Positions 1-64,000 of a stretch of 64,000 bases of DNA are shown here, in pieces. The notes under the pieces were generated by a model. The model was not told the DNA's origin. It saw only the letters and a program-made list of their open reading frames with translations, and ran no database searches. Numbering within the stretch: the stretch's first letter is position 1; each line of letters starts with the position of its first letter. A program made the translations under genes and the position numbers. Source of the stretch: a virus; the IMG/VR virus record IMGVR_UViG_3300010149_000002, positions 1 to 64,000 of that record; one strand, written 5' to 3'.

Positions 1-1402
1 GATCACTTGCATCTGTATTATTAACTATTAAATTTATTACTTGACCATTTACATCATTAGTAAAAGTAAATGTTATATCAGTAGTTACATCTTTATAGAA
101 TACTGCATTTGTATTCCAATCAATATCATTGGTTGTGACTTCTTCATTTAAAGTTGTGCCAAAAGAGTTTTCCCATAATCCAGATCCTGAATTATAAACA
201 ATTGTCTGACCGTCTGTTGGAACGCCTGCTGATACGTCTGCTAAATTATCTAAATTAATATTATCACCAACTGGTGACGGTCTATATACTTTTATCTGTA
301 ATGTATTAGCATCTTCAACATAAAATAGAGGATTAGAAAATCCTGTAGATGGTTCGGTAGTAACTGGAGAGCCTGCAACTGTTTCAGACAGATAATAGTA
401 CTCGCCAATTGTAAATCCATGTGCATCAGATTCTACTCTTCCAAAATCGGTAACAGCAAAGTTATCGACATCAATAATACTAGTGACGGTATAGTAAGCT
501 AGAGTTGCTTCATTATCAGCTAATCCTTTTACAAAAATTGTACCATTATGATAAACCCCATCTCCGACAGCAAATCCATGTTCAACTTGGTTAATTTCTG
601 AAGTTGTACCTGCTCCGCCTCCAACTGCCTTAAGGGTATTGTCTATGACTTGAAACATCTCTTTTGAATCTGTAGCAAAAACTAATTGTCCATCTGATGC
701 AGTTGAAGCGTAAGTAATTAGGTTAGCTTCTGTATCTTGTTTAACATCTAATTGAGTAGGGGTGATAACACTACCACTTGTAAATGATCCCCCATCTATA
801 ACTCTTGTATCGATATCTGATTGTAGCTCATCTAAGGCACTCTGAACGTCTGTAGCAGCTAAGTTACCAGATGGTACATTACTAATTGCACTTGCATCGT
901 GAGCGTCTGTAGGGTTAGCTATGTGATCGTCAACAGTTGATTGTGATGTTACAATGTCTGCTTCTGCAGTATCTAATCTTTCTTCTACTTCATCAATTGC
1001 CGCTTGAACATTTGCACCAGTTAAACCACTTGTAGAATTGTCATAACTAATTTCATTTGCATCATTTTGATTATCTAATGCTACTTTTACAGCATCTAAT
1101 GCGGCTTGTACATTTGATCCAAGAGAGCTTACTGCTTCGTTTGCATCATCGTATACAATGTCTACTGAGTCAGCAGATAAAGTGTTGTTGCCAGTTGCTG
1201 CTGTAGCGTCAATTGTTTTGTTTTCTAGAGACTGTGCTTCATCAGTGTTAACAACTTCCCTAGCTGCAGAAGCATCTCTATATTTTAGTTTGTCATCAAC
1301 CGAGTCATACGCTAACTCGCCTTCTCTAGAGAGTGGTTCTAAGGTCAAGTCTTCTGGCTTAAGCTCTATCCCTTTTGTAAATCTCTTTCTTAAAATTGCC
1401 AT
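1..1402 (-). CDS. Tail fibre / receptor-binding virion protein (runs off window start)
   Basis: Not in the ORF track. ATG at 1402 after AGGAG, and the frame stays open to the window edge. Translation MAILRKRFTKGIELKPE... has repeated 'NVQAALD/NVQAAID/DVQSALD' units and 'LDNLADVS..PTDGQTIVYNSGSGLWEN', typical of phage fibres. Confidence 0.75.
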   Translation of the reverse strand, partial: MAILRKRFTKGIELKPEDLTLEPLSREGELAYDSVDDKLKYRDASAAREVVNTDEAQSLENKTIDATAATGNNTLSADSVDIVYDDANEAVSSLGSNVQAALDAVKVALDNQNDANEISYDNSTSGLTGANVQAAIDEVEERLDTAEADIVTSQSTVDDHIANPTDAHDASAISNVPSGNLAATDVQSALDELQSDIDTRVIDGGSFTSGSVITPTQLDVKQDTEANLITYASTASDGQLVFATDSKEMFQVIDNTLKAVGGGAGTTSEINQVEHGFAVGDGVYHNGTIFVKGLADNEATLAYYTVTSIIDVDNFAVTDFGRVESDAHGFTIGEYYYLSETVAGSPVTTEPSTGFSNPLFYVEDANTLQIKVYRPSPVGDNINLDNLADVSAGVPTDGQTIVYNSGSGLWENSFGTTLNEEVTTNDIDWNTNAVFYKDVTTDITFTFTNDVNGQVINLIVNNTDASD

Positions 1403-1421
1403 TTTATATGCTCCTAATTAT

Positions 1422-1886
1422 TTATACGTCTATAATTGCTTGTCCACGAAATTTTATAGTTAATTGGTCTGTATCTACTACTGATTGTGATGTATATATA
1501 AACTGTCCTGCTGCGTTAATATCTATTGAAACGTCAGCATCAGTTCCTGTAAATTCTGAATCTATATAAAAGTCAGATCCATCAAAAACACCACTGCATT
1601 TGAAAGAATCTACTTTAGGAGTACCAGAAGTAAATGTTCTAGTAATTAATCCCTCTACTTGAATTTGTTGTACTATTGATGTATCGAATGATAGTCCGTT
1701 GATAGGCTGAGAGCTTGCTCCATCTGCTAGAGAAGCTTCAGTAAGTAAAATATCTTGTGGACCTTGTATTGTTGCAATTATTTCGGAGTTTTTTCTGAGG
1801 TATAGGGTAATTTGCTCGCCCCAATTAGAATTTCCCACTGTGGGGATATCGAAGACCTCATCTCCTAATCTAAGTCTGATTGACAT
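1422..1886 (-). CDS. Hypothetical virion protein
   Basis: 154 aa, beta-rich; first gene after a late promoter motif and directly upstream of the fibre gene. Confidence 0.6.
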   Translation of the reverse strand: MSIRLRLGDEVFDIPTVGNSNWGEQITLYLRKNSEIIATIQGPQDILLTEASLADGASSQPINGLSFDTSIVQQIQVEGLITRTFTSGTPKVDSFKCSGVFDGSDFYIDSEFTGTDADVSIDINAAGQFIYTSQSVVDTDQLTIKFRGQAIIDV

Positions 1887-1916
1887 GTCATATCCTTGTT
1901 TTTATATAGCTATATA

Positions 1917-1932
1917 TACTATAGTTGTTAAA
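1917..1932 (-). promoter_or_regulatory. Late promoter motif TTTAACAACTATAGTA (copy 1)
   Basis: Exact 16-mer, about 30 nt upstream of ATG 1886. Confidence 0.8.
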
Positions 1933-1966
1933 ATACAGTATTTTACCTGATTTCAATACTATATAT

Positions 1967-1993
1967 AAAAAAGCCCCGACATTGCATCGGGGC
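1967..1993 (-). terminator. Rho-independent terminator after the major capsid gene
   Basis: Minus strand reads GCCCCGA-TGCAATG-TCGGGGC-TTTTTT. Confidence 0.85.
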
Positions 1994-2020
1994 GATATTA
2001 CTAATTAAGAACTAATTAGA

Positions 2021-3322
2021 TTACGAGTGAGTATCATTTTTGATGTATCTTAAGATTGTGATACAGCTTGGTCTACTTGAGAATAGTGCTTGGTCAGAGT
2101 AAGCTCTGATTTCGTAACCACTATGGTTGTCAAGAAGTCTGAAAAATTCACCTTCGTATCCTTTTGGATCAAAAGTAATGTCAGAAGAACCGATTCTGAT
2201 AAGATCTTTCTCACAGAAAGCGTAAGCGTAACCTTCTTTAACGTAAGTAGAAGGGATGATTTTGATAGATCCTGCTTGACCTTCAAATTCGATCGCTCTA
2301 GCACCTTCTTTAACTTTAGCAGCACTATAAGAAGAGTCATATCTTCTCTTAGCAGTTTGCTCAGTTAAAAGGTCATTCCAAGAGTTAACATTAACCATAA
2401 CAGTCATTTGCTCTTCTCCAAGACCTTTTTCAACAGCTCTAGCAACAGCTTCTTCAACTTTAGCAAAGCTTAACTTAGCTGCAGTAGAAACAGTTCCAAC
2501 GTCAACCAAGTTACCTTGGAAAAGTGGCTCGTTAGAGTTATTGATTTCAAATAGGTTTCCTCTAGTTTCAGCAATAGAGTGAAGTCCTAGCATATCTTTA
2601 TGTACAGCACCTGCTTCACAAGCACCGGAAAAGAAGATAACGTCAGTAGCTGCAACACTAATTGCTGAAGCGTCTTCAAGAACAGTTACTTTTTTAGATT
2701 GGATGTCATATCCAGAAATCGTTAGTTCCCCTCTCTTAGTAGCAAGATCAGAAGAAAAGATTTCAATTTTATGTTTAGTAGTACCAACCCAGATACCTGC
2801 TGCCCATTCTTGATCTTCAACTTTAAGAACAGATGGTCCAGTTCCAGTTACTGATTCTACGATACCAATACCTTTTTGTCCGTAAAGCATTGATACTTCT
2901 AGTCTGTGGTACATAGATTTCATCATGTTACCAGTTAATAATTTAATACCTCTTTCAAAAGCACCATTAGAGTTTTGAGATCTAGAAGCAACAGCAGTAG
3001 AGATCGCAGATCTTAATACCATTTCTACAGATTTAACTCTAGCGTTCTTAAGAGTAAATGAACTTGGAGTTCTTAATGCAAAAGCCTCTCCGTCAGAACC
3101 ACCGTAAGTAATCCCACCTTCAAGTCCTAGAACTACAGGCTCGTTATAAGCAGCACCAAGTTCTTTATCTCCGGGTGCGAAAGGAACCATATCTGCCATT
3201 TTAGTGTTAGCAGGTACTAAGTCTTTAAGTTCGTTGTAAATTTCTTTAAATAATCCGTTTAGTGCGGATGCTCCATTCTGGCTATGTGCCGAATCTGGAA
3301 GTGTTGAGCCAATGTCAGCCAT
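2021..3322 (-). CDS. Major capsid protein
   Basis: 433 aa; follows the portal and scaffold genes; own late promoter, strong RBS, biased codons and a terminator. Confidence 0.85.
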   Translation of the reverse strand: MADIGSTLPDSAHSQNGASALNGLFKEIYNELKDLVPANTKMADMVPFAPGDKELGAAYNEPVVLGLEGGITYGGSDGEAFALRTPSSFTLKNARVKSVEMVLRSAISTAVASRSQNSNGAFERGIKLLTGNMMKSMYHRLEVSMLYGQKGIGIVESVTGTGPSVLKVEDQEWAAGIWVGTTKHKIEIFSSDLATKRGELTISGYDIQSKKVTVLEDASAISVAATDVIFFSGACEAGAVHKDMLGLHSIAETRGNLFEINNSNEPLFQGNLVDVGTVSTAAKLSFAKVEEAVARAVEKGLGEEQMTVMVNVNSWNDLLTEQTAKRRYDSSYSAAKVKEGARAIEFEGQAGSIKIIPSTYVKEGYAYAFCEKDLIRIGSSDITFDPKGYEGEFFRLLDNHSGYEIRAYSDQALFSSRPSCITILRYIKNDTHS

Positions 3323-3495
3323 TTTAATCTCCTATGATTAGTTTTTAGTTAATTTGATAAATTTCCATCTTTTCACTTGACTGATTTGTTTTAATTTGAT
3401 ACTCTAAAATCCGGTTAAGGGTATTTAAAGGTCTTGTCAAAACTACCACAGATTTGATCTAAGATAGTTAAACGTAGGGCAAAATAACCCTACGG

Positions 3496-3511
3496 TACTA
3501 TAGTTGTTAAA
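3496..3511 (-). promoter_or_regulatory. Late promoter motif (copy 2), upstream of the capsid leader
   Basis: Exact 16-mer. Confidence 0.8.
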
Positions 3512-3523
3512 ATTACGTTATTT

Positions 3524-4525
3524 TTATCTATTTCTTACACTAAAGAAGTCTTCTAGTCTGCCTTTCTTTTTATCATCAGACTTTGCTTCTTTCTTAGGTG
3601 CAGAAGGTTTGTTTATAGATTTCGCAGACTTAGGTGCTTTTCTAACCTTACTTATAGCCTTTTTCTTGAGCCTATCGATGTTTTTATTACCGATATATTG
3701 CTCAATAATCTCATCAGGCATGTCCTCAAAAAGCTTAGAAATCTCATCTTTGATCTCTTTTTCTACAGTTGGTAAAACGTCTTTTACAGAAATCTCATCT
3801 GGGTCAAATCCACCGCCACCTTCGTTTTGTGGTGTGATTGCCCAAGCTAGAGTATCTGCAATTTGTCTTACAACTCTAGGTGAAGCAGTCAATGTAGTGT
3901 GTGCATCTAATGCCTCTGAAATTTCATTGTCAAGTTGCATAGCAGCTTCTTCCTGCATACGCTCATATTCCATCTGCTTTTCTCTTTCTTCCTTAGATTT
4001 TAATTGCTCTCTAAGTTGTTGAAGCTCTTTTTCTCTTTCTTCTCTTTCAAGTTCAGCAGGATCTTTTTTCATCTGCTCTAGTCTTTGTGCCATTCTCATT
4101 TCAGCTAGTTCATCAGCATCCATTCCCATTTGCTCAAAGAACTTCCAAGGATTGTTTTTCCAATCATTTACTTGATTTTTAAGAGCGTTCTCTAATTCAG
4201 CTTTTTGTTGCATAGCTTGTTGACCTGCATAAGCTCTTTGTAATTCTCTTTTTACAGCTTCTTCATCACTTAGATCTAATGTCTTGTTAAATGTTTTCCC
4301 ATTAACTTTTAATTGGAACTCTTTAACCATGCTCTTTAGCTCTTTTTCGCTTGCACCGTTCTTTGCTGCTTCTTCAAGCTCTTCTTCAAGTTCTTCAACG
4401 GAATCAGCTTGGACACCTTCATCAGATGACTCATCGCCTTCTGCTTCAATTTCCCCTGACTCTTCTACAACCTCATTATCAATAGGTTGCTCTTGTACTT
4501 CGTTTTCGATTACTTCTTCAGACAT
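3524..4525 (-). CDS. Capsid scaffolding protein
   Basis: Acidic N-terminus, 'LKVNGK' motif, coiled coil and basic C-terminus; immediately upstream of the capsid gene. Confidence 0.75.
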   Translation of the reverse strand: MSEEVIENEVQEQPIDNEVVEESGEIEAEGDESSDEGVQADSVEELEEELEEAAKNGASEKELKSMVKEFQLKVNGKTFNKTLDLSDEEAVKRELQRAYAGQQAMQQKAELENALKNQVNDWKNNPWKFFEQMGMDADELAEMRMAQRLEQMKKDPAELEREEREKELQQLREQLKSKEEREKQMEYERMQEEAAMQLDNEISEALDAHTTLTASPRVVRQIADTLAWAITPQNEGGGGFDPDEISVKDVLPTVEKEIKDEISKLFEDMPDEIIEQYIGNKNIDRLKKKAISKVRKAPKSAKSINKPSAPKKEAKSDDKKKGRLEDFFSVRNR

Positions 4526-4581
4526 AGTAACTCCTTAGTTATATATGTAAGTGTACTGCTCTTTATTGAGTAAGTACTAAA

Positions 4582-4851
4582 TTATTTTACTTTGTTCTTT
4601 ATTTTAGTGAACTTTTTACTTGTATATTGTTTGCCTTTACTTCTAGCATCTGCCTTTGCTTTCTTAGCGGATTCTTTTTCTTTATCAGACATTTCTCCCC
4701 ATGTTTTTGGAGTGTCTTTTGTAACTCTTTTAGAAGGTCTACAGTAGCTATCATCATCTCCATGACCACACTCTTTACCTTTAGAATCTTTCCACACTTC
4801 CTTGTGCCACCTTACTAATCCACCTTGAGAAGCAGAAGGTTTTTTACTCAT
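4582..4851 (-). CDS. Small basic protein, DUF5872-like family (second half)
   Basis: GGLVRWHKEVWKD...CG...YCRPSKRVTKDTPKTW motif, recalled from phage and giant-virus proteins. Confidence 0.55.
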   Translation of the reverse strand: MSKKPSASQGGLVRWHKEVWKDSKGKECGHGDDDSYCRPSKRVTKDTPKTWGEMSDKEKESAKKAKADARSKGKQYTSKKFTKIKNKVK

Positions 4852-5027
4852 TTCTTGTAGCCTCCACCTTTCTTCTTATATTCCTTTACTACAGCAGACG
4901 ATGCGTATGCACTTGGCCAATCTTCATTATACTTCTTTTTTATCTTAGCTTTAATCTTTTTATAAAGCTCCGGCTTAGTTGGACAAGCTCCATTAGCTGT
5001 CTTGCCATCACATGACTTTTTAGACAT
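4848..5027 (-). CDS. Small basic protein, DUF5872-like family (first half), 59 aa
   Basis: Not in the track. AGGAG RBS; MSKKSCDG...PTKPELYKKIK...WPSAYASSAVVKEYKKKGGGYKK; ATGA overlap with the next gene. Confidence 0.65.
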   Translation of the reverse strand: MSKKSCDGKTANGACPTKPELYKKIKAKIKKKYNEDWPSAYASSAVVKEYKKKGGGYKK

Positions 5028-5769
5028 TATAGCTCTCCTTTAGTTCATGTTTTTTCTGAGGAACTTGTATTTTATTTCTCCAACTATTATTACTATAAGT
5101 TCCATCAAAACTATTATTTTTTATTAAATTATGTTCTTCACTTAATACTTGTAAATTCCAAGAAACGTGTAGTCCACATACGTCTGGGTGATTAATAGGT
5201 ATTATGTGGTCTACGTTAAATCTATACCCTAATTGTTTTTCTAGATCTGCTGCTTTCTTGTAAAACTTCTTTAAAATCTTATAATCCTCTTTAAATGCTT
5301 TTTTACAAGCTTTTTTAATAAATCTTGTTTCGGCAATCCTCGCTCTACACCTATCGGGATGTCTTTTTTCATACCTTTTTCTTTTTTGTTTAATAAGATC
5401 TTTATTATTACTTGCCCATTTTTTATTTCTTATCTTTATTTTTTCTTTGTTTTCTATATAATATTTTGCATTTTTTTCTTTTATAATCTTTTTATTTTTT
5501 TCGCTATATTTCTTTTTATAGTCAGATGCATACTTTTTCTTACATTTATCTGAACAGTATTTTTTAGATTTTGTAAAACTTTTAAACTCACCGTCACATA
5601 TTTTACAACTTAAAGTAATAAGTTTTCTATTTTCTCTTTTTTTTGCAGCAACTTTAGACTTGTACTTTTTTCGATATTCCTTCTTTTTTATACTTCTACA
5701 ATCTTTACAATATTTAGAAAACCTTGAAGATTCATAATCTATGTTACATAATTTGCAATTATATTTCAT
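5020..5769 (-). CDS. HNH endonuclease with N-terminal Zn-finger/basic region
   Basis: VDHIIPI..VCGLHVSWNLQVL..HN..KNN motif; CxxC pairs. Confidence 0.85.
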   Translation of the reverse strand: MKYNCKLCNIDYESSRFSKYCKDCRSIKKKEYRKKYKSKVAAKKRENRKLITLSCKICDGEFKSFTKSKKYCSDKCKKKYASDYKKKYSEKNKKIIKEKNAKYYIENKEKIKIRNKKWASNNKDLIKQKRKRYEKRHPDRCRARIAETRFIKKACKKAFKEDYKILKKFYKKAADLEKQLGYRFNVDHIIPINHPDVCGLHVSWNLQVLSEEHNLIKNNSFDGTYSNNSWRNKIQVPQKKHELKESYNV

Positions 5770-6085
5770 ATTTATTTATATCCATCCATTTCTGTTGAGT
5801 CATGCCTTTTGGACATCTGCCAAAACTTCTAAACCGTTCTTCATCTTCAAATCTAACTCCCATTCCTTCTAGTCTGGTTTTTACAGACCTTTTTAGAACA
5901 TTTAGATTGTTAATGTTTTCCCCACCTCTATGTACATTCTCTGAGTTTATGTTTTTAATCTTATACGTTACATTTTCTAGATCTAAATATACCAAGTACT
6001 CTGCACCAGTTCTTTCTGATTTTAGAATCTTGTTAGAAACTACAACGCCTTCTTCTTTTGTGTTTTTATATCTAATTCTTTTCAT
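5759..6085 (-). CDS. Hypothetical protein
   Basis: 108 aa, coupled to the portal stop codon. Confidence 0.6.
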   Translation of the reverse strand: MKRIRYKNTKEEGVVVSNKILKSERTGAEYLVYLDLENVTYKIKNINSENVHRGGENINNLNVLKRSVKTRLEGMGVRFEDEERFRSFGRCPKGMTQQKWMDINKYEI

Positions 6086-8175
6086 TAAACATTCCCCTGT
6101 CCTGTATTCATTGCCATTAATTCTTCTGGTGATTGTGGTTGTGCTTGTCCCTGTATATCAGGAGCTTGTGCAGGTTGCGGCATACCCGGAGCAGTTTGAT
6201 TCATAGGAGTACCTTGCATTGGTTGTGATGCTCCTTGTGCTCCCGGAACTCCACCTTGTTGTTGTGGATTAACCGGACTTCCCCCCGGAGGAGCAAGCGG
6301 TTGTTCACCTATAATCGATAATAAATTTGGATCACTTGTTTGAAGTAATGTAATGTGCTCTTGTATGTGTGCTAATGTTCTAGCTACTAAGTCTGCATCT
6401 TGTCTTAGAACAGGATCAGATAATACTGCTCTATGTTCTCTAATATGCATTGCGTGATGATCTGTTGCGATTGCAATAACATCTCCTGAACCTTTTAATA
6501 GTGATTCGTTTTCTGCATTTATAGTATCTAATTCGTTAGTTACACTTTGAGTAATACCTTTTAAGTTACCTGTATTTAGAATCTCTAGGTATTTCTCTGG
6601 AGTAGTAATAACACCCATCTGTAAAAGGTTTTCAGCAATCTGTGCTCTACCTGCAGGAGTCTGTGCAAGTGCGTTACCTACATCGACAACAACTCTGTTA
6701 ATAGATTCTAGATCTTCTGATTTAAACTCTACCATTTTAGTCGTACTTGATATACCTGCAATTGATGCAATTCTTGGTGCATCTGCAAAGTCTTTTAATA
6801 TATTTATCAAACCAGTTCCAACATCTTCTAATAATTGAATATAAGACTGTTGTAATCCTGACATAAATTGTAATGCTTGTGACTGTACTAGTGCTAGTGC
6901 CGTACCTGATCGTAAACTAGTTTCAGGATTACCCCTTGCAACCGAGTTAATACCCGATACGGTTTCCATAGTCTTTTCTAATATAGATAAAAAGTTATAG
7001 GTTTCTTGAGAAGTAGCAGTTAGTTGTAGTGGTTCTGGTTTCCCTACTTGATCATTGTATTCTAAGAAGTTTAGTCCACCTTCTAATTGATTTACTTTTA
7101 GATTGTTACCTTGTGGGTTTAGAATATTCTGGACACCAAAGGCATTATTGTTTGTCATAATTGTTGAGTATAAACTATTGATAGCATCTTGAAGTGGTAA
7201 AATATCCCACATAGATGTGTAACCATATGGAGTACCTAAAATATTTCTAGGAGCGATCCTAAGAATAGGTAAATCCCTATAAGGCATATCAGTATCTTCT
7301 AAAACTATATCAGAAGTGATATACATTAAATATCTACCTTCTGGTTTTGCTTCAGTTCTTTTGTGATATAATTCGTATACTGGAATATCTTCTGTCTTAT
7401 CGAATGATGACAATGAGATTCTATTATTAGCGTTACCCTGATCTTTAGTTGCGATTGTCATAATTTCATCTTCAAATTGAGGGTACTTTTCTTTAAGGTT
7501 ATGTCTGTTTACAAAAGTCCTAATAACAACCCACTCATGTAAATCAGGAGATTCTTTAGTAGAATCAAATGCAACATCAAATGGAGATAGAGTGTAGAAA
7601 TCTACATCACCATCATAAATTGGAATTGGCTTTAGAATATTACCATCTTCGTCTAATGGATTATCTTCATCGTCAAATGAAGCGATGGAACTAGGGTCTA
7701 TGTCGAGGTAGTCATTTATTTCTCCTCGGGTAGCGTTCCATTCCATTTTTACAAATCCAGACCCTAACACGATTGCATATTCTACGGCAGCTTTTATATT
7801 GCGTTCTAGCCGCTTTTCACGCATATAGTATTCTAAGAGTCCATTACCAAGCTCCGCTTGTATCTTAGATTTTCTATCTGTATTTATTGCTCTACATTGA
7901 AAACTTGGACGAGATCCAGTTACCATGTTAAGCATGTGTGTACATAAGTTAGAATAGTGATTTACAGCAAGATTTACTAATTCACCTTGTTCACCACCAA
8001 AGCTAATCTCATGACTACTTTGATAATAGTTACCATGATACGCTGACCATGACTTTTTTATCTTACTAATATAATTATTTACAGTAATGTTTTGAAACCA
8101 TTCCTGAGTCTTCTTTTCTAAATAACTGGCAGCCTTCTCAGCTTCGTCAGCAGCAAAATAAATGCTGTGTTCCAT
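6085..8175 (-). CDS. Portal protein
   Basis: About 696 aa after TerL; 'LLPLQDAIN'-like and 'SGIN..ARG....SG.A' portal motifs; Gln/Pro-rich tail. ATG 8175 fits the RBS spacing better than GTG 8181. Confidence 0.85.
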   Translation of the reverse strand: MEHSIYFAADEAEKAASYLEKKTQEWFQNITVNNYISKIKKSWSAYHGNYYQSSHEISFGGEQGELVNLAVNHYSNLCTHMLNMVTGSRPSFQCRAINTDRKSKIQAELGNGLLEYYMREKRLERNIKAAVEYAIVLGSGFVKMEWNATRGEINDYLDIDPSSIASFDDEDNPLDEDGNILKPIPIYDGDVDFYTLSPFDVAFDSTKESPDLHEWVVIRTFVNRHNLKEKYPQFEDEIMTIATKDQGNANNRISLSSFDKTEDIPVYELYHKRTEAKPEGRYLMYITSDIVLEDTDMPYRDLPILRIAPRNILGTPYGYTSMWDILPLQDAINSLYSTIMTNNNAFGVQNILNPQGNNLKVNQLEGGLNFLEYNDQVGKPEPLQLTATSQETYNFLSILEKTMETVSGINSVARGNPETSLRSGTALALVQSQALQFMSGLQQSYIQLLEDVGTGLINILKDFADAPRIASIAGISSTTKMVEFKSEDLESINRVVVDVGNALAQTPAGRAQIAENLLQMGVITTPEKYLEILNTGNLKGITQSVTNELDTINAENESLLKGSGDVIAIATDHHAMHIREHRAVLSDPVLRQDADLVARTLAHIQEHITLLQTSDPNLLSIIGEQPLAPPGGSPVNPQQQGGVPGAQGASQPMQGTPMNQTAPGMPQPAQAPDIQGQAQPQSPEELMAMNTGQGNV

Positions 8176-8201
8176 TATCACTCCTTAAAGTATCATTATA
8201 G

Positions 8202-8217
8202 TACTATAGTTGTTAAA
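8202..8217 (-). promoter_or_regulatory. Late promoter motif (copy 3), upstream of portal
   Basis: Exact 16-mer. Confidence 0.8.
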
Positions 8218-8235
8218 AAGGTGTATTTTTAAAAC

Positions 8236-8296
8236 ATGGGTATTATATTACTCAAATATTACAAATACTTAAATAAATGGGTACTATATTACTCAA
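8236..8296. repeat. 20-bp direct repeat ATGGGTAYTATATTACTCAA x2
   Basis: Copies at 8236-8255 and 8277-8296 with one mismatch. Confidence 0.8.
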
Positions 8297-9777
8297 TTCT
8301 TTTTACGATTCATTATCGTATCCATTAATTCCTGCAACTTACCTGCCTTTGGTTTATGTAAGCTCCTGAAAATACCCGGACCTTTCATTTCATTATAGTC
8401 ATCTGGGAATGGATTTCTACCCTCGTTTACATTTCTTACTAGGTATATAAGAGCATCAAGTCCATCACAGTGACCGCCTCTTATTTCACCATTAGGTGTA
8501 TCTTTCAATTGGATAAATGATTTTCTATGTTTGTCCCATTGAGCATTTTCAACATGGTATCTTAAGTGTTTACACCTTTCATGTATTTCGATCTTACCTT
8601 GATGTACCCATAATCTAACTTGGTTTATCTGGGCTTCTTTATTGTCTTTTTTAGTTGCAACAAAATGTAGATCATGTAATCTAACTAAATCGTTAATAAG
8701 TTTTAGATCATTATCCATAACACGAATATAAGGCTTCTGTGCCATGTTAGTATCTTCTCTATGGAATCTAAGTTCTTCTTTTTCTTTGATCCTCTTTGCT
8801 AGAGCATCTGTTGTCATTTCTGGACCATTCATAACTAGTTCATCTGTTATTACTAATTTAGCTTTCATAAAATCATAGTACGAAAATAGTATTACTGTTA
8901 GATCCCTAAATCCAACATCACCCGATACATAAGCATCAAAGTGATCGGGCATTTTTAGTTCGCTTACCACTATTTCATGTTTCATCTGTTCAAATTCAGG
9001 TACTACAGTGTTTTCAGTAACCCTTGGTATTTCACACATATACTCGCATCTAAATTTAGGATTATCGACTCCACCTGCATATCTAGCTATGATTTTATCT
9101 CTTTTCCGATCAGATACCATCGGAGATTCAAATAAGGTATACTTTACGAGCCTATCCTCTGCTTCTAATGGGAAAACATATTCTGTGTGAAACTCATGTT
9201 GGGGGTTTTTATAATTAGGTGTAGAAGTTAGAATCAATTTACCATCTGTAGTGTCGGTTGTAGGCAACAAAATACTATCAACAATATACTCCAAATCGTC
9301 CATAAACCCTGCCTCATCGCATATTAGAAGCTGTGCATAACCACCACGAAGGTTCTCAGCATTACCATTATCCGTACCTGCAATTTGTATTTCAGAACCG
9401 TTTGGGAATTGATAAACTTTATCATTTGCCTTCCACATATCTTGTAAATTATACTCTTCTGGTGCATCTTCAAATATAGTCCTCATTATGGGCTTAATAA
9501 TCGTTGTCACCATTCTTTGCTTTGGACATGCGTATTTTACAATAGCGTTAGGTATTCTTATACAAAGTTCTACTGCTGCAAGACAATTAGTAAAAGATTT
9601 CCCAAAACGTCTTGATACCAATATACAAGATACGTCATGTTGTGCGTCCATTATGTTTCTATAGATATCTTCTTGTTTTCCTTTAAGCTTCCAAGAAAGT
9701 TCTCCCATACGCCATAGTTTATGTTTTGCTGCACGTTTTTCTGGGCTATCCTGTTCTTTCTTCTTGGGGACTTTCAC
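8293..9777 (-). CDS. terL: Terminase large subunit
   Basis: Walker A SRRFGKS, 'LRG', Walker B LICDEAG, coupling motif TSTP, RNase H-fold nuclease (DVGFRD...HCDGLDALIY). Confidence 0.93.
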   Translation of the reverse strand: MKVPKKKEQDSPEKRAAKHKLWRMGELSWKLKGKQEDIYRNIMDAQHDVSCILVSRRFGKSFTNCLAAVELCIRIPNAIVKYACPKQRMVTTIIKPIMRTIFEDAPEEYNLQDMWKANDKVYQFPNGSEIQIAGTDNGNAENLRGGYAQLLICDEAGFMDDLEYIVDSILLPTTDTTDGKLILTSTPNYKNPQHEFHTEYVFPLEAEDRLVKYTLFESPMVSDRKRDKIIARYAGGVDNPKFRCEYMCEIPRVTENTVVPEFEQMKHEIVVSELKMPDHFDAYVSGDVGFRDLTVILFSYYDFMKAKLVITDELVMNGPEMTTDALAKRIKEKEELRFHREDTNMAQKPYIRVMDNDLKLINDLVRLHDLHFVATKKDNKEAQINQVRLWVHQGKIEIHERCKHLRYHVENAQWDKHRKSFIQLKDTPNGEIRGGHCDGLDALIYLVRNVNEGRNPFPDDYNEMKGPGIFRSLHKPKAGKLQELMDTIMNRKKN

Positions 9778-10136
9778 TATTTACCTTTAACTATACTAAA
9801 AAGCTCACCTACATCTTCGGTTTTAAGCTTATTTCCTTTAGGTTTCTTAGTGCTTTGACCCCTAATAAGCCTTAAATTCTTTATAAGTATGTCTAATTGT
9901 TGGGTATCATCCTTACCAAAAGTACCATTTTCGTACAGTTTTTTAAGGTGTCCTATGCCTTTTACGCATATATACTCCTCTTCTGATATAGAATCTAGTC
10001 CTTCTATCTCATCTTCTAGGTCATTATCAACAATAACTTGCTTCATTTTCTGGTTTTCTGACTCTAATTCTAGTATTTTTTTGTTAAGTGATGCAATTTC
10101 AAACTCTACATCACTATAATCTGTCTTATCTGACAT
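9777..10136 (-). CDS. Hypothetical protein, candidate terminase small subunit
   Basis: Directly upstream of and overlapping terL; helical. Assigned by position only. Confidence 0.4.
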   Translation of the reverse strand: MSDKTDYSDVEFEIASLNKKILELESENQKMKQVIVDNDLEDEIEGLDSISEEEYICVKGIGHLKKLYENGTFGKDDTQQLDILIKNLRLIRGQSTKKPKGNKLKTEDVGELFSIVKGK

Positions 10137-10144
10137 AAAAACTC

Positions 10145-10429
10145 CTACCAAACTGCGTTTTGAGACTTTTCTCTTTGTTTTTGTGCCATATTGTACATTC
10201 CTACAACAGTTTTGACATCTTCAAGCTCTTTTTTGTGCTTTTCAATCTCTTCTTTGAATAATTTTGAATAATCTGGTGTTTTTCTTGAATCTAGGTACAA
10301 TTTATACCCACATAATGCTGAAAGTGCGATAATAATGATTGAATCTGCGATTTGAGGCTGTTTATAGTGTGATAATCCTAAAAACGATACCAATAATAAG
10401 TACGGTAGTACTTCTTTTAACTTTTCCAT
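10145..10429 (-). CDS. Membrane protein with two TM segments (possible holin)
   Basis: Two hydrophobic stretches followed by a charged tail; RBS before ATG 10429. Confidence 0.45.
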   Translation of the reverse strand: MEKLKEVLPYLLLVSFLGLSHYKQPQIADSIIIIALSALCGYKLYLDSRKTPDYSKLFKEEIEKHKKELEDVKTVVGMYNMAQKQREKSQNAVW

Positions 10430-10462
10430 GTCTTTTCTCCTGTAAAAAATCAAGTCTAGTCC

Positions 10463-10636
10463 TTATTCGGGTGTAGATCTCTTCTTTTTTCTTCCTATTT
10501 TGTTTCTTATCTTTGAAAACTTGCGTTTTTCCTTGTAAGTTGGTTTTTTAAGCTTATCCGCATATATTTCTTTGAACATAGGATCAGCTTTTCCGAATGT
10601 TAATCCGCCATATGGCTTATTTTTATCGTTTTCCAT
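10463..10636 (-). CDS. Small basic hypothetical protein, 57 aa
   Basis: Not in the track. MENDKNKPYGG...KRKFSKIRNKIGRKKKRSTPE; fills the operon gap. Confidence 0.55.
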   Translation of the reverse strand: MENDKNKPYGGLTFGKADPMFKEIYADKLKKPTYKEKRKFSKIRNKIGRKKKRSTPE

Positions 10637-11213
10637 ATTTTTTCATAAGCATTTCGCCTCTTTGAAGCTTTTCTTGCTTTAATCTCTCCATCATATCGTC
10701 TAATGCTTGTTTTCTCATCTGACTTTCCATCTCAGGTCTTGATTCTGCCATCATAGCTTCCATTGCAGCCTTTCTTTCCTCTGGAGATGCGTCTGGATTC
10801 TCTATAATACTATCAGGATCACCTGCTTCTTCTGGAAATGCTAACTCTCCTGCTAATCCTAGTGCTGCTCCTCCACCTAACTTACCTAATTTTCCTAGCT
10901 TACTTGCCATTTTAGGCATCTTCATACCTAATCTAGCTGTTTCATCTGCTATTGACTGAGGCTTTATACCTTCAGGAGCTTTCATTTTATCTGAATACTT
11001 CTTTAGGAAGTCCCTTGCGGCATCTGCTTCAGACTTATTAGCTGATTTTGCTGCAATTCTCTTTTCAATATCCCTAGCAAGTCTATCAGACTCGTCCAAC
11101 TTAGTTAAATTCTTTTGCATTTGCTCTGGTTGAATTAGATCAGTCATATCTGGATCAGTAGCTGCCATCAATGCTTTTCTATAGTTATACAAGGAATCGT
11201 CTTTTCCTGCCAT
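10623..11213 (-). CDS. Hypothetical late (possibly internal head) protein
   Basis: 196 aa; first gene after late motif copy 4. Confidence 0.6.
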   Translation of the reverse strand: MAGKDDSLYNYRKALMAATDPDMTDLIQPEQMQKNLTKLDESDRLARDIEKRIAAKSANKSEADAARDFLKKYSDKMKAPEGIKPQSIADETARLGMKMPKMASKLGKLGKLGGGAALGLAGELAFPEEAGDPDSIIENPDASPEERKAAMEAMMAESRPEMESQMRKQALDDMMERLKQEKLQRGEMLMKKYGKR

Positions 11214-11239
11214 TATATCTCCTAAATTAATACTTCAGT

Positions 11240-11255
11240 TACTATAGTTGTTAAA
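11240..11255 (-). promoter_or_regulatory. Late promoter motif (copy 4)
   Basis: Exact 16-mer at the strand switch. Confidence 0.8.
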
Positions 11256-11265
11256 AATTAAACAT

Positions 11266-11294
11266 TTGACATATATAATAGTATTTAGTATTAT
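11266..11294 (+). promoter_or_regulatory. Sigma-70-type promoter, divergent from the late promoter
   Basis: TTGACA-17-TATTAT upstream of an AGGAGG RBS. Confidence 0.7.
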
Positions 11295-11310
11295 TAATTA
11301 GGAGGTGTTT

Positions 11311-14258
11311 ATGCCAATTGGACATGTGAATACAGATTATATACTATTTCTTATAAATGATGAAGATGAAGCTGCTATTAAAGAGAAAGTAGAGGAGATT
11401 GCATTTGCTATAAAAATGGAATATAGGATGATACAAGATCTTGGGGAGGACATGTGGGAATTTTAATAGGATACTTATTAGGTTTTGCTTTTGCATGTAC
11501 TTATAGGTTTAATAAAATGGAAGGTGTAAGTAGTACGAAGATAATACTATCTAGTTTATTCTATCCTTTAGAATATATTATAGCTTTGTTTAATTTAGTA
11601 ACAGTTTTCTTTGGAGTCTACCTTGAGTTCCAAATTATGATTTTATTATCGGATAAAGAAAAAGAAAACATGACAGATAACGCACTACAGGCATTGCGTG
11701 ACAGACTTAACGAATTAGATGAAACAGAGGACGAAGATGAAGAAAAGTGACAGATGGTTAAAAGAATTGATGTCTATAGCACATATTCAAGGACTTACAT
11801 GGGCTGATGGTACTAATGCCAGAGAACAAGCCTTAAAGCAATGGGTAGATGATTGGATTGTAGAGTATAACTTTAATCAAGATATTATAAAAAAAGGATT
11901 GGATGCAGAGGAGATGAGATTTATTCAACATCACTGTGCAACTCAAGTAGGTGAGATGCTCATGGAAGAGTCCTCCTACTATAATCTTAGTAAGGATAAT
12001 GTATCAGTTAATGTCTTTACTTTAAGAAAAGGATAATAGATAGCCCTTTCGTTTTTCGTTTCACGAAAATACGAGGCTCCGACAAAGGTGTAATAATATG
12101 AAAACTTGGAAGGATTTTGAATTAGAAGTTGAAAAACTAGAACCACTTGACCCATTTCCACCAATGTACTATGTATGTTCTCATGGTGCAAGTGTTCGGT
12201 ATCCTGTATTGGTAAGTAAAGAAAATGCAGATTGGCTAAAGTCAGAGGGAGCAAAGGTTTACACAAGGGAAGAGTATCTAAACTTGAGGAAAAGATTATG
12301 AAAGAACAAGATTTAAAACTTTACATGAACAAAATAATGGAGTGTACCGTAGTAAAAACAACATTTTACACAGCTATAGGACAGTTTGAATTTACTGGAT
12401 CGCCAAAGGATTCTATGGTTAAGATGTCCGAATATATGATGTTATACGGTGATGTGATGTTCGATATTGAAAATATAAAGGTAAAAGAAATTGAAACTAC
12501 TAATAGTAATTCTGACAATAAGCACTAGATTACTCGCATTTGAGCCTTGTACTGCAGATTTTACTTTACTTACTATAAAAGGTCGTATAGAGTTAGGTAT
12601 AGCGTGTTCAACAGTATGGAAGCGTTATATAGTAATTTACCAAGAAGATAGACAGGAGATTTGGAAAAGATGGCTGATTTCAAACCAAAAGACGAAAAGT
12701 GTCCAGTATGCGATACCAAATGGACAAAGACAAACTTTGGAGCAAAAACATGGTACGACTGTAAACCATGTGGAAAGACTGCTGAAGACATTGTGGTTGT
12801 CAAATCCAAGGGTAAATCTGGTGGAACAAAAGAATACAAACTAGATAGCCTAGATGATTGGGAATCATTTATTGACATAATGAATATGGATGATGACTAT
12901 GATGGGTTATTCCAAATGGAGTATTTTGCTGATATAGAACCTAGAAAGGGACATAGTAGTTACATATCTCCAAATAAGAGATATAAAGTTAAGTACATGA
13001 CTAAGGCAGAGAAGTTTGAAATATGTAATGAATTAATGAGACAAGGTGTAATAGAAACTAATGAAGAGTTTTGGGATTTCCTACAAGGGGTGTAATATGA
13101 AAGAAAGAACTAAAGTAAAATTTGAAGACACAGACATAGCAACTGGTAATAGAAACGTCATTCATGGTACTATAGAGGCATTTAATGGCGACTATGTGTT
13201 TGTTGTAGGTTCTGATAACAAGTTCTATAAAGTATTTTATAATGAGCTAACTTATGTGGGGAGAGTATAATATGTTTAATGTAGGTGATAAAGTTTATTT
13301 TACTGATCCAGAAGATGGCAACATTCCTGCAGGATCGATTGGCATTATACAATCTCCAGAGAGCTATGATTGTTTCAATGTTAAGTTTGATAATATCAGA
13401 CACAGAAACCCATATGTCGATAGTGAAACTTGGCTATGTTGTGGGACTAATTTAGAATTAGTCCCAAAAGACCCTCAGAAGCCTTCAGACGATCTAACCC
13501 TTACCATACCATTAGTTGAGGGTGCAGATTACCTTAGAGGGCGATTTACGGACTCTAGAGGGGATGTTTATAGTGTACATGTAGAGAAGATTCAGTGTTT
13601 AGCCCAAAAAGAAGTGTAATATGAATACAACAATCAGTAATTTATATAAAGATATTAAAAATACATTAGTTATGCCACATAAGCTATATCGACACCTATA
13701 TGTTGAGTTTGAAAAGGACATATTAACTTGGACAGACCATAGTAAAGGGTATATATGTAATAAAAGGTCACTACATGGTATGGATTTAGAATCCAGTGCT
13801 TGGTGTGAAGAAAATTATGCGTATTATTGGGACAAACAAGGTAATGTACATAGTTTGATTATAGATTGGGACAAAGGAGTATTTAATGTTCCATCCGTTT
13901 GAGGATAAAGAAGAAGTAGAGAAGATTAAAAAAGAAAGGGATGATCTATTGCGACAATTAGAATCCTATGATATGGTAGATAGTGAGAAACGATTTCTAA
14001 TCAGAAGAATAGAGGTTATAACAGAGAAGCTTTTAGAAAAAGCTAAGTACTCTAAGAAGGAGTAATATGTTAGAAGTACTTAGAATAATTATATTAACAT
14101 GTCAGATATCTGGAAACAATCCATTTATTGTTAATAAAGAACAAAAAAAATGCCAAAGAGAGCTAATTGAATGTGTAGACAGTGTAAAAGTTAGTTCCGA
14201 CAAAGGGGGCAGTTGGGGATCTGAAAGACTAATAGAATGTATAAAGGATAGACAATGA
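11311..14258 (+). CDS. Operon of about 12 small hypothetical proteins (including ORFs 11311-11466 and 13886-14065, absent from the track)
   Basis: Tightly packed + ORFs with RBSs; ORF 12661-13095 has CxxC..CxxC. Confidence 0.55.
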
Positions 14259-14569
14259 AAAAACTAATTAGAGACAAAATACCAGAGTTTATAGAAGATA
14301 AGTCCAGATTAAGCCAAGAGAGCGATCCTAAGCTTATCACACAGTATATTGCTGCCAAGGTATTAGAAGAAGCACAGGAGCTTTCTGAGGCTATTTTAAG
14401 TGGCAATAAAGAGCATATTACAGAAGAGGCAGCGGATCTATATGAAGTATTGTATAAGGTATTGTCATATGTTGATAAGAGGTTTTATACTGTAGCAAGT
14501 ACCATGTTGGATAAAAGAAAGCTAAAAGGCGGATTTGATGATAACTGGATATTGGAAATAGATGATTAA
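14255..14569 (+). CDS. MazG-like / PRA-PH nucleotide pyrophosphohydrolase
   Basis: KLIRDKIP...KVLEEAQE...EEAADLYEV...KRKLKGGF signature. Confidence 0.8.
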   Translation: MKKLIRDKIPEFIEDKSRLSQESDPKLITQYIAAKVLEEAQELSEAILSGNKEHITEEAADLYEVLYKVLSYVDKRFYTVASTMLDKRKLKGGFDDNWILEIDD

Positions 14570-14697
14570 AGATAGAATTAAGAATTTACCCTATAAAAAA
14601 GAAAATAACATTACCAAATTATTAAGTATTTTTGTTACTATATGTTGGTTAATTTTTTATTTGTTTATAATATATAGTGTAATAAAATAGGAGAGTT

Positions 14698-14928
14698 ATG
14701 TATAAAATTTCTACAAAAGATATTGCAAAGGCAGTATTTAACTTAGGAAGAAGAAGCCCTACTAGTAAATATTTAGATATAGCTATAGAAATTTCGACAC
14801 TTGCAGAGCATTTTAAAGAAGAACCACCTAAAGGACTGTTCCCAATGTCATACCACACATTAGATTATGAAAAAGAATTAAAATACCACAATAGACTAAA
14901 AGAGTTAGTTGATAGATATAAAGTGTAA
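14698..14928 (+). CDS. Hypothetical protein
   Basis: 76 aa with AGGAG RBS. Confidence 0.55.
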   Translation: MYKISTKDIAKAVFNLGRRSPTSKYLDIAIEISTLAEHFKEEPPKGLFPMSYHTLDYEKELKYHNRLKELVDRYKV

Positions 14929-15005
14929 TAAAATAATATTGTAGACACGCACTCTCACACCCTAGTGGACACATCACACACACTCAGAAACCCTCACCCC
15001 TCCCC

Positions 15006-15061
15006 TGCAAGAACCATGCCAAAAACTTGGCATCATAATTGCATAGCAAGATACATGCCAA
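15006..15061. promoter_or_regulatory. Three abutting sigma-54 (-24/-12) boxes in alternating orientation
   Basis: Minus TTGGCATGGTTCTTGCA (15006-15022), plus TTGGCATCATAATTGCA (15027-15043), minus TTGGCATGTATCTTGCT (15045-15061); all GG-N10-GC. Confidence 0.75.
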
Positions 15062-15106
15062 CTCTCCTTAAGAAAACTTTAGCTGACAAACATATATTGT
15101 TTACAA

Positions 15107-15510
15107 AGAATATACGCACATGCCTACTATGTTGGGCAATGGACAACATCGGACTAAACATATTCTATTGAACTGCCACATATAGTTGGCTTACAGAATA
15201 CCCTCTAGAATCCATTTAAAAGAATTATATGATACCAAGGTAGGGTAAAATCTAAATGGATTGTAGGGCTATTTATGGGACGATAAGACATTGTCAAGAA
15301 CTTTATTAAAATGCGAGTAAAGTAAATGCGAGTTGACATTCAGGTTTTATGTCTTGTCAAGGGAATAATGCAATGTGAGTAATGAATCTAAATTGCTCGT
15401 ATTGATAAATGCGAGTTGTTGCTCACATTATAATTTGCTATATTGAATGTATAACATAACGCAACACGTTATTAACTACTAAAGGAGATTTATTTATGAA
15501 AAAATCATTT
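15107..15510 (+). repeat. Diverged duplicated regulatory module, copy 1
   Basis: Shares ordered sequence blocks with 16408-16765 (see findings). Confidence 0.75.
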
Positions 15511-15666
15511 AGCGACTCGAGAATTAAAGAAGCTCAAAGACTACTAGAAAACGCTTTAAATGCTCAAAATGAGCAGGAAATTAAAGAAGAGCTTAATGAG
15601 GTTAGACTCAAGGTTAGTACTCTTTTGGCTCAATTAGGACATGACTTTAACAAGGTAGGTGCATAA
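15496..15666 (+). CDS. Small early protein, 56 aa
   Basis: Not in the track. AAGGAG RBS; MKKSFSDSRIKEAQRLLENAL... Confidence 0.65.
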   Translation: MKKSFSDSRIKEAQRLLENALNAQNEQEIKEELNEVRLKVSTLLAQLGHDFNKVGA

Positions 15667-15667
15667 T

Positions 15668-15835
15668 ATGGGACAAACAACCAATAAATTATTAGAGTTA
15701 TTAGATGAGGGTATTTTAAATAAAGATACTGTAATTATGGCTTGCTTAAAGTATATGAGTGAGGATGATGTTAACGATATGGCATTGTTAAATGAATTTA
15801 TTGAAGATACTAATGAATATCCTGAGAATTTATAG
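15668..15835 (+). CDS. Small acidic early protein, 55 aa
   Basis: Not in the track. MGQTTNKLLELLDEG...ACLKYMSEDDV; resembles a recurring small phage protein type. Confidence 0.6.
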   Translation: MGQTTNKLLELLDEGILNKDTVIMACLKYMSEDDVNDMALLNEFIEDTNEYPENL

Positions 15836-15939
15836 GGGGGGGTAATGAAAAGCTTAGATTATATAATAATATTTTTACAGATAATTGCTATAATAATCGG
15901 TATCACTATAATAATTAATCATTTTATAATTGTATAATA

Positions 15940-16343
15940 CATAAACACATAAACGGAATTTATTTAGTTCAATATCCTACCTTATAAAGTGCCATTTTCT
16001 TGTGGCGATCTATTAGTACACTTCATTACACTGAGCATGGATGCTTAAAGTGCCTTATATTTTGGGCATTAAAAGACTTACTAGTAGCCGAAAAATTCTA
16101 CTAATTTGGTCATTTAATACCTAAACACTTATTGTTTACTTTCATGTTTGGCTTTAGCTATCGAGCTATTTATATAGTCATTTTATTTAGAGATTGCATA
16201 CTAAATAAAACTTATTGAGGCGTTCGGCAAGGTACTTAATCTCTCGACACCTTGTGATATACTAAACAGATTTTGTTTAGTGAGGCTATCCTAGTCGGCT
16301 CTCTCATGCAATTCTTATGCCATTTTTTAACCGTCCTCAATAT
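15940..16343 (+). ncRNA. Putative structured non-coding RNA, about 400 nt
   Basis: No substantial ORF; about 10 hairpins plus a long-range TATTGAGG/CCTCAATA stem; G-U pairs favour the + strand. Confidence 0.45.
16307..16322 (-). promoter_or_regulatory. Sigma-54 box
   Basis: Minus strand TGGCATAAGAATTGCA. Confidence 0.65.
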
Positions 16344-16359
16344 TACTATAGTTGTTAAA
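16344..16359 (-). promoter_or_regulatory. Late promoter motif (copy 5), with no downstream ORF
   Basis: Exact 16-mer inside the non-coding region. Confidence 0.75.
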
Positions 16360-16407
16360 TAATCTTTATTTGTCAAGTTATTTATTAAACCATATAAATT
16401 TTATCAC

Positions 16408-16765
16408 AGAATATACGAATATGCCAACTATTTTTGTAAGGCTAATTTGTTCTCTAAGAGCTTTAAAAGTTTTTTGAATACTAGGTTAAGGATAAAATCT
16501 AAATGGATTCTAGCCTATATTGTGTGCCTTATAGGGCTATATAGTAAGATTGTTTAGAGTGTTTTTAGTCCGATAAAATCAAATGTGAGTTGACATTCAG
16601 TTTATACATAGTGTCAAGAAAAAAATGAAATGTGAGCTTTATATATCATTTTGCTCGCATTCTCTAAAAGTGAGTAAATATATATTGAATAATCATATTT
16701 AATTTGCTATAATGAATATAGAGATTAACGCAATAAATAAAGGAATTACATGAAAACATCATTTT
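16408..16765 (+). repeat. Diverged duplicated regulatory module, copy 2, ending in an extended -10 promoter (TGCTATAAT)
   Basis: Block-wise similarity to 15107-15510. Confidence 0.75.
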
Positions 16766-17304
16766 TAAAAGAAAGCGAAGTAAGTCAAATTTTAAATGCA
16801 AACGATAGAAAGTGTGACTATAATGTACATAGTGGTGGGCGTGTGATAGTTAATCATGAAGCAGGTGCATACAATAGTGGAACTATCAGAAAAGTGAAAG
16901 GACTTGACAATATCTATATTGCTTCATGCTCACTTGATTTTGGTGGTCAGCAATGGGTTGAAGTTTACGATAAAAGAGACTTAAATGTAATAGCTTATTT
17001 AAAGTCTGTAAGGACTTTAACAGAATTAAAAAACAGTGAAAAAGCCCAAGAGGAGTTAAAAAATATTAACGATAATTTAATTTGCTTAGAAAATAAAGGA
17101 GTAGTATAAATGACACCTAATGAAAAAATGAATTTAAGGCATGAAGTTTGGTTTTCACTATCTACAAACCAAAGAAGAAAGTTAACTTCAAATGGAATTT
17201 ATGCAAATAATTTATATGATTGTCCAGTGTGGTTAATTGTAAAAGTTACACGTTCTAAAAAAATAATGGATAAGATGCGTAAAATATGGAAATGGTGGAC
17301 TTAA
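16750..17304 (+). CDS. Two hypothetical early proteins (16750-17109, 17110-17304)
   Basis: ORF track; RBSs present. Confidence 0.6.
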
Positions 17305-17316
17305 GGCGGTGGCATA

Positions 17317-17838
17317 ATGAAATTACAGATTGATAATACATTTAACTTTGAACAAAGAAAAGTTATTGATAAATATTTTGAAATTGCAAAGGAAAAATTT
17401 AATATTCAAGACAAAATAATTTCTATTGAGATTAAAAATAGTGGTCGATTAAAAACAAGTGCAGGAAATGCAACAATTTATAGAATAAAGAATTGTGGGA
17501 TTATTAAAATGAATAAAAGACTGTTTAATAGTACAGTAGGAATAAAAGAATTTGAAAACACATTTTCGCATGAGCTTGCCCATGTTATAGCTAATATAAT
17601 TCATAATTGTAATTGTGGACATGATGCAAGATGGAAAAGGACTCATATAGCCCTTGGCGGTAATGCAAAAAGGACTCATAACTATGATGTGAGTCATTTA
17701 AGACCTACTAAAAATCGTTTTGACTATAAGTGTAATTGTCAAATTTTTAAATTAAGTGCAGTAAGGCACAATAAAATGCAAAATGGTAAAGCAAAGTATT
17801 ACTGTAAAAAATGTAAAGAGTATCTAAAAAGAGTGTAA
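17317..17838 (+). CDS. SprT-like zinc metalloprotease
   Basis: 'LKTSAG.A', HELAH, 'GHDARWK', C-terminal CxC...CxxC. Confidence 0.85.
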   Translation: MKLQIDNTFNFEQRKVIDKYFEIAKEKFNIQDKIISIEIKNSGRLKTSAGNATIYRIKNCGIIKMNKRLFNSTVGIKEFENTFSHELAHVIANIIHNCNCGHDARWKRTHIALGGNAKRTHNYDVSHLRPTKNRFDYKCNCQIFKLSAVRHNKMQNGKAKYYCKKCKEYLKRV

Positions 17839-17882
17839 TTTTTACATAGTATATTGATGCAATGAATAAAAACTGATATAAT
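17834..17882 (+). promoter_or_regulatory. Early promoter with upstream TGTAA-N3-TTACA box
   Basis: TGTAATTTTTACATAGT, then TTGATG-17-TATAAT with TG extension. Confidence 0.75.
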
Positions 17883-17915
17883 AATTATAGAGAATAACAC
17901 AAAGGAGATAAAAAA

Positions 17916-19202
17916 ATGAATAATTACAAAGAAAACGGATTCAAAGATAGAAACGATTATTTAGACTTTTTAGCAGATGATTATGGTGTAAGTGCTTATC
18001 AAGTTCATGTGATTGCTCAAATGCTAGGGGAGTCAGAAGATTTTGACGGATTAATAACAAGTATTCAAGACTTAAGCGAAGGATTATAATGGAAAATTTA
18101 AGATACATTAAAACTAAAGAGAATTTTAAAAAAGATCAGATTGTTCAATTAACTGAACCTGATAAAGATAATCAAATTGTTAGACGTTATAGAGTTATTA
18201 TGTCAAGTGATTTATTTACAGATGAGAGTGATTTATATTATACAATTTTAGAAGAGATAAAAGGAAAGGTGCAATAATGAATAAAGAGCAATTAAAAATG
18301 ATGATAAAAAGCGTTAGGACTGATTTAGAGCTATTCAAGTCAAGCGGACAAGTCTATCTACTAGAAAGGATTGAAAGCAATATAAGAGCTTTAAAAGACT
18401 GGAGAAATAACCTAGCATTAAAAGGTAATGAAACAATAAAAGAGCGTATGTTATGGGCGATTTAATGCCAATTTTTGTGGGCATCTTTATGTGGTGGGTT
18501 ATTATGTCAATTGTAGAAGGTGATAAAAAAGGTAGGTAATTTTTACATAGTTCATTGACGCAATACAGATAATTTGATATAATATTTATAAGGAAAGTTA
18601 CTCGGACTCATGGAAGAGTCATTTTAAAGGAGATTAAAAAATGAATACAGAATTAAATAAAAATCAATTTACTAATAAAGTCGATAAAAGATTGAATGAA
18701 ATAATGGACGGTGTAAATTTTAGCACGTTATTAGATGAGGCGTGGGATTATGTTTGCGAAGTTCATAATGTATATGATGGGCAATTTAGTGAGTCTGATG
18801 AGCATGAAATTGAAAGGGAGCTGCATAAAAGGCATGGTTTTGATATGAGTTGGTATGATAAATTCAATCCAAGTCCACAGAAAAAAGCTGAAATTGCACA
18901 AAGAAAAATGAGTCAACTAGAAAAGTTTAGGCTTGAACAAGATCAAATAATGGATATGTATAAGGGTGGTGATTTTGATGAATAAATATGAGCAAATAAA
19001 ATTAGTTGAGGAGTCAGATTTTGTACTAAATGATATTTATTTAGGTTATTCAGAGTTTTGGGACAAGGTAAACGAAATTGATTTAGACCCTGAAAAACTT
19101 ACATTGTATGAAAAAGATATAGACATACTATATGATGCTCTAGTAGACTATATAAAGTTTAGAAGTAATTATAAAAATACATTAAAGGAGCTTATAAAAT
19201 GA
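17916..19202 (+). CDS. Cluster of small early proteins (17916-18089 not in the track; 18089-18277; 18277-18465; 18641-18985; about 18978-19202)
   Basis: RBS-led ORFs; the first carries 'Y.ENG..R.DYL..LADDYG...LG..EDFDGL'. Confidence 0.6.
18536..18583 (+). promoter_or_regulatory. Early promoter with upstream box
   Basis: GTAATTTTTACATAGT, then TTGACG-17-TATAAT. Confidence 0.8.
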
Positions 19203-19972
19203 TACAAATTAAAAATAGATTTACAGGTAATGTTATTAGAGAAGTTGAAAGTCTTAGTGAAGCTAATCTTAGGGGAGCTAATCTTAGGGGAGCTGATCTT
19301 AGTGAAGCTGATCTTAGGGGAGCTAATCTTAGGGGAGCTAATCTTAGGGGAGCTAATCTTAGTGAAGCTGATCTTAGTGAAGCTGATCTTAGTGAAGCTA
19401 ATCTTAGGGGAGCTGATCTTAGTGAAGCTAATCTTAGTGAAGCTAATCTTAGGGGAGCTAATCTTAGGGGAGCTGATCTTAGTGAAGCTGATCTTAGGGG
19501 AGCTAATCTTATGGTAGCTAATCTTAGTGAAGCTAATCTTAGTGAAGCTAATCTTAGTGAAGCTGATCTTATGGTAGCTAATCTTAGTGAAGCTAATCTT
19601 AGTGAAGCTAATCTTAGGGGAGCTAATCTTAGGGGAGCTGATCTTAGTGAAGCTGATCTTAGGGGAGCTAATCTTAGGGGAGCTAATCTTAGTGAAGCTG
19701 ATCTTAGTGAAGCTGATCTTAGTGAAGCTAATCTTAGGGGAGCTGATCTCGAAAAATGTAAAGGTATTCTATCATTTACTTGTGAAAAGCATTTAGGAAT
19801 ATATTTTAAATACGATAATGAATATTATTTTAAGATTGGTTGCATGACTAATACTGCTAAATGGTGGTTAGATAACTATAAAATAGTTGGTAAGATTGAA
19901 GAATATAGCGATAATGATATTAAAAAACATGGTATTATTTTAGAAGCTTATAGTAAAATAGAATTAGAATAA
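19199..19972 (+). CDS. Pentapeptide-repeat protein
   Basis: About 33 A(N/D)L(RG/SE/MV) repeats between '[10 protein letters not shown]' and a 'KIGC' C-terminal domain. Confidence 0.92.
19253..19750 (+). repeat. 15-bp coding tandem repeat GCTRATCTTAGKGRA
   Basis: Directly visible; encodes the pentapeptide repeats. Confidence 0.95.
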
Positions 19973-19990
19973 ACTAAAGGAGTTTATAAA

Positions 19991-20194
19991 ATGAAAATAG
20001 AGGACAAAGAATTTTTTGATTTTGAATTAGATGGCATCAATTTTGCAGACTATCCAGACTTCTGTGATGCGTTTATAATTAATGCCAGTGTAGTTGATGG
20101 GAGTGAACCAAGAAAAGCCACAGATAGCGAATTAGAGCTTCTCAATGATGATTCTAGTCTAGTCTATGAGCTTGTAATGGAGCAGATTTTTTAA
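19991..20194 (+). CDS. Acidic hypothetical protein
   Basis: 'DGI...DYPDFCDAFI..A......R.AT..ELE.LN' motif of a recurring small phage protein type. Confidence 0.65.
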   Translation: MKIEDKEFFDFELDGINFADYPDFCDAFIINASVVDGSEPRKATDSELELLNDDSSLVYELVMEQIF

Positions 20195-20201
20195 AATACC
20201 C

Positions 20202-20251
20202 TGTAATTTTTTCATACTGCTATTGACGCAATACAGATAATATTAGATAAT
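20202..20251 (+). promoter_or_regulatory. Early promoter with upstream box
   Basis: TGTAATTTTTTCATA, then TTGACG-17-GATAAT. Confidence 0.7.
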
Positions 20252-20278
20252 AAATACAGAAATAAAGGAGAAATAAAC

Positions 20279-20860
20279 ATGACACAATTATTCACAAGAA
20301 ATGGAAAGCTAAAAAAAGCAAGTGCATATACTGTAAATTTTGGAATACCTGCTTTAAAGACTTGCCCAATGAAGGATGTATGCGGTAAATATTGTTATGC
20401 TAATAAAGGTGCGTATAGTTGGCCAGTAGTTAAAAAAGCTTATGAGCATAGATTTCAGCAGACTAGACGAGCTGACTTTCCACAGATTGCAGTTAAAGCA
20501 TTATCTAAAAAACGTAAACTAGAAAAAGTTAGAATACATGATAGCGGTGATTTTTACAATAAAGAATACCTTTACAAGTGGTTTAAGATTGCAGAGTCTA
20601 TGCCAGATAAAGAGTTTTACGCATACACTAAGCAAGTAAAGCTTTTAAAAGACAATTGGACTAATAAGCCTAGCAATCTTACTATCATCTTTTCAATAGG
20701 CGGTAAACAAGATTCATTGATTGACCAAAATATTGACAGGCATAGTAAAATTTTCAAAACACTTGAAGAGCTTAACGCATCGGGTTATAATGATACAAGT
20801 GATGATGATACCCAAGCGGTCAATCCAGAAAATCACAAAGTAGGGCTAGTAATTCACTAA
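20279..20860 (+). CDS. Gp88-like protein (radical-SAM-like Cys motif)
   Basis: TCP....C...CYA, RIHDSGDFY, FYAYTK. Confidence 0.75.
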   Translation: MTQLFTRNGKLKKASAYTVNFGIPALKTCPMKDVCGKYCYANKGAYSWPVVKKAYEHRFQQTRRADFPQIAVKALSKKRKLEKVRIHDSGDFYNKEYLYKWFKIAESMPDKEFYAYTKQVKLLKDNWTNKPSNLTIIFSIGGKQDSLIDQNIDRHSKIFKTLEELNASGYNDTSDDDTQAVNPENHKVGLVIH

Positions 20861-20875
20861 AAAGGAGATATAAAA

Positions 20876-21124
20876 ATGAACAAAAAACTATTCAAAAACT
20901 TAGTAGGTAACAAATTTTTTACAGTAGTCTTTAGAAAAAAAGACGGTACACTTAGAACAATGAACGCAAGGCTAGGCGTTAAAAAGCATTTAAAGGGCGG
21001 TAAAAAGCTCTATGATAAGGCTAACCTTGTAACAGTGTATGATATCACTAAAAAAGGTTATAGGACTGTAAACCTTGACAGCGTTCAAGAGATCAAAGCT
21101 AGTGGGCTTAAGGTAACAGTTTAA
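20876..21124 (+). CDS. Small SH3/WYL-like fold protein
   Basis: FFTVVFRKKDGTLRTMNARLGV...VYD..KKGYRTV. Confidence 0.6.
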   Translation: MNKKLFKNLVGNKFFTVVFRKKDGTLRTMNARLGVKKHLKGGKKLYDKANLVTVYDITKKGYRTVNLDSVQEIKASGLKVTV

Positions 21125-21403
21125 TGGTTAAGGTTATACAAGGTTTATTTTTAACGTACTATTTAATTTATATTGTGTGAGGTAACAATGACTAAACAAG
21201 ATTTATTGACATTATATAATTTATCTAAAAATATAGATGGACTTGAGAACGTCTATGACTTCATATCAGGCGTTTATGAAATTGCCTATGGTGATCATGC
21301 TATTAATAAAAATTACAGCTCAGAAGAAGTTTTACAGCGTATACAGGACTTTTCAGATGATGCCTTGACTTATGAAACGTATCATAAACTTAGTAAAAAG
21401 AAT

Positions 21404-21457
21404 ACTATGTAAAAATTACATAGTTCGGTTGACGCAAAGCACAATACATGAGATAAT
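21404..21457 (+). promoter_or_regulatory. Early promoter with perfect palindrome ACTATGTAA-N3-TTACATAGT
   Basis: Palindrome at 21404-21424, then TTGACG-17-GATAAT. Confidence 0.75.
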
Positions 21458-21488
21458 AATTAAGAGTTAAACTAAAGGAGAATAACAC

Positions 21489-23576
21489 ATGATTAACATT
21501 CAAGAAAAAGTAGACGTAACAAAAAGTCAGGAATTTACAGGCAATCAAATGAGCATTGACCCTGAATTTTTTAATAAAATGATTTGGCTTGTTATTAAGC
21601 AATATAAGTATAAGGTTAGAACATCATTACAAGAGCTAATTTCTAATGCTCAAGATGCTCAAGTTGAAGCAGGTAATGGTGATAGAAAATTAAAAATAAC
21701 TTTACCGACAAAATTAGAACCGACTTTCAAGCTTCGTGATTTTGGCACAGGTATGACACCAGACGTTATCAATAAAATTTATTGTAACATGGGGGCATCT
21801 GGTAGCTCACACACTAATGCAAAAAAGGGTGGTTTTGGTATTGGTGGAAAATCTCCTTTAGGTTTTTGTGACCAGTATAATATCAAGACTTATGTTGACG
21901 GTACGTTTTGGTATTATGCTGTTTACAAAAATGAACTAAACGGAATTAATGTTGATTTAGTTCATACTGGAGATACCACAGAAGAAAACGGCACAGAAAT
22001 TATTATACCATCTAAAAGGGATCAACTAGAACAGTTTAAAAATGGTGCAGTAAGAGCGACATATTTTTGGGATAATCAGCCTATTTTTAATTTTGAAATG
22101 CCTAAACGTCCTAAAGGTATTAAAATTAGTGATAAATTTACAGTATACAATGGCAGAGAATTTGCAAGTAATTTAGGGCTATCCAGTTCTTATTATTCAG
22201 CACAGGGTATTGTTATTTTAGTTGATGGTATACCTTATCTAGTTGAAAGCGATATGTTAAGGCAATGTGATGAACTTAAAAAAGCTGATAATATTTTATC
22301 AAGTAATTCAGTTTTAGTTTATAAAATTGGTAATGGCGAATTAAAAGTGCTTCAAACTAGGGAATCATTAGAAGAGTGTGAATACACATTCAATAGACTA
22401 AATAAAATTGGTTTAGACATTCAAAAAGAGTTTAAAAGGTATTCTAACGAGCTTTTAAAACCTACTATAATTGACACCTATAAAGCATATAAAGAAGCTA
22501 TAGAGTTATTTACAGGGCTTCCAAGTATTGATTTTAATGCTCATGTAAAGATTAATAGAAACGGTATCATGTACTTAAATGATCTTACTAAACAAGATAA
22601 CTTTTTATTTGAAGCGGTAGAGTATCATTACAGATCACAAAGGTATAGACAAGTATTAACAAATTCTAAAAGAGAAAATAAAACCTTTCAACAATTACCA
22701 TTAGATAAACTAAACAGTTTTTATTTAGATGATATTGGTGATACAGAAAGTGAGCAAATGAAAGCTAGACGTTGTAAGCATTTTATTGAACCATCTAAAG
22801 GAGAGATCACATACATTAAAAAAACTGATATGCCCACAGAGCTTTATAATTTACTTCTAAACGAATTAGAATTAAACGTGATATCTAGCCTACCTTTGCC
22901 TCCTAAAAAGGCTAAGACAAAGAATACAAGCACTAAAAAAACGCTTGATAAAGGTAAGATTGATATTCACATTGTTGAAAGAAGTACAGCATGGGGAAGT
23001 AATGCTTATGTAAGAAATTGTAGAACAATTGACCTAAATAAAAACCTTGATAATAAAATACTATGGTGCGATTATTCGACTAGCACAATGTATGATGCAA
23101 GAGATTATGTTGATTTTTTCAAGTCCAAAGGTTTTTTATTTGGATTTGTTTCTAAGAAATACCAAACTAAGATTAAAAATGACGATAGGTTTATGCAAGT
23201 AGATGAGTTTATGAATAATCTAAGCTTTACAACAGAAGAAAAAGAATATATGATTCAAAAAGGAGCGTATGCATATGGCGGTTATAGAGATAATGATATC
23301 ATAAACCAAAAGCTTGCTATCATGGTAAAAAGAGTTAGTTCTAAAAAAATTAGAGCAATGATTAATGATGTAATGCGTCCTAAAAAAGAATTAGATATTC
23401 CACGTAATTTATATTGGGATATGCAAGATCAATTAAAAGACGAGATAAAAGAGAGAAATGACAAGGCTGATATGCTTGGCAAGTATTTAAAAAGGAGATA
23501 TCCTAAATTTAAAAACAATGACGATTTAGATTATATTAACAGAGTAAACAAAACTTATTTACAAGGGAGATTCTAA
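21489..23576 (+). CDS. rIIA: rIIA-like protein (N-terminal GHKL ATPase)
   Basis: ELISNAQDA, RDFGTGM, GGFGIGGKSP, NGTEI, 'RESL'; paired with an rIIB-like gene. Confidence 0.85.
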   Translation: MINIQEKVDVTKSQEFTGNQMSIDPEFFNKMIWLVIKQYKYKVRTSLQELISNAQDAQVEAGNGDRKLKITLPTKLEPTFKLRDFGTGMTPDVINKIYCNMGASGSSHTNAKKGGFGIGGKSPLGFCDQYNIKTYVDGTFWYYAVYKNELNGINVDLVHTGDTTEENGTEIIIPSKRDQLEQFKNGAVRATYFWDNQPIFNFEMPKRPKGIKISDKFTVYNGREFASNLGLSSSYYSAQGIVILVDGIPYLVESDMLRQCDELKKADNILSSNSVLVYKIGNGELKVLQTRESLEECEYTFNRLNKIGLDIQKEFKRYSNELLKPTIIDTYKAYKEAIELFTGLPSIDFNAHVKINRNGIMYLNDLTKQDNFLFEAVEYHYRSQRYRQVLTNSKRENKTFQQLPLDKLNSFYLDDIGDTESEQMKARRCKHFIEPSKGEITYIKKTDMPTELYNLLLNELELNVISSLPLPPKKAKTKNTSTKKTLDKGKIDIHIVERSTAWGSNAYVRNCRTIDLNKNLDNKILWCDYSTSTMYDARDYVDFFKSKGFLFGFVSKKYQTKIKNDDRFMQVDEFMNNLSFTTEEKEYMIQKGAYAYGGYRDNDIINQKLAIMVKRVSSKKIRAMINDVMRPKKELDIPRNLYWDMQDQLKDEIKERNDKADMLGKYLKRRYPKFKNNDDLDYINRVNKTYLQGRF

Positions 23577-23577
23577 T

Positions 23578-24330
23578 ATGAATTACATTATGACACCACA
23601 GGGAGTTACACTAAGTTACGAAGGAAATTTTATCACAATAGCAGAGGGAGATCATCGCTACAATGCGATCTTAGAGGCTATCAAAGATGGTAGGCTAGAG
23701 GATGTACCAAGTCTTGTAGACGTTTCTAAGACGTTCTCAGAGGTTGAGGGAGTCGATCTAGTAGATGGTCACATCTATATTAATGACAAGAAAATTCCAG
23801 AGGTCTTAACTGATAGGGTATTGAACTTTAAAGACAAGGGGTTGCCCTTTGAACCATTAATGAAATTTGCTGAGAAGCTTATGGAGAACCCAAGTTATAA
23901 CTCAAGGCTTATGCTTTACAAGTTCTTAGAACATAACGGACACCCTATCACAAAAGATGGCAACTTTATTGCATACAAAAAAGTTAGAAGAGACTTTACA
24001 GATTGTCACACAGGTAAGATGGATAACAGTGTTGGCATGATTGTTGCAATGCCAAGAGAAGAAGTTGATGATAATCCAGACAATACTTGCTCTAGTGGGC
24101 TTCACGTTGCTGCATATAACTATGCTAATACGTTCTCACAAGGTCACTTGTTAGAAGTCGAGATTGACCCTAAAGACGTTGTAGCCGTTCCTAATGACTA
24201 TGATGGTGAGAAAATGAGAGTATGTAAGTATGTTGTAAAGAAAATTTGTGAGTCAAGACTTGATGATGTTGACTTATATGAACTATGTGACGAATATCTA
24301 GATGAACAGTTAAATGAATGGGGGTATTAA
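23578..24330 (+). CDS. rIIB: rIIB-like protein
   Basis: ENPS...LYKFL...ITKDGNFIAYK...MPREEVDDNPDNTCSSGLH...DVVAVPNDY..KMRVCKY. Confidence 0.88.
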   Translation: MNYIMTPQGVTLSYEGNFITIAEGDHRYNAILEAIKDGRLEDVPSLVDVSKTFSEVEGVDLVDGHIYINDKKIPEVLTDRVLNFKDKGLPFEPLMKFAEKLMENPSYNSRLMLYKFLEHNGHPITKDGNFIAYKKVRRDFTDCHTGKMDNSVGMIVAMPREEVDDNPDNTCSSGLHVAAYNYANTFSQGHLLEVEIDPKDVVAVPNDYDGEKMRVCKYVVKKICESRLDDVDLYELCDEYLDEQLNEWGY

Positions 24331-24952
24331 AATGATTATTGGTGAAAGACTAAATAAATTTGATTTAGAGACAGATGGTACACTAAAAAGCTTCAATGAA
24401 ATATTTGCAGAGTGTCCTGTAAAGCTTGACGTTAGTCCTGAGAGCGTTTTAGAGATAGGGGATATAGTAGGTACAGGCAAAGAAAATGTAAGGTATCTAA
24501 ACTTAGATGGCGAGCAAATTACCCATGTATTTGAAAAGGAAAGGTATTTCAAACCAGATGCAGATTTTGGGATGAAAGGTAACACTGGAATAAGAGCACA
24601 TTATAAACTAGAAAATACAAAGACAGGTGAGGTATTTGAAGCTAATAAATTATCAGAATTAGCAGAAATATCAGGCGTACCTCATTATAGAGTAGGTAAA
24701 ATAAGCTCAGGATCGATAAAGTGCGATACTTTTAAGATCACAAAACGTAAAGCAAGTAAGAAACCTAAAAAGGACATTAAGCCTAAAAAAGAATGGATGT
24801 ATTTTGTGACAAAAGGTAATGAGGAACATAGATTCAAACTTGCAAAAGAAGTTGCAAAGTTTTTAAACGTATCTAAAATAACAGTATCTTTTTATACAAC
24901 AAAAAAATGGAATAACTCACAAGGTTGGTCGGTAGACAGGAGAAAAGTATAA
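24314..24952 (+). CDS. Hypothetical DNA-binding protein (two HTH/NUMOD-like units)
   Basis: 'LSELAEISGV' and 'AKEVAKFLNVS' segments. Confidence 0.45.
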   Translation: MNGGIKMIIGERLNKFDLETDGTLKSFNEIFAECPVKLDVSPESVLEIGDIVGTGKENVRYLNLDGEQITHVFEKERYFKPDADFGMKGNTGIRAHYKLENTKTGEVFEANKLSELAEISGVPHYRVGKISSGSIKCDTFKITKRKASKKPKKDIKPKKEWMYFVTKGNEEHRFKLAKEVAKFLNVSKITVSFYTTKKWNNSQGWSVDRRKV

Positions 24953-25176
24953 TGGAAACAATTGTAAAATATAACAACAGAAAATTATACAGTAAAAAAT
25001 GTAAGCACTATGTAAACAATTCTTATTTAATTGATCTAATAAGACTTGGACATACTTTTGAGATCAAAGAACATAAAACCGACCAAGACGTAACTGGCAC
25101 AGTTCTTGCAAGTTGTATTAGTGACTTGAACCTTGATGGTGTCAAGTTGACAAATTTCATCAAGGAGAATTTATAA
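24952..25176 (+). CDS. PhaR/AniA-type (PHB accumulation regulator) N-terminal DNA-binding domain protein
   Basis: IVKYNNRKLY...YV....DLIR.G..F.I.EHKT.QDVT..VL matches the IKKY.NRRLY..YVT...D..TGEDIT pattern. Confidence 0.75.
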   Translation: METIVKYNNRKLYSKKCKHYVNNSYLIDLIRLGHTFEIKEHKTDQDVTGTVLASCISDLNLDGVKLTNFIKENL

Positions 25177-26380
25177 TGAATATCTTAGACTTCCTTACAA
25201 TGATGCAGACAAGTTTATTTGCAAAAGGCTTAGATACAACAGTGTCAATTGGCAGCAAGGTGACACTGGAAATAGAGGACGTAGAGAGTTCTAAGACGGT
25301 TGCAGTAATAACAGGTGATACACTAGAAGAAGCCTATGCAAACCTATTAGGAGCTATGTCAGGAGCTGTGAGAGACACTAAAACAGGACGCTATCAAGGT
25401 CTATCGAGGTTATAATGATCAATAAAAAAGACTTAATAGAAGCAATAGAAGCAATTTCAAATACTTTAGAAGCTAATGGGTTAGACACTTTTGTATTAGA
25501 CCAGTACATTAATAATCAAAAAATTATAATATGGGAAGAAGAAACAGGAGAAGGTTTGTAATGATTATAGTAAAGCTTGTATTAATTGTCTCACTGTGTT
25601 ATCTTATAGGAAGAGGACTTTCTAGAGAGCTAGAAAGAGAAGCAGATGAGGCTAAAAAGCAGACAAAGGACATTAGGAATAAATCTAAAGAAGCTTATCA
25701 ACTTATGCAAGCTGAAAAGAGAGTCTTAGTGAATACAATTAATGAACTTAGAGAAGAGATTGACACTTTAAAGAAGCTTAATAGGAGACTAAAGTGACTA
25801 ATAAAGAGCTGCTTGATATGTTTAGGTCATCTAGTTACTTAAACTTTATGAAGTTCTTAGAAAATGAGATAGAATTTGTAGATGAATACCCATGTGCTTT
25901 TTGTAAAGATAAACCATGTGGAGAAGATCATTGTGATAGAAACAAGGAGTATGATAATGAATCCAACGATTAGACAGTTTATGGTAGCTGTATTTTGCAC
26001 AGTGTTGCTTGCCAGTTGTGCAGTTAGATTGCCAGAGCGATCTAATGTTAAAAAGAAAAAGCCAAAGAATCATATAAGCAAGATGAAGGAATGTGTTGAT
26101 GCCTTTATGAATGATCATGGTGTAGGTATTGAAGAAGCTTTTAATACTTGTGAAAAGATTTATAGGAGGTAATATGACACCCATTGAAAGCTATCATAGA
26201 TATAAAAACACACAATGGTATAGAAGTTATCGTAAAAAGTTTGAAAAAGGCTATAGAGAAGAGAATAGAATCATGTGGAATTTAAAGTCATGGAAATCTA
26301 TGAGAAAGAAATATGGAAAGACAACTTCCCTAAAACAAGAGTTTGAATACTTAATGATAAGAACTTTAAGAGATTTATAG
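25176..26380 (+). CDS. Several small hypothetical proteins, including membrane/lipoprotein-like ORFs
   Basis: ORF track; 'LLASC' lipobox-like motif in 25882-26172. Confidence 0.5.
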
Positions 26381-26543
26381 GAGATAGTATGCTTCATCTA
26401 ATATACAAAGATACAAATTGTATTCTTTACACAGGTACTAAAAAAGAACTTGCAAAGATTATGGAAAACTTATATAATAATTGTAGGAGTCATTATAAAG
26501 TGGTTTCTAAGCAGTATATAAAAGAATTAGATTGGGAGTTTTA

Positions 26544-27527
26544 ATGAAAAACATAAGACTGTCACACTCCGCAGCAGAAAAGTTTAAAACCTGCGGAGCA
26601 CTTTATCGCCATCATTACGTTGATCGTATAAGACCAGTTGCAATGGGAAGTGCTCTTTTTTTTGGATCGGCAGTTGATGAGGCATTGAATGTTTTATTAG
26701 GATCTAAGAAACAGATTGTCACCTATAAATTTGACGAGAGTGTTAGTGTTTTGCAACATGCTTATGACGAATTTGATACGTTGTGGTGTGAGCAATTAGA
26801 AAATAAAAATGTAGAATACTTCAAGTCAGATATTGATCTAAGTGTTTTACTTGATATTGATTTAGAAGATATTTCAGAGTTTGATAAAGAAGTAGAAAAC
26901 ATTGAAGAGTTTTTAAAAGAATGTTTCACTATTCTAAAAAATAAAGAAAAATTGTGTGAAGAGGATCAAGCATTGTATAATAGAATAGCTTGGCATAGTT
27001 TATATAGAAAAGGCATGATGCTCATTGAAGCATATAATAATGACATTATGCCACAAATCCATACAGTATTTGATATCCAAAGGAAAGTAGAACTACCGGA
27101 TGAGCATGGCAACCTTTTAATAGGCTATATAGATGCCGTAGTTAGCTTTATAGACGCTCCAGATAGAAAGGTGATACTTGATAACAAGACAAGTTCAAAG
27201 CCGTACAAGGACGATTCTGTATCGACTTCTCCACAGCTTGCAACTTATTGTGAAAGTGAGGGTATAGAGTACGGTGCGTTTGGTGTTGTAGAGAAAGCCA
27301 TAAGAAAAAGAGAGCCAAGAACTAGGACTCAATTAATTATTGATAAAATTCCTGAGAAATTACTTGACGAAACATTTGAAATGTATGATAATGTTTTAGA
27401 GGGCATTGAGAATGAAGAGTTTGATAAGAACTATGACTCTGGATGTTTTTTCTATGGTAAACCTTGTAGTTACTATGCGTACTGTAGAAGTAATGGTAAG
27501 AATAAAGATGGATTGGAGGAAGTATAA
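26544..27527 (+). CDS. PD-(D/E)XK exonuclease (RecB/Cas4-like)
   Basis: LSHS..KFKTC, FGSAVD, GYID...ILDNKTS, QLATY, C-terminal C..C.Y..YC. Confidence 0.85.
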   Translation: MKNIRLSHSAAEKFKTCGALYRHHYVDRIRPVAMGSALFFGSAVDEALNVLLGSKKQIVTYKFDESVSVLQHAYDEFDTLWCEQLENKNVEYFKSDIDLSVLLDIDLEDISEFDKEVENIEEFLKECFTILKNKEKLCEEDQALYNRIAWHSLYRKGMMLIEAYNNDIMPQIHTVFDIQRKVELPDEHGNLLIGYIDAVVSFIDAPDRKVILDNKTSSKPYKDDSVSTSPQLATYCESEGIEYGAFGVVEKAIRKREPRTRTQLIIDKIPEKLLDETFEMYDNVLEGIENEEFDKNYDSGCFFYGKPCSYYAYCRSNGKNKDGLEEV

Positions 27528-28295
27528 TGGCACAATTAGAGAAACTAAAAAAAGCAGACCTTGTAAAGCTTGCTAGAGAACTTAAGCAAGATAACAAGCT
27601 TTTAAAAAAAGAACTAGAGAATGTTCAGTCAGGCGAGCTAGATGATTCTAAGCTACCGTTATATGCTCATACCTACTACAAAGACGGTGACAAGCATGTT
27701 GTAGACGTTATGAAGTACTCTCCAGAATCAAACAATGTAAAAGTCATTGAGAAGATTGTAGAGAATACTAAAGAGCTTGCATTGTTCAAATTAGAAATGG
27801 TAATTGTAGATAAATTTCATCAACAAGTATATGAAAGGAGTAATAATGAGTAAACTAACAGAACTACTAAACTCTAGGCACCAAGACCTAGACTTTGAAC
27901 TAGGAACATTACACAGTCTATATCAATTAGCTAACAATGTTGCAAAAAAACTAGATGTAGAGGCAGAAGCCAATACAGTACTAACTGCAATGCAAAATAG
28001 ACTAATGGATAAACTAAATGTTGACATTGAGGACATTGCAGAAGATGAAGAAATTGACGTAGAGGACTTAGACTTTGCAGTTATTTATGACCATTTAGGT
28101 ACAGCATTTTTTCATGCAAAGACTGAAATGGCATCATACTTGCAGTTTGACAGTACACTAAATAATCTAAAAAGACTTGGTGCTACAGATGACGAAGTGG
28201 AAAAATTACAGGGTTTCAAAAAAAGACTTGAAAGAACAATATTTGACAGGTATGATGTAACTGAGGATGATCTTAAGGAGGATGGAGATGAATAA
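27527..28295 (+). CDS. Two hypothetical proteins (27527-27853, about 27846-28295)
   Basis: ORF track. Confidence 0.55.
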
Positions 28296-28866
28296 GTTTT
28301 TAAAAAAAGTTGCAGAAATTCAACAAACGCTAAAAGCACCAAAGAATCAATTTAATAAATTTGGAGGATATGCTTATAGAAATTGTGAGGATATACTAGA
28401 AGCAGTAAAACCTTTACTTGGCGACCTAGTTTTAACTGTTAGCGATAAGATTATCACAGTTGGAGAAGGCGAGGACATGAGAGTATATGTTGAGGCTACT
28501 GCTAAAGTAACTAACGGAGAAGAAGTATTAGAAAATACAGCGTCAGCCAGAGAACCATTAGACCAAAAAGGGATGAACGAGGCACAGATAACAGGTAGTG
28601 CAAGTTCATATGCTAGAAAGTATGCACTAAATGGATTGTTTCTAATTGATGATACCAAAGATGCTGATGCAACTAATGATCATGGTAAGGGAGAAGCTAA
28701 AAAAACTTCTACAAGAAAGAAAAAAGAAGATACTAAAGAAAAGCCAAAAAGAACTAGAACAAAAAAAGAAGAGCCAAAGGAAGAACCAGAGGCTAAGGAA
28801 GAGTCTAAAGAAGAACCAGAAGAAAAACCAAAGAAACGTGGAAGAGGTTTTAGGAGAAAAGGATAA
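28288..28866 (+). CDS. erf: ERF-family single-strand annealing protein
   Basis: KAPKNQFNKFGGYAYRNCEDILEAVKP...AQITGSASSYARKYALNGLFLIDDTKDAD. Confidence 0.92.
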   Translation: MNKFLKKVAEIQQTLKAPKNQFNKFGGYAYRNCEDILEAVKPLLGDLVLTVSDKIITVGEGEDMRVYVEATAKVTNGEEVLENTASAREPLDQKGMNEAQITGSASSYARKYALNGLFLIDDTKDADATNDHGKGEAKKTSTRKKKEDTKEKPKRTRTKKEEPKEEPEAKEESKEEPEEKPKKRGRGFRRKG

Positions 28867-29734
28867 TGAGAGAAGAAAAAAAAGGAATTAGAGAGGGGAT
28901 GTTTTTAGCTAGACTTGCTACTGTAGTTGAAATATTTTTAGATGAACAAGATAAAGATAAACAATGGTTAAATTCCAAATATAACGAAATTATTAGTTAC
29001 TATGAAACAGGGGTACACCCTAAAGATAAGAAAATTAAAGGTATTTTTGGGAGCGATAATGAGTAAACTAAAAGAAGAGTTCAATAGAGTAGCAGAAATA
29101 TCTTCACAAATAACACTTGATCTTCAAGAAGAAGTGAGAGATTTGAAGAAGAATGAAGTAGCAAGAGTTTTTATGGCGGTAATGGAATACCCTGTGCCTC
29201 CTACAAGACAGCTTACTAGCCAGAAAGAAGTTGACACATATCAAATGGCAGTTGGGCTAAAAGAAATGCAAATGAAAATGGGAGTCATAAACCTAGCAAT
29301 GAAAGAACAGGAGGCTAATAATGGCGAAGACAGTTAGAGCATATAGAATGACAGAAGCTCTTTTAAAAAGAAATTCTATACCAAATTATAATGATCTTGC
29401 AGATAATGTTGCACAGATATCACCAATTAAGATTAGAAACATTGGAAGTTGGCACTACCATGTTGCAGAGGATGCTAAAGGACAGGTATATCTTATTGAG
29501 GATGATGTTGTAATGCAAAATAAACTCTATGAGAGAAACATGGGAGTTAGTGAATCTAAGTTCATGCTAGATGGTGTTGGTATTAATCAAATTAAAGAGT
29601 TTAAGAAATTACAGGAAGAAGAAAGTACTTTACAAGTTGAAGAAGAGCCTGTAGAATTAGAAGAAGAAGAAGTTGAAGAGCAAGTTGAAGAAGCTCCAGA
29701 AGAACAAGAAAATAAACAAGACCAAGGAGAATAA
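28866..29734 (+). CDS. Three hypothetical proteins
   Basis: ORF track; overlapping starts and stops. Confidence 0.55.
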
Positions 29735-29736
29735 AA

Positions 29737-30069
29737 ATGGCAAGAGAAAGAAGAACATCATCAAGATCAAGTAAGAGTAGTGGATCAAGTAGTAACAAAG
29801 GTTCAAAGACAACAGGTTATGTGACTTTGTTTGAGATCAAAGAGAACGATGAAGGTAAAGAGTATGTTCAGTTTGTAAAAAATGCTGAATATGTAAACAT
29901 AGAAGTGAATGGAGTTAATGTAAATGGTAAGTCTATTTATATCAATGACCCTGCAGAAAAGTTCGAGATCATGCTCGAAAAGGAAATGATTACTGAGGAG
30001 GAAGCCGAAGAAAAGATTGGCAGAATCCCTGAGTACATTTTAGAAGAAGGTACTGTAAAGCTTGACTAG
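29737..30069 (+). CDS. Hypothetical protein, possible ssDNA-binding protein
   Basis: Last gene of the recombination operon, before a terminator; beta-rich. Assigned by position only. Confidence 0.35.
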   Translation: MARERRTSSRSSKSSGSSSNKGSKTTGYVTLFEIKENDEGKEYVQFVKNAEYVNIEVNGVNVNGKSIYINDPAEKFEIMLEKEMITEEEAEEKIGRIPEYILEEGTVKLD

Positions 30070-30108
30070 TTTTTCCTCCTTTATAGCTAGTGAGTTTTTG
30101 TCTGAATT

Positions 30109-30130
30109 GCCCCCTAAATGGGGGCTTTTT
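30109..30130 (+). terminator. Rho-independent terminator
   Basis: GCCCCC-TAAAT-GGGGGC-TTTTT. Confidence 0.85.
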
Positions 30131-30142
30131 AAAAGGGATTAA

Positions 30143-30352
30143 ATGTATAACAAAGAAGATTATAGATCAAATAAAGAATCAATTGTAAAACACTATGAAA
30201 AGCGTGGTCTAAAAGATATGGCATCTTATTCGGCAATGACAGGAATCCCTGTGGTAGTTGTATATGAGTTGCTTCAAGAAGAGTATCCAGAGCTAGAAAA
30301 AGAGTTATCAGATAGAATTAAAGCCATTAATGATTTTTTTGGTATTAAATAG
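30143..30352 (+). CDS. Hypothetical protein (possible HTH)
   Basis: 69 aa. Confidence 0.5.
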   Translation: MYNKEDYRSNKESIVKHYEKRGLKDMASYSAMTGIPVVVVYELLQEEYPELEKELSDRIKAINDFFGIK

Positions 30353-30376
30353 AGAATTGAGTTTAGGAGGAAATAA

Positions 30377-31378
30377 ATGCAATTTAGCAGTAAAAGAAGA
30401 GAACAAGCAGGTATTCGATCTCTTGGTGAGCTAAGAAGAAAGGGTAGGGTAAAGCGTGGAAGCGATCCTGATCTATTCGTTCATGGTACACCAGAGTTTG
30501 ATTGCTTGGTACATAAATGGAGTCGTAAAGAGGTCTTAGGAGTCATTGGAGACAGTGGTGTTGGTAAGTCAGAGGTTGTGTTACAAATGATAAAAGACAT
30601 CCTTGTATCGAATCCTGAGAGCTGTGGAGTATATGTATCACTAGAAATGACTGACCAAGAAATAGCAAAGCGTTGGTTTGAAATGACAGGTGACGATGAG
30701 GATTTAGCAGACAGGTTATTTATATTATCTAGGTATGACGATGAGGGTAAGTCTAGAGAAGGTATTAGTATGCGTTGGATTAAAGAGCAACTAAATATCT
30801 ATAAAGATGCAATTGGTGATATTAGTTGTTTTGCACTAGACCATTTGCATGTATTGGGAGAGAATGACCCAAGTACTTTAAATTCAATTATGGTTGCTGT
30901 AAAAGAAATGGCGGTTAACTTAAATTGTTTAGGAATACCAATGGCACAGGTCAATAAGAGTTCTGGAGGAAAGGGTGAGATACCTTTAGATGCCGACTCT
31001 GTACTTGCTTGTAGTCAATTTAAGTATATCTCTAATAACATCATACAAATACATAGACCTATATTGAGATTAGAGGAGGATGCAGGTATAAGTATACTAG
31101 GATGGGGATATGCTAAAATTAGAGAGGCTAATAAAGAGGACAAGGTAAAAAGAGGTCAGAATAAATTACTAGCTTATGATAGGGACTTAAGATGTATTCG
31201 TAAAATGACTACAGAAGAGTACACTATTTTTAAACTATATTATAATACTTTATTAGAAATGAAGTCTGCGGAAGAAAGAAGTAAGTCTTTTTCTTATGAT
31301 TTAACTAAAGAAGTAAAGGGCAAAGACGGTAAAGTTGTCCAGATTAAAGAGATATTTAGTGGAGATTCAGGTGAGTAA
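30377..31378 (+). CDS. DnaB-like (SF4) replicative helicase
   Basis: Walker A GDSGVGKS, YVSLEM, LDHLH, AQVNK. Confidence 0.85.
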   Translation: MQFSSKRREQAGIRSLGELRRKGRVKRGSDPDLFVHGTPEFDCLVHKWSRKEVLGVIGDSGVGKSEVVLQMIKDILVSNPESCGVYVSLEMTDQEIAKRWFEMTGDDEDLADRLFILSRYDDEGKSREGISMRWIKEQLNIYKDAIGDISCFALDHLHVLGENDPSTLNSIMVAVKEMAVNLNCLGIPMAQVNKSSGGKGEIPLDADSVLACSQFKYISNNIIQIHRPILRLEEDAGISILGWGYAKIREANKEDKVKRGQNKLLAYDRDLRCIRKMTTEEYTIFKLYYNTLLEMKSAEERSKSFSYDLTKEVKGKDGKVVQIKEIFSGDSGE

Positions 31379-31883
31379 TGAGGTTTGGAAGGATATTATA
31401 GGGTATGAAGGTTTATACAAAGTATCGAACAAAGGTAAAGTGTATAGCCTTTTATCCAATAAAGAACTTTCTCAAAACAAAACAAATGGGAATGGTTATA
31501 TAATTTGTACATTGTGTAAGAATAAACAAAAGAAAAATAAATATGTACATAGATTAGTAGCCTACCATTTTGTTGAAAACAAAAATAACGATAATATAGT
31601 AAACCATATTGACGGTAATCTAAAAAATAATAATGCCGACAATTTAGAATGGTGTGACCAAAAAAGAAATGTTAGACATTATATTGAAAATGGTTTAAAA
31701 TCAGATTACGGAGTAAACTCTCCAAATACAAAATTAAATAAAAGAGATATATTAGAAATAAGACATTACTTAAAAGAAGGTAGTATCACACAAAAAGAAA
31801 TAGCTTTAATTTACGATGTTTCTCAGACTACAATTAGTCATATAAACCTTAACAAGAGACATGCTAATCGTGCGGAGGATTAA
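31371..31883 (+). CDS. NUMOD4-HNH homing endonuclease
   Basis: WKDIIGYEGLYKVSNKG, VHRLVA, VNHIDGNLKNN..NLEW, C-terminal HTH. Confidence 0.92.
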   Translation: MSNEVWKDIIGYEGLYKVSNKGKVYSLLSNKELSQNKTNGNGYIICTLCKNKQKKNKYVHRLVAYHFVENKNNDNIVNHIDGNLKNNNADNLEWCDQKRNVRHYIENGLKSDYGVNSPNTKLNKRDILEIRHYLKEGSITQKEIALIYDVSQTTISHINLNKRHANRAED

Positions 31884-32694
31884 TGAAGTATTTATTATGT
31901 TTTTATTTAGGAGCTTGTATTACTACGGTAGCTTTCTATTATAAATTTCCTGTTAACCAAACTAAAAAAGAATATATATCAAGTTGCAGGACAACTTTTA
32001 GTGCAGGTCTTTTAACATCTGTTATGAAGAATACTGAAGATGAGATTAAACAGGTGCAAAATAAATGGTGTAACATGAGGTTTAGATATGAGTAGTTTTT
32101 TAAGTCATTTAGAAGATTTTTTACATGCAGTAGAATGTGATACAGCTAGGGCTGATAACATAATTGAAATTAAAGTAAAATCTGATTTGTTTTTTATAAT
32201 AGCACATGAACTTCTAAAGACGGATAGTCGAGGACTTTTTACTGACCAGTTAACTAATTTAAAAGAGTGTAAAAGTTATATATTGACTACTAGCTTTTCT
32301 AATGTAAAAATAGTAAGAGACGTTGAAGAAGAGATCCAAGAAAAAAGACAAAAGATAGAGCAATTGAAAAGAGAAATAGAGGAACTAAAAAATGAATAAT
32401 AAAATATTATCATACGAAGAATTAAAATATATGTTAAAATCTCTTGAAGTTTTACAAAAGTTACATAAAGATATATATAATGACGGTGCTTATAGTATTA
32501 AGCGTAGAGCAAGACATCAGCAAAGAGCTATGGAACTAAAAAAAGAGATTAACTTACTTCTAACTGCAATCCACCATGCAAAGCAAGCTAGAAAATTATA
32601 TGACTATAAAAGATTACACGATCAAGAGGTAATAAGAGGAAGTTGTACTGCTAATTATATAAGCGGAGTAGGTACTTTAGTTGAGGAGGAGTAA
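31883..32694 (+). CDS. Three hypothetical proteins
   Basis: ORF track. Confidence 0.55.
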
Positions 32695-32857
32695 TGTTTA
32701 AGTTTATAAAAATAAAAGATCCTGATAATAAATTTGACCTAGTAGACATAGAGTTCGCTATAGAACAATCTGATCTAACAAAAGCAGAATTGAAAGAGAT
32801 CTTTAACGAGTTTTTAAGAGCTTGTGGTTACATGGTGAGTTATGATGGGGAGGAATA

Positions 32858-33772
32858 GTGCAAGTAAGTATTTTCAAAAAGGCTAAAGCACATCCAAAGA
32901 GTAAGGAAGAGAAGATAAAGAACTCTAAATATGCTTCTAGTCCTTATATGCCGGAGATTGTGGAATTTGACAATGAAGATGGTCTTATAGAACTTATAAC
33001 TCATTACTCTTGGTCGCCAATGGTATTTGAAACATACCGTAGAGAGTCCGACTTTGTAAAGACTGATCTAATTGCATTTGACATTGACGATGGCATGACA
33101 ATTGATGAGGCAGAAAAGGTTGTTGAGGAACTTGAACTAGCAGCATTGTGTATGCCAAGTACAAGTCATACAGAAGAGCACCATAAGTTTCGACTAATAT
33201 TCCCATTGTCAAGATCAATCCAATCTATTGATGAATATAAAGAGACATATGCTAAATTAGCAGAGTACTTTCCAGTTGACCCACAATGTAAAGATGCCTG
33301 TCGTTTCTACTTTGGATCTACTGACGATGATGGCTTTTGGATAGAGGGTAAACTATATACTCCTGTAAAGCCTAAACCTAAGCTCTCAGAGAGTTTTGAT
33401 AGGTCACGCTATACTGACACCATAGAAGTTGGTGAAGAGGTAGAGGACGTTGTGAAGGCTTTATATGGAGAGGATAGAGACAAGATACCAGAGCAAGTAG
33501 ATTACTTTATAAGAAATGCTCATACTGGTTTATCTGGATATTGGCATAATAGTGCTAATAGTTTTGTGTTTACATTGGCTTTACAAGACGTACCATTTGA
33601 AAGGGTAGCTGCTGTATTTGAAGAACTAGCACCAGAGCCATTAGATGACCATGATGAGTATCTACTTGAAAGGTCGTATGCTGATGGTCAGTCTAAAAGA
33701 GAAGATATAGAAAAGGTTGACAGAAAAGAAAAAAGGAGTAATAATAGAAGAAGTCGCAGGAGGACTAGATGA
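32858..33772 (+). CDS. Primase, AEP/prim-pol type
   Basis: WSP, IAFDIDDG, STSH....KFRLIFPLSR, 'DPQCKDACRFYF'; helical C-terminal domain. Confidence 0.75.
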   Translation: MQVSIFKKAKAHPKSKEEKIKNSKYASSPYMPEIVEFDNEDGLIELITHYSWSPMVFETYRRESDFVKTDLIAFDIDDGMTIDEAEKVVEELELAALCMPSTSHTEEHHKFRLIFPLSRSIQSIDEYKETYAKLAEYFPVDPQCKDACRFYFGSTDDDGFWIEGKLYTPVKPKPKLSESFDRSRYTDTIEVGEEVEDVVKALYGEDRDKIPEQVDYFIRNAHTGLSGYWHNSANSFVFTLALQDVPFERVAAVFEELAPEPLDDHDEYLLERSYADGQSKREDIEKVDRKEKRSNNRRSRRRTR

Positions 33773-34427
33773 GTAAAAACTATAAATTAGAAGATGAACT
33801 AAGAAAAGCAGTACAAAATGCTTTGGACTATGTTAATGAAGATAATGTTGTAGAGATCTTAACAAAAGAGTTAACAAGCAGGATAGATGATATGTATATG
33901 TATCGTCAAGACGCTTTTGGGACGGATCTTAGGAGACGGATACAAGATGAACTTACTAAAAGGTATGTTGAAGACAACTATGAAAAAATACTAAAACACA
34001 TTGATATGGATACTATAAATAGAGCTATTAACCTGAATGTTGCTAAGAAATTCTCAAAGGATTTATAATGAAGTTTTTAGAGTTTTTAAACGATAAAGAA
34101 AAAATAATAGACGTACCTGTAGAAAAAGAACTTGATGTTCCTAGATTAAAATTTGAGTTAACTTTTGTTGGAAAAAGGGATGAGGTGGAAATTTATACTG
34201 AAATTTCGGACGCACCTGTATCATATAGGGGCATCGTTTGTAGACAGGAAGAGCTTCTGATAAAAGAGTATGCTATGCTTATGGACTCATTAAAAAGATA
34301 TGAACTAGATAGCAATAAAAAAGTACTTATGAAAGATTATTTTACATTAGCAAAAATTGAACTAAAAGATGTAAGTGTTATCAGAAAAACAGTTACTATA
34401 TATGAGCAACGTGTTGTTAGGACTTAG
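33769..34427 (+). CDS. Two hypothetical proteins
   Basis: ORF track. Confidence 0.55.
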
Positions 34428-34845
34428 GACTGTGTTATATTTAGTAATGACATCTATGATGTATTTGTTCTACACTCCTTTAGAATATGGTAGACATAAA
34501 GATTTTAAACCATACATAAAAGAAGTTAGAAGGTTGTCTAAAGGAAATCTATCTGGCAAGAAAATTAGTATGAACTATACTGAGTATCGTCCAAATGCTC
34601 TAGGAACGTGTTTACCTTGGAGAAATGAGATAATAATTAATAAAAAACATTGGCAAACCATGAGTCATTATGATAGGATATTATTGATAGCACATGAGAT
34701 AGCTCATTGTGAAAAAGGTATCAAGCATATTAACGGATTAGAATTTTGGGGATGTGCAAAGCATTTTATGCACCATCAAGATACAGGCAAGTGGTGTAAC
34801 AGAACAAGATTTAGAGAGTATGTAAAACAGATGCAGGAGATTTAG
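34375..34845 (+). CDS. Membrane-anchored zinc metallopeptidase-like protein
   Basis: N-terminal hydrophobic segment; HEIAHC..GIKH plus a Met-turn-like 'FMH'. Confidence 0.6.
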   Translation: MLSEKQLLYMSNVLLGLRTVLYLVMTSMMYLFYTPLEYGRHKDFKPYIKEVRRLSKGNLSGKKISMNYTEYRPNALGTCLPWRNEIIINKKHWQTMSHYDRILLIAHEIAHCEKGIKHINGLEFWGCAKHFMHHQDTGKWCNRTRFREYVKQMQEI

Positions 34846-35080
34846 TGGATAGCAATTCTGGACTTTGTAATGTAAGAATGTGGAAGTTGTTTATGGAAAT
34901 ATTTGACATGGACGATGATTACCTTATGGAAGAGGTCTTAGCATTAGATTATTATGATCAGCCTCATGTGGAGAGAATTGTAAATAACTATATGCTAAAT
35001 GGAGGTATTACTCCAGAAGAAAGACAAAGGTTAATTGGATTCTATATACTTGTATGGGATGACGGAGAATTGGAGGATTA

Positions 35081-37357
35081 ATGGTCAAAAAAGATTATAC
35101 AATAATAAACGATAAGAGATCATTCCAAAAAGCACTACAACACGCTAAACAATCAGAATACCTAGCATTTGATACAGAGACTACAGGACTAAATGTAAGA
35201 AAAGATAAAGTAATTGGATATTCGTTCTCTGGTGATATTGGTGTTGGTTTTTACATGCCTTTATATTACTATGACCCATTACAAGAAAAGCTACTAAGAC
35301 ATCCTGTAAACGATCAAGTAGATCATCAAGAATTATTATTTGCCTTAGCTAACCAAGACCTATTAATGTGGAATGCAAGTTTTGATGTTAGGATGGTTAA
35401 AAACAACTTTGGGATTGATTTAGGTGTACCTTTACTTGCAGATGTTATGCTTATGAAACACACTGTAGAAGAAGAGGGTAGCTTTAGGTTAAAAGATGTT
35501 GCTATCCAATACCAAGAAGAGATTGGGTTAGATATTGAGAGAGCTGCTAACGAAGAGCAGATTGAACTTAAGGCTAGTATTGAGAAAAATGGTGGAAGCG
35601 TTACTAAGACTAATTATGAGCTTTACAAAGGCGATTTAGATATCATTGGTAAATATGCTTGTGCAGATACAGATTTAACTCTTAGACTTGGGGAACTATT
35701 TGCAGATAAGTTGGCAGATGAGGACTTAGAAGAATTATATTATGACAGCGAGGTAATGCCCCTTTATAAAGAAGTTACAATTAAAATGGAAGAAAAGGGT
35801 ATAGAACTTGACCTTGATCTAATTAATGAAACTAGGGAATCTTTACTAAAGGACATTGATAGGTTAGAGTCCGAAGTTATTGAAGATCTCATGGCAACAG
35901 AAGCTGCTCAAGATTGGTTTGAGGACTTTCTTTATGAAAAATACCCTGTGTCTACTAAAGGTAAATTTGGTCAATATGTTTGCGAATATTTTAATTTAGA
36001 TCTACCAAAGACTAAATCCGGTAAGTTTAGCTTAACAGAAAAGTCAATAAAGACAATTAAAACTCCTAATGATGGTAGTGATTTTTTATTAGGTCTTAGT
36101 GATTTAGACCAAGAAGATATCTATGAAATTCAATATAAAATGCACATGGACAAACAAGGTTCTATTTTAAATATTAGCTCTAAAAAACAACTTGGAGAGG
36201 TTGTATTTGATTATATGAATATTGAACCTATATCAAAAACTGATAAGGGATCACCACAGTTTAATGATACTATGATACAGAAACTAGAAGAAATGGGATT
36301 TGAATGGGCTAGAAAACTTGGCAACTATAATAAGCTTATAAAGATCAAAGGTGCATATATTGATAGGTTTTTAGATGCAGAAGAAGATGGTATGTTTTAC
36401 CCTAGTTTCTTTCAACATAGAACCATAAGTGGACGCTATGGAAGCGATATGCAGCAATTGCCTCGTCCAAAAGAAGAGGGAGAACAAGATCCTATAGTAC
36501 TTAAGTATACTAATATAATTAGAAAATTCTTTATATCTGGAGAGGGTAGAACCTTTATAGATAACGACTATGAATCACTTGAGCCACATGTTTTTGCACA
36601 TGTTTCCGGTGATGAAGGATTAAGGGATATTTTTAGAAAAGGACATGATTTTTACTCAACAATTGCTATTGCAACAGAAGGATTAGAAGGAGTAAGTGCT
36701 GACAAAAAAGCTGAAAACTATCTTGGAAAAGTTAACAAACCATTGCGTCAAAAGGCTAAAGCGTACTCTCTCGGAGTTCCTTATGGAATGAAGGGGTTTG
36801 CACTAGGTATGACTCTTGGAATCCCTACAGAGGAAGCTGACAAGCTTATAGAGAACTATCTAAATGGTTTTCCAGAGTTAAAGAAGTGGATGAAAGAGTC
36901 CGAAGAAAAGGCACAACATTTGGGATATGTTGATTCAGAAGTTGGACGTAAAAGACACTTGCCAGAAGTTAAAAGGTTACATAGAATATACGGCAGTAAG
37001 TTGCTAGATTATAAATATAGACCAAAGTTAAATAAGAAGTTTGGAAAGGATGTGGTATTAAATATGTATAGAGATTATAAAAATGGTCTTAATAACGCAA
37101 AGAACTTTCAAATCCAAAGTCTTTCAGCTAGTATAGTGAATATGGCTGCTATAGAGATTAATAGAGAACTTGATAAAAGAGGAATTGATGGATGGGTTGC
37201 ATTACAGATTCACGATCAATTAGTTGTAAATGTTCCAGAAGAAAGGGCAGAAGAGTGTAGAGAATTAGTGCAAGATATTATGGAAAATAATTATAAACTA
37301 TCATTAGATTTGAAAGCTCCTGCGGAACTGAGTACGAATCTAGCAGATGGTCACTAG
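35081..37357 (+). CDS. polA: DNA polymerase, family A, with 3'-5' exonuclease
   Basis: AFDTETTGL, 'TISGRY', motif A DYESLE, motif B RQKAKAYSLGVPYG, NFQIQS, motif C QIHDQL. Confidence 0.95.
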   Translation: MVKKDYTIINDKRSFQKALQHAKQSEYLAFDTETTGLNVRKDKVIGYSFSGDIGVGFYMPLYYYDPLQEKLLRHPVNDQVDHQELLFALANQDLLMWNASFDVRMVKNNFGIDLGVPLLADVMLMKHTVEEEGSFRLKDVAIQYQEEIGLDIERAANEEQIELKASIEKNGGSVTKTNYELYKGDLDIIGKYACADTDLTLRLGELFADKLADEDLEELYYDSEVMPLYKEVTIKMEEKGIELDLDLINETRESLLKDIDRLESEVIEDLMATEAAQDWFEDFLYEKYPVSTKGKFGQYVCEYFNLDLPKTKSGKFSLTEKSIKTIKTPNDGSDFLLGLSDLDQEDIYEIQYKMHMDKQGSILNISSKKQLGEVVFDYMNIEPISKTDKGSPQFNDTMIQKLEEMGFEWARKLGNYNKLIKIKGAYIDRFLDAEEDGMFYPSFFQHRTISGRYGSDMQQLPRPKEEGEQDPIVLKYTNIIRKFFISGEGRTFIDNDYESLEPHVFAHVSGDEGLRDIFRKGHDFYSTIAIATEGLEGVSADKKAENYLGKVNKPLRQKAKAYSLGVPYGMKGFALGMTLGIPTEEADKLIENYLNGFPELKKWMKESEEKAQHLGYVDSEVGRKRHLPEVKRLHRIYGSKLLDYKYRPKLNKKFGKDVVLNMYRDYKNGLNNAKNFQIQSLSASIVNMAAIEINRELDKRGIDGWVALQIHDQLVVNVPEERAEECRELVQDIMENNYKLSLDLKAPAELSTNLADGH

Positions 37358-37468
37358 GGGGTAATATGCCAGAAGATGGTAACAGAGTTGAATTTAAAGA
37401 AGGATTTAACATTCCCTTTTTAATAGGATATTGTATGTTTTTATTTTACCTATCCACATTTTTCTTTA

Positions 37469-37497
37469 TTGACATATTTTAAAAATAATAGTAACAT
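37469..37497 (+). promoter_or_regulatory. Sigma-70-type promoter for the RNA genes
   Basis: TTGACA-17-TAACAT. Confidence 0.6.
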
Positions 37498-37507
37498 TTA
37501 ATTGTAA

Positions 37508-37634
37508 CAGACCAATTCAAGGGTTATGCTAAGAAGCGGTACATAATAAGTTACAGGTGTCACATACCTCCTCGATTCAGTAATACTAGTTATATTTTGA
37601 ACGGGTTTAAAAATTGTGAGTTGGTCGCTGACCA
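37508..37634 (+). ncRNA. Putative structured RNA of about 125 nt ending in ACCA
   Basis: Closing stem GACCAATTCA/TGAGTTGGTC, internal hairpins, no ORF; lies between the promoter and the tRNA-like gene. Confidence 0.45.
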
Positions 37635-37640
37635 TTTTAT

Positions 37641-37748
37641 CGAAATGTAGCTCAGTTGGTTAGAGCACCTGACTATGAAGCAAGCGACTAGGTAACGAAA
37701 TCGTGAGGCGGAGGGAGGTCGGTGGTTCGATTCCACCCATTTCGACCA
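37641..37748 (+). tRNA. tRNA-like RNA (Pro-type acceptor) with an expanded, non-canonical anticodon arm
   Basis: Acceptor CGAAATG/CATTTCG-A-CCA, D arm GCTC-AGTTGGTTA-GAGC, T arm GGTGG-TTCGATT-CCACC; 108 nt; no canonical anticodon stem-loop. Confidence 0.8.
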
Positions 37749-37760
37749 TTAAGGAGTATT

Positions 37761-38315
37761 ATGAATATTAGTTTACCGCCAATGGGCGTTTACATTAGAA
37801 ACAAATTTACACATCATAAAGATGATCCAAACTACAATGGTAAGACATGGGGTAGACTTATTGGTATAAGATCTTTACAGAATCAAGCTATGCAGTTTCA
37901 AGTGTTATTAGAAACAGGGGCATTGTTTACAGGACTTCCTGCCCATGCAATATGTTTTGAAGAAGATGCACCTGATAGAAATCTTATAGATTGTCAGATG
38001 TGGGACAGTATTAGCTCCAAGATTGATTATGTTCAGTATAAAACTTTACTTTATATGCCATGTAACTTAAAGCTTCATTCAGGAGAACTTATAAAAGGTG
38101 AGTATCTATTTACAATTGACCATGTTGGAGAAGATGACCTAAGTCGTGATCCTACCGAGTGGAAAATGTTTCATGTTATAAAGTCAGATGAAGGTAATAT
38201 ACATTTATATCCACAATATAGAATACAGTTTTTAGATGATGCATTATCGTCTAAAGCAGAAGGTGGACTACCAAGATATCAATTTAATGAAACAATATGG
38301 AGATTGGGATCGTGA
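37761..38315 (+). CDS. Hypothetical protein
   Basis: AAGGAG RBS before ATG 37761; the upstream ORF extension overlaps the tRNA-like gene. Confidence 0.65.
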   Translation: MNISLPPMGVYIRNKFTHHKDDPNYNGKTWGRLIGIRSLQNQAMQFQVLLETGALFTGLPAHAICFEEDAPDRNLIDCQMWDSISSKIDYVQYKTLLYMPCNLKLHSGELIKGEYLFTIDHVGEDDLSRDPTEWKMFHVIKSDEGNIHLYPQYRIQFLDDALSSKAEGGLPRYQFNETIWRLGS

Positions 38316-38743
38316 AAGTTAAAATTAAAAAGTTACACCCAGAAGCAGTAATACCAAAGTACGCAAAAGATGGTGATGCAGGGATGGATTTAGTTGCTGT
38401 TTCTAAAGAATATGATACAAACTTTATGGGCGGAGATGACTTAATAACATACGGAACAGGATTAGCATTTGAAATACCAGAAGGTTATGTTGGTCTAGTT
38501 TTTCCTAGAAGTAGTATATACAAAAAAGACTTAACTTTATCTAATTCCGTTGGTGTAATCGATAGTGGATATCGTGGAGAAGTTAGTTTTAAGTTTAGAA
38601 AAAATGAATATAGAGCTTACGATATTGGAGACAGGATAGGACAGATTATTATAATGCCTTATCCTTATATAGAATTTGAAGAGGTAGAAGAGCTGAGTAA
38701 TACTGTAAGAGGTACTGGTGGCTTTGGGAGTAGTGGTGTTTAA
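38312..38743 (+). CDS. dut: dUTPase (trimeric)
   Basis: AGMDL, PRSS, GVIDSGYRGE, RIGQ, RGTGGFGSSG. Confidence 0.96.
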   Translation: MKVKIKKLHPEAVIPKYAKDGDAGMDLVAVSKEYDTNFMGGDDLITYGTGLAFEIPEGYVGLVFPRSSIYKKDLTLSNSVGVIDSGYRGEVSFKFRKNEYRAYDIGDRIGQIIIMPYPYIEFEEVEELSNTVRGTGGFGSSGV

Positions 38744-39024
38744 TCTAGATTATATAATTCAAAAATATATAAAATGTAAACTAGGACTTCATATTGTAAG
38801 AGTAAGACAGACTCCTCTAAGAGATAGATACGCTGAACCTACTTTTTACTGCTTGTGTTGTTATAAAAAACTATGAAACCTTACATTTACCTTACTTTAG
38901 TATCACTAAGTTTACTGCGTGGACTTTACTTAGACGATGAAGAAATTATAATTTGTAGCTTGCTAGTTTTACCATTGTGTTGTATATTTATATTAGGAAA
39001 CCAAAACAAATAAAGGAGATTAGA

Positions 39025-40893
39025 TTGGATAAAAAAACTGTTAATTCTGTAAAAATTGCATCAGATGCTGTAGTTAACACGAAATACGCAAAATATGTAC
39101 CATCTTTAATGAGAAGAGAGACTTGGGAAGAGATATGTTATAGAAATAGAGACATGCACTTAAAGAAGTTCCCACAATTACATTCTGAAATTTTAAATGT
39201 ATATAATAATTTTGTAATACCTAAAAAAGTATTACCTAGTATGAGATCGGCACAGTTTGCAGGAAAACCTGTTGAACTATCTCCTAATAGAGTTTATAAC
39301 TGTTGTTACCTTCCTATTGACGATTATAGAGCCTTTTCTGAGACAATGTTTCTTTTGCTTGGTGGAACTGGTGTAGGGTACTCTGTTCAAAACAACCATG
39401 TCTCTAACTTACCTAGTATAACTAAGCCTACAAAGAAAAGAAGATACGTTGTCGGAGATTCGATAGAAGGTTGGGCAGATGCTATAAAAGCCCTAATGAA
39501 AGCATATATGAGGGGAAGGAGTTTACCTTTATTTGACTTTTCTGATATTAGAGAAAAAGGTGCTCCTTTAATTACTAGTGGTGGTAAGGCTCCCGGTCCT
39601 GCAGGTTTAAAGGAATGTCTTTTTAAGATGCAACAACTACTTGACACAAAAGATCATGGGGATCAGTTAACTTCTTTAGAGGTTCATGATTTAATATGTT
39701 ATATTGCCGATGCCGTTCTAACAGGGGGTATTCGTAGAGCTGCTCTAATTTGTTTATTTGATCTAAACGATGACTCTATGTTGACTTGCAAATTTGGTAA
39801 TTGGTGGGAGCTTAATCCTCAACGTGGTAGAGCTAATAATAGTGCTGTTATTAAAAGAGGTAAAATCACAAAAGAAAAGTTTATGGAATTATGGGAAAAG
39901 ATAGAAGCAAGTGGAAGTGGGGAACCCGGATTTTACTTTACAAATAACACAGATTGGGGTACTAATCCATGTTGTGAAATAGCATTAAGACCTTTTCAGT
40001 TTTGTAACTTAACTGAGATAAATGCTAATGATGTTAAGGACCAAAAAGATCTAGAAGATAGAGCTAAAGCTGCTGCATTTTTAGGAACACTACAAGCAGG
40101 TTATACAGATTTTCATTACATCAGAGACATTTGGAAAAGGACAACGGAAAAAGATGCACTATTAGGAGTTAGTATGACAGGTATTGCATCTGGTGCTGTT
40201 TTAAATTTAGATCTAGAAGAAGCCTCTAATGTTGTTAAACTAGAAAACAAAAGAGTTTCAGAACTTATTGGAATTAAACCTGCTAGTAGAACTACATGTG
40301 TTAAACCTGCAGGAACTACAAGTCTTGTAATTGGCTCTAGCTCAGGTATACATGCTTGGCACGATCCTTACTTTATTAGGAGAATGAGAGTTGGTAAAAA
40401 CGAAGCCATTTACTCATACTTAGCAGAAAATCATCCAGAACTTATTGAAGATGAGTATTTTAAACCAAAAGAACAGGCGGTTATATCTATCCCTATGAAA
40501 GCCCCAAGCGGCTCTATATTTAGAAATGAATCTCCTATAGAGTTATTAGAAAGAGTTAAAAAGTTTTCTACTCAGTGGGTTAAAACAGGTCACATAGATG
40601 GGGACAATACTCACAATGTATCTGCTACTGTTAGTATTAAAAAAGGCGAATGGAAAGAAGTGGGAGATTGGATGTGGAACAACAGACAATATTATAACGG
40701 ACTAAGCGTACTTCCATTTCATGGTGGGTCGTATAAACAAGCTCCTTTTGAAACCATAAGTAAAGAAACTTACGAAGAAATGGTAGAGCATCTAAAAGAG
40801 GTTGATTTTACCAAAGTTGTTGAAAAAGAGGATAATACCGACTTGTCTGGAGAAATTGCTTGCGGAGGCGGTGGAGGAACTTGCGATATTTAG
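39025..40893 (+). CDS. nrdJ: Class II (B12-dependent) ribonucleotide reductase
   Basis: NCC, GTGVG, GGIRRAA, NPCCEI, FCNL, VKPAGT, C-terminal C.GG.C; no beta-subunit gene. TTG 39025 fits the RBS. Confidence 0.92.
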   Translation: MDKKTVNSVKIASDAVVNTKYAKYVPSLMRRETWEEICYRNRDMHLKKFPQLHSEILNVYNNFVIPKKVLPSMRSAQFAGKPVELSPNRVYNCCYLPIDDYRAFSETMFLLLGGTGVGYSVQNNHVSNLPSITKPTKKRRYVVGDSIEGWADAIKALMKAYMRGRSLPLFDFSDIREKGAPLITSGGKAPGPAGLKECLFKMQQLLDTKDHGDQLTSLEVHDLICYIADAVLTGGIRRAALICLFDLNDDSMLTCKFGNWWELNPQRGRANNSAVIKRGKITKEKFMELWEKIEASGSGEPGFYFTNNTDWGTNPCCEIALRPFQFCNLTEINANDVKDQKDLEDRAKAAAFLGTLQAGYTDFHYIRDIWKRTTEKDALLGVSMTGIASGAVLNLDLEEASNVVKLENKRVSELIGIKPASRTTCVKPAGTTSLVIGSSSGIHAWHDPYFIRRMRVGKNEAIYSYLAENHPELIEDEYFKPKEQAVISIPMKAPSGSIFRNESPIELLERVKKFSTQWVKTGHIDGDNTHNVSATVSIKKGEWKEVGDWMWNNRQYYNGLSVLPFHGGSYKQAPFETISKETYEEMVEHLKEVDFTKVVEKEDNTDLSGEIACGGGGGTCDI

Positions 40894-40894
40894 G

Positions 40895-40923
40895 TTGACA
40901 TAATTAAGCTCTTTTATTATAAT
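40895..40923 (+). promoter_or_regulatory. Consensus sigma-70 promoter for the HNH gene, overlapping an RBS-sequestering hairpin
   Basis: TTGACA-17-TATAAT; stem 40906-40918 / 40928-40940. Confidence 0.8.
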
Positions 40924-40940
40924 ATAAAATAGGAGGGCTT

Positions 40941-41384
40941 ATGTCATTTAAGATTATAGAAAAAGATCCTTACAATTCAAAAAAAAGATTTAAGTTACTG
41001 ATTAAGTCAGCTAAAAAAAGAAATATATCAGTAAACTTTAGTTTAGATCATTACAGAGATCTTTTAAAATTAGGATGTATATACTGTGGTGTCAATGTGA
41101 AAAAAGAACAAGGCTATTGTATAGATAGACACGATAACTCTAAAGGTTATTTATTAGACAATGTTGCAACTTGTTGTAAAATATGTAACAGAGCAAAAGG
41201 AACTATGGATAATAATGATTTTTTAGATTGGGTAAAAAGAGCATATAAGTTTCAAGAGGGTATGTTTGAAAAGGCAAAAAAACATAGTTATACTGAGTTA
41301 CAGTTTAAGAAGGATTTAAAAAGATTAGAAAACGGATCTTACTATAGAAACTCTAATGTAGAAAAAATAGAAGGTAATAGATGA
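40941..41384 (+). CDS. HNH-type endonuclease
   Basis: SAKKRNI, CIYCG, IDRHDNSKGY..DNVATCCKICNRAKG. Confidence 0.85.
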   Translation: MSFKIIEKDPYNSKKRFKLLIKSAKKRNISVNFSLDHYRDLLKLGCIYCGVNVKKEQGYCIDRHDNSKGYLLDNVATCCKICNRAKGTMDNNDFLDWVKRAYKFQEGMFEKAKKHSYTELQFKKDLKRLENGSYYRNSNVEKIEGNR

Positions 41385-41489
41385 TATGTAAATTTATAAA
41401 AAAACTATTTGGACTTGACAAAAAACCCAATCCTGATTTACAATGGTTAGAGGACAAGGTAAAAGAGTCTGAGGACAAATTGGAGAATA

Positions 41490-43001
41490 TTGAAAATGAA
41501 GAAGTTACTATTGATGATGTTAACGACCATTTTAATAAGTAGTTGCATGGATGTAGACAACACTTTACTTATGATAAATAATGGTGTTAAAAAATGCGGA
41601 TGCGTTGCATATACTTTAAAAAAAGATAAAACCATTTTAGGAAGTTTTGTAACATGTAGCACAAATGAATATAACAAAAAGGATAGAGATGTTAAAAGTA
41701 TTGGTAATTGTCTCCTTTCTCCTTAATAACTCTTTTGCACAGTCTACAATACTCAATAAAGGCGATACAGCACCTTATACTGGTGTCCTATTGACCAAGG
41801 AACGTGCAGAAAAGGCTATGAAGGCAGAGAAGGCTAAGATAGTCCTAGAAGACCTCAGATTCACTCAGGAGCGTTTAATAAAGTATCACAAGGATGATGC
41901 ATCACTACAGCGTAAAAAGCTCTCACAAGAGAAATTTAAGAGTAATATATACAACATTGGGTACTTTGTGCTTGGCGTTGTTTTAGCAAGCTATGCATTT
42001 AAAATTCAACAGGAGATAAACAGATGATAACATTTTTAGCAATTTCAACATTAACATTAGGCATTTTATCTATATATCTAATAAAATGCATTATAGTGGA
42101 AAGAGAGTTTTCATCAGACTCTTTATATGAAGCTGATAACTTAAAAGAAAAAATAGACGCTATTGAAATGGCTAATAATGCTTTTAGAAAAGAGTTTGAT
42201 AATATAAAAGAAACCGTAGTAAAAGAAAAGGCAGTTAGAAAACAAGCACAATCTCTACTTAGATCACAAAATGAGTTTTTTAGAGGTGTTATGTATGATA
42301 CTCAAAACAATACTATTGTATTAGCTGAAAATTTAGAAAGAATTGGAGAACTTTAATGAGTGAAGATATTAGAATGGAGAGATTATTAGAATTACTAGAA
42401 GAGCTTAATGAGCTATTTCCGGGGATGGATAAGATGATTATCAATGACTCATCTGACCCTGATTACATTATACTAGCAACAACAGAGTATCTAAATACAA
42501 TGGCAGATGCCTTTGGTATTTCAGATGAATTTGAAGAGGTTGCTGACTTTCCAGAAGAATACCCAGACCTTCCTAAAAAGAAGAAGCTTCAATGAAAAAG
42601 AGTGAATTTATACAACAAATTGCTGAATACCTTCGAGATAGAGAAAACGAGTACTCTCCAGAAGATCAAGCTAAAGAATTGTTTGATTTTATAGATAAAC
42701 ATATGATGCCAAGGAATATGATAAAAGTTGATCTATTTGATAGATATGATAACGGTTGGAAGCCGGAGAGTGACAATTGATTATATATAGCAAAAAGTAT
42801 AATGAAACATCACATTGCAGGATATCCATGTTATTACCCGAAATTACGTTCTGTAAAGAGTTAAGCAATATATATGGCGATAGTGTATCAATAAAAAAAG
42901 TTTCATTCCCTACATTTTTCTCTTTGACAACAAATAGTATTTATATTAACATAGGTATAAGTGTTCTAGGTTTCGGTCTTAGAGTGCAAATGGTAGAATA
43001 G
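41490..43001 (+). CDS. Cluster of small hypothetical proteins, several exported or membrane-bound
   Basis: Lipobox 'LISSC' (41490); signal peptide, coiled coil and TM (41665); TM and coiled coil (42024). Confidence 0.5.
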
Positions 43002-43009
43002 GAGTTACG

Positions 43010-43966
43010 ATGAGTAAACGAATTAAATGGACTGACAAGATGGTAAATATGTTGTTGGATATGTATGATGGTCATACTTACGATGAAATTGCCAAAAAGA
43101 TCAGTAAGAAGTTTAAGGTAAAGGTTACGTCTAACGGAGCTAGAAAAGCACATGAAAGGTACAGACTAGACATTTTAGATAAGCAGAAAAAAAGCGATGG
43201 ACCAAGGATGTTAGTGATTGACATTGAGACTAGCCCTATCTTAGCTAGAATCTGGAGTCTATGGAGTACGTTTACAGCACTTAACCAAATAGATGTAGAT
43301 TGGCATTTAATGAGTTTTGCTGCCAAGTGGTATGACAGTGATGAAATCATTTACATGGATCAAAGTAAAGAAAAAGACATTACTAACGATAAAAAGATGC
43401 TTAAAGTAATTTGGAAGCTTTTAGATGAAGCAGACATTGTTATTACCCAAAATGGTAAGAAGTTTGACACAAAAAAAATCAATGCAAGATTTGTAATGAA
43501 TGGTATGCAGCCTCCAAGTTCTTATAGAAACATTGATACATTTTTGATTGCAAAGAGACACTTTGGATTTACTTCAAATAAATTAGAGTATATGACAGAC
43601 AAACTATGTACCAAGTATAAAAAGCTTAGTCATGGTAAATATCCCGGAAATAAGCTTTGGGAAGAATGTCTTAAAGGTAACATGGATGCTTGGGCAGAAA
43701 TGGAAGAATATAATAAATACGATGTTTTATCCCTTCAAGAGCTTTATGATGTTCTAGTACCTTGGGACGATAGAATTAATTTTACAGTTTACTTTGAAGA
43801 TGATAGATGCTCATGTGGTTCTACTGATCTTAGGAAAAATGGAATATACTATACAAATGCAAATAAGTATCAAAAGTATAAATGTAAAGACTGTGGAAAA
43901 GAGTATAGAGATCGTAAAGCAATAAAGTCTGATAAAAGACTAAGGACTACCAACAAGAGAGGTTAG
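43010..43966 (+). CDS. RNase H-like (DnaQ-type) exonuclease with N-terminal HTH and C-terminal Zn ribbon
   Basis: IDIETSP, QNGKKFD, IDT, YNKYDV, C.CGS...C..CG. Confidence 0.85.
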   Translation: MSKRIKWTDKMVNMLLDMYDGHTYDEIAKKISKKFKVKVTSNGARKAHERYRLDILDKQKKSDGPRMLVIDIETSPILARIWSLWSTFTALNQIDVDWHLMSFAAKWYDSDEIIYMDQSKEKDITNDKKMLKVIWKLLDEADIVITQNGKKFDTKKINARFVMNGMQPPSSYRNIDTFLIAKRHFGFTSNKLEYMTDKLCTKYKKLSHGKYPGNKLWEECLKGNMDAWAEMEEYNKYDVLSLQELYDVLVPWDDRINFTVYFEDDRCSCGSTDLRKNGIYYTNANKYQKYKCKDCGKEYRDRKAIKSDKRLRTTNKRG

Positions 43967-43968
43967 TT

Positions 43969-44493
43969 TTGACTGAAAAGAACAAAAACATAATAAACCT
44001 CATTGGTGATATTGATGATGATTTTTTTAGAAAACTTGCAGTTGGTATTAGTGAAGCAAACCAAAAAAAAGATTTAGAGATAGTTTTAATGAGTGATGGT
44101 GGAAGTGTAAGTGTGGCAAGAGGTGCATACGACCTCATCAGGACATTTGAAAGTAATGTTTACATAAAATGTTTTGGTGAGGTTTCATCCTCTGCAACAT
44201 TGGTCCTACAAGCCGCAGATTTCCGTATAATGTATCCTAATGCAAAACTAATGATACATGTCGGGGAAAATGGCGGAGGAGGCTCAGGGCATCCTCGTAA
44301 CGATGAGAGGCTTCAAGAACAGAACAAGATAGATGAGACTTGGATGGAAGATATATACCTTAAAAAAATAAGAGAAAAAAAGCCAAGATTCACTAGGAAA
44401 AAGATAAAAGATATGTTAGAGTATGATACATACCTAAATCCAAAGGAGTCTTTGGAGTTTGGTTTAATTGACGAAATAGGAGTTGTTAAATGA
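43969..44493 (+). CDS. ClpP-like serine protease
   Basis: SDGGSV..A..YD, VSSSAT, LMIH, 'DTYLNPKESLEFGLIDEI'. Confidence 0.85.
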   Translation: MTEKNKNIINLIGDIDDDFFRKLAVGISEANQKKDLEIVLMSDGGSVSVARGAYDLIRTFESNVYIKCFGEVSSSATLVLQAADFRIMYPNAKLMIHVGENGGGGSGHPRNDERLQEQNKIDETWMEDIYLKKIREKKPRFTRKKIKDMLEYDTYLNPKESLEFGLIDEIGVVK

Positions 44494-44864
44494 TGAAGTG
44501 TGTAATTACAAGCGAAGAGACAAAGAATAAGACAAATAACTTTCCTTTATCTAGAAAAGGTAGGCTAATGTTGATTGACATTACAAATAGATATAATGAT
44601 AAACTAAAAGACAAGTTTATAGAGAGTTTTATTGAAAAGTCTGGTAATGAATCAGAAGAAACTATAAAAGCAGTATCTAAGTTAGCACCCAAGATGAGTA
44701 AACACGACATGTTAAAGATGCTTGATAAAGAGTCTGAGGAAGATTTGTTTGCAAAGTTTGATAATGTTGAAGAAGATAAACCCGCATTTGAAAAAGCAGT
44801 TGATGCTAAGTTAGAACAAAATAAAAAAGAAGCAGATTTAATTGAGGAATCTAATGACCAATAA
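44490..44864 (+). CDS. Hypothetical protein
   Basis: ORF track. Confidence 0.55.
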   Translation: MMKCVITSEETKNKTNNFPLSRKGRLMLIDITNRYNDKLKDKFIESFIEKSGNESEETIKAVSKLAPKMSKHDMLKMLDKESEEDLFAKFDNVEEDKPAFEKAVDAKLEQNKKEADLIEESNDQ

Positions 44865-45675
44865 AATAGATCAAGCAGAACTTCTTGCAGATCAAGAGGA
44901 CATGGGATTAGGGTTACATGAGGCTCCTGATAAACCACAACACTCTGGTAATGTAGCATTTTCTAAAGCTATGCTTGAATGTATACCTGATGAAGAAGTT
45001 CTACAGGAAGTTAAAGATAAGAATCCATTTCAATACAAATATGAGGTTAAGGTAAAGAAAGTGCCTAAGAAGCTCAAGAATGTTGCAGGATTGAAAGAAG
45101 GTCTTATAGGTAGGGTTGTAGAGGTTCTAAGTGATAAAGCTGTTATGGTGGATTTCTGGACTAAGACAAGTCCTGCTAAGTTTCCTATGAGGAGTTTATA
45201 TTTAGAGCTACATAAAACTAAAGAACAGGTTGAGATTGATGCAGGGATAATACCTGAAAAAGAGGTTATACAACCTATTAAAGAGGTTGAACCTGTTAAG
45301 GTTGCTCCTGTAAAGTTTGACCAAGGCAAACCTAGAATGGATCTAATTAGACCTGAGTTTACATTAGCTATTGGAGAGGCTTTGGCATACGGTGCTGAGA
45401 AGTACTCTGAAAAGCAAGGTGAAATGCCTAACTATTTAAAAGGTAATGGCTTCAATTATAGTAAGATTGTAGGAAGCCTTGAAAGGCATCTTGCACAGTG
45501 GAAAATGGGAGTAGATATTGATGATGAAAGTGGATTACATCATTTACAGTTAGCAGCAGCTAATTTACATTTTCTTTTAACTTATGAGTTGACCGATAAA
45601 GGGATAGATGATAGAGTTAAATTAGGATCTAAAAAAAGGAAGGCTAGTGAAGAAGGAGCCGAGAAAGGACTATAA
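44842..45675 (+). CDS. dATP/dGTP diphosphohydrolase-domain (DUF5664-like) protein with N-terminal extension
   Basis: KFDQGKPRMDLI...YGAEKY...SLERHL..W..G.D.D.ESGLHHL..AAANL. Confidence 0.8.
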   Translation: MRNLMTNKIDQAELLADQEDMGLGLHEAPDKPQHSGNVAFSKAMLECIPDEEVLQEVKDKNPFQYKYEVKVKKVPKKLKNVAGLKEGLIGRVVEVLSDKAVMVDFWTKTSPAKFPMRSLYLELHKTKEQVEIDAGIIPEKEVIQPIKEVEPVKVAPVKFDQGKPRMDLIRPEFTLAIGEALAYGAEKYSEKQGEMPNYLKGNGFNYSKIVGSLERHLAQWKMGVDIDDESGLHHLQLAAANLHFLLTYELTDKGIDDRVKLGSKKRKASEEGAEKGL

Positions 45676-45997
45676 AGACGGTGAGTTAAATAAACTTAAG
45701 CGTAGAGTAAAGCGTCTTGAAAAAGAAAACCAAAGACTAAAAAGTGAGAATAATGCATTTGAGCAAGCCTTTAAAAAGACGACTAAGTTTTTAGAAGACC
45801 ATACAGAGGATATTAGTTTAGAGGACCTTATACAAGCTTCTAAGCAGGATAAAAATCTTAGAAAGGTTGAAAAGGAACATGTTGAGTCATTGTGTCCAAA
45901 GTGTTTAAATAAGCTTACACAGTTGCCTAAGTCTAGGGTGGGTGTTATTACCGTTTGTAAGAATTGTGAATATAGAAAAGTGGAAAAGAATGACTAA
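45647..45997 (+). CDS. Coiled-coil Zn-ribbon protein
   Basis: CPKC...CKNC. Confidence 0.55.
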   Translation: MKKEPRKDYKDGELNKLKRRVKRLEKENQRLKSENNAFEQAFKKTTKFLEDHTEDISLEDLIQASKQDKNLRKVEKEHVESLCPKCLNKLTQLPKSRVGVITVCKNCEYRKVEKND

Positions 45998-46397
45998 AAA
46001 GAAATCATATGTACCCATTGGTAAAATTAAAAAGCATCTTAGAAGATTGAGTTTCCAACGTAAAGAGTATACTCAAGCTAAAAATAGAGCTAAGGTAGAT
46101 AAAGCTGTTTTTAAGTGCGAGTCATGTGGTCAGCTAATGTATGATGGTAAGAGTCAAAATTCATTTGACAAACTAAAAGAAAAGTACGATAGTATTATAT
46201 GGGAGACACCTGATCTGGATCACAATAACGCTGTAGTCGAACCTAAGCGTGGTTTCGTTACATGGGATGAATATCTCGATAGATTGTTTTGTGGACCTGA
46301 TGATATGACTGTAATGTGTAAAGCTTGTCATAAAGGTGTTTCTAGAGAAGAAATGAACGAACGTAAAGAGGCAGGTAGCCTTAAGAGGAAGAAATGA
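45942..46397 (+). CDS. HNH-family nuclease (possible resolvase)
   Basis: CESCG...LDH..AVV...RLFC....CKACH. Confidence 0.65.
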   Translation: MLLPFVRIVNIEKWKRMTKKKSYVPIGKIKKHLRRLSFQRKEYTQAKNRAKVDKAVFKCESCGQLMYDGKSQNSFDKLKEKYDSIIWETPDLDHNNAVVEPKRGFVTWDEYLDRLFCGPDDMTVMCKACHKGVSREEMNERKEAGSLKRKK

Positions 46398-47107
46398 ACA
46401 ACTATCAAGATAGATTTACTAGATTCCATGACAAGCCAACTGATGGTAGAAATCCTAGCTCTAATAATGGGTTTATATATACTGCGTATGCAAAACACAT
46501 TGTACCTGATATGGTCGATCAGATGAAGATTACAGAATGTGTTCATAAATGTCTAGTAGATAAAAATAAGTTTCAAATTAATAGAAACCCTAATGATCCT
46601 ACTCCTCCTCTCAGTAGGGATGAGGTAATGGGAATATTATCTATATATAAAAACACTGGTTATGGAGACTTGTTGTACAAGTGTCTAAAGTCTAATCATT
46701 GGAACTTTTGTAATCTACCTGAATACGAGAAAAAGCCATTAAACCTTAACAGAATCCTAACAGCAGCAGATATACTATATGACATTAAAGATGAACATAG
46801 AAATACGGTTTGGAAAGAGAATATGATAGATGCTTATCCATTAGCATTTAGATTACCTCCAAGTGATATATACTACCTTAAAAGACTCTATGGTGATAAG
46901 CCAAATATGCTTGAGAGGCTTCATTTTTACGCTGAGACACTTCAAAGTGTTTATAAGGGTGATAAGTCAGGTAGAGTTATCACATGGCTTAAAATCAAGG
47001 ATTTAGGCTTAGAGGACACATTTCTTGGAAAGAAGGTCATTGCAAGGGAAAAACAGTCATTTGAAGAATATCTTGGTAAAGAACATATATTGACAAAAAA
47101 CATTTGA
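46394..47107 (+). CDS. Hypothetical protein
   Basis: 237 aa; no motif recognised. Confidence 0.6.
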   Translation: MNNYQDRFTRFHDKPTDGRNPSSNNGFIYTAYAKHIVPDMVDQMKITECVHKCLVDKNKFQINRNPNDPTPPLSRDEVMGILSIYKNTGYGDLLYKCLKSNHWNFCNLPEYEKKPLNLNRILTAADILYDIKDEHRNTVWKENMIDAYPLAFRLPPSDIYYLKRLYGDKPNMLERLHFYAETLQSVYKGDKSGRVITWLKIKDLGLEDTFLGKKVIAREKQSFEEYLGKEHILTKNI

Positions 47108-47132
47108 CAACTAAATAAATTATGTGTAATAT
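47104..47132 (+). promoter_or_regulatory. Sigma-70-type promoter
   Basis: TTGACA-17-TAATAT upstream of AGGAG. Confidence 0.6.
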
Positions 47133-47162
47133 CTACATATGATTTAACACATAGGAGATTTT

Positions 47163-47918
47163 ATGAAATTAATTTTATCGCTACTAATGGTTTGTAGCTT
47201 CTGTTTTGGAAAGGTAATCAATCTTACTGAAGAAAACAGCATTAACTTTAACAATAAATTTGATGGTCAGTTTGTTGCTAAAAAACAAATTGAAGCAGCT
47301 AACAAATGTTATACAAACGAAGGTAGTGATATCTATGTTGTATTATATACACCGGGGGGATCAGTACAAGCAGGTCAATTATTCTTTGATACTCTAAATG
47401 CTTTACCCTGTAACTTTCACACAATTACGATTTTCGCTGCCTCAATGGGATATCAAACAGTTCAAAATCTCAAGAATAGGTATATCCTACCGTCTGGAGT
47501 TTTAATGAGCCATAGAGCTAGTCTTAGCGGTGTAAGAGGTGAATTAGGAGGAGAGCTAGATAGTATCTTAGACTTCTTTAAACAAAGTATAAAAGAACTA
47601 GAAGTTACAGCATCTACTAGAGTTGGCATTAGTTTAGAAGATTACCAAAAAGCAATTTCAGATGAACTATGGATGACAGGAAACCAAGCTGTAAACACAA
47701 AGCATGCAGATGAGGTTGTATTAGTTAAATGTGATAAAAACTTTAAAGGTAGTTATGTACAGAAGTTTATGTCATTTTTTGGACCAGTAAACGTAGAGTT
47801 TGCTAATTGTCCTTTAATCGTATCTCCACTAAGTATTAAAAGCGGTAATCTTAAGATTATCAACCATGTAAATGATTTTTACACAAACATTCACAATTAC
47901 ATAACATTGGAGTTATAA
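47163..47918 (+). CDS. ClpP-like protease with N-terminal signal peptide
   Basis: MKLILSLLMVCSFCFG; TPGGSV, AASMG, LMSH, 'ELWMTGNQAV...ADEV'. Confidence 0.8.
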   Translation: MKLILSLLMVCSFCFGKVINLTEENSINFNNKFDGQFVAKKQIEAANKCYTNEGSDIYVVLYTPGGSVQAGQLFFDTLNALPCNFHTITIFAASMGYQTVQNLKNRYILPSGVLMSHRASLSGVRGELGGELDSILDFFKQSIKELEVTASTRVGISLEDYQKAISDELWMTGNQAVNTKHADEVVLVKCDKNFKGSYVQKFMSFFGPVNVEFANCPLIVSPLSIKSGNLKIINHVNDFYTNIHNYITLEL

Positions 47919-48311
47919 TTGGCTGAACCAAGCTTAGAAGAACTTTTATCTAAGATTGATGAAGCTGAACAAAAGCAGCAAAGGTCGGTCAAGAACGTAG
48001 ACGAAAATAGCGTCAATAGGTTCATTTCAGATCTAGAAATAAAGACAGGGTTGGAACGGATTCCAACCTTTGTCATTTACTTTGCATACAAAAAGATATG
48101 GTTTAATAAGGTAAAGGACAAGAAGGTCAACAAAATAGTATTCTTTAGAGCATTTAATAAATTATTTACACAGTTTAGAAGCAATAAACAAAGGTATTAT
48201 TTACTTGACCCTACTCCTTTTGATCTTTCTAGAGAGGGGTTATTAGAAGCAGAACATTTTGACAAAAGGTTAAAGAGTGGCAAGAAAGAAAAAGAAAAAA
48301 GTAAGAGGTAG
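47919..48311 (+). CDS. Hypothetical protein (possible winged-helix DNA-binding)
   Basis: 'SVNRFI..L......IY..YK..W....NKIVFFR.F' resembles winged-helix domains. Confidence 0.4.
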   Translation: MAEPSLEELLSKIDEAEQKQQRSVKNVDENSVNRFISDLEIKTGLERIPTFVIYFAYKKIWFNKVKDKKVNKIVFFRAFNKLFTQFRSNKQRYYLLDPTPFDLSREGLLEAEHFDKRLKSGKKEKEKSKR

Positions 48312-48828
48312 GTGGGATAATCTTAAGAAGAATAAGAATCTTAAGCTTAGACAAGACTATATAGATACTCATTACATTGACGGTATGAGATCAATTACTG
48401 GTAAAGGTAAAGGTATTAGAGCGTTAACTGAGGAAGAAAAAGATTGGTTAAATAAGTTCTATGGGGAGTATACAAATGCATCAGTTAATCATGAATCTTA
48501 TGATGATCAGTTACATGACAACGAAGACTTGGTTAGGGATTGTTATGATAGAAATAATTCTAGGAATAGATGTGTTCTAAATAAAGGCAAGGCTATTAAT
48601 ACTGTTGATTTTAGGAGTTGGGGAGAGTTAGATCAGGACACTATAGAAGATAGTAATTTGATTCAAGAGAGTTTAAATAATAGATTAGATAATTATGAGG
48701 ATAAGTTAAAGGCTTTTAAAAGAGTTAGTAAGGTTTATCCAGATTTGTTTACAGAAGATGAGTTTATGAGTTACGACATAGAGCTTATATTTAACAAACT
48801 AAATAACTACGACTCCAAGTTTGACTAG
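48277..48828 (+). CDS. Hypothetical protein, last + strand gene
   Basis: 'LTEEEKDWLNKFYGEY.NA...YDRNNSRNRC'. Confidence 0.6.
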   Translation: MARKKKKKVRGRWDNLKKNKNLKLRQDYIDTHYIDGMRSITGKGKGIRALTEEEKDWLNKFYGEYTNASVNHESYDDQLHDNEDLVRDCYDRNNSRNRCVLNKGKAINTVDFRSWGELDQDTIEDSNLIQESLNNRLDNYEDKLKAFKRVSKVYPDLFTEDEFMSYDIELIFNKLNNYDSKFD

Positions 48829-49125
48829 ACCTCCAACTACTCCTACTACTGTAGCAAATATACCAAAATACTTTAATAATCTTTTTTGCATTTGTTTACC
48901 AATATGATATTCTTCTGCCATCTCTACAATATGTGGTAGTTTATTTAGAATAGGTTGTATCTCGTTTATAATCTTATTGTCACCTGCAACGTGTTGTTCT
49001 ACCTTAGACATATGATGTCTTATATCAGTCTTAATTTCATTAACTTCCATTTTAACTTCCGTTACATCTTCTTTAACACTGTCAATTTTATCTTCCATTC
49101 TTTGGAATCTAACTTCGTTGCTCAC
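48799..49125 (-). CDS. Coiled coil plus C-terminal TM protein (holin/haemolysin-like)
   Basis: Heptad N-terminus and a single C-terminal TM; last gene of the late operon. Confidence 0.5.
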   Translation of the reverse strand: MSNEVRFQRMEDKIDSVKEDVTEVKMEVNEIKTDIRHHMSKVEQHVAGDNKIINEIQPILNKLPHIVEMAEEYHIGKQMQKRLLKYFGIFATVVGVVGGLVKLGVVVI

Positions 49126-49135
49126 CTTTATTCTC

Positions 49136-51970
49136 CTACTTTTTTCTTAAAAAATATTCTAATTCTTTTGGGTTTACATATAGTTTTTTACGATTATTTA
49201 GTATTTGCTTTTCAGTATCTATATTTTTATCTAAGATATCGTCTTTTTTTTCTTTTTCTATTAAAAAAGTCCTAATGTCTACATGATCAGGGTATTTATT
49301 TTGTTCTATTTTACCATCTTTAAAAGTTGTACCTCCCATAGTGGCTATTGTATCACTACCGTCAACAGGTTCCCCTTCTTTTATTATATTATTAGAATTG
49401 TGACCGTATGCAGCATATGTATAATATTCTTTGTCTCCTATCTTTATAGTATCTGGATTTTTTATTACAATAGAGTTACCATGTCCTTTAGAGTTTTGAT
49501 CTACGCCAGATAATACCACATTACCTCCAAACATTGGGTTGTATTGTATACCTTCTTTATCAGAGTCTAAATCTTTACTAGGAACATAATCATACCCTAG
49601 ATTAAATTTACCCTTATGGTTTGTGATTTCTCCAGTTTGAGTATCTATGTAATCTATATCTTTTGATCCATGTCCTAATCCTTTTTCTTTGTCTGCAGCA
49701 GTTAACCTTGCGTCTATATTTCCTAATCTAAAAGTCGGAGAATAATTTGCAGACTTAACCGTTCCTTCTAGATTTTTATTAATTTTTGTTCCTTTTCTAT
49801 TTATATCAAAGTTTACATCTTTGTTTAATATATCATCTACACTTTCATTATTAGTCTGGGTATATTCATTTAATTTCTTTTCCGTTTCATCCCCATATAT
49901 ACCGTCAACATTAGCACCTATTATATTTTGTATTTTGGCTATTTGCTCATTGTTTAGAGATTTTATTTTTAAAGAAGATTGTTCTGTTATTCCTTGAGGA
50001 CTTCTCTCTATGTCGTTTTGTTCTTTTTTTAAATCTATTCCATCTTCTTGTTGTAACATAGGGTCTACAGACATAAATTCACTTGATACGTTTTTTAGTT
50101 TTTTTTCTAAAAATTTTTCTAACTCCTTATACCCTTGGCTATTTTGTAGTATATGGGAATTTGCTTTAAGTAACCTTTTATCTTTTTTATTATCTAAAGA
50201 TCTTACCTGATTTGCAACTGGCTTAAACCTACCATTATCTAATTTTTCTATTTCATCTGCTGCTTTATTAAAGTTGGTATTAGGATCTTCCATCATTTTT
50301 TTATTTTGTTTTAATGCTCTATCCCTAAGTATTTTGTACTCTTCTTCAGTTAAAGGATCTCCTGATTCTTGTTTTTTTGCTATAGTCTCCATTGGTCCTG
50401 TTCTCTCTGCTGATAGAAATCCTAAAACCTCATCAGAGGCTGTTTGGTCTACTGCAATTTCCATTGCTTCTTCTTCAGTAGCACCTGCAGCAATGGCTTG
50501 ATCGTATGTTATCATAATACCAGCTCCTGCACCAATAAGAGGTAAAGCTTTTACAAAACCTTTTGCTAAGGTTCTAGCTGCATTGTAGCTTTTTCCAAGT
50601 ACGTCACCTGCTCTTACTCCTAAGTTTCTTAGAGAAGTAGAGTCTATTCCTATTTTCCTAGTAAGGTCAGACAAGTTATACCTATCAGCTAACTCTCTTG
50701 TCTTTTTTTCTAATATTTTTAATTTTTCAGGATCTTGGGTTGATTCTTCAATAAAAGCTTTAAATTTTTGATTTTTTACATCAGAAGATTTACTATCGTC
50801 TTCTAAAGATCTTAAAAAATTAGAAACGTCTATTTCTTTAGATTTAGAGTCTTTTGTTATGTTTGGGATAAGATCTTCCATGTCTATCGTACTTCTATAT
50901 GATTTATTGGCATTGTCGTACATTTCCGATTTTGCTTCACCTAATCCTTGTTTTATTCTATCAGAAATTATACTTTTTATATCTTGTTCTGCTTGTATAA
51001 TTTTATTATAAATTGGAGTTCTCTGTACCGCTATTGGCGATTGGTCTTTTACAGCCCTAATATTTTTTTGAAGGTTCTTTAATCCTTGTGTATCTAAATT
51101 GTCAAAATATTTTTTATCCAATTTCTCTATATCTATGGGTGTAAATTCTCCAGTTTTTATAGGAGTGCTTATTACTTTTCCAGAATCTATATCCAAAGAA
51201 GAGACTCTATTTGCTGCCTTTTTTTCTTTTATAGGACCAAATGATTTTATTTGACCTAACTCTTCGGCTTCCATTTTTATTTTATTTTGGATGGTTTTTA
51301 ACCTTTCCTTTGCTTCTTCTAACCCTGATTTTACTTGTTTTTTACTAACGATGTTATAATCACTTTCTGTTATCTTTTTGCTTTCTAGTAAATTTTGTAA
51401 CTCTGTTACAGATTTTTTAGACTCTTCAGTTGGTGCTTCTATTTCTAAAAGACCTTTTTGGATTTTGTTTAGAGTTTCATTGTAATTCTTTGGTCCAATT
51501 TTTTTATCCGTTAAGTTTATCAAAGATCCTATTTTTTTTGAAGACTCTTTCTTTTGTTTGTCTACTACATTTTTCCAATCTTTTGCGACATCTAATGATT
51601 CATCTAATATAGTTTCTCTAGTTTTTGAGGCATCTCCAAATAAACCTTTTCCTACTACGCTTTTTCCTTCTGCAGCGTATTTTGCTGATCCTGTTACATC
51701 TCCTACAAATGGTACTTGTCTACTGCCTTCCACAATAGTCGATCCTGTGTCTTCTAATCCTGCTCCTAATAGTTCTAGTATTTTTTGGCTTCCTTTACCT
51801 GCAGCATATCCTGTTGTACCTCCGAAAATAGGTCTTACTTCTGTAGGTAGCTGTTCTAATAAATTATCACTATTTCCATCTAATGGTAAATCTTCCCAAT
51901 CATCCTCTTGAGATTGGCTTTCAGATAATAGCGGAATATCTTCCCAATCATCTTTTTTATTGTCTTCCAT
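49136..51970 (-). CDS. Large ejection protein with peptidoglycan-binding and M23-like peptidase domains
   Basis: 'IQNIIGANVDGIYGDET' (PG-binding); H...GYDY, GHGNSIVI, YGH, MGGT, 'PDHVDI'. Confidence 0.7.
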   Translation of the reverse strand: MEDNKKDDWEDIPLLSESQSQEDDWEDLPLDGNSDNLLEQLPTEVRPIFGGTTGYAAGKGSQKILELLGAGLEDTGSTIVEGSRQVPFVGDVTGSAKYAAEGKSVVGKGLFGDASKTRETILDESLDVAKDWKNVVDKQKKESSKKIGSLINLTDKKIGPKNYNETLNKIQKGLLEIEAPTEESKKSVTELQNLLESKKITESDYNIVSKKQVKSGLEEAKERLKTIQNKIKMEAEELGQIKSFGPIKEKKAANRVSSLDIDSGKVISTPIKTGEFTPIDIEKLDKKYFDNLDTQGLKNLQKNIRAVKDQSPIAVQRTPIYNKIIQAEQDIKSIISDRIKQGLGEAKSEMYDNANKSYRSTIDMEDLIPNITKDSKSKEIDVSNFLRSLEDDSKSSDVKNQKFKAFIEESTQDPEKLKILEKKTRELADRYNLSDLTRKIGIDSTSLRNLGVRAGDVLGKSYNAARTLAKGFVKALPLIGAGAGIMITYDQAIAAGATEEEAMEIAVDQTASDEVLGFLSAERTGPMETIAKKQESGDPLTEEEYKILRDRALKQNKKMMEDPNTNFNKAADEIEKLDNGRFKPVANQVRSLDNKKDKRLLKANSHILQNSQGYKELEKFLEKKLKNVSSEFMSVDPMLQQEDGIDLKKEQNDIERSPQGITEQSSLKIKSLNNEQIAKIQNIIGANVDGIYGDETEKKLNEYTQTNNESVDDILNKDVNFDINRKGTKINKNLEGTVKSANYSPTFRLGNIDARLTAADKEKGLGHGSKDIDYIDTQTGEITNHKGKFNLGYDYVPSKDLDSDKEGIQYNPMFGGNVVLSGVDQNSKGHGNSIVIKNPDTIKIGDKEYYTYAAYGHNSNNIIKEGEPVDGSDTIATMGGTTFKDGKIEQNKYPDHVDIRTFLIEKEKKDDILDKNIDTEKQILNNRKKLYVNPKELEYFLRKK

Positions 51971-53306
51971 CTACTACTTCCTCTGTACCGTCACTATATG
52001 TTATTTTAGTTTTATCTCTTGAAGGCGAGTATTGTTTTTTAATAATACTATTTTTTTGTTTATCTTGGTACTCTTTTAGAGTAGGCTCTAATATAAAATC
52101 TTCAAGACCTTCTCCTCTTTTTAATTTTGTTTTCATTTGATTGTATTCGTTTAAAGATGCTTCTTGTTTTCTTATAAAATCTTTTAATTTATCTACATTA
52201 GTCTCTTCTGTGTTACCTAGATTAAACAAAGCTTTTTTCATACCCTCAACATCAGCATCAGTAGGCCTAACCTCTCCCATAGCTTTTAGCTCTGCTCTTG
52301 CTGCTCTTGTTGATAATGAGTCTAGTTTTTGTTTTAAAGAGCTTTCATCGGTATCAAAGAAAGATCCTATATCTCCCATTGTTTCTTCAAATGGTCCTGT
52401 TGACAGTTGTTTATTTTCGATTTCTCTTACTAAATCTCTTGCTATTTTTACGTTAGCTTCAATTTCAGGTTTTTGCACTTCAAGTTTACTATACCTATCT
52501 GCTATATTCTTTTCCATTTCCTCTTGTAGTTTTGTTTTTGTTTTATTAGAATTAATATTTGGTTTATTTTTTAACTGCTTTAGCTTTTCTTGTTTTATTT
52601 GTAGATCTAATTTATCACTATCGCTTGTTTTTTCTTTTTTCATACTAGAGTACATATTTTGCAATTTGGTTAATTGTTTTATTTTATTAGCTTTTTGTTC
52701 TTCAAATTGTTTTTTTCTTTGGCTTCCCCAATAATTAACTTTACCAGTTGATGGTAGAGTCGGTCTTTTAAGTGGAGTAGCAGCAGCTCCTATTGCAGTT
52801 AACCAGTTTAGTGCAGTGTCTGAGCCAGTATCTTCATACTCTTTATCTATCTCATCTTCCAATTGTCTAATTGCTTTTTTTCTTCTATCCTCGTATGATC
52901 CTCTTTTTTTTTCTTCTAAATTGTCCTCATACTGACCTTGTGCCAATCTTAGATCATCTAAAGACTCTTCTTTGCCCTGTACCATACCTCCATCTTGTAA
53001 TTGTTGAGGTTGTTGTTTTAACTTTACATACTCTCTTACCATATCTTCTATATTACTTTCTTTTGGTGCGTTTTCTGCTTCTACAATATCATTAACTTCT
53101 CTTTGTACCATTTGATTTTCCATTTGAGGATCTAATGGTATTTGTGGGGAATCCGGCATCATACCTTGCATCTCTCCTGCAAGTGCAGTATACATAGCAG
53201 ACTGTCTATCATCAGGACTAGCAAAATCTGTACCAAATTCATTGGTTTCATTCTCTGCTAAAATCTTTTCAAAATAACTTTTCATTTTATCGTCCATATT
53301 ATTCAC
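51957..53306 (-). CDS. Internal virion / ejection protein
   Basis: Helical coiled coil; position equivalent to T7 gp15. Confidence 0.6.
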   Translation of the reverse strand: MNNMDDKMKSYFEKILAENETNEFGTDFASPDDRQSAMYTALAGEMQGMMPDSPQIPLDPQMENQMVQREVNDIVEAENAPKESNIEDMVREYVKLKQQPQQLQDGGMVQGKEESLDDLRLAQGQYEDNLEEKKRGSYEDRRKKAIRQLEDEIDKEYEDTGSDTALNWLTAIGAAATPLKRPTLPSTGKVNYWGSQRKKQFEEQKANKIKQLTKLQNMYSSMKKEKTSDSDKLDLQIKQEKLKQLKNKPNINSNKTKTKLQEEMEKNIADRYSKLEVQKPEIEANVKIARDLVREIENKQLSTGPFEETMGDIGSFFDTDESSLKQKLDSLSTRAARAELKAMGEVRPTDADVEGMKKALFNLGNTEETNVDKLKDFIRKQEASLNEYNQMKTKLKRGEGLEDFILEPTLKEYQDKQKNSIIKKQYSPSRDKTKITYSDGTEEVVDGRQ

Positions 53307-54930
53307 CTAAAGCTTCTATTAATCTTTTTAAACCCTTTGACATTTTATCAGTATTATCTACCTTATCTTTTAAATCTTCTTGGTAATCACTAGGAACACC
53401 TTCTACAATGTCTTCATTTCCAAGTGCATCGGTATCTTCTTTACCTCTTAGAATGTCCATAAGTCTTTGTTGTTGTGCTACATTTAAAACGGCTTCACCA
53501 GAATTTAATCTAGCATCTACTCTATCTCTTTCAAAAGAATCCCCACCTACTACAGCACCATCTCCTGTAGAATTAAACATAATGCTTCCATCTTTTGCAA
53601 ATTGAGTACCTTCATAGATGCCGCCATCTTCTGCCATAAATGCATTACCAAACTCTACACCACCCATTGGTTGCATTATGTTCTGTGCATTCATTTGAGG
53701 TGCGTCTTGTAACTCTAAAGGAGATCTTTCTTGTTCTTGTGGTCCTAACATTTTTGCTAGTTCCCCTGCTGCTTGTATATCCTTAACTTGTTCATCTTTT
53801 TTTTCTTGCTCTTTTTCTTGTCTATTTTTCATAAACTCTTTTTCTGTCATCTTTCCAGAAGAAACTTGACCTGCTCCATATTTAGCATCCATTTCAGCTT
53901 CTGTCATTTTCTTTGGTGCCGCCTCATTTGCATAGTTTGTATTGTAACTATTTCCTTGCCAATCGAATTGTCCACCTGCACCTTGTTCTTTTCTTGCTTG
54001 TGCAAAAGCATCATTAAGTGCTAGTCCTCCATCTTCAAACCCAAGTGCACCACCTATAGCACCACCTGCTGAAGCACCTGCCATTGCACCTGCAGGACCT
54101 GCTGAAGCACCTAAAATACCACCTGCTACTGTACCAAGCATTTGTCCTGTACTTGGACCTTGTGGAGTATTAGCAGCAATTTGACTCATATTATTAGCAA
54201 TGCCACCTTGACCAGTAGCTTTAGACAATTCATTTTGAAAATTTTGTTGAGCAATTTGATTACCAACTTGTGACTGTTGGTTTGCAATAGCTGCTCTTTG
54301 GTTTTCTATATTTTGCTGTGCTCCTAAATTCATTCTAGCTGTTCCTGCTCTTTGTGCAGCATTAAACTGAGATATCCTATCTCTAGCACTTGCTAAATTA
54401 GTTTGTCTTGCCATATCCTGTTGACTCATCTGTCCTGCCATCCCAGAAGCTCTATTAATAGCATCTCTTCTTCTTGAGGATACATCTGCTGCCATTTGTT
54501 CTGACTGTCTTCTAGCGTCTGAGCTTTGTTGTGCATTTGCTTGTAACTGAGCAAGCAAAGATGATCCAGAGTCTAGATTACCACGTTGAGCCATAGATTG
54601 CAATATTTGTTTTTGAGCAGCTTGACCTTGTGCCGCACTTTCTCTAAGCATTTCAGCTCTCTGTGCTCTTTCTTCAGGAGTAAGTCCTACTTCTCCAGTT
54701 TCCTGCATCTGTCTTAGTGCATCCATTTGAGCTTGTTTTAGAGATTGGTCCTCTTGTATTTCATCAAATGATGTCCCTTCCATTTCTTCAGCATCAAGTA
54801 AACCAACAAGTTCAGGAGATTGTAGTAAATACTCCTCTAACTCAGGCAAGTCAATGGCATCTAATCTTGCCATTTGTCTTTTTTGTTGTTTCATTGCCGC
54901 TTTATTAGGGTCTTTTGATTTACCGCCCAT
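53299..54930 (-). CDS. Internal virion / ejection protein
   Basis: MGGKS start, Gln/Ala-rich, Gly/Ala hydrophobic hairpin. Confidence 0.65.
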   Translation of the reverse strand: MGGKSKDPNKAAMKQQKRQMARLDAIDLPELEEYLLQSPELVGLLDAEEMEGTSFDEIQEDQSLKQAQMDALRQMQETGEVGLTPEERAQRAEMLRESAAQGQAAQKQILQSMAQRGNLDSGSSLLAQLQANAQQSSDARRQSEQMAADVSSRRRDAINRASGMAGQMSQQDMARQTNLASARDRISQFNAAQRAGTARMNLGAQQNIENQRAAIANQQSQVGNQIAQQNFQNELSKATGQGGIANNMSQIAANTPQGPSTGQMLGTVAGGILGASAGPAGAMAGASAGGAIGGALGFEDGGLALNDAFAQARKEQGAGGQFDWQGNSYNTNYANEAAPKKMTEAEMDAKYGAGQVSSGKMTEKEFMKNRQEKEQEKKDEQVKDIQAAGELAKMLGPQEQERSPLELQDAPQMNAQNIMQPMGGVEFGNAFMAEDGGIYEGTQFAKDGSIMFNSTGDGAVVGGDSFERDRVDARLNSGEAVLNVAQQQRLMDILRGKEDTDALGNEDIVEGVPSDYQEDLKDKVDNTDKMSKGLKRLIEALGE

Positions 54931-55268
54931 TATAAAATCTCCTCAATATTAAGTACATAATTATTATAATTTTCATTCTTTCCTATTTTTTTAAATCCAA
55001 ATTTTAACATAAGTCTTTCGCTGTTTTCCCATCCATTAGTATCTTCATCAGTATATCCATATGCCGTTTTAATACCTCTTTCATACATGTTAGTATAAAA
55101 ATCTTTAACAAATTCTAACATTTCACCTGTACCTCTTGCTTCTGAACTTGAGTATATGTCTAATACAGATACTTCATTTCCGTATATTTTGTATGTTATA
55201 AAGCAATTATCATTCCAGATACACTCTTTATCTTCTCTTTCTTTTATGTAATCAGCATATAATTTCAT
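54930..55268 (-). CDS. GNAT-fold protein among the virion genes
   Basis: 'DIYSSSEARGTG', 'S.RLMLKFGFK'; position like T7 gp13. Confidence 0.6.
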   Translation of the reverse strand: MKLYADYIKEREDKECIWNDNCFITYKIYGNEVSVLDIYSSSEARGTGEMLEFVKDFYTNMYERGIKTAYGYTDEDTNGWENSERLMLKFGFKKIGKNENYNNYVLNIEEIL

Positions 55269-55269
55269 A

Positions 55270-57282
55270 TTATTTCTTATATCTATTTATAATTCTATCA
55301 AATGCATCAAAACCTGATACTTCGTCTTTGTCTAAATAGTCTCTTGTTTGTATAAGATCTTGTTCATTTTGTAGTTCTTTTAATTTATTGATTCTATCAA
55401 TTTGACTTTGTTCAAATCCATAACTTTGATCTTCTTGTAAATCTTTACCTGCTAAAATATCATCTATATTTCCGCCATATTTCTTTTCCATTTTAGATCT
55501 TATCATATCTTCGGAGTTTATACCAGATAATCTTTCATTTATCATATCTAAAGCGGCTTGTGCTGAACTTTGTCTAATTCTTCTTGAGTTCCTATTAGTA
55601 CCTGCTCTTCTTGCACCTTCCCAAAATTTATTTCTAATGTCATCAGTATTAATTCCAAGATCGCTTAACTTATATTGATTAGCTAATTGATCAAAAGCAT
55701 CTGCATCTAGTTTTACCCTAGCACTTAGGTGATCGGTAGGTTTACCATATATTTTTTTTCTCCTAGATCCCCCTGCTCCTTGAGAAACCCATTTAGTTCC
55801 AGTAACAGGTCTAATATCAGTTTGATCAAATGCTCCTCTAAATACATATCCTCTATTCGTATATTGATTTAAGGCATTTGCAAATGAGTTTAAATCTTTA
55901 AATGCTCCACCTGCCTGAGAACCTTGCATTGCCTCTATTGCTGCCCTAGCTTCATCTTGCTCTCTTTGTATTTCAGCAGCTCTATCAGCGATAAACTGTT
56001 CTCTTTGACTAGCAGCATCAGCCTGTAGTCCTTCTATTGCTGATTGTCTATAGTTTTCTAAGTTAGACCCTAGATTAGAAGCACCATATTGTAATTTTCT
56101 AAAAGCATCTTGTGCTTGGCGTTTACCTTGGTCTACCTCATTAAATGCAGACATACCTGCTTGTCTTACATCTTGTGACAATCTTTCCGATGCTTCAGGA
56201 CTACCTGATATAAGTAAGTTATCTAATGATTGAGCACCTTGTGTATATTGTTTATTTGCACCAAATACATCCCTTAGTATTTGTCTCCTTCCTTGCTCTG
56301 TGTCAACAGCTTGTGCTTGGTTTCTAAGTCTTTCTGCTGCAGTTAATTGAGGGTTCACGTTTATAAGTTGTGTTCCCTCTCCAATTTCTTTAGCCATAGA
56401 TCCTAATTGATCAAATGAAGGTTGTGTATTTTGTTCTTCTGGTACAGGACTTGGTCTAGGAGCAGTCTTATCAGCATCTCCTATACGATATTGTCTATAT
56501 GTACTTGGATCAATGTCCTTGTATTGGTCAAACCAATTTCCTGTTAACCCATATGATTCCTCTATTTTTGATAAATTTTCTAGTGATTTATCATCTCCGG
56601 CTGTAAAATTAGATAAAGCATTATCCATATCTGCTCTATACTGATCATACTTATCTCCTAAAAAATCTTTTTGTGCATAATCTCTATGTTCACTTGAAAA
56701 TAAAGTAGGTCGATATGGTGCATGAAATACAAAATTACCATTTTTATCTTGAACTTGTCCTGATTTTGCAGTTTGACCGTATGTACTGGCTGTCCTTATT
56801 CCACGTCCAACTTGATCTTGAGTTGGAGCAATTAGTTGCTGTGGTTCACCAGTAGGTGGTGGTGTAGTGGGATTGACTATTTGGTCTACCTGAGTTTGTC
56901 CAATACCTCTTAATTTTTCTATTTCTTTTTGTTTATTTTGTATATTACCACTATATCTTTGTAAGGCACTTCCCATTTGTTTTTTGATAATGTCTGAAGT
57001 GTTGGTAAATTTCTTGGAAGCTGCACCTGCCATTTGTTGGGTAGCAGGTTTATTTTTTTCAATGTAATTTTGCACGTTAGTGAACATGCCTGAACTTGCT
57101 TTAGGCTTCTTTGTCGCTAGATTGGATTGTGAAGCCTCTTGTGGTGCAGGAGCACCTTGGTTATTGGCGACAGGTTGCGGTTGCTCAGATGGAGCCTGAG
57201 CGTCTTGTGAGCCTTCTTGCCCTGATAGAATGTCAGTCTTATTCTGCTTACCTTGCAGTCTCGGATCGTATTGAATCGACAT
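55270..57282 (-). CDS. Internal virion protein
   Basis: 670 aa, Gln/Ala-rich; first gene after late motif copy 6. Confidence 0.6.
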   Translation of the reverse strand: MSIQYDPRLQGKQNKTDILSGQEGSQDAQAPSEQPQPVANNQGAPAPQEASQSNLATKKPKASSGMFTNVQNYIEKNKPATQQMAGAASKKFTNTSDIIKKQMGSALQRYSGNIQNKQKEIEKLRGIGQTQVDQIVNPTTPPPTGEPQQLIAPTQDQVGRGIRTASTYGQTAKSGQVQDKNGNFVFHAPYRPTLFSSEHRDYAQKDFLGDKYDQYRADMDNALSNFTAGDDKSLENLSKIEESYGLTGNWFDQYKDIDPSTYRQYRIGDADKTAPRPSPVPEEQNTQPSFDQLGSMAKEIGEGTQLINVNPQLTAAERLRNQAQAVDTEQGRRQILRDVFGANKQYTQGAQSLDNLLISGSPEASERLSQDVRQAGMSAFNEVDQGKRQAQDAFRKLQYGASNLGSNLENYRQSAIEGLQADAASQREQFIADRAAEIQREQDEARAAIEAMQGSQAGGAFKDLNSFANALNQYTNRGYVFRGAFDQTDIRPVTGTKWVSQGAGGSRRKKIYGKPTDHLSARVKLDADAFDQLANQYKLSDLGINTDDIRNKFWEGARRAGTNRNSRRIRQSSAQAALDMINERLSGINSEDMIRSKMEKKYGGNIDDILAGKDLQEDQSYGFEQSQIDRINKLKELQNEQDLIQTRDYLDKDEVSGFDAFDRIINRYKK

Positions 57283-57313
57283 TAATTTATTCCCATTAGC
57301 TAATTGGTTATAT

Positions 57314-57329
57314 TACTATAGTTGTTAAA
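57314..57329 (-). promoter_or_regulatory. Late promoter motif (copy 6)
   Basis: Exact 16-mer. Confidence 0.8.
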
Positions 57330-57338
57330 ATAGTACGA

Positions 57339-57743
57339 TTAGTATACTATTGCTTTTATTAGAAACTTCTCATTTGCAGGTAAGTTACTGATATTATTAA
57401 CATTTATAACAGTACTACCTGTTGGTGTAAACGATATAAAGGGTTGTCCAGTAGGAAAACTACTTGGATTTGTTGTACTTCTTGCAGATATTACGCTAAA
57501 CCCTTGAATATTGGCTTTACCTACATTGATTTGTTTAGTTTGTGGAACTCCACTTGCATCAACTGATATCTCAAATTCTATAATAGATTGTTCAAGATTT
57601 TCAAAATCAAGTCCACCATTTAGTGCATCTGTAACTTCCCTCATAAAAGGATTTATACTAGAGGCTAATGTCTCAATCATTTGAGCATTTTCTCCTGCAT
57701 ATTCAGATGTTGAAATTCTTCTAAAACTATTTATCTTTGCCAT
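57339..57743 (-). CDS. Hypothetical tail protein
   Basis: 134 aa, directly after the nozzle-like gene. Confidence 0.55.
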   Translation of the reverse strand: MAKINSFRRISTSEYAGENAQMIETLASSINPFMREVTDALNGGLDFENLEQSIIEFEISVDASGVPQTKQINVGKANIQGFSVISARSTTNPSSFPTGQPFISFTPTGSTVINVNNISNLPANEKFLIKAIVY

Positions 57744-60700
57744 TATCTATATGCCCTATCTGATACTGCTCTAATGACTGTAGTTACACCAAGTATTCTA
57801 AATCCCTCTCTGGCTACTCCATGTTGGAACTTAACATTTAGATATCTTCCACGTTGCTTTTCTCTTGGTATAATATTCATTAGAGGTACATCGTTTCCAT
57901 TTCCACCCCAATATAAATCAGGATCACCGTAGAAGCCGGAAGAGTAATATCCGACTCCCTTCCCATTTTTCTCTATATCCACAAATCCTTGCGAGACATC
58001 AGAAGAGTATGATACGGTGGCTTTTGTAAAGTTATTTTGATCTAGAATTATAGTTCCCTTGCTAAATTGCTTTTGAGCAGATGGATCTCCAAAATGTAAT
58101 GGATTCCATTGAATTACTTTTTTAATTGCCTTATATACTTCGATATCCCCTTCAAAGAATCTAGGATCTACTAATACAAATATCTCATTAAGATCAGGTC
58201 TTATTTCGTTTTTACCATCTACAATAGATTCGTATTTTGTAAGTTGGTTTGTTTCTGTGTATGTTTTAAAGTCAGTACCACTTGATGCTCCGTTTAGTTC
58301 ACCAACTAATGCATTGTAGTTTGTTTGAATTGATTCTAAATTACTTAACCATGTATATGATGTTACTGAAATAGAATCTGCAATAAGTTTTAGATTTAAC
58401 TCTTCTAGCTTATCTGCAATGCTATCTCCGGCTTTAGTTTTTAGTGTATCTTCATAGTCGATGCTACTAACTCCACCATCTAAATCAAGCTTTGCTAATA
58501 AATTATTAAATATATCTATTGTTACATATTGACTTTGTACTAAAACATCTCCAATTTCAACATCAATAAAACTAGTCAGTCTTATTCTTTTATCTAATAT
58601 AGAATTATCTGGTATTTGTTTTGTAAAGTTTCTATCGGCATAGTCAGTTCTTGATCTATCTTTTCTTTCTTTTAAAAGATTAGGTCTAGTACCATCTCCT
58701 ATATATAAAACATTTTGTTTTCTAGAAACTCTTGCACTTGTTGCAGGTACAGTCCATCTAGTCCATGTTCTTTCATAGTAATTGTATCTATAACATTGTG
58801 TTGCATTATCATCTTCAGAAGTAGTAGGAAGCCATAGTATATATGCCTTATCGTTTTCATAAGCTAAACCAAATGTCTTTAATCTAAAGTCAACATCCGT
58901 TCCGGTTACTTCTAGTATTTTATTTTCTAGCGATCTTGATATAACACTAGATCCGCTTTCAGTAATAACAGATACGCCATCGTCCATTAGTGCGAATATT
59001 TGGTTATTTAAAACTACGGCACTATCTGGTGCTAATATATTGTTTGTGTTGTCTAATAACCTTACATTGAATGGTGCATTAAAACCAGTTAAAGTGTAAA
59101 CACCATCTGTTTTTAGAATGAATAAAGTATCTCTAAGAGCTAGGATTCTTTCTATTGGTTCATCTTTTCCACCAACATCTATAAAGTTTACAATAGGTAC
59201 TGCTTCAGGTTGTTGTAATTTAGAGTAATATATTCTATTAGGTCTTTCTTCGTTGTCTGAGTTTTGAGTTGCAGCAAAAAAGAAAGCGTCTAAAAAGTCT
59301 ATTGAACTACTATTGGTTATTGTAAAAGGGATATCAAAATAAAACGTACCAGATCCAACATCTTCTACCTTATTTACTACTTGAAATTTATTGTTTATAA
59401 TAGGATCGTTACTAGGATTGTTATCAGGAGCGTATATAAATATTTCATCTCCTATACTTAAACCATGTTCCGTACCTGTACTAATCCTAGTTACAGATGA
59501 ATCTAGAGGAGCCGAGGCAATGCCAGTTACGTCCTCGTTAATTACAGGAAGCTCAGGATTGAACTCAGCCCCTATGTCAGAACCAATTGATCCAACATTC
59601 TTAATGCCTATATAAAACGGTTTATCTTCTAAATCTTTATTTTCTAATAATACCAATCCCGGTAGATCATTTTCACCTGATAAGTAAGTTGCTCTCACTG
59701 GACTAGATACGTCCTTATTTATAATCCTTACAAATGATCTTGCTGTTTCTTCAATAGCTTGTCCTACTGATGGTAGAATTGACCATAGTACTCTATTTGT
59801 TGATGAATCTTCTCCTCTACCTTGTTGATTTACAGTTATTGTCCAAGTTGATCCTCCTCCTCCTGTTCCAGATGTGTCTTCTAAATCAGTTGAAGAGTTA
59901 TCAGTTTGTAAAACTCCGTTAGAATCAAGAACTGAATTAGGCGTACTTGTGTCAATTGTGTCTCCATTATTTACGTTTGTTATTGTTACTGTGTCTACGT
60001 TATCATATGTTATGTTAAAGTCGCCAAACTCTAATAGTGCTAGTTCTAGATACTGACCTACATTGTCTCCTGCAACAATACCATCCGCACTAAGATCTAC
60101 TCTGATAGAAGTAGCAGCATCGATAAAAGGGTTAACACCTGTTCCCTTATCAAACCAAATATAATACTTTCTTTCGTTGTTTGCAGAGTTAATTATAATA
60201 TATGAATCGTTTGCATTTGTTTCAAGAGTATTTGCAACAGTGTCACAGACTATTTCAGTTACTTCTTGTTCACCTTGGAACACATATTCTCTAGCAACAT
60301 CCTCATTACCGACAACAATACTTGTTTCTTCATCCCCAAAGTCATCTACAGATACAAATGTAAATTGGTTTCTGTGAAATGTTTTTGTGTTAGAATAGAA
60401 TGTATAGTTATTAAATGTTTCAATGTCTTTTGCAATAGGCGGCACATTATTTGCTTGTAAAATACCTTGTCCTGATATTGGATTATTGTATAGTGGAGTA
60501 CCTGTGTCTCTAAAAGAATTAGGAGTTTGGTCTGTTATTGTAATTGTTGATCGTGCTGATTGCGTAACAGGTTGTTCAAATACTAAGTTACAATCTTCAC
60601 CCGGATCAATATCGTTTATGTCAAGTCCTTGTGATACTGTAATGACACTTGTTCTATATACTTGTACAAAATAATCTGTTGTTACTCCATCTGGTATAAT

Positions 60701-61726
60701 AGTAGATATTTCACAATTAGCACTAGTACCTTCTGATACATCACCTTCTTGTATAGTGTCTGTTATTATGTCGGCAGGTTCTGTAATGCTTCCTGCTGTT
60801 ATGTTGTTTAAGTTACCCTCTTCCTTACTAACAAATCTTACTGTATCTGTATTTGTTATTGATACACTAAATTGATCTACTAGTTCATTAAAAAGTACAT
60901 TTGCTGTATTCTCTGCAACAGTTTGAGCATCGTCTGTTCCTCCAATTTTAACTTCAATTCCTACTTTACCTAATGTTCCTTCATCTTGAGGCTCTTCTGT
61001 AGTAGTTCCTGATTCAGAGTACCAAACATAAAATGATTGGTCTAAACTATCTATTGTAAAATATTTTCCGATATAAATTGAACCTGTTTCTGTTTTTAAA
61101 AATTGTATTGTAGATTGTTCTGGAATTGTTACATTACTTGAATTATTAGATACTACAAATCTAGATGTAGGAGCACCTAGTACAAGTACATTATTGTTGT
61201 CTTTATATCCAAATAAAACTTTATATGCTACCTTTGACTGTGGTGGTAGGAAACCTGAACTTAAAGGTAATGTTTTAGCTGATAGATCAATTGCTTTTGG
61301 AGCACCTGCATCAATTGGATCTACATTTGCAAGTTGCGACTCACTAGATGCTGATATTTTTTTAATACCATCAGAGCTTGTAAAATATAGATTACCATTT
61401 ACTTCTTCTGCCTTTATTCTAAACCCATCTTCAACTTCATTAAACTGTCCAGAAAAAGCACTAAAGTTTCCTGATCCATCGTCATATTCTAGCGTGTCAT
61501 TGTAGTATCTTATAATTCTATTCTTATAGTCTAGTACTTGCTTTACTCTGTAAGGAGTTTCAGGTAATTCAGATCCGTAGTCATTAAAACCTCTTCTAGA
61601 GCTTAGAACTCCTAGTTCATCTATGTTTACATTGTCAGCGATTACATGGCTTCCTTCTGGAGCTTGTAGTTCTGATAAAAATGTATATAGCCCTGCAGCT
61701 TTAATTGTATTGGATCTTTGAGACAC
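57743..61726 (-). CDS. Tail nozzle / tubular protein B-like with large insertions
   Basis: N-terminal 'ADNVNID..GVLSSRRG', 'RIYYSK...PEA.P', beta-propeller pattern; follows the adaptor gene. Confidence 0.65.
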   Translation of the reverse strand: MSQRSNTIKAAGLYTFLSELQAPEGSHVIADNVNIDELGVLSSRRGFNDYGSELPETPYRVKQVLDYKNRIIRYYNDTLEYDDGSGNFSAFSGQFNEVEDGFRIKAEEVNGNLYFTSSDGIKKISASSESQLANVDPIDAGAPKAIDLSAKTLPLSSGFLPPQSKVAYKVLFGYKDNNNVLVLGAPTSRFVVSNNSSNVTIPEQSTIQFLKTETGSIYIGKYFTIDSLDQSFYVWYSESGTTTEEPQDEGTLGKVGIEVKIGGTDDAQTVAENTANVLFNELVDQFSVSITNTDTVRFVSKEEGNLNNITAGSITEPADIITDTIQEGDVSEGTSANCEISTIIPDGVTTDYFVQVYRTSVITVSQGLDINDIDPGEDCNLVFEQPVTQSARSTITITDQTPNSFRDTGTPLYNNPISGQGILQANNVPPIAKDIETFNNYTFYSNTKTFHRNQFTFVSVDDFGDEETSIVVGNEDVAREYVFQGEQEVTEIVCDTVANTLETNANDSYIIINSANNERKYYIWFDKGTGVNPFIDAATSIRVDLSADGIVAGDNVGQYLELALLEFGDFNITYDNVDTVTITNVNNGDTIDTSTPNSVLDSNGVLQTDNSSTDLEDTSGTGGGGSTWTITVNQQGRGEDSSTNRVLWSILPSVGQAIEETARSFVRIINKDVSSPVRATYLSGENDLPGLVLLENKDLEDKPFYIGIKNVGSIGSDIGAEFNPELPVINEDVTGIASAPLDSSVTRISTGTEHGLSIGDEIFIYAPDNNPSNDPIINNKFQVVNKVEDVGSGTFYFDIPFTITNSSSIDFLDAFFFAATQNSDNEERPNRIYYSKLQQPEAVPIVNFIDVGGKDEPIERILALRDTLFILKTDGVYTLTGFNAPFNVRLLDNTNNILAPDSAVVLNNQIFALMDDGVSVITESGSSVISRSLENKILEVTGTDVDFRLKTFGLAYENDKAYILWLPTTSEDDNATQCYRYNYYERTWTRWTVPATSARVSRKQNVLYIGDGTRPNLLKERKDRSRTDYADRNFTKQIPDNSILDKRIRLTSFIDVEIGDVLVQSQYVTIDIFNNLLAKLDLDGGVSSIDYEDTLKTKAGDSIADKLEELNLKLIADSISVTSYTWLSNLESIQTNYNALVGELNGASSGTDFKTYTETNQLTKYESIVDGKNEIRPDLNEIFVLVDPRFFEGDIEVYKAIKKVIQWNPLHFGDPSAQKQFSKGTIILDQNNFTKATVSYSSDVSQGFVDIEKNGKGVGYYSSGFYGDPDLYWGGNGNDVPLMNIIPREKQRGRYLNVKFQHGVAREGFRILGVTTVIRAVSDRAYR

Positions 61727-62697
61727 TATCTTCTCCCTTTACCTCTTGTACCAACCCAAAATGTTTGACTAAGTGTGCTGTGTCTTGGGTTTATTTTCTG
61801 TGGAGCACCTTCTACTCTATCCTCTAAAATAGTTTGAATAGAATTTTCCATACCTTGTAGTCTCATCATTGCGTTTCTAAGACCTTCTGTATCTCCTAGT
61901 GCTTCTAGAATATAGATTGACGCTCTTTGTGCTAGTAGTGCATGCATTTCTGTGGGCATATTCAAATAAGGGGAAGTATATTGCTCACATATATACGCAC
62001 CAGTTTCAAGAGAATCTGGTAAATCTTCGGTATTAAATGTTACTGTTTTTTGTGTTCTATTTACGCTAATAGGTTCTATATCATATCCTATAATCTTATT
62101 AGGAACTTTATTAGATACAATATCCATAGTTGGTAAATTAGAAAAATCATCAGGTATAGATACTAATGTTAATGTTGTGGTGTCATTTCCATTATCTGTG
62201 ATAGAGAATGTCTTACCACATTTATCTTCTGTAATAATATCATTTGGCATCATATAGAAATAAACTCTTACAAAGTCTGCTGCAACTTTATTAGATACAA
62301 ACTTTACTCTATCGCCTTCTACATAAAATAGATCTAAGTTATAGCTATATTTGTCAAAATCATTTCTGTAGTCTGATAGTTCCTCTAGAGTAATTCTAGA
62401 TAGCTCGTATACATTATTTTCTCTAATGTAAGATACATCTCTAAGTTTGTTACCTACAGCTCTTTCTGGTATCTTAATTCCTCCTGAGAGGTCGTCAGAA
62501 GAGTCTACAGGTATGTCTATATGATCTACCATATGCTCTTCATTTAGAGACATTATAGTAGCTAATAAGCCTTGTGTGACTTCTTCATTTAAAATTTCTA
62601 GTATGTCCTCATCGGTGAATACAGAAGTATCCGTAGGAATTAATGCTCTATTCCTTACAGATTTTATCAGCTTAGAGGCAATTATAGGTCTTGCCAT
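61726..62697 (-). CDS. Head-tail adaptor / tubular protein A-like
   Basis: 'LIKSVRNRA...FTDEDIL.ILNE' N-terminal helices and 'P.EMH.LL..RA...LE..GD' C-terminal helices. Confidence 0.6.
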   Translation of the reverse strand: MARPIIASKLIKSVRNRALIPTDTSVFTDEDILEILNEEVTQGLLATIMSLNEEHMVDHIDIPVDSSDDLSGGIKIPERAVGNKLRDVSYIRENNVYELSRITLEELSDYRNDFDKYSYNLDLFYVEGDRVKFVSNKVAADFVRVYFYMMPNDIITEDKCGKTFSITDNGNDTTTLTLVSIPDDFSNLPTMDIVSNKVPNKIIGYDIEPISVNRTQKTVTFNTEDLPDSLETGAYICEQYTSPYLNMPTEMHALLAQRASIYILEALGDTEGLRNAMMRLQGMENSIQTILEDRVEGAPQKINPRHSTLSQTFWVGTRGKGRR

Positions 62698-62700
62698 CTA

Positions 62701-63057
62701 TTACTCCATATCAGCTAATTTAGCTTCTAATTCCTTGATTTTAATTTTCATATCTTCTGGTGACATCATATCTACGTCATCAGCTATTTCTTCAAGATCA
62801 CCTTCTAACTCTTCTTCTTCAGAATCATCAATGTCCTCTTCGTATTCTTTTTCTTCATCTGACATAGGCTCGTCTTCCATAAGACCTTTTTTCTTCATAA
62901 GCTCTTGTGCCTTTGTAAGACCTTTTTCAAGACCTTCCTCAGAATCGGCCGCTACAGTTACTTTCTTCATAGAATCTCCGTAGCTATCACCCATCATTTT
63001 GCTCATTTCTTTACTAAGCTCTTTTAATTGGCTTAGTTTAGCATCTTTCTTATCCAT
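62701..63057 (-). CDS. Small acidic late protein
   Basis: AAGGAG RBS before ATG 63057. Confidence 0.6.
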   Translation of the reverse strand: MDKKDAKLSQLKELSKEMSKMMGDSYGDSMKKVTVAADSEEGLEKGLTKAQELMKKKGLMEDEPMSDEEKEYEEDIDDSEEEELEGDLEEIADDVDMMSPEDMKIKIKELEAKLADME

Positions 63058-63132
63058 TTTGTTCTCCTTGCATAAATCACATTTATTACATCCGCAATAC
63101 ATATTTTGTCCTAATTTAATACTATTATATAA

Positions 63133-63148
63133 TACTATAGTTGTTAAA
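63133..63148 (-). promoter_or_regulatory. Late promoter motif (copy 7)
   Basis: Exact 16-mer. Confidence 0.8.
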
Positions 63149-63186
63149 TACTTGTAAGTTTATATACCTGTATTCTTTGGTTTAAT

Positions 63187-63202
63187 GCCCTCCGAAGAGG
63201 GC
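63187..63202 (-). terminator. UUCG-tetraloop hairpin, probable terminator
   Basis: GCCCTC-TTCG-GAGGGC; the U tract is poor. Confidence 0.55.
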
Positions 63203-63209
63203 TAGATTT

Positions 63210-63320
63210 TTATGAGCCTAATAATTTATATCCAGCAGGGATATCAGAAGGATCAGATACTAAAGTTATTACGTTATCTTGACCTTTAGTTGGACTTACT
63301 GGTTTTGTATAAAATGCCAT
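63210..63320 (-). CDS. 36-aa hypothetical protein
   Basis: AAGGAG RBS; MAFYTKPVSPTKGQDN... Confidence 0.45.
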   Translation of the reverse strand: MAFYTKPVSPTKGQDNVITLVSDPSDIPAGYKLLGS

Positions 63321-63331
63321 TATTTATCTCC

Positions 63332-64000
63332 TTATGTATTAGATACTGCTATCAAAAATGTATAGGTGCCATCTATTTCACCATCAAAATTCAAAAAGAA
63401 AGTATTAGAATTGTAATACCCATTTATTGCTCCGTTATTATTATAAGTATAAGTATTTAGAGAATCAAGATTATTAACTGTAAAGTCACTATCTAGCGTT
63501 CCGTCTGAGTTTAAAGCCATAAAAAAATCTCTATCATCGTTTCCACCAACATTTTGAAAAGCCCCAAGAACAATAATTCTTCCATTATCAGCAAAAACAA
63601 AATCTTTTATCTGACCACCATAGGGTGATATAGCTGGTACATTATTTTGAAAGTCAGTATCTATATTACCATCGGACAATATAACCCCAAAACTTTTTCC
63701 ACTAATACTTTGATAATCTCCAATAACATATAAATCATCATTCACAATTCTTAATTTAGGTGTACTTGAACCTACTTCATAAGTGCCATTATTTGTATAT
63801 AAATTTGTCTTATCAAGATTAAGAGTACCATCATCATTCAAAACAACTAAATGTTTATCAAAAGAATTAACACCGTCATCATAAGTCATTCCACCAACAA
63901 GAACTATCGAATTATCGCTTAATAATCCTCCACAAGTAACACCATTAGAACCAAAACTTCCACTAATATTAGAGTTAAAAGAGTTTCCAGTAAAATCAGT
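63332..64000 (-). CDS. C-terminal part of a beta-propeller (delta-60-like repeat) virion/receptor-binding protein
   Basis: Frame open to the window end; repeats LNDDGTL / LSDGNIDTDF / LNSDGTLDSDF. Confidence 0.65.
   Translation of the reverse strand, partial: TDFTGNSFNSNISGSFGSNGVTCGGLLSDNSIVLVGGMTYDDGVNSFDKHLVVLNDDGTLNLDKTNLYTNNGTYEVGSSTPKLRIVNDDLYVIGDYQSISGKSFGVILSDGNIDTDFQNNVPAISPYGGQIKDFVFADNGRIIVLGAFQNVGGNDDRDFFMALNSDGTLDSDFTVNNLDSLNTYTYNNNGAINGYYNSNTFFLNFDGEIDGTYTFLIAVSNT

Follow-up and report, generated by a model that had tools for sequence, protein, structure and literature searches.

Sigma-54 boxes in phages and bacteria

Among bacterial sigma factors only sigma-54 binds stably to DNA and yet stays silent until an ATPase triggers transcription. 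What it does in phages has hardly been explored, and the literature on phage sigma-54 promoters yielded only phage YuA. For this Pseudomonas phage, a promoter trap is reported to have revealed the activity of rpoN-dependent -24/-12 promoters (Ceyssens et al., 2008, as cited in PMC10914365), and the promoter at 40888-41035 is annotated inside a coding region (GenBank NC_010116). Of the sigma-54 sites known in E. coli, 62% lie within genes, with 68% of these in sense orientation and some giving rise to downstream mRNAs, and the intragenic sites of E. coli and Salmonella are described as bound in inactive closed complexes, some being promoters for downstream genes (Bonocora et al., 2015, PMC4591121). 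A third system that invites comparison is the iss region of T5-like phages, which contains eight DnaA boxes and whose role as an injection stop is a hypothesis (Davison, 2020, bioRxiv 10.1101/866236).

The sites described here belong to an uncultured phage with a complete genome of 78,841 bp, a 64,000-nt part of which is called the window below. A short end overlap closes the assembly to a circle, which does not fix the true physical ends. The phage has canonical -35/-10 promoters, strong sigma-70-type ones being already present in the early/middle block at 15.0-28.2 kb that includes rIIA and rIIB, and 62% of its genes use an SD. YuA resembles it as a virulent phage without a bEBP of its own that uses host sigma-54, with promoters pointing with the genes, but its promoters, three in number, are isolated, fit the consensus weakly and belong to the late (virion/lysis) region, and strict TGGCA-N6-TTGCW does not occur in YuA. 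The present phage carries ten near-consensus early boxes, a palindromic non-coding cluster among them, and none before its late genes, where another invariant motif serves instead. The chromosomal sites of E. coli and Salmonella are likewise located in genes, mostly sense and conserved as DNA, but they occur about once per 17-35 kb, in contrast to ten in 13 kb, and the recent gains by amino-acid change and the back-to-back and face-to-face cluster set the phage apart. Divergent sigma-54 pairs of bacteria share the back-to-back architecture, to which the phage adds dispersed coding sites.

Ten strict boxes in the early block

A strict pattern scan found exactly ten TGGCA-N6-TTGCW matches in the window (Table 1) and no further one in the whole genome, and all ten have the GG and GC exactly 10 bp apart, as expected of a -24/-12 promoter with the consensus TGGCAC-N5-TTGCW. 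The first-pass annotation, which had listed the same ten, had seen none beyond 15-28.2 kb and had put the chance expectation well under one per window, was right on all three points. Dinucleotide shuffles gave a mean of 0.20 strict sites and a maximum of 2. The four weaker variants of that annotation are present as well. The location of ten sites within a 13.1-kb span of the 78.8-kb circle has an estimated probability of ~1e-6, calculated as n(w/L)^(n-1).

Table 1. Boxes and associated elements, in window coordinates.
Feature	Position	Strand	Remark
Weaker variant	13316..13331	+	CTGCA at -12
C/A-rich, G-poor tract at end of first early operon	14943..15005	+	abuts cluster
G-run GGGGAGGGGTGAGGG			directly leftward (downstream) of box 15006(-)
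Box TGGCATGGTTCTTGCA	15006..15021	-	strict; left member of back-to-back pair; kept in L053
Box TGGCATCATAATTGCA	15028..15043	+	strict; right member of back-to-back pair; kept in L053
Box TGGCATGTATCTTGCT	15045..15060	-	strict; face to face with 15028(+); deleted in L053
Box TGGCATAAGAATTGCA	16307..16322	-	strict; untranslated region
Orphan late-promoter motif TTAACAACTATAGTA	16344..16358	-	copy of invariant motif, aimed at box 16307(-)
Box in 67-aa ORF 19991-20194	20032..20047	+	strict; sense; D-G-I-N-F-A
Weaker variant in gene 20279-20860	20590..20605	-	CTGCA at -12; antisense
Box in rIIA	22151..22166	+	strict; sense; N-G-R-E-F-A
Box in rIIB	23958..23973	+	strict; sense; D-G-N-F-I-A
Box in rIIB	24033..24048	+	strict; sense; V-G-M-I-V-A
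Box in ORF 24925-25176	25095..25110	+	strict; sense
Weaker variant	26019..26034	-	CTGCA at -12; antisense
Box in ORF 27831-28295	28129..28144	+	strict; sense
Weaker variant	33142		

The excess within genes was also found against a codon-shuffled control of the kind proposed earlier. Codon-preserving shuffles gave 0.49 coding sites at 16.75-30 kb and 0.64 per genome, compared with the six observed, and the maximum in 2000 shuffles was four. With 0.2 sites expected against ten observed and 0/2000 shuffles reaching six, a chance origin is refuted, and the probability that the boxes arose by chance, as a compositional artefact or as a by-product of conserved peptides is practically nil. What such an explanation has on its side is that five of the six coding sites are in the frame that chance favours and that one rIIB box coincides with a conserved peptide, but the same or similar peptides are present in relatives without the motif. 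Two points of the first-pass annotation survive only in part. Use of the Gly codon GGC had been taken as a sign of selection at the DNA level, and GGC is indeed uncommon (9.4% of Gly codons, 147/1559), but the frame itself, xxT-GGC at five of the six sites, is uninformative, as it was also that of 84 of 99 simulated sites. All six coding sites are on the plus strand and sense, as had been noted, but under a codon-usage null, which predicts 60% sense, such a result is no more than marginally unexpected (p ~0.05).

Gain and retention of the coding boxes

Four of the coding sites (20032, 22151, 24033 and 25095) are derived with respect to relatives, having arisen by amino-acid replacements or an insertion. 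At 20032 the relative L053 reads N-G-I-N-T-N, and the TTGCA half thus came from two amino-acid replacements. The -12 half of 22151 is located in a 4-codon insertion missing from three relatives, and in rIIA of the relative L125 a separate strict box, gained independently, lies 36 nt upstream of this position. The GC of the -12 element at 24033 needs Ala, where most of the compared relatives have Glu and the others Ser or Thr, and at 25095 comparison with L053 and L050 shows that N->G and S->A replacements created the GG and GC. The site at 23958 is retained instead: three relatives (L126, L127 and L128) match it in every one of its 16 nucleotides and six codons, while flanking synonymous positions drift, as the synonymous-site comparison suggested earlier bears out. 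Gene-wide codon identity at conserved rIIB residues is only 35-59% in these relatives, which puts the probability of finding six identical codons against this background at 0.002-0.04 per pair. Also conserved in rIIB is the peptide D-G-x-F-[IL]-A. The coding sites are in part conserved and for the most part recently gained. From the excess over shuffles, the derived coding sites, the kept codons at 23958 and the kept pair at 15.0 kb it follows that selection acts on the DNA itself at the boxes.

The same pair in other viral and bacterial contigs

The back-to-back pair was found in 49 unrelated viral contigs, mostly within arrays of 3-12 boxes of mostly alternating orientation, and a cluster of 2-5 sites is present in every relative tested. 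At the 243 sites of these contigs and the present genome, the positions left free by the search agree with the sigma-54 consensus: TGGCA is followed by C/T and then by G, and TTGCA has C on its left and T on its right. The pattern TGCAA-N6-TGCCA-N4-8-TGGCA-N6-TTGCA was also found in 66 bacterial contigs, nearly all with plain pairs, from phyla with sigma-54; none of the 66 is from Actinomycetota or Cyanobacteriota, two phyla that are not known to have rpoN. In another phage family a box is followed by 28 nt, an SD and an ATG, the proper geometry of a promoter.

A different protein, of phage or host, might read the motif, its likeness to sigma-54 boxes being coincidence or mimicry. The alternating arrays would suit an oligomeric binder, as they place TGGCA/TGCCA and TTGCA/TGCAA ~11 bp apart on one helix face; we nevertheless consider such a reader improbable. 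No protein family is common to the array-bearing contigs (the largest groups comprise 10/50 and 8/50), the motif is constant over contigs of 29-66% GC, including the sigma-54-specific C/T-G after TGGCA, and the tandem same-strand arrays that also exist among viral contigs show that the unit is an asymmetric sigma-54 box and not a palindrome. A profile search of the phage genome found no match to Sigma54_DBD (PF04552) and no sigma-54-like gene. A Type I restriction target was rejected as the identity of the motif, as it would be avoided, yet the motif is enriched.

The non-coding cluster at 15.0 kb

The three boxes at 15.0 kb lie where the first early operon ends and open a mostly untranslated region of 1.8 kb, the largest of the genome, with two or three small ORFs only, a duplicated 350-bp module and many repeats (14.93-16.75 kb). 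That these boxes and 16307(-) are non-coding, as first annotated, is confirmed by L053, in which non-triplet indels disrupt the sole ORF spanning the cluster (14965-15171). L053 keeps the back-to-back pair, with 3 and 2 spacer changes. Box 15028(+) doubles as the left member of the face-to-face pair, whose spacing of 17 bp start to start compares with a peak at 18 in other phages. To judge by these comparisons the cluster is an old module, common to the relatives and, in form, to many unrelated phages. Box 16307(-) is missing at the homologous place in L053, where the flanks are 78% identical, and is located 21 nt downstream of the orphan late-promoter motif; this motif has seven perfect copies, all on the minus strand and six of them before virion genes, and L053 has a version of the orphan with 2 mismatches.

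Of the four non-coding boxes, three have no gene ahead of them, and transcription from 15006(-) and 15045(-) would run antisense into the early operon. The boxes in general might rarely or never fire and serve as non-productive docking sites that hold the sigma-54 holoenzyme as a closed complex, thereby sequestering scarce sigma-54, insulating or roadblocking the first early operon against the regulated region, or holding entering DNA in the manner of the proposed T5 injection stop. We think this unlikely, though it deserves weight. The element kept in all relatives is precisely the orientation-symmetric cluster facing no genes, the viral contigs have mostly alternating arrays where the bacterial ones have plain pairs, no activator gene or enhancer was found in the searches described below, and the cluster stands between a C-rich, G-poor, rut-like tract at the operon end, which it adjoins (30 C and 7 G in the 80 nt left of the cluster), and mostly untranslated sequence. 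The terminase and DNA polymerase are distantly T5-like, and the proposed injection stop of T5 is likewise an untranslated region with repeats and DnaA boxes (bioRxiv 10.1101/866236); the phage shares with it a large repeat- and palindrome-rich untranslated region after a first operon of small genes, and an array of predicted sites for a host DNA-binding protein. It differs in that the window contains no cluster of DnaA boxes (24 one-mismatch matches against 20 expected, none at 14.9-16.7 kb), and a PHROG scan of ten early ORFs gave no named function and no A1/A2-like gene. Overlapping boxes are moreover a poor design for a sponge, intragenic sigma-54 complexes of E. coli are not roadblocks (PMC4591121), and a decoy would leave unexplained why the coding sites are all sense and two are located just before gene starts.

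G-clusters stabilise R-loops that prime DNA synthesis, as in ColE1, at T4 oriF/oriG and at mitochondrial CSB II. By analogy, the non-coding cluster could be a replication origin at which transcription from an outward sigma-54 promoter through a G-cluster forms a priming R-loop, the coding sites being a separate matter. The tract left of the cluster, read on the minus strand, would be the G-rich start of any transcript from 15006(-), the G-run is directly downstream of this box, and the position within the largest untranslated region would fit an origin. Runs of at least 5 G downstream of an outward-facing box recur in some six further lineages of contigs, partly unrelated (L053, L051, L013 family, L040/47, L041 and L036), and L053 has the same tract composition, with similar C-rich or G-rich tracts by the clusters of L051, L049, L013 family, L040/47, L041 and L036. 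Such runs are not universal, however, as at least 4 G occur at only 32 of the 243 sites, and neither iterons nor DnaA boxes were found at the cluster; we give an origin little credence.

Proposed conditional promoters, activator and host

The explanation that we favour, tentatively and with slightly less than even confidence, is that the ten motifs are genuine -24/-12 elements for the host sigma-54 holoenzyme, the coding sites being conditional internal promoters. Host sigma-54 RNA polymerase is very probably recruited by the phage, as far as sequence comparison can tell. Selection would keep, and keep creating, boxes of two classes in the early block, the non-coding cluster and the six sense coding sites. 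At the latter the holoenzyme would park as a closed complex until an ATPase activator opens it, and rIIB and downstream genes, the 25176 gene and erf could then be transcribed independently of the sigma-70-type promoters of the phage. Activation would fall to a host bEBP that acts from solution and needs no enhancer on the phage, or else to a phage factor not recognised as such, and the palindromic cluster may be a docking, insulator or origin element instead. Sigma-54 as the reader, firing from the coding sites and the identity of the activator are all three what we infer.

The earlier view of the boxes as binding sites rather than ordinary promoters finds no support as it stands. All six coding sites point with the genes, and two precede gene starts, 25095 by 66 nt to the SD-ATG of gene 25176-25415 and 28129 by 123 nt to the erf-like gene (28267-28866); elsewhere a box stands 28 nt before an SD-ATG, and YuA has rpoN-dependent promoters, one annotated as intragenic (PMC10914365). 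Capture, ratchet and shield functions are possible for the orientation-symmetric cluster only. The promoter reading is supported by the enrichment, the derived sites, the 23958 codons, the L125 gain, the L053 pair, the clusters of relatives and the consensus, and further by the tandem arrays, the box-SD-ATG geometry, YuA, the intragenic sites of E. coli and the range of bacterial phyla. It is weakened by the non-coding boxes that face no gene or point antisense, the distance of 1.4 kb from 22151 to the next start codon, the existing sigma-70-type promoters, the marginal sense bias, and face-to-face boxes whose overlap cannot hold two holoenzymes at once. It is also weakened on the activator side: as the first-pass annotation had it, no bEBP gene is visible, a profile search of the genome giving no match to Sigma54_activat (PF00158), four of five relatives have none and the fifth only a weak generic AAA+ match, and no shared motif that could be an enhancer was found 30-220 nt upstream of the boxes.

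A broader reading, doubtful but not negligible, is that the sigma-54 arrays of many phage lineages are a device that seizes the host holoenzyme and not ordinary enhancer-dependent promoters. On the DNA expressed first they might act as an anchor, an insulator or an origin; alternatively they might form a class of promoters for which a phage factor, so far unrecognised, takes the place of the bEBP, by analogy with T4 AsiA/MotA. In the present phage such a device would be invading coding sequence, with amino-acid changes as the price.

Replacements of conserved residues, an insertion, codon-for-codon retention and a widely shared cluster architecture make the evolutionary evidence for these sigma-54 boxes unusually clean, and the ten defined 16-bp elements offer a recodable, testable handle. 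As promoters they would let a phage couple part of its early programme to nutrient or stress signals of the host, or get round its own shut-off of sigma-70; as traps or anchors they would represent a new manipulation of host transcription or DNA entry. The host should encode rpoN, and further clues to it are the canonical -35/-10 promoters, the use of an SD in 62% of genes, and that ClpP is nearest to Pseudomonadota clusters and the terminase, at 30%, to that of a Silvanigrella phage.

Distribution of the boxes

Judged from sequence, the early region of this phage holds an unusual set of sigma-54-type cis-elements that is real and under selection. The first-pass annotation had reported ten strict TGGCA-N6-TTGCW sites, and all ten are present at exactly the coordinates reported for them, as are the weaker variants at 13316, 20590 and 26019 (CTGCA at -12) and at 33142. 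Its rough estimate of well under one chance site agrees with dinucleotide shuffles, which give an expectation of 0.20 and a maximum of 2, and its impression that strict sites are confined to the early region extends to the rest of the 78,841-bp genome, where there is none; every strict box falls in the interval bounded by the 15.0-kb cluster and, at 30.1 kb, a hairpin-U tract. When synonymous codons were permuted within each gene, 0.64 coding sites per genome were expected and six are observed, a number reached in 0 of 2000 shuffles. The use of GGC, which makes up 9.4% of Gly codons, in five coding sites had also been taken as a sign of selection; the usage is as described, but the reading frame concerned is the one favoured by chance. 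The four sites that had been called non-coding are so; in a relative (contig L053), non-triplet indels break the sole ORF over the cluster. A 51-aa minus-strand ORF (14828-14983) behind box 15006(-) is not conserved in the same relative and was therefore treated as spurious.

Genome layout and promoter classes

The complete viral record (33.5% GC), whose first 64 kb form the window, is closed on itself by a short end overlap and represents a tailed phage that looks virulent. Its virion and late genes occupy the minus strand at 1-11.2 kb and 49-79 kb, and a long plus-strand block from 11.3 to 48.8 kb encodes, besides the genes in the table, a DnaB-like helicase, a primase, a family-A DNA polymerase and a ribonucleotide reductase-like protein. 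A search for base modification that could alter binding found neither PurZ (PF00709) nor DpdA/TGT (PF01702), so that nothing points to Z-base or deazaguanine DNA in spite of the MazZ-like domain.

Coordinates of the boxes and associated features
Feature	Position	Strand	Remark
Strict boxes, non-coding	15006, 15045, 16307	-	15006(-)/15028(+) back to back
Strict box, non-coding	15028	+	face to face with 15045(-)
Strict boxes, coding	20032, 22151, 23958, 24033, 25095, 28129	+	
AAACA-N7-TGTTT palindromes	15088, 16123, 16264		three copies
Duplicated regulatory module	15104-15464, 16405-16733		about 350 bp; AAATGCGAGT/AAATGTGAGT operator-like repeats around TTGACA promoter
Repeated promoter, TTGACGCAAT...GATAAT/TATAAT	17854-17882, 18555-18583, 20223-20251, 21429-21457		
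Late-promoter motif, TTAACAACTATAGTA	1917, 3496, 8202, 11240, 16344, 57314, 63133	-	invariant, 15 nt; 6/7 before virion genes
rIIA	21489-23576	+	
rIIB	23578-24330	+	
Exonuclease	26532-27527	+	
Erf-like annealing protein	28267-28866	+	
ClpP-like proteases	43969-44493, 47163-47918	+	plus-strand block
dATP/dGTP diphosphohydrolase (MazZ-like) N-domain protein	44842-45675	+	plus-strand block

Three promoter classes exist besides the sigma-54 boxes. A TTGACA-17-TATTAT consensus promoter at 11266 leads the first operon of small genes; a repeated sigma-70-type promoter, TTGA[CT]GCAA...-GATAAT/TATAAT with TTTTTACATAGT in front, precedes early and middle genes including rIIA; and the late motif has an ACTATAG core that we take to resemble T7/SP6-type promoters. 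PF00940 (T7-type RNA polymerase) was not found in searches in which the control likewise gave no match, so that this negative is weak, and Sigma70_r2 is absent.

The first operon ends in a C-rich, G-poor tract (30 C and 7 G in 80 nt), directly after which lies the cluster, itself the start of a 1.8-kb mostly untranslated region with the duplicated operator/promoter module. Box 16307(-) sits 21 nt downstream of the sole orphan late motif. The untranslated stretch 15930-16300(-), between the two regulatory modules, is the target of this motif and box and folds somewhat better than shuffles (z = -2.3); it is possibly a non-coding RNA, and Rfam gave nothing on 14.5-17 kb.

Gain, retention and loss of sites among relatives

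Selection acts on the DNA of the sites. The -12 GC of 24033 requires an Ala at a position where the rIIB relatives compared all differ, most having Glu and the rest Ser or Thr. At 25095, an N-to-G change gave GG and an S-to-A change gave GC, as judged by two mutually agreeing relatives; the TTGCA of 20032 arose by T-N to F-A, and the -12 half of 22151 is held by a 4-codon insertion that three relatives are without. Relative L125 has gained its own strict site in rIIA independently, 36 nt upstream. Site 23958 is old, and here the synonymous-site conservation proposed as a check by the first-pass annotation was found in the rIIB of relatives: three contigs with rIIB proteins 66-75% identical share all six of its codons, compared with only 35-59% identical codons at conserved residues gene-wide, and 5/6 flanking codons differ synonymously in one relative (L127). 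Turnover is also evident, with 16307(-) and 15045(-) absent from L053 at well-aligned positions. The relatives hold one to six strict sites as opposed to ten here, most or all of them grouped in a single non-coding cluster with two to five members. Across the relatives L124-L128, which come from marine or estuarine samples, rIIB as a whole is 65-75% identical and so much better kept than the neighbouring rIIA and 24925 genes, at 30-39%.

Recurrence in other contigs and the reader of the motif

The back-to-back 15006/15028 architecture was found in 49 viral contigs of 29-66% GC, 40 of which hold at least three boxes. Base preferences in the 243 boxes of these contigs and this genome were read only at positions that the search pattern left free, and give C/T and next G behind TGGCA, with TTGCA flanked by C in front and by T behind. 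The sigma-54 consensus is TGGCACG-N4-TTGCW, which these free positions thus match. The unit is the asymmetric box rather than a palindrome, since there are also tandem arrays with their boxes on one strand. A scan of 596 Gb of bacterial genomes matched the pair pattern in 66 contigs, nearly all plain pairs, none of them from Actinomycetota or Cyanobacteriota, which to our knowledge are without rpoN. The phage has no Sigma54_DBD (PF04552), and no protein family is common to all array-bearing contigs. The motif is very probably read by the host sigma-54 holoenzyme. A Type I restriction target was considered unlikely and rejected, as phages deplete such sites and contigs of 29-66% GC would not have such specificities in common.

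How the array sites of the 49 contigs are oriented towards the genes beside them (97 sense vs 85 antisense; 29 vs 33) was rejected as uninformative, because the crude ORF calling placed most arrays within ORFs that are spurious. Arrays lie within 700 bp of an end in 8 of 22 whole contigs, and likewise in G002 and G004, which is suggestive but allows no conclusion on physical genome termini, since the end of a locus is not that of a contig and assemblies break at palindromes.

Promoters or docking sites

As points for and against promoters both stand, the coding boxes and the cluster are read separately. Conditional internal promoters are the most likely reading of the coding boxes: all six lie on the sense strand (weak alone, p about 0.05), two of them 66 and 123 nt ahead of an SD-ATG, and a GP88-family gene of another phage family has the same box 28 nt upstream of its SD-ATG. 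As far as the promoter-trap data for Pseudomonas phage YuA go, its sigma-54-type promoters are active, one being annotated within a gene (PMC10914365), and in E. coli intragenic sigma-54 sites are numerous, conserved and biased to the sense strand, and some drive mRNAs downstream of them (PMC4591121). The YuA arrangement is not repeated here, as none of the late genes of this phage is preceded by a sigma-54 box. Promoter activity is harder to reconcile with the absence of a gene for a bEBP, the ATPase activator needed by the holoenzyme (Sigma54_activat, PF00158), here and in four of five relatives, and with the lack of a shared upstream motif, k-mers 30-220 nt upstream of eight sites not exceeding random site sets. 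The earlier proposal of a holoenzyme capture system holds in part: the sites are real, selected and of sigma-54 type and no bEBP gene is present, but the coding boxes are more likely conditional internal promoters. That phages use host sigma-54 and that sigma-54 sites occur inside genes is already known, and the system is best classed as a variant of both; the papers searched contained no account of phages with arrays of sigma-54 boxes.

The non-coding boxes speak against promoters, in that three of four face no gene, the face-to-face boxes 17-18 bp apart are mutually exclusive, and the element kept by relatives is the orientation-symmetric cluster. The cluster could still be a bidirectional promoter, or an insulator behind a rut-like tract, although E. 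coli data argue against roadblocking (PMC4591121). By analogy, it could be an anchor like the T5 iss, a comparison that fails on DnaA boxes, which are at chance level, and on the A1/A2 genes. It could also be an R-loop origin, a reading prompted by the G-runs that immediately follow outward-facing boxes in about seven lineages.

Affiliation, host and further elements

Megablast of 14-30 kb found no close relative among cultured phages, blastn of the 67-bp cluster gave trivial matches only, and the bacterial genome scan by pair pattern returned no relative. Cultured relatives are remote: the terminase is 30% identical to that of a Silvanigrella phage, which shares structural proteins at only 25-45% identity and has one box, and about 25% identical to those of T5-like phages. 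A Bacteroidota host is suggested by PolA, 47% identical to that of Flavobacterium phage immuto, but the promoters are of canonical -35/-10 form and 62% of genes use an SD, which argues against it.

In viral contig L022 (2600-3000; also L010, L028, L031, L038 and L042), five same-strand boxes in 350 bp and a divergent sixth precede a GP88-family (PF17338) gene, the proximal box being 28 nt from its SD-ATG, and the GGAAGAGCGCT repeats between these boxes could be enhancer sites. The relative L124 has a small Cys-rich ORF on the plus strand whose start is covered, in antisense, by two sigma-54-type boxes of the minus strand spaced 71 bp apart (5619-5705). The phage itself has a plus-strand tRNA-like gene with an expanded anticodon arm at 37641-37745 (Rfam tRNA, 50.9 bits over 105 nt; nothing by ARAGORN), with a weak YrlA-like match directly upstream, at 37614-37666.

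What the first reader, a model, noticed from the sequence alone, without database searches (positions are those of the whole stretch)
15940..16343. Hairpin-dense ~400-nt putative non-coding RNA in the earliest transcript
Seen: consecutive stems GCCAT/GTGGC, TGAGCAT/ATGCTTA, AGTGCCT/GGGCATT, TAGTAG/CTACTA, TAAACA/TGTTTA, TGGCT/AGTCA and TTTTATTTAG/CTAAATAAAA. A multibranch domain closed by TATTGAGG (16213) / CCTCAATA (16335) contains CAAGGT/ACCTTG, ACTAAACAG/TTGTTTAGT and GGCTA/TAGTC. At least six stems have G-U pairs on the + strand that would be A-C mismatches on the - strand, which points to a + strand RNA. TAAAGTGCC opens two of the stems. I do not recognise the family. Inference: a phage structured RNA (decoy, anti-defence or regulatory), or ssDNA signals used during injection.
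Basis: partly seen in the sequence, partly recalled or inferred. Interest (0 to 1): 0.72.

Follow-up and report, generated by a model that had tools for sequence, protein, structure and literature searches.

The report
Late-transcribed structured phage RNA gene
The hairpin-rich stretch is a real, conserved folded non-coding RNA of an uncultured water phage, but it most likely reads from the opposite strand, starting at one of the phage's late promoters, and it matches no described RNA family.

Summary
The window is 64 kb of a 78.8-kb uncultured phage. The finding lies in an 812-nt gene-free gap among + strand early genes.

Folding energy alone is unremarkable: z is about -2.5 on both strands, and the stretch ranks 51st (+) and 24th (-) of 392 same-size windows of this genome.

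Comparison with relatives settles it. I found 9 other distinct homologues in metagenomic phages, 53-65% identical to the window's copy, while the flanking early genes are often unrecognisable.
- Window 16065-16342 is conserved. The first ~120 nt of the finding are not.
- Covariation is strong. On an unfitted alignment, 26 of 48 pairs change on both sides (0/500 shuffles). In the 5' domain, 22 of 26 do.

- An exact copy of the phage's late-promoter motif (16344-16359, - strand) lies 1 nt from the first helix, and the same motif lies 4-13 nt upstream of it in 9 of 10 phages.
- Wobble pairs favour the - strand, 25 to 4.
- A related compact RNA in relatives has its own promoter in that orientation.

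No Rfam family matches. The function is unknown. My best guess is a trans-acting folded RNA made late in infection.

The scan had noted this same stretch, on this genome only.

The parts
16344..16359 (-). Late-promoter motif TTTAACAACTATAGTA. It points leftwards into the element.
   Evidence: There are 8 copies in the genome, all on the - strand. The other seven lie in the - strand virion-gene blocks, five of them 21-32 nt before a start codon. The same motif lies 4-13 nt upstream of the element in 9 of 10 relatives.
16065..16342 (-). Conserved core of the structured RNA, about 278 nt in two domains
   Evidence: nhmmer and BLAST find homologues. Covariation is strong. MFE z = -3.25.
16335..16342 (-). 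Helix He, 5' arm (TATTGAGG). It closes domain I.
   Evidence: All 8 pairs change on both sides across 13 sequences; 92% of cells are paired.
16213..16220 (-). Helix He, 3' arm (CCTCAATA)
16331..16333 (-). Helix Hx, 5' arm (CGG). It lies inside the near-invariant GACCGU block.
   Evidence: It pairs with 16225-16227 (CCG). The window has G-C where the other 12 sequences have C-G, a compensated swap inside two otherwise invariant motifs.
16225..16227 (-). Helix Hx, 3' arm, inside the GCGGAAC block
16296..16322 (-). Hairpin Ha (UGGC...GCCG), closed by a conserved U-G pair
   Evidence: All 5 pairs change on both sides. The closing U-G is present in 10 of 13 sequences.
16257..16289 (-). Arm Hb0 (ATA/TAT), carrying the lineage-specific hairpin Hb (ACTAAACA/TGTTTAGT)
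   Evidence: All 4 Hb0 pairs change on both sides in relatives: ATCG/CGAT, CACA/TGTG, CTCG/CGAG.
16228..16254 (-). Hairpin Hc (CAAGGT/ACCTTG), with a conserved CGA...AAG loop
   Evidence: The arm sequences differ in almost every relative but stay complementary.
16180..16211 (-). Variable hairpin Hf
   Evidence: It is present with unrelated sequences in four lineages and absent in the L100-type clade.
16155..16168 (-). Hairpin Hg (TAGCT/AGCTA)
   Evidence: 91% of cells are paired, with one A-U to U-A flip.
16123..16149 (-). Hairpin Hh (AAACA/TGTTT), with a conserved GAAAGU in its loop
   Evidence: 6 of 8 pairs change on both sides.
16065..16121 (-). Helix Hi (GGTATTAAA/TTTAATGCC), enclosing hairpin Hj (TTAGTAG/CTACTAG) and the invariant UACUAGUAA block
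   Evidence: Hi position 3 runs C-G, U-G, U-A across relatives.
16046..16072 (-). Weak hairpin plus CUUUA (T1). It shares AUGCC with Hi.
   Evidence: Read directly from the sequence. Its function is inferred.
15985..16006 (-). Weak hairpin plus CUUUAUAA (T2), the likely 3' end of the transcript
   Evidence: It has the same GGCACUUUA tail as T1. L100 has a GC-rich hairpin with a UUUAUAA tail at the same relative place.
15940..16045 (.). Non-conserved left part of the finding
   Evidence: It does not align with G002, and no nhmmer match extends into it.

Best explanation
Window 16065-16342 is the core of a gene for a structured non-coding RNA, read from the - strand.

Transcription. It starts at the late-promoter motif at 16344-16359. 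It probably ends at one of two weak hairpin-plus-U sites, 16072-16046 or 16006-15985. That gives an RNA of roughly 280-365 nt, made together with the virion genes.

Fold. There are two domains.
- Domain I (16213-16342) is a multi-helix junction. Helix He closes it. A 3-bp helix Hx follows. Three arms, Ha, Hb0 and Hc, radiate from a junction lined with near-invariant unpaired blocks: GACCGU-A-rich, GACUAGG, UAC and GCGGAAC.
- Domain II (16065-16211) is a row of hairpins: Hf, Hg, Hh, and Hj inside Hi.

What is shown: conservation, the base-paired architecture, the absence of coding potential, and the conserved adjacency of the late promoter.

What is inferred: the strand (likely), the transcript ends, and the function.

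Mechanism I commit to. The RNA acts in trans as a folded molecule. Its conserved junction core binds a partner, a protein or small ligand, during the late phase of infection. It does not act by antisense pairing or as a leader of a gene. I put about 0.3 on this specific reading, and about 0.7 on 'late-transcribed - strand structured RNA gene of a new family'.
For: 1. Homologues. There are 10 distinct copies in phages whose terminases are only 46-81% identical (win, L088, L174, L127, L112, L100, L102, L184, L182, L190). The other nine are 53-65% identical to the window's copy, while most flanking early genes give no DNA match.

2. Covariation on the unfitted MAFFT alignment A6. 78.3% of cells are paired against 65.1 +/- 1.5 in shuffles. 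26 of 48 pairs change on both sides against 15.2. The covariation score is 0.391 against 0.186 (0/500), and 0.05-0.12 for slid partners.

3. Domain I on the model-fitted alignment A10. 86.5% of cells are paired against 62.7. 22 of 26 pairs change on both sides. The score is 0.586 against 0.183.

4. Late motif. There are 8 copies, all on the - strand, and the other seven lie in the virion-gene blocks. The motif sits directly upstream of the element in 9 of 10 phages.

5. Strand.
- Wobble cells are 25 on the - strand against 4 on the + strand, or 15 against 4 without the invariant U-G.
- All 3 single substitutions inside core stems between the 89%-identical pair G002 and L174 switch a Watson-Crick pair and a G-U pair on the - strand.
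- Shuffle z is better on the - strand in 6 of 7 copies.
- The - strand is A-rich, unlike the flanks.

6. In G002/L174, L184, L182 and L190, a + strand hairpin followed by a U-run lies just before the element. L100 and L190 have a hairpin followed by a U-run after it on the - strand.

7. A covariance model of domain I finds a compact 106-nt relative in L100, L103, L190 and, more weakly, other loci. That RNA has its own TTGACA-N17-TATATT promoter and a covarying terminator in the same orientation as the model. The fold is therefore a free-standing RNA module.

8. No coding potential. All six frames are full of stops. The mini-ORF after the AUG is 2-10 codons long, and the AUG is missing in L184 and L182.
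Against: - No transcript data exist, so the strand is inferred.
- The outer pairs of He covary, so they must be in the RNA. He starts only 1 nt after the 16-nt motif in the window. Transcription would then have to start inside or right after CTATAG, not about 7 nt past a TATAGT -10 box. No phage RNA polymerase or sigma factor was recognised.
- Domain II shows no wobble asymmetry: on alignment A6, 10 G-U cells (- strand) against 12 A-C cells (+ strand wobbles) in Hg, Hh, Hi and Hj.
- Hc is flanked by a conserved A/C that would be a G-U on the + strand.
- A conserved T-run follows Ha on the + strand and could be read as a terminator tail.
- RNAalifold energies are equal on both strands (-46.3 and -45.9).
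- The terminators downstream are weak in the window and not uniform among relatives.
- The wobble count in A10 comes from an alignment fitted by a - strand model.
Confidence: 0.68

Rival explanations
1. The + strand is the functional one. The element is then a structured 3' UTR or attenuator at the end of the small early operon (15496-15937) driven by promoter module A. The hairpin Ha plus the conserved T-run would act as its terminator, just before the next early promoter module.
For: - The early promoter module at 15230-15470 and three small + strand ORFs lie upstream, with no clear + strand terminator in the window.
- The T-run after Ha is conserved on the + strand.
- Conserved wobble-compatible positions on the + strand flank Hc and lie in Hh.
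- RNAalifold energies are equal on both strands.
Against: - The wobble count is 25 to 4 for the - strand in domain I, and 3 of 3 recent single substitutions are tolerated only on the - strand.
- + strand terminators precede the element in at least four relatives.
- Ha stems of 3-6 bp with 14-19-nt loops are poor terminators.
- The compact relative has its promoter in the - sense of the model.
- The adjacency of the late promoter would be unexplained.
Confidence: 0.12
2. The - strand late transcript works mainly as a cis-antisense silencer of the early genes to its left. The structured part would only be a stabilising 5' domain.
For: - The late promoter faces into the + strand early genes in every phage.
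- The terminators in the window are weak, so read-through into 15937-15496 is possible.
Against: - Conservation and covariation lie in the gene-free core, not opposite any gene.
- The antisense targets differ between phages.
- GC-rich hairpins (L100, L184, L182) and a two-way terminator (L190) separate the element from the early genes.
- The compact relative has no antisense target at all.
Confidence: 0.12
3. It is a DNA-level element, such as a replication origin, a packaging signal or a cluster of protein-binding palindromes. Alternatively, single-stranded DNA hairpins are used during injection.
For: - It is a long gene-free gap with many inverted repeats and an adjacent promoter.
- The invariant ACTAG blocks could be protein-binding sites.
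Against: - Arm sequences are replaced wholesale while complementarity is kept, with 14-20-nt loops. That is not how dimer-binding palindromes evolve.
- Wobble use is asymmetric between the strands.
- The same fold occurs as a promoter-to-terminator unit elsewhere.
- There is no skew change beyond that of transcription direction.
Confidence: 0.05
4. The hairpins are chance features of AT-rich spacer DNA, or the remains of a decayed gene.
For: By energy alone the stretch is not an outlier in this genome.
Against: There are 10 homologues with conserved blocks and compensated changes. No frame is conserved.
Confidence: 0.02

Closest known systems
Orphan phage-associated structured RNAs known only from comparative genomics (GOLLD RF01998, ROOL RF03087, EGFOA RF02955)
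   Same: - Carried by phages and found mostly in environmental sequence.
- Multi-helix fold supported by covariation.
- No associated ORF and unknown function.
   Different: - None of these models matches the window or six relatives, at gathering score or at E up to 10.
- It is much smaller than GOLLD or ROOL.
- It is driven by a phage late promoter.
phi29 pRNA (Rfam RF00044)
   Same: - A phage-encoded, free-standing structured RNA that acts as a folded molecule in virion production.
- It would be the model if the late timing here reflects a role in assembly.
   Different: - No sequence or structure match.
- pRNA (from my own knowledge) is about 120-174 nt, is made from an early promoter at the genome end of small protein-primed podoviruses, and works through two interlocking loops.
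- None of this was seen here.
T4 stable RNAs rnaC and rnaD (species 1 and 2)
   Same: Small, stable, structured phage RNAs of still unknown function.
   Different: - They lie in the tRNA cluster and are processed from tRNA precursors.
- There is no similarity to them, and no tRNA neighbour here.
Phage cis-antisense RNAs (lambda OOP, P22 sar)
   Same: Transcribed against the direction of neighbouring early genes.
   Different: - Those are about 70-nt simple hairpins that act by overlapping their target.
- Here the conserved part overlaps no gene and has an elaborate conserved fold.

Membership tests
Any Rfam 15 family (4227 covariance models) | Score at or above the family's gathering threshold | tested here: not met
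   There is no match at the locus in the window or in six relatives. At E up to 10 only chance snoRNA hits appear.
tRNA or tRNA-like element | Cloverleaf with a T-loop and D-loop, detectable by ARAGORN or RF00005 | tested here: not met
   ARAGORN finds nothing in the window or in 8 loci. RF00005 matches only 37641-37745. The junction linkers (8, 6, 2-3 and 0 nt) differ from those of tRNA.
Riboswitch or cis-regulatory leader | Aptamer in the 5' UTR of a gene on the same strand, with an expression platform | tested here: not met
   No - strand ORF follows the element in the window or in the relatives. The compact relative ends at its own terminator before the late promoter. The junction-centred conservation is aptamer-like, so 'works like an aptamer' is not excluded.
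6S RNA | Long, nearly continuous rod with a central open-promoter-like bubble | tested here: not met
   The consensus fold is a multi-branch junction plus a row of hairpins. There is no RF00013 match.
phi29-type pRNA | RF00044 match, two interlocking loops, early promoter at the genome end of a protein-primed phage | tested here: not met
   There is no Rfam match. The promoter is the late motif. The phage has a family A DNA polymerase and a large terminase. Loop-loop pairing was not tested.
Intrinsic terminator cluster | GC-rich short-loop hairpins followed by a U-run | tested here: not met
   The consensus scan finds no site in 11000-20000. Only two weak hairpin-plus-CUUUA sites lie outside the conserved core.
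cis-antisense RNA | The conserved part overlaps the target gene on the other strand | tested here: not met
   The core 16065-16342 overlaps no ORF with coding support. Read-through beyond T2 cannot be tested.

The most novel reading that the evidence does not exclude
A new family of phage RNAs built around one conserved junction core comes in two forms. One is a compact 106-nt form made from a host-type promoter at the head of the late gene block. The other is a 280-nt two-domain form made from a late promoter. The core would be a binding or catalytic centre, for example an RNA subunit of the late-expression or virion-assembly machinery, a ligand sensor, or a ribozyme. The two forms would act at different stages of infection.
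Probability: 0.2. Interest if true: 0.85.

Novelty: new variant of a known kind. Interest (0 to 1): 0.66.

Why it matters
Few phage non-coding RNAs have a known job, and almost none is tied to the late programme. This RNA has a defined promoter, a covariation-backed fold with invariant junction nucleotides, and a compact paralogue in sister phages. The stretch therefore becomes a testable RNA gene. The RNA can be synthesised, probed, used as bait for partners, and looked for in metatranscriptomes. The same work also defined the late-promoter motif of an uncultured aquatic phage clade, and that motif proved a practical handle for finding its relatives.

Tried and rejected
- Similarity searches. 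megablast and blastn of the gap against 50,697 phage records gave no match. The same held for the compact relative.
- Neighbouring genes as handles. The 119-aa and SprT-like proteins gave no confirmed locus in IMG/VR or JGI contigs. The single terminase query also gave none.
- Early-module motif AATGYGAGTTGACATTCAG in IMG/VR: no match.
The ENA and Logan contigs holding the SprT homologues could not be fetched.
- Hidden coding region or recoded stop codons: rejected, because all six frames hold 15-41 stops of all three kinds.
- Conserved mini-ORF after the AUG: rejected. Its length varies from 2 to 10 codons, and the AUG is absent in L184 and L182.
- Long-range helix proposed by RNAalifold (GGGCAUUAAAAG with UUUUAACCGUCC): rejected. 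L127 cannot form it, whereas the competing local helix Hi is perfect there and covaries.
Only domain I was modelled.
- Phage RNA polymerase or sigma factor to explain the late motif: none recognised by Pfam or PHROGs.
- Element pattern in 185,579 prokaryote genomes: no match. No host or prophage copy was found.
- Literature search for a described late-promoter phage RNA of this kind: nothing relevant. EGFOA is not mentioned in the main text of PMC5737381.

Full report
SETTING

The window is bases 1-64000 of a 78,841-bp IMG/VR phage record. Its 123-bp terminal repeat is short enough to be an assembly overlap, so no physical genome end is established. Virion genes (capsid, portal, terminase) lie on the - strand at 1-11.2 kb and beyond 49 kb. 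Early and replication genes lie on the + strand from about 11.3 to 48.8 kb. The best match among cultured phages is weak: DNA polymerase is 47% identical to a Flavobacterium phage, and the portal is 28% identical to a Silvanigrella phage. Genes use Shine-Dalgarno sites. The host is unknown.

The finding lies in an 812-nt gap without ORFs (15938-16749). All six frames carry 15-41 stops of all three kinds, so neither a hidden gene nor a recoded stop explains the gap.

THE OBSERVATION

The listed stems are in the sequence. By energy they are not striking.
- MFE is -85.1 kcal/mol on + (z -2.46) and -90.1 on - (z -2.62).
- I folded 392 windows of 400 nt across the genome and regressed MFE on G+C. 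The stretch ranked 51st on + and 24th on -.
- No Rfam family matches at gathering score or at E up to 10.

SURROUNDINGS

- The right part of the gap (about 16480-16735) is a copy of the promoter module upstream of the small operon at 15496.
- A 16-nt motif, TTTAACAACTATAGTA, occurs 8 times in the genome, always on the - strand.
- Seven of the eight copies lie in the - strand virion-gene blocks, five of them 21-32 nt upstream of a start codon. The motif is therefore the late promoter, or at least the late control site.
- The eighth copy, perfect, is at 16344-16359 and points leftwards into the hairpin region.

FINDING RELATIVES

Other routes worked.
- Scanning IMG/VR for the late motif itself gave 78 loci. 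tblastn showed about a dozen to be true relatives.
- One of them, G002 (L088, 19.2 kb), is collinear with the window. Its portal is 86% and its terminase 81% identical, and its early proteins 35-67%. It matches window 16065-16360 at 70% DNA identity, while most neighbouring early genes give no DNA match.
- G002 has the same layout: three small + strand genes, the element, the late motif on the - strand, then a promoter region and more early genes.
- A terminase alignment brought in 80 metagenome loci. nhmmer found the element in L127, L112, L100 and L102.
- Block patterns found L174, L184, L182 and L190.
- G006, a 74-kb record, holds the L174 type.

In all there are 10 distinct copies. The other nine are 53-65% identical to the window's copy.

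The conserved part is window 16065-16342. The first ~120 nt of the finding do not align.

STRUCTURE

The helices, in window coordinates on the - strand, were checked.

Domain I:
- He, 16342-16335 with 16220-16213.
- Hx, 16333-16331 with 16227-16225.
- Ha, 16322-16319 with 16299-16296.
- Hb0, 16289-16287 with 16259-16257, carrying an extra hairpin Hb.
- Hc, 16254-16249 with 16233-16228.
- The junction strands are near-invariant: GACCGU-A-rich, GACUAGG, UAC and GCGGAAC.

Domain II:
- Hf, a variable hairpin that is absent in the L100-type clade.
- Hg, Hh, and Hi enclosing Hj.

Covariation:
- On the unfitted MAFFT alignment of 7 sequences, 78.3% of cells pair against 65.1 +/- 1.5 in shuffles.
- There, 26 of 48 pairs change on both sides against 15.2 +/- 2.3, and the covariation score is 0.391 against 0.186 (0/500). 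Sliding the partners by 1-3 columns gives 0.05-0.12.
- This holds although three sequences are misaligned by one column in Hb0 and Hc, which makes the count conservative.
- For domain I, on the alignment made by the covariance model (13 distinct rows, fitted to the model), 86.5% of cells pair against 62.7. 22 of 26 pairs change on both sides. The score is 0.586 against 0.183.
- Inside two otherwise invariant motifs, the window has CGG/CCG where the other 12 sequences have CCG/CGG. This is a clean compensated swap.
- An RNAalifold long-range helix was rejected, because L127 cannot form it while the competing helix Hi is perfect there.
- The window's core folds at -65.0 kcal/mol on the - strand, z = -3.25. 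The MFE reproduces He, Hb, Hc, Hf, Hg, Hi and Hj.

WHICH STRAND

Evidence for the - strand:
(a) The late motif lies directly upstream in 9 of 10 phages. In L112 a DUF559 endonuclease ORF sits there instead.
(b) In domain I, G-U cells number 25 on the - strand against 4 A-C cells (wobbles on +), or 15 against 4 without the invariant U-G of Ha. The alignment was fitted by a - strand model, which may inflate this.
(c) Between G002 and L174, which are 89% identical, the three single substitutions inside core stems all switch a Watson-Crick pair and a G-U pair on the - strand. A fourth change is a double compensation.
(d) Shuffle z-scores are better on the - strand in 6 of 7 copies.
(e) The - strand is A-rich, against the skew of the flanking + strand genes.
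(f) In G002/L174, L184, L182 and L190, a hairpin with a U-run on the + strand lies just before the element, which would stop early transcripts. L100 and L190 have a hairpin with a U-run on the - strand after it.
That is the 3' half of a hairpin plus a U-rich tail, twice (16072-16046 and 16006-15985).
(h) The domain I model finds a compact 106-nt relative, described below, whose own promoter lies in the model's orientation.

Evidence against, or neutral:
- RNAalifold energies are equal on both strands.
- Domain II shows no wobble asymmetry.
- Conserved A/C positions flank Hc and lie in Hh.
- A conserved T-run follows Ha on the + strand.
- He begins only 1 nt after the 16-nt motif in the window, so transcription would have to start at or just after CTATAG.
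- I found no phage RNA polymerase or sigma factor.

I rate the - strand at roughly 0.8.

THE COMPACT RELATIVE

Model R1 (domain I) matched further sites on the late-gene strand.
- The sites are L103/L166 (48.7 bits), L100 7926-8031 and L190 2842-2947 (38.3 bits), L138 (32.8 bits) and weaker ones.
- They share the He stem, GACCGUGAAA, a U-G-closed Ha, UAC, an Hc with a CGA...AAG loop, and GCGGAAGG. ARAGORN sees no tRNA there, and Rfam sees nothing.
- In five loci the layout is the same. A TTGACA-N17-TATATT or TATAAT promoter comes first, then the 106-nt RNA.
- About 60 nt later comes a hairpin with covarying arms (UUAGAC/GUCUAA, UUAAUC/GAUUAA, UUAUUC/GAAUA) followed by UGGUUUUU.
- The late motif lies about 110 nt further on, followed by the first late gene.

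The junction fold therefore also exists as a promoter-to-terminator RNA gene. The window's phage lacks this form.

WHAT IT IS, AND HOW IT LIKELY WORKS

Shown:
- a conserved non-coding element with a covariation-supported two-domain fold;
- a late control motif always at one end;
- no matching described family.

Inferred:
- a - strand late transcript of about 280-365 nt.

Function is not shown. Three observations argue for a molecule that works through its fold and binds a protein or ligand, rather than through antisense pairing or control of a downstream gene.
- The invariant unpaired nucleotides concentrate around a multi-helix junction.
- The same core recurs in two transcription contexts.
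- No gene follows on the same strand.

I commit to that reading at about 0.3.

An antisense role against the early genes is possible in the window, where the terminators are weak. It does not fit the relatives that have strong hairpins or terminators, nor the compact form. An origin or packaging signal does not fit wholesale arm replacement with kept complementarity, nor the strand asymmetry.

COMPARISON AND NOVELTY

The nearest known things are orphan phage-associated RNAs (GOLLD, ROOL, EGFOA), phi29 pRNA, T4 rnaC/rnaD and small phage antisense RNAs. It is a member of none of them (see membership tests). I found no description in Rfam 15 or in a full-text search. It is a new family within a known kind of thing. 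The scan had noted this same stretch twice on this genome, but not on other DNA.

LIMITS

- There is no expression data and no cultured host.
- There are only 10 sequences, some of them related in clades.
- Cells in the wobble counts are not independent.
- The full-length covariance model could not be built.

Noticed in passing
L100:7926-8031 (+); also L103:1631-1738, L190:2842-2947 (-), L166:22-129; weaker L184:9029-9134, L182:6033-6170, L138:59-180, L136:137-256: A compact 106-nt RNA with G+C about 0.5 shares the junction core of the element. It has its own TTGACA-N17-TATATT promoter and a covarying terminator. It sits between the early and late gene blocks, about 170 nt before the late motif of the first late gene. 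It is absent from the window's phage.
   Followed up: partly
window 1917-1932, 3496-3511, 8202-8217, 11240-11255, 16344-16359, 57314-57329, 63133-63148; one variant at G000 69229-69244: The late control motif TTTAACAACTATAGTA occurs 8 times, always on the - strand, and is shared by relatives. Scanning IMG/VR for this motif was what found the phage's relatives. No polymerase or sigma factor that could read it was recognised.
   Followed up: partly
window 15230-15470 and 16480-16735: An early promoter module is duplicated. Both copies carry AAATGYGAG boxes, TTGACA facing TGTCAA, and TAATTTGCTATAWTGAAT, and each lies upstream of a + strand gene.
   Followed up: partly
window 14929-15100: A second conserved non-coding stretch holds a C/A-rich tract followed by the palindromes ATGCCAAAAACTTGGCAT and TTGCATAGCAA. 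In G002 the match (73% over window 14715-15045) runs from the neighbouring gene into this tract.
   Followed up: no
window 37641-37745: Rfam calls a tRNA here (50.9 bits) with 44 nt, against 13 in the model, in the anticodon arm. This may be an intron or other insertion. ARAGORN does not report it.
   Followed up: partly
L112:2770-3327 (+): In one relative a DUF559 (Vsr-like endonuclease) ORF sits where the other phages have the upstream half of the late motif. It ends inside the start of the element and looks like a mobile endonuclease insertion.
   Followed up: partly
window 44842-45675 and 14255-14569: The phage has a protein with a dATP/dGTP diphosphohydrolase N-terminal domain and a MazG/PRA-PH-like pyrophosphohydrolase. 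Both suggest editing of the nucleotide pool, perhaps for a modified base. No PurZ-like gene was seen.
   Followed up: no
window 43969-44493 and 47163-47918: Two Clp-protease-like genes lie on the + strand near the end of the early/middle block.
   Followed up: no
L100:8095-8198 and the same place in L103, L190, L184, L182: About 100 nt between the compact RNA's terminator and the late motif are conserved in sequence (TATATAAGGGTAGTGGAAAGCTAT...ATTATTCAA). This may be the control region of the first late promoter.
   Followed up: no
G000 1-123 and 78719-78841: The 123-bp direct terminal repeat is short and may simply be the overlap of a circular assembly. The window's coordinate 1 need not be a physical genome end.
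   Followed up: no
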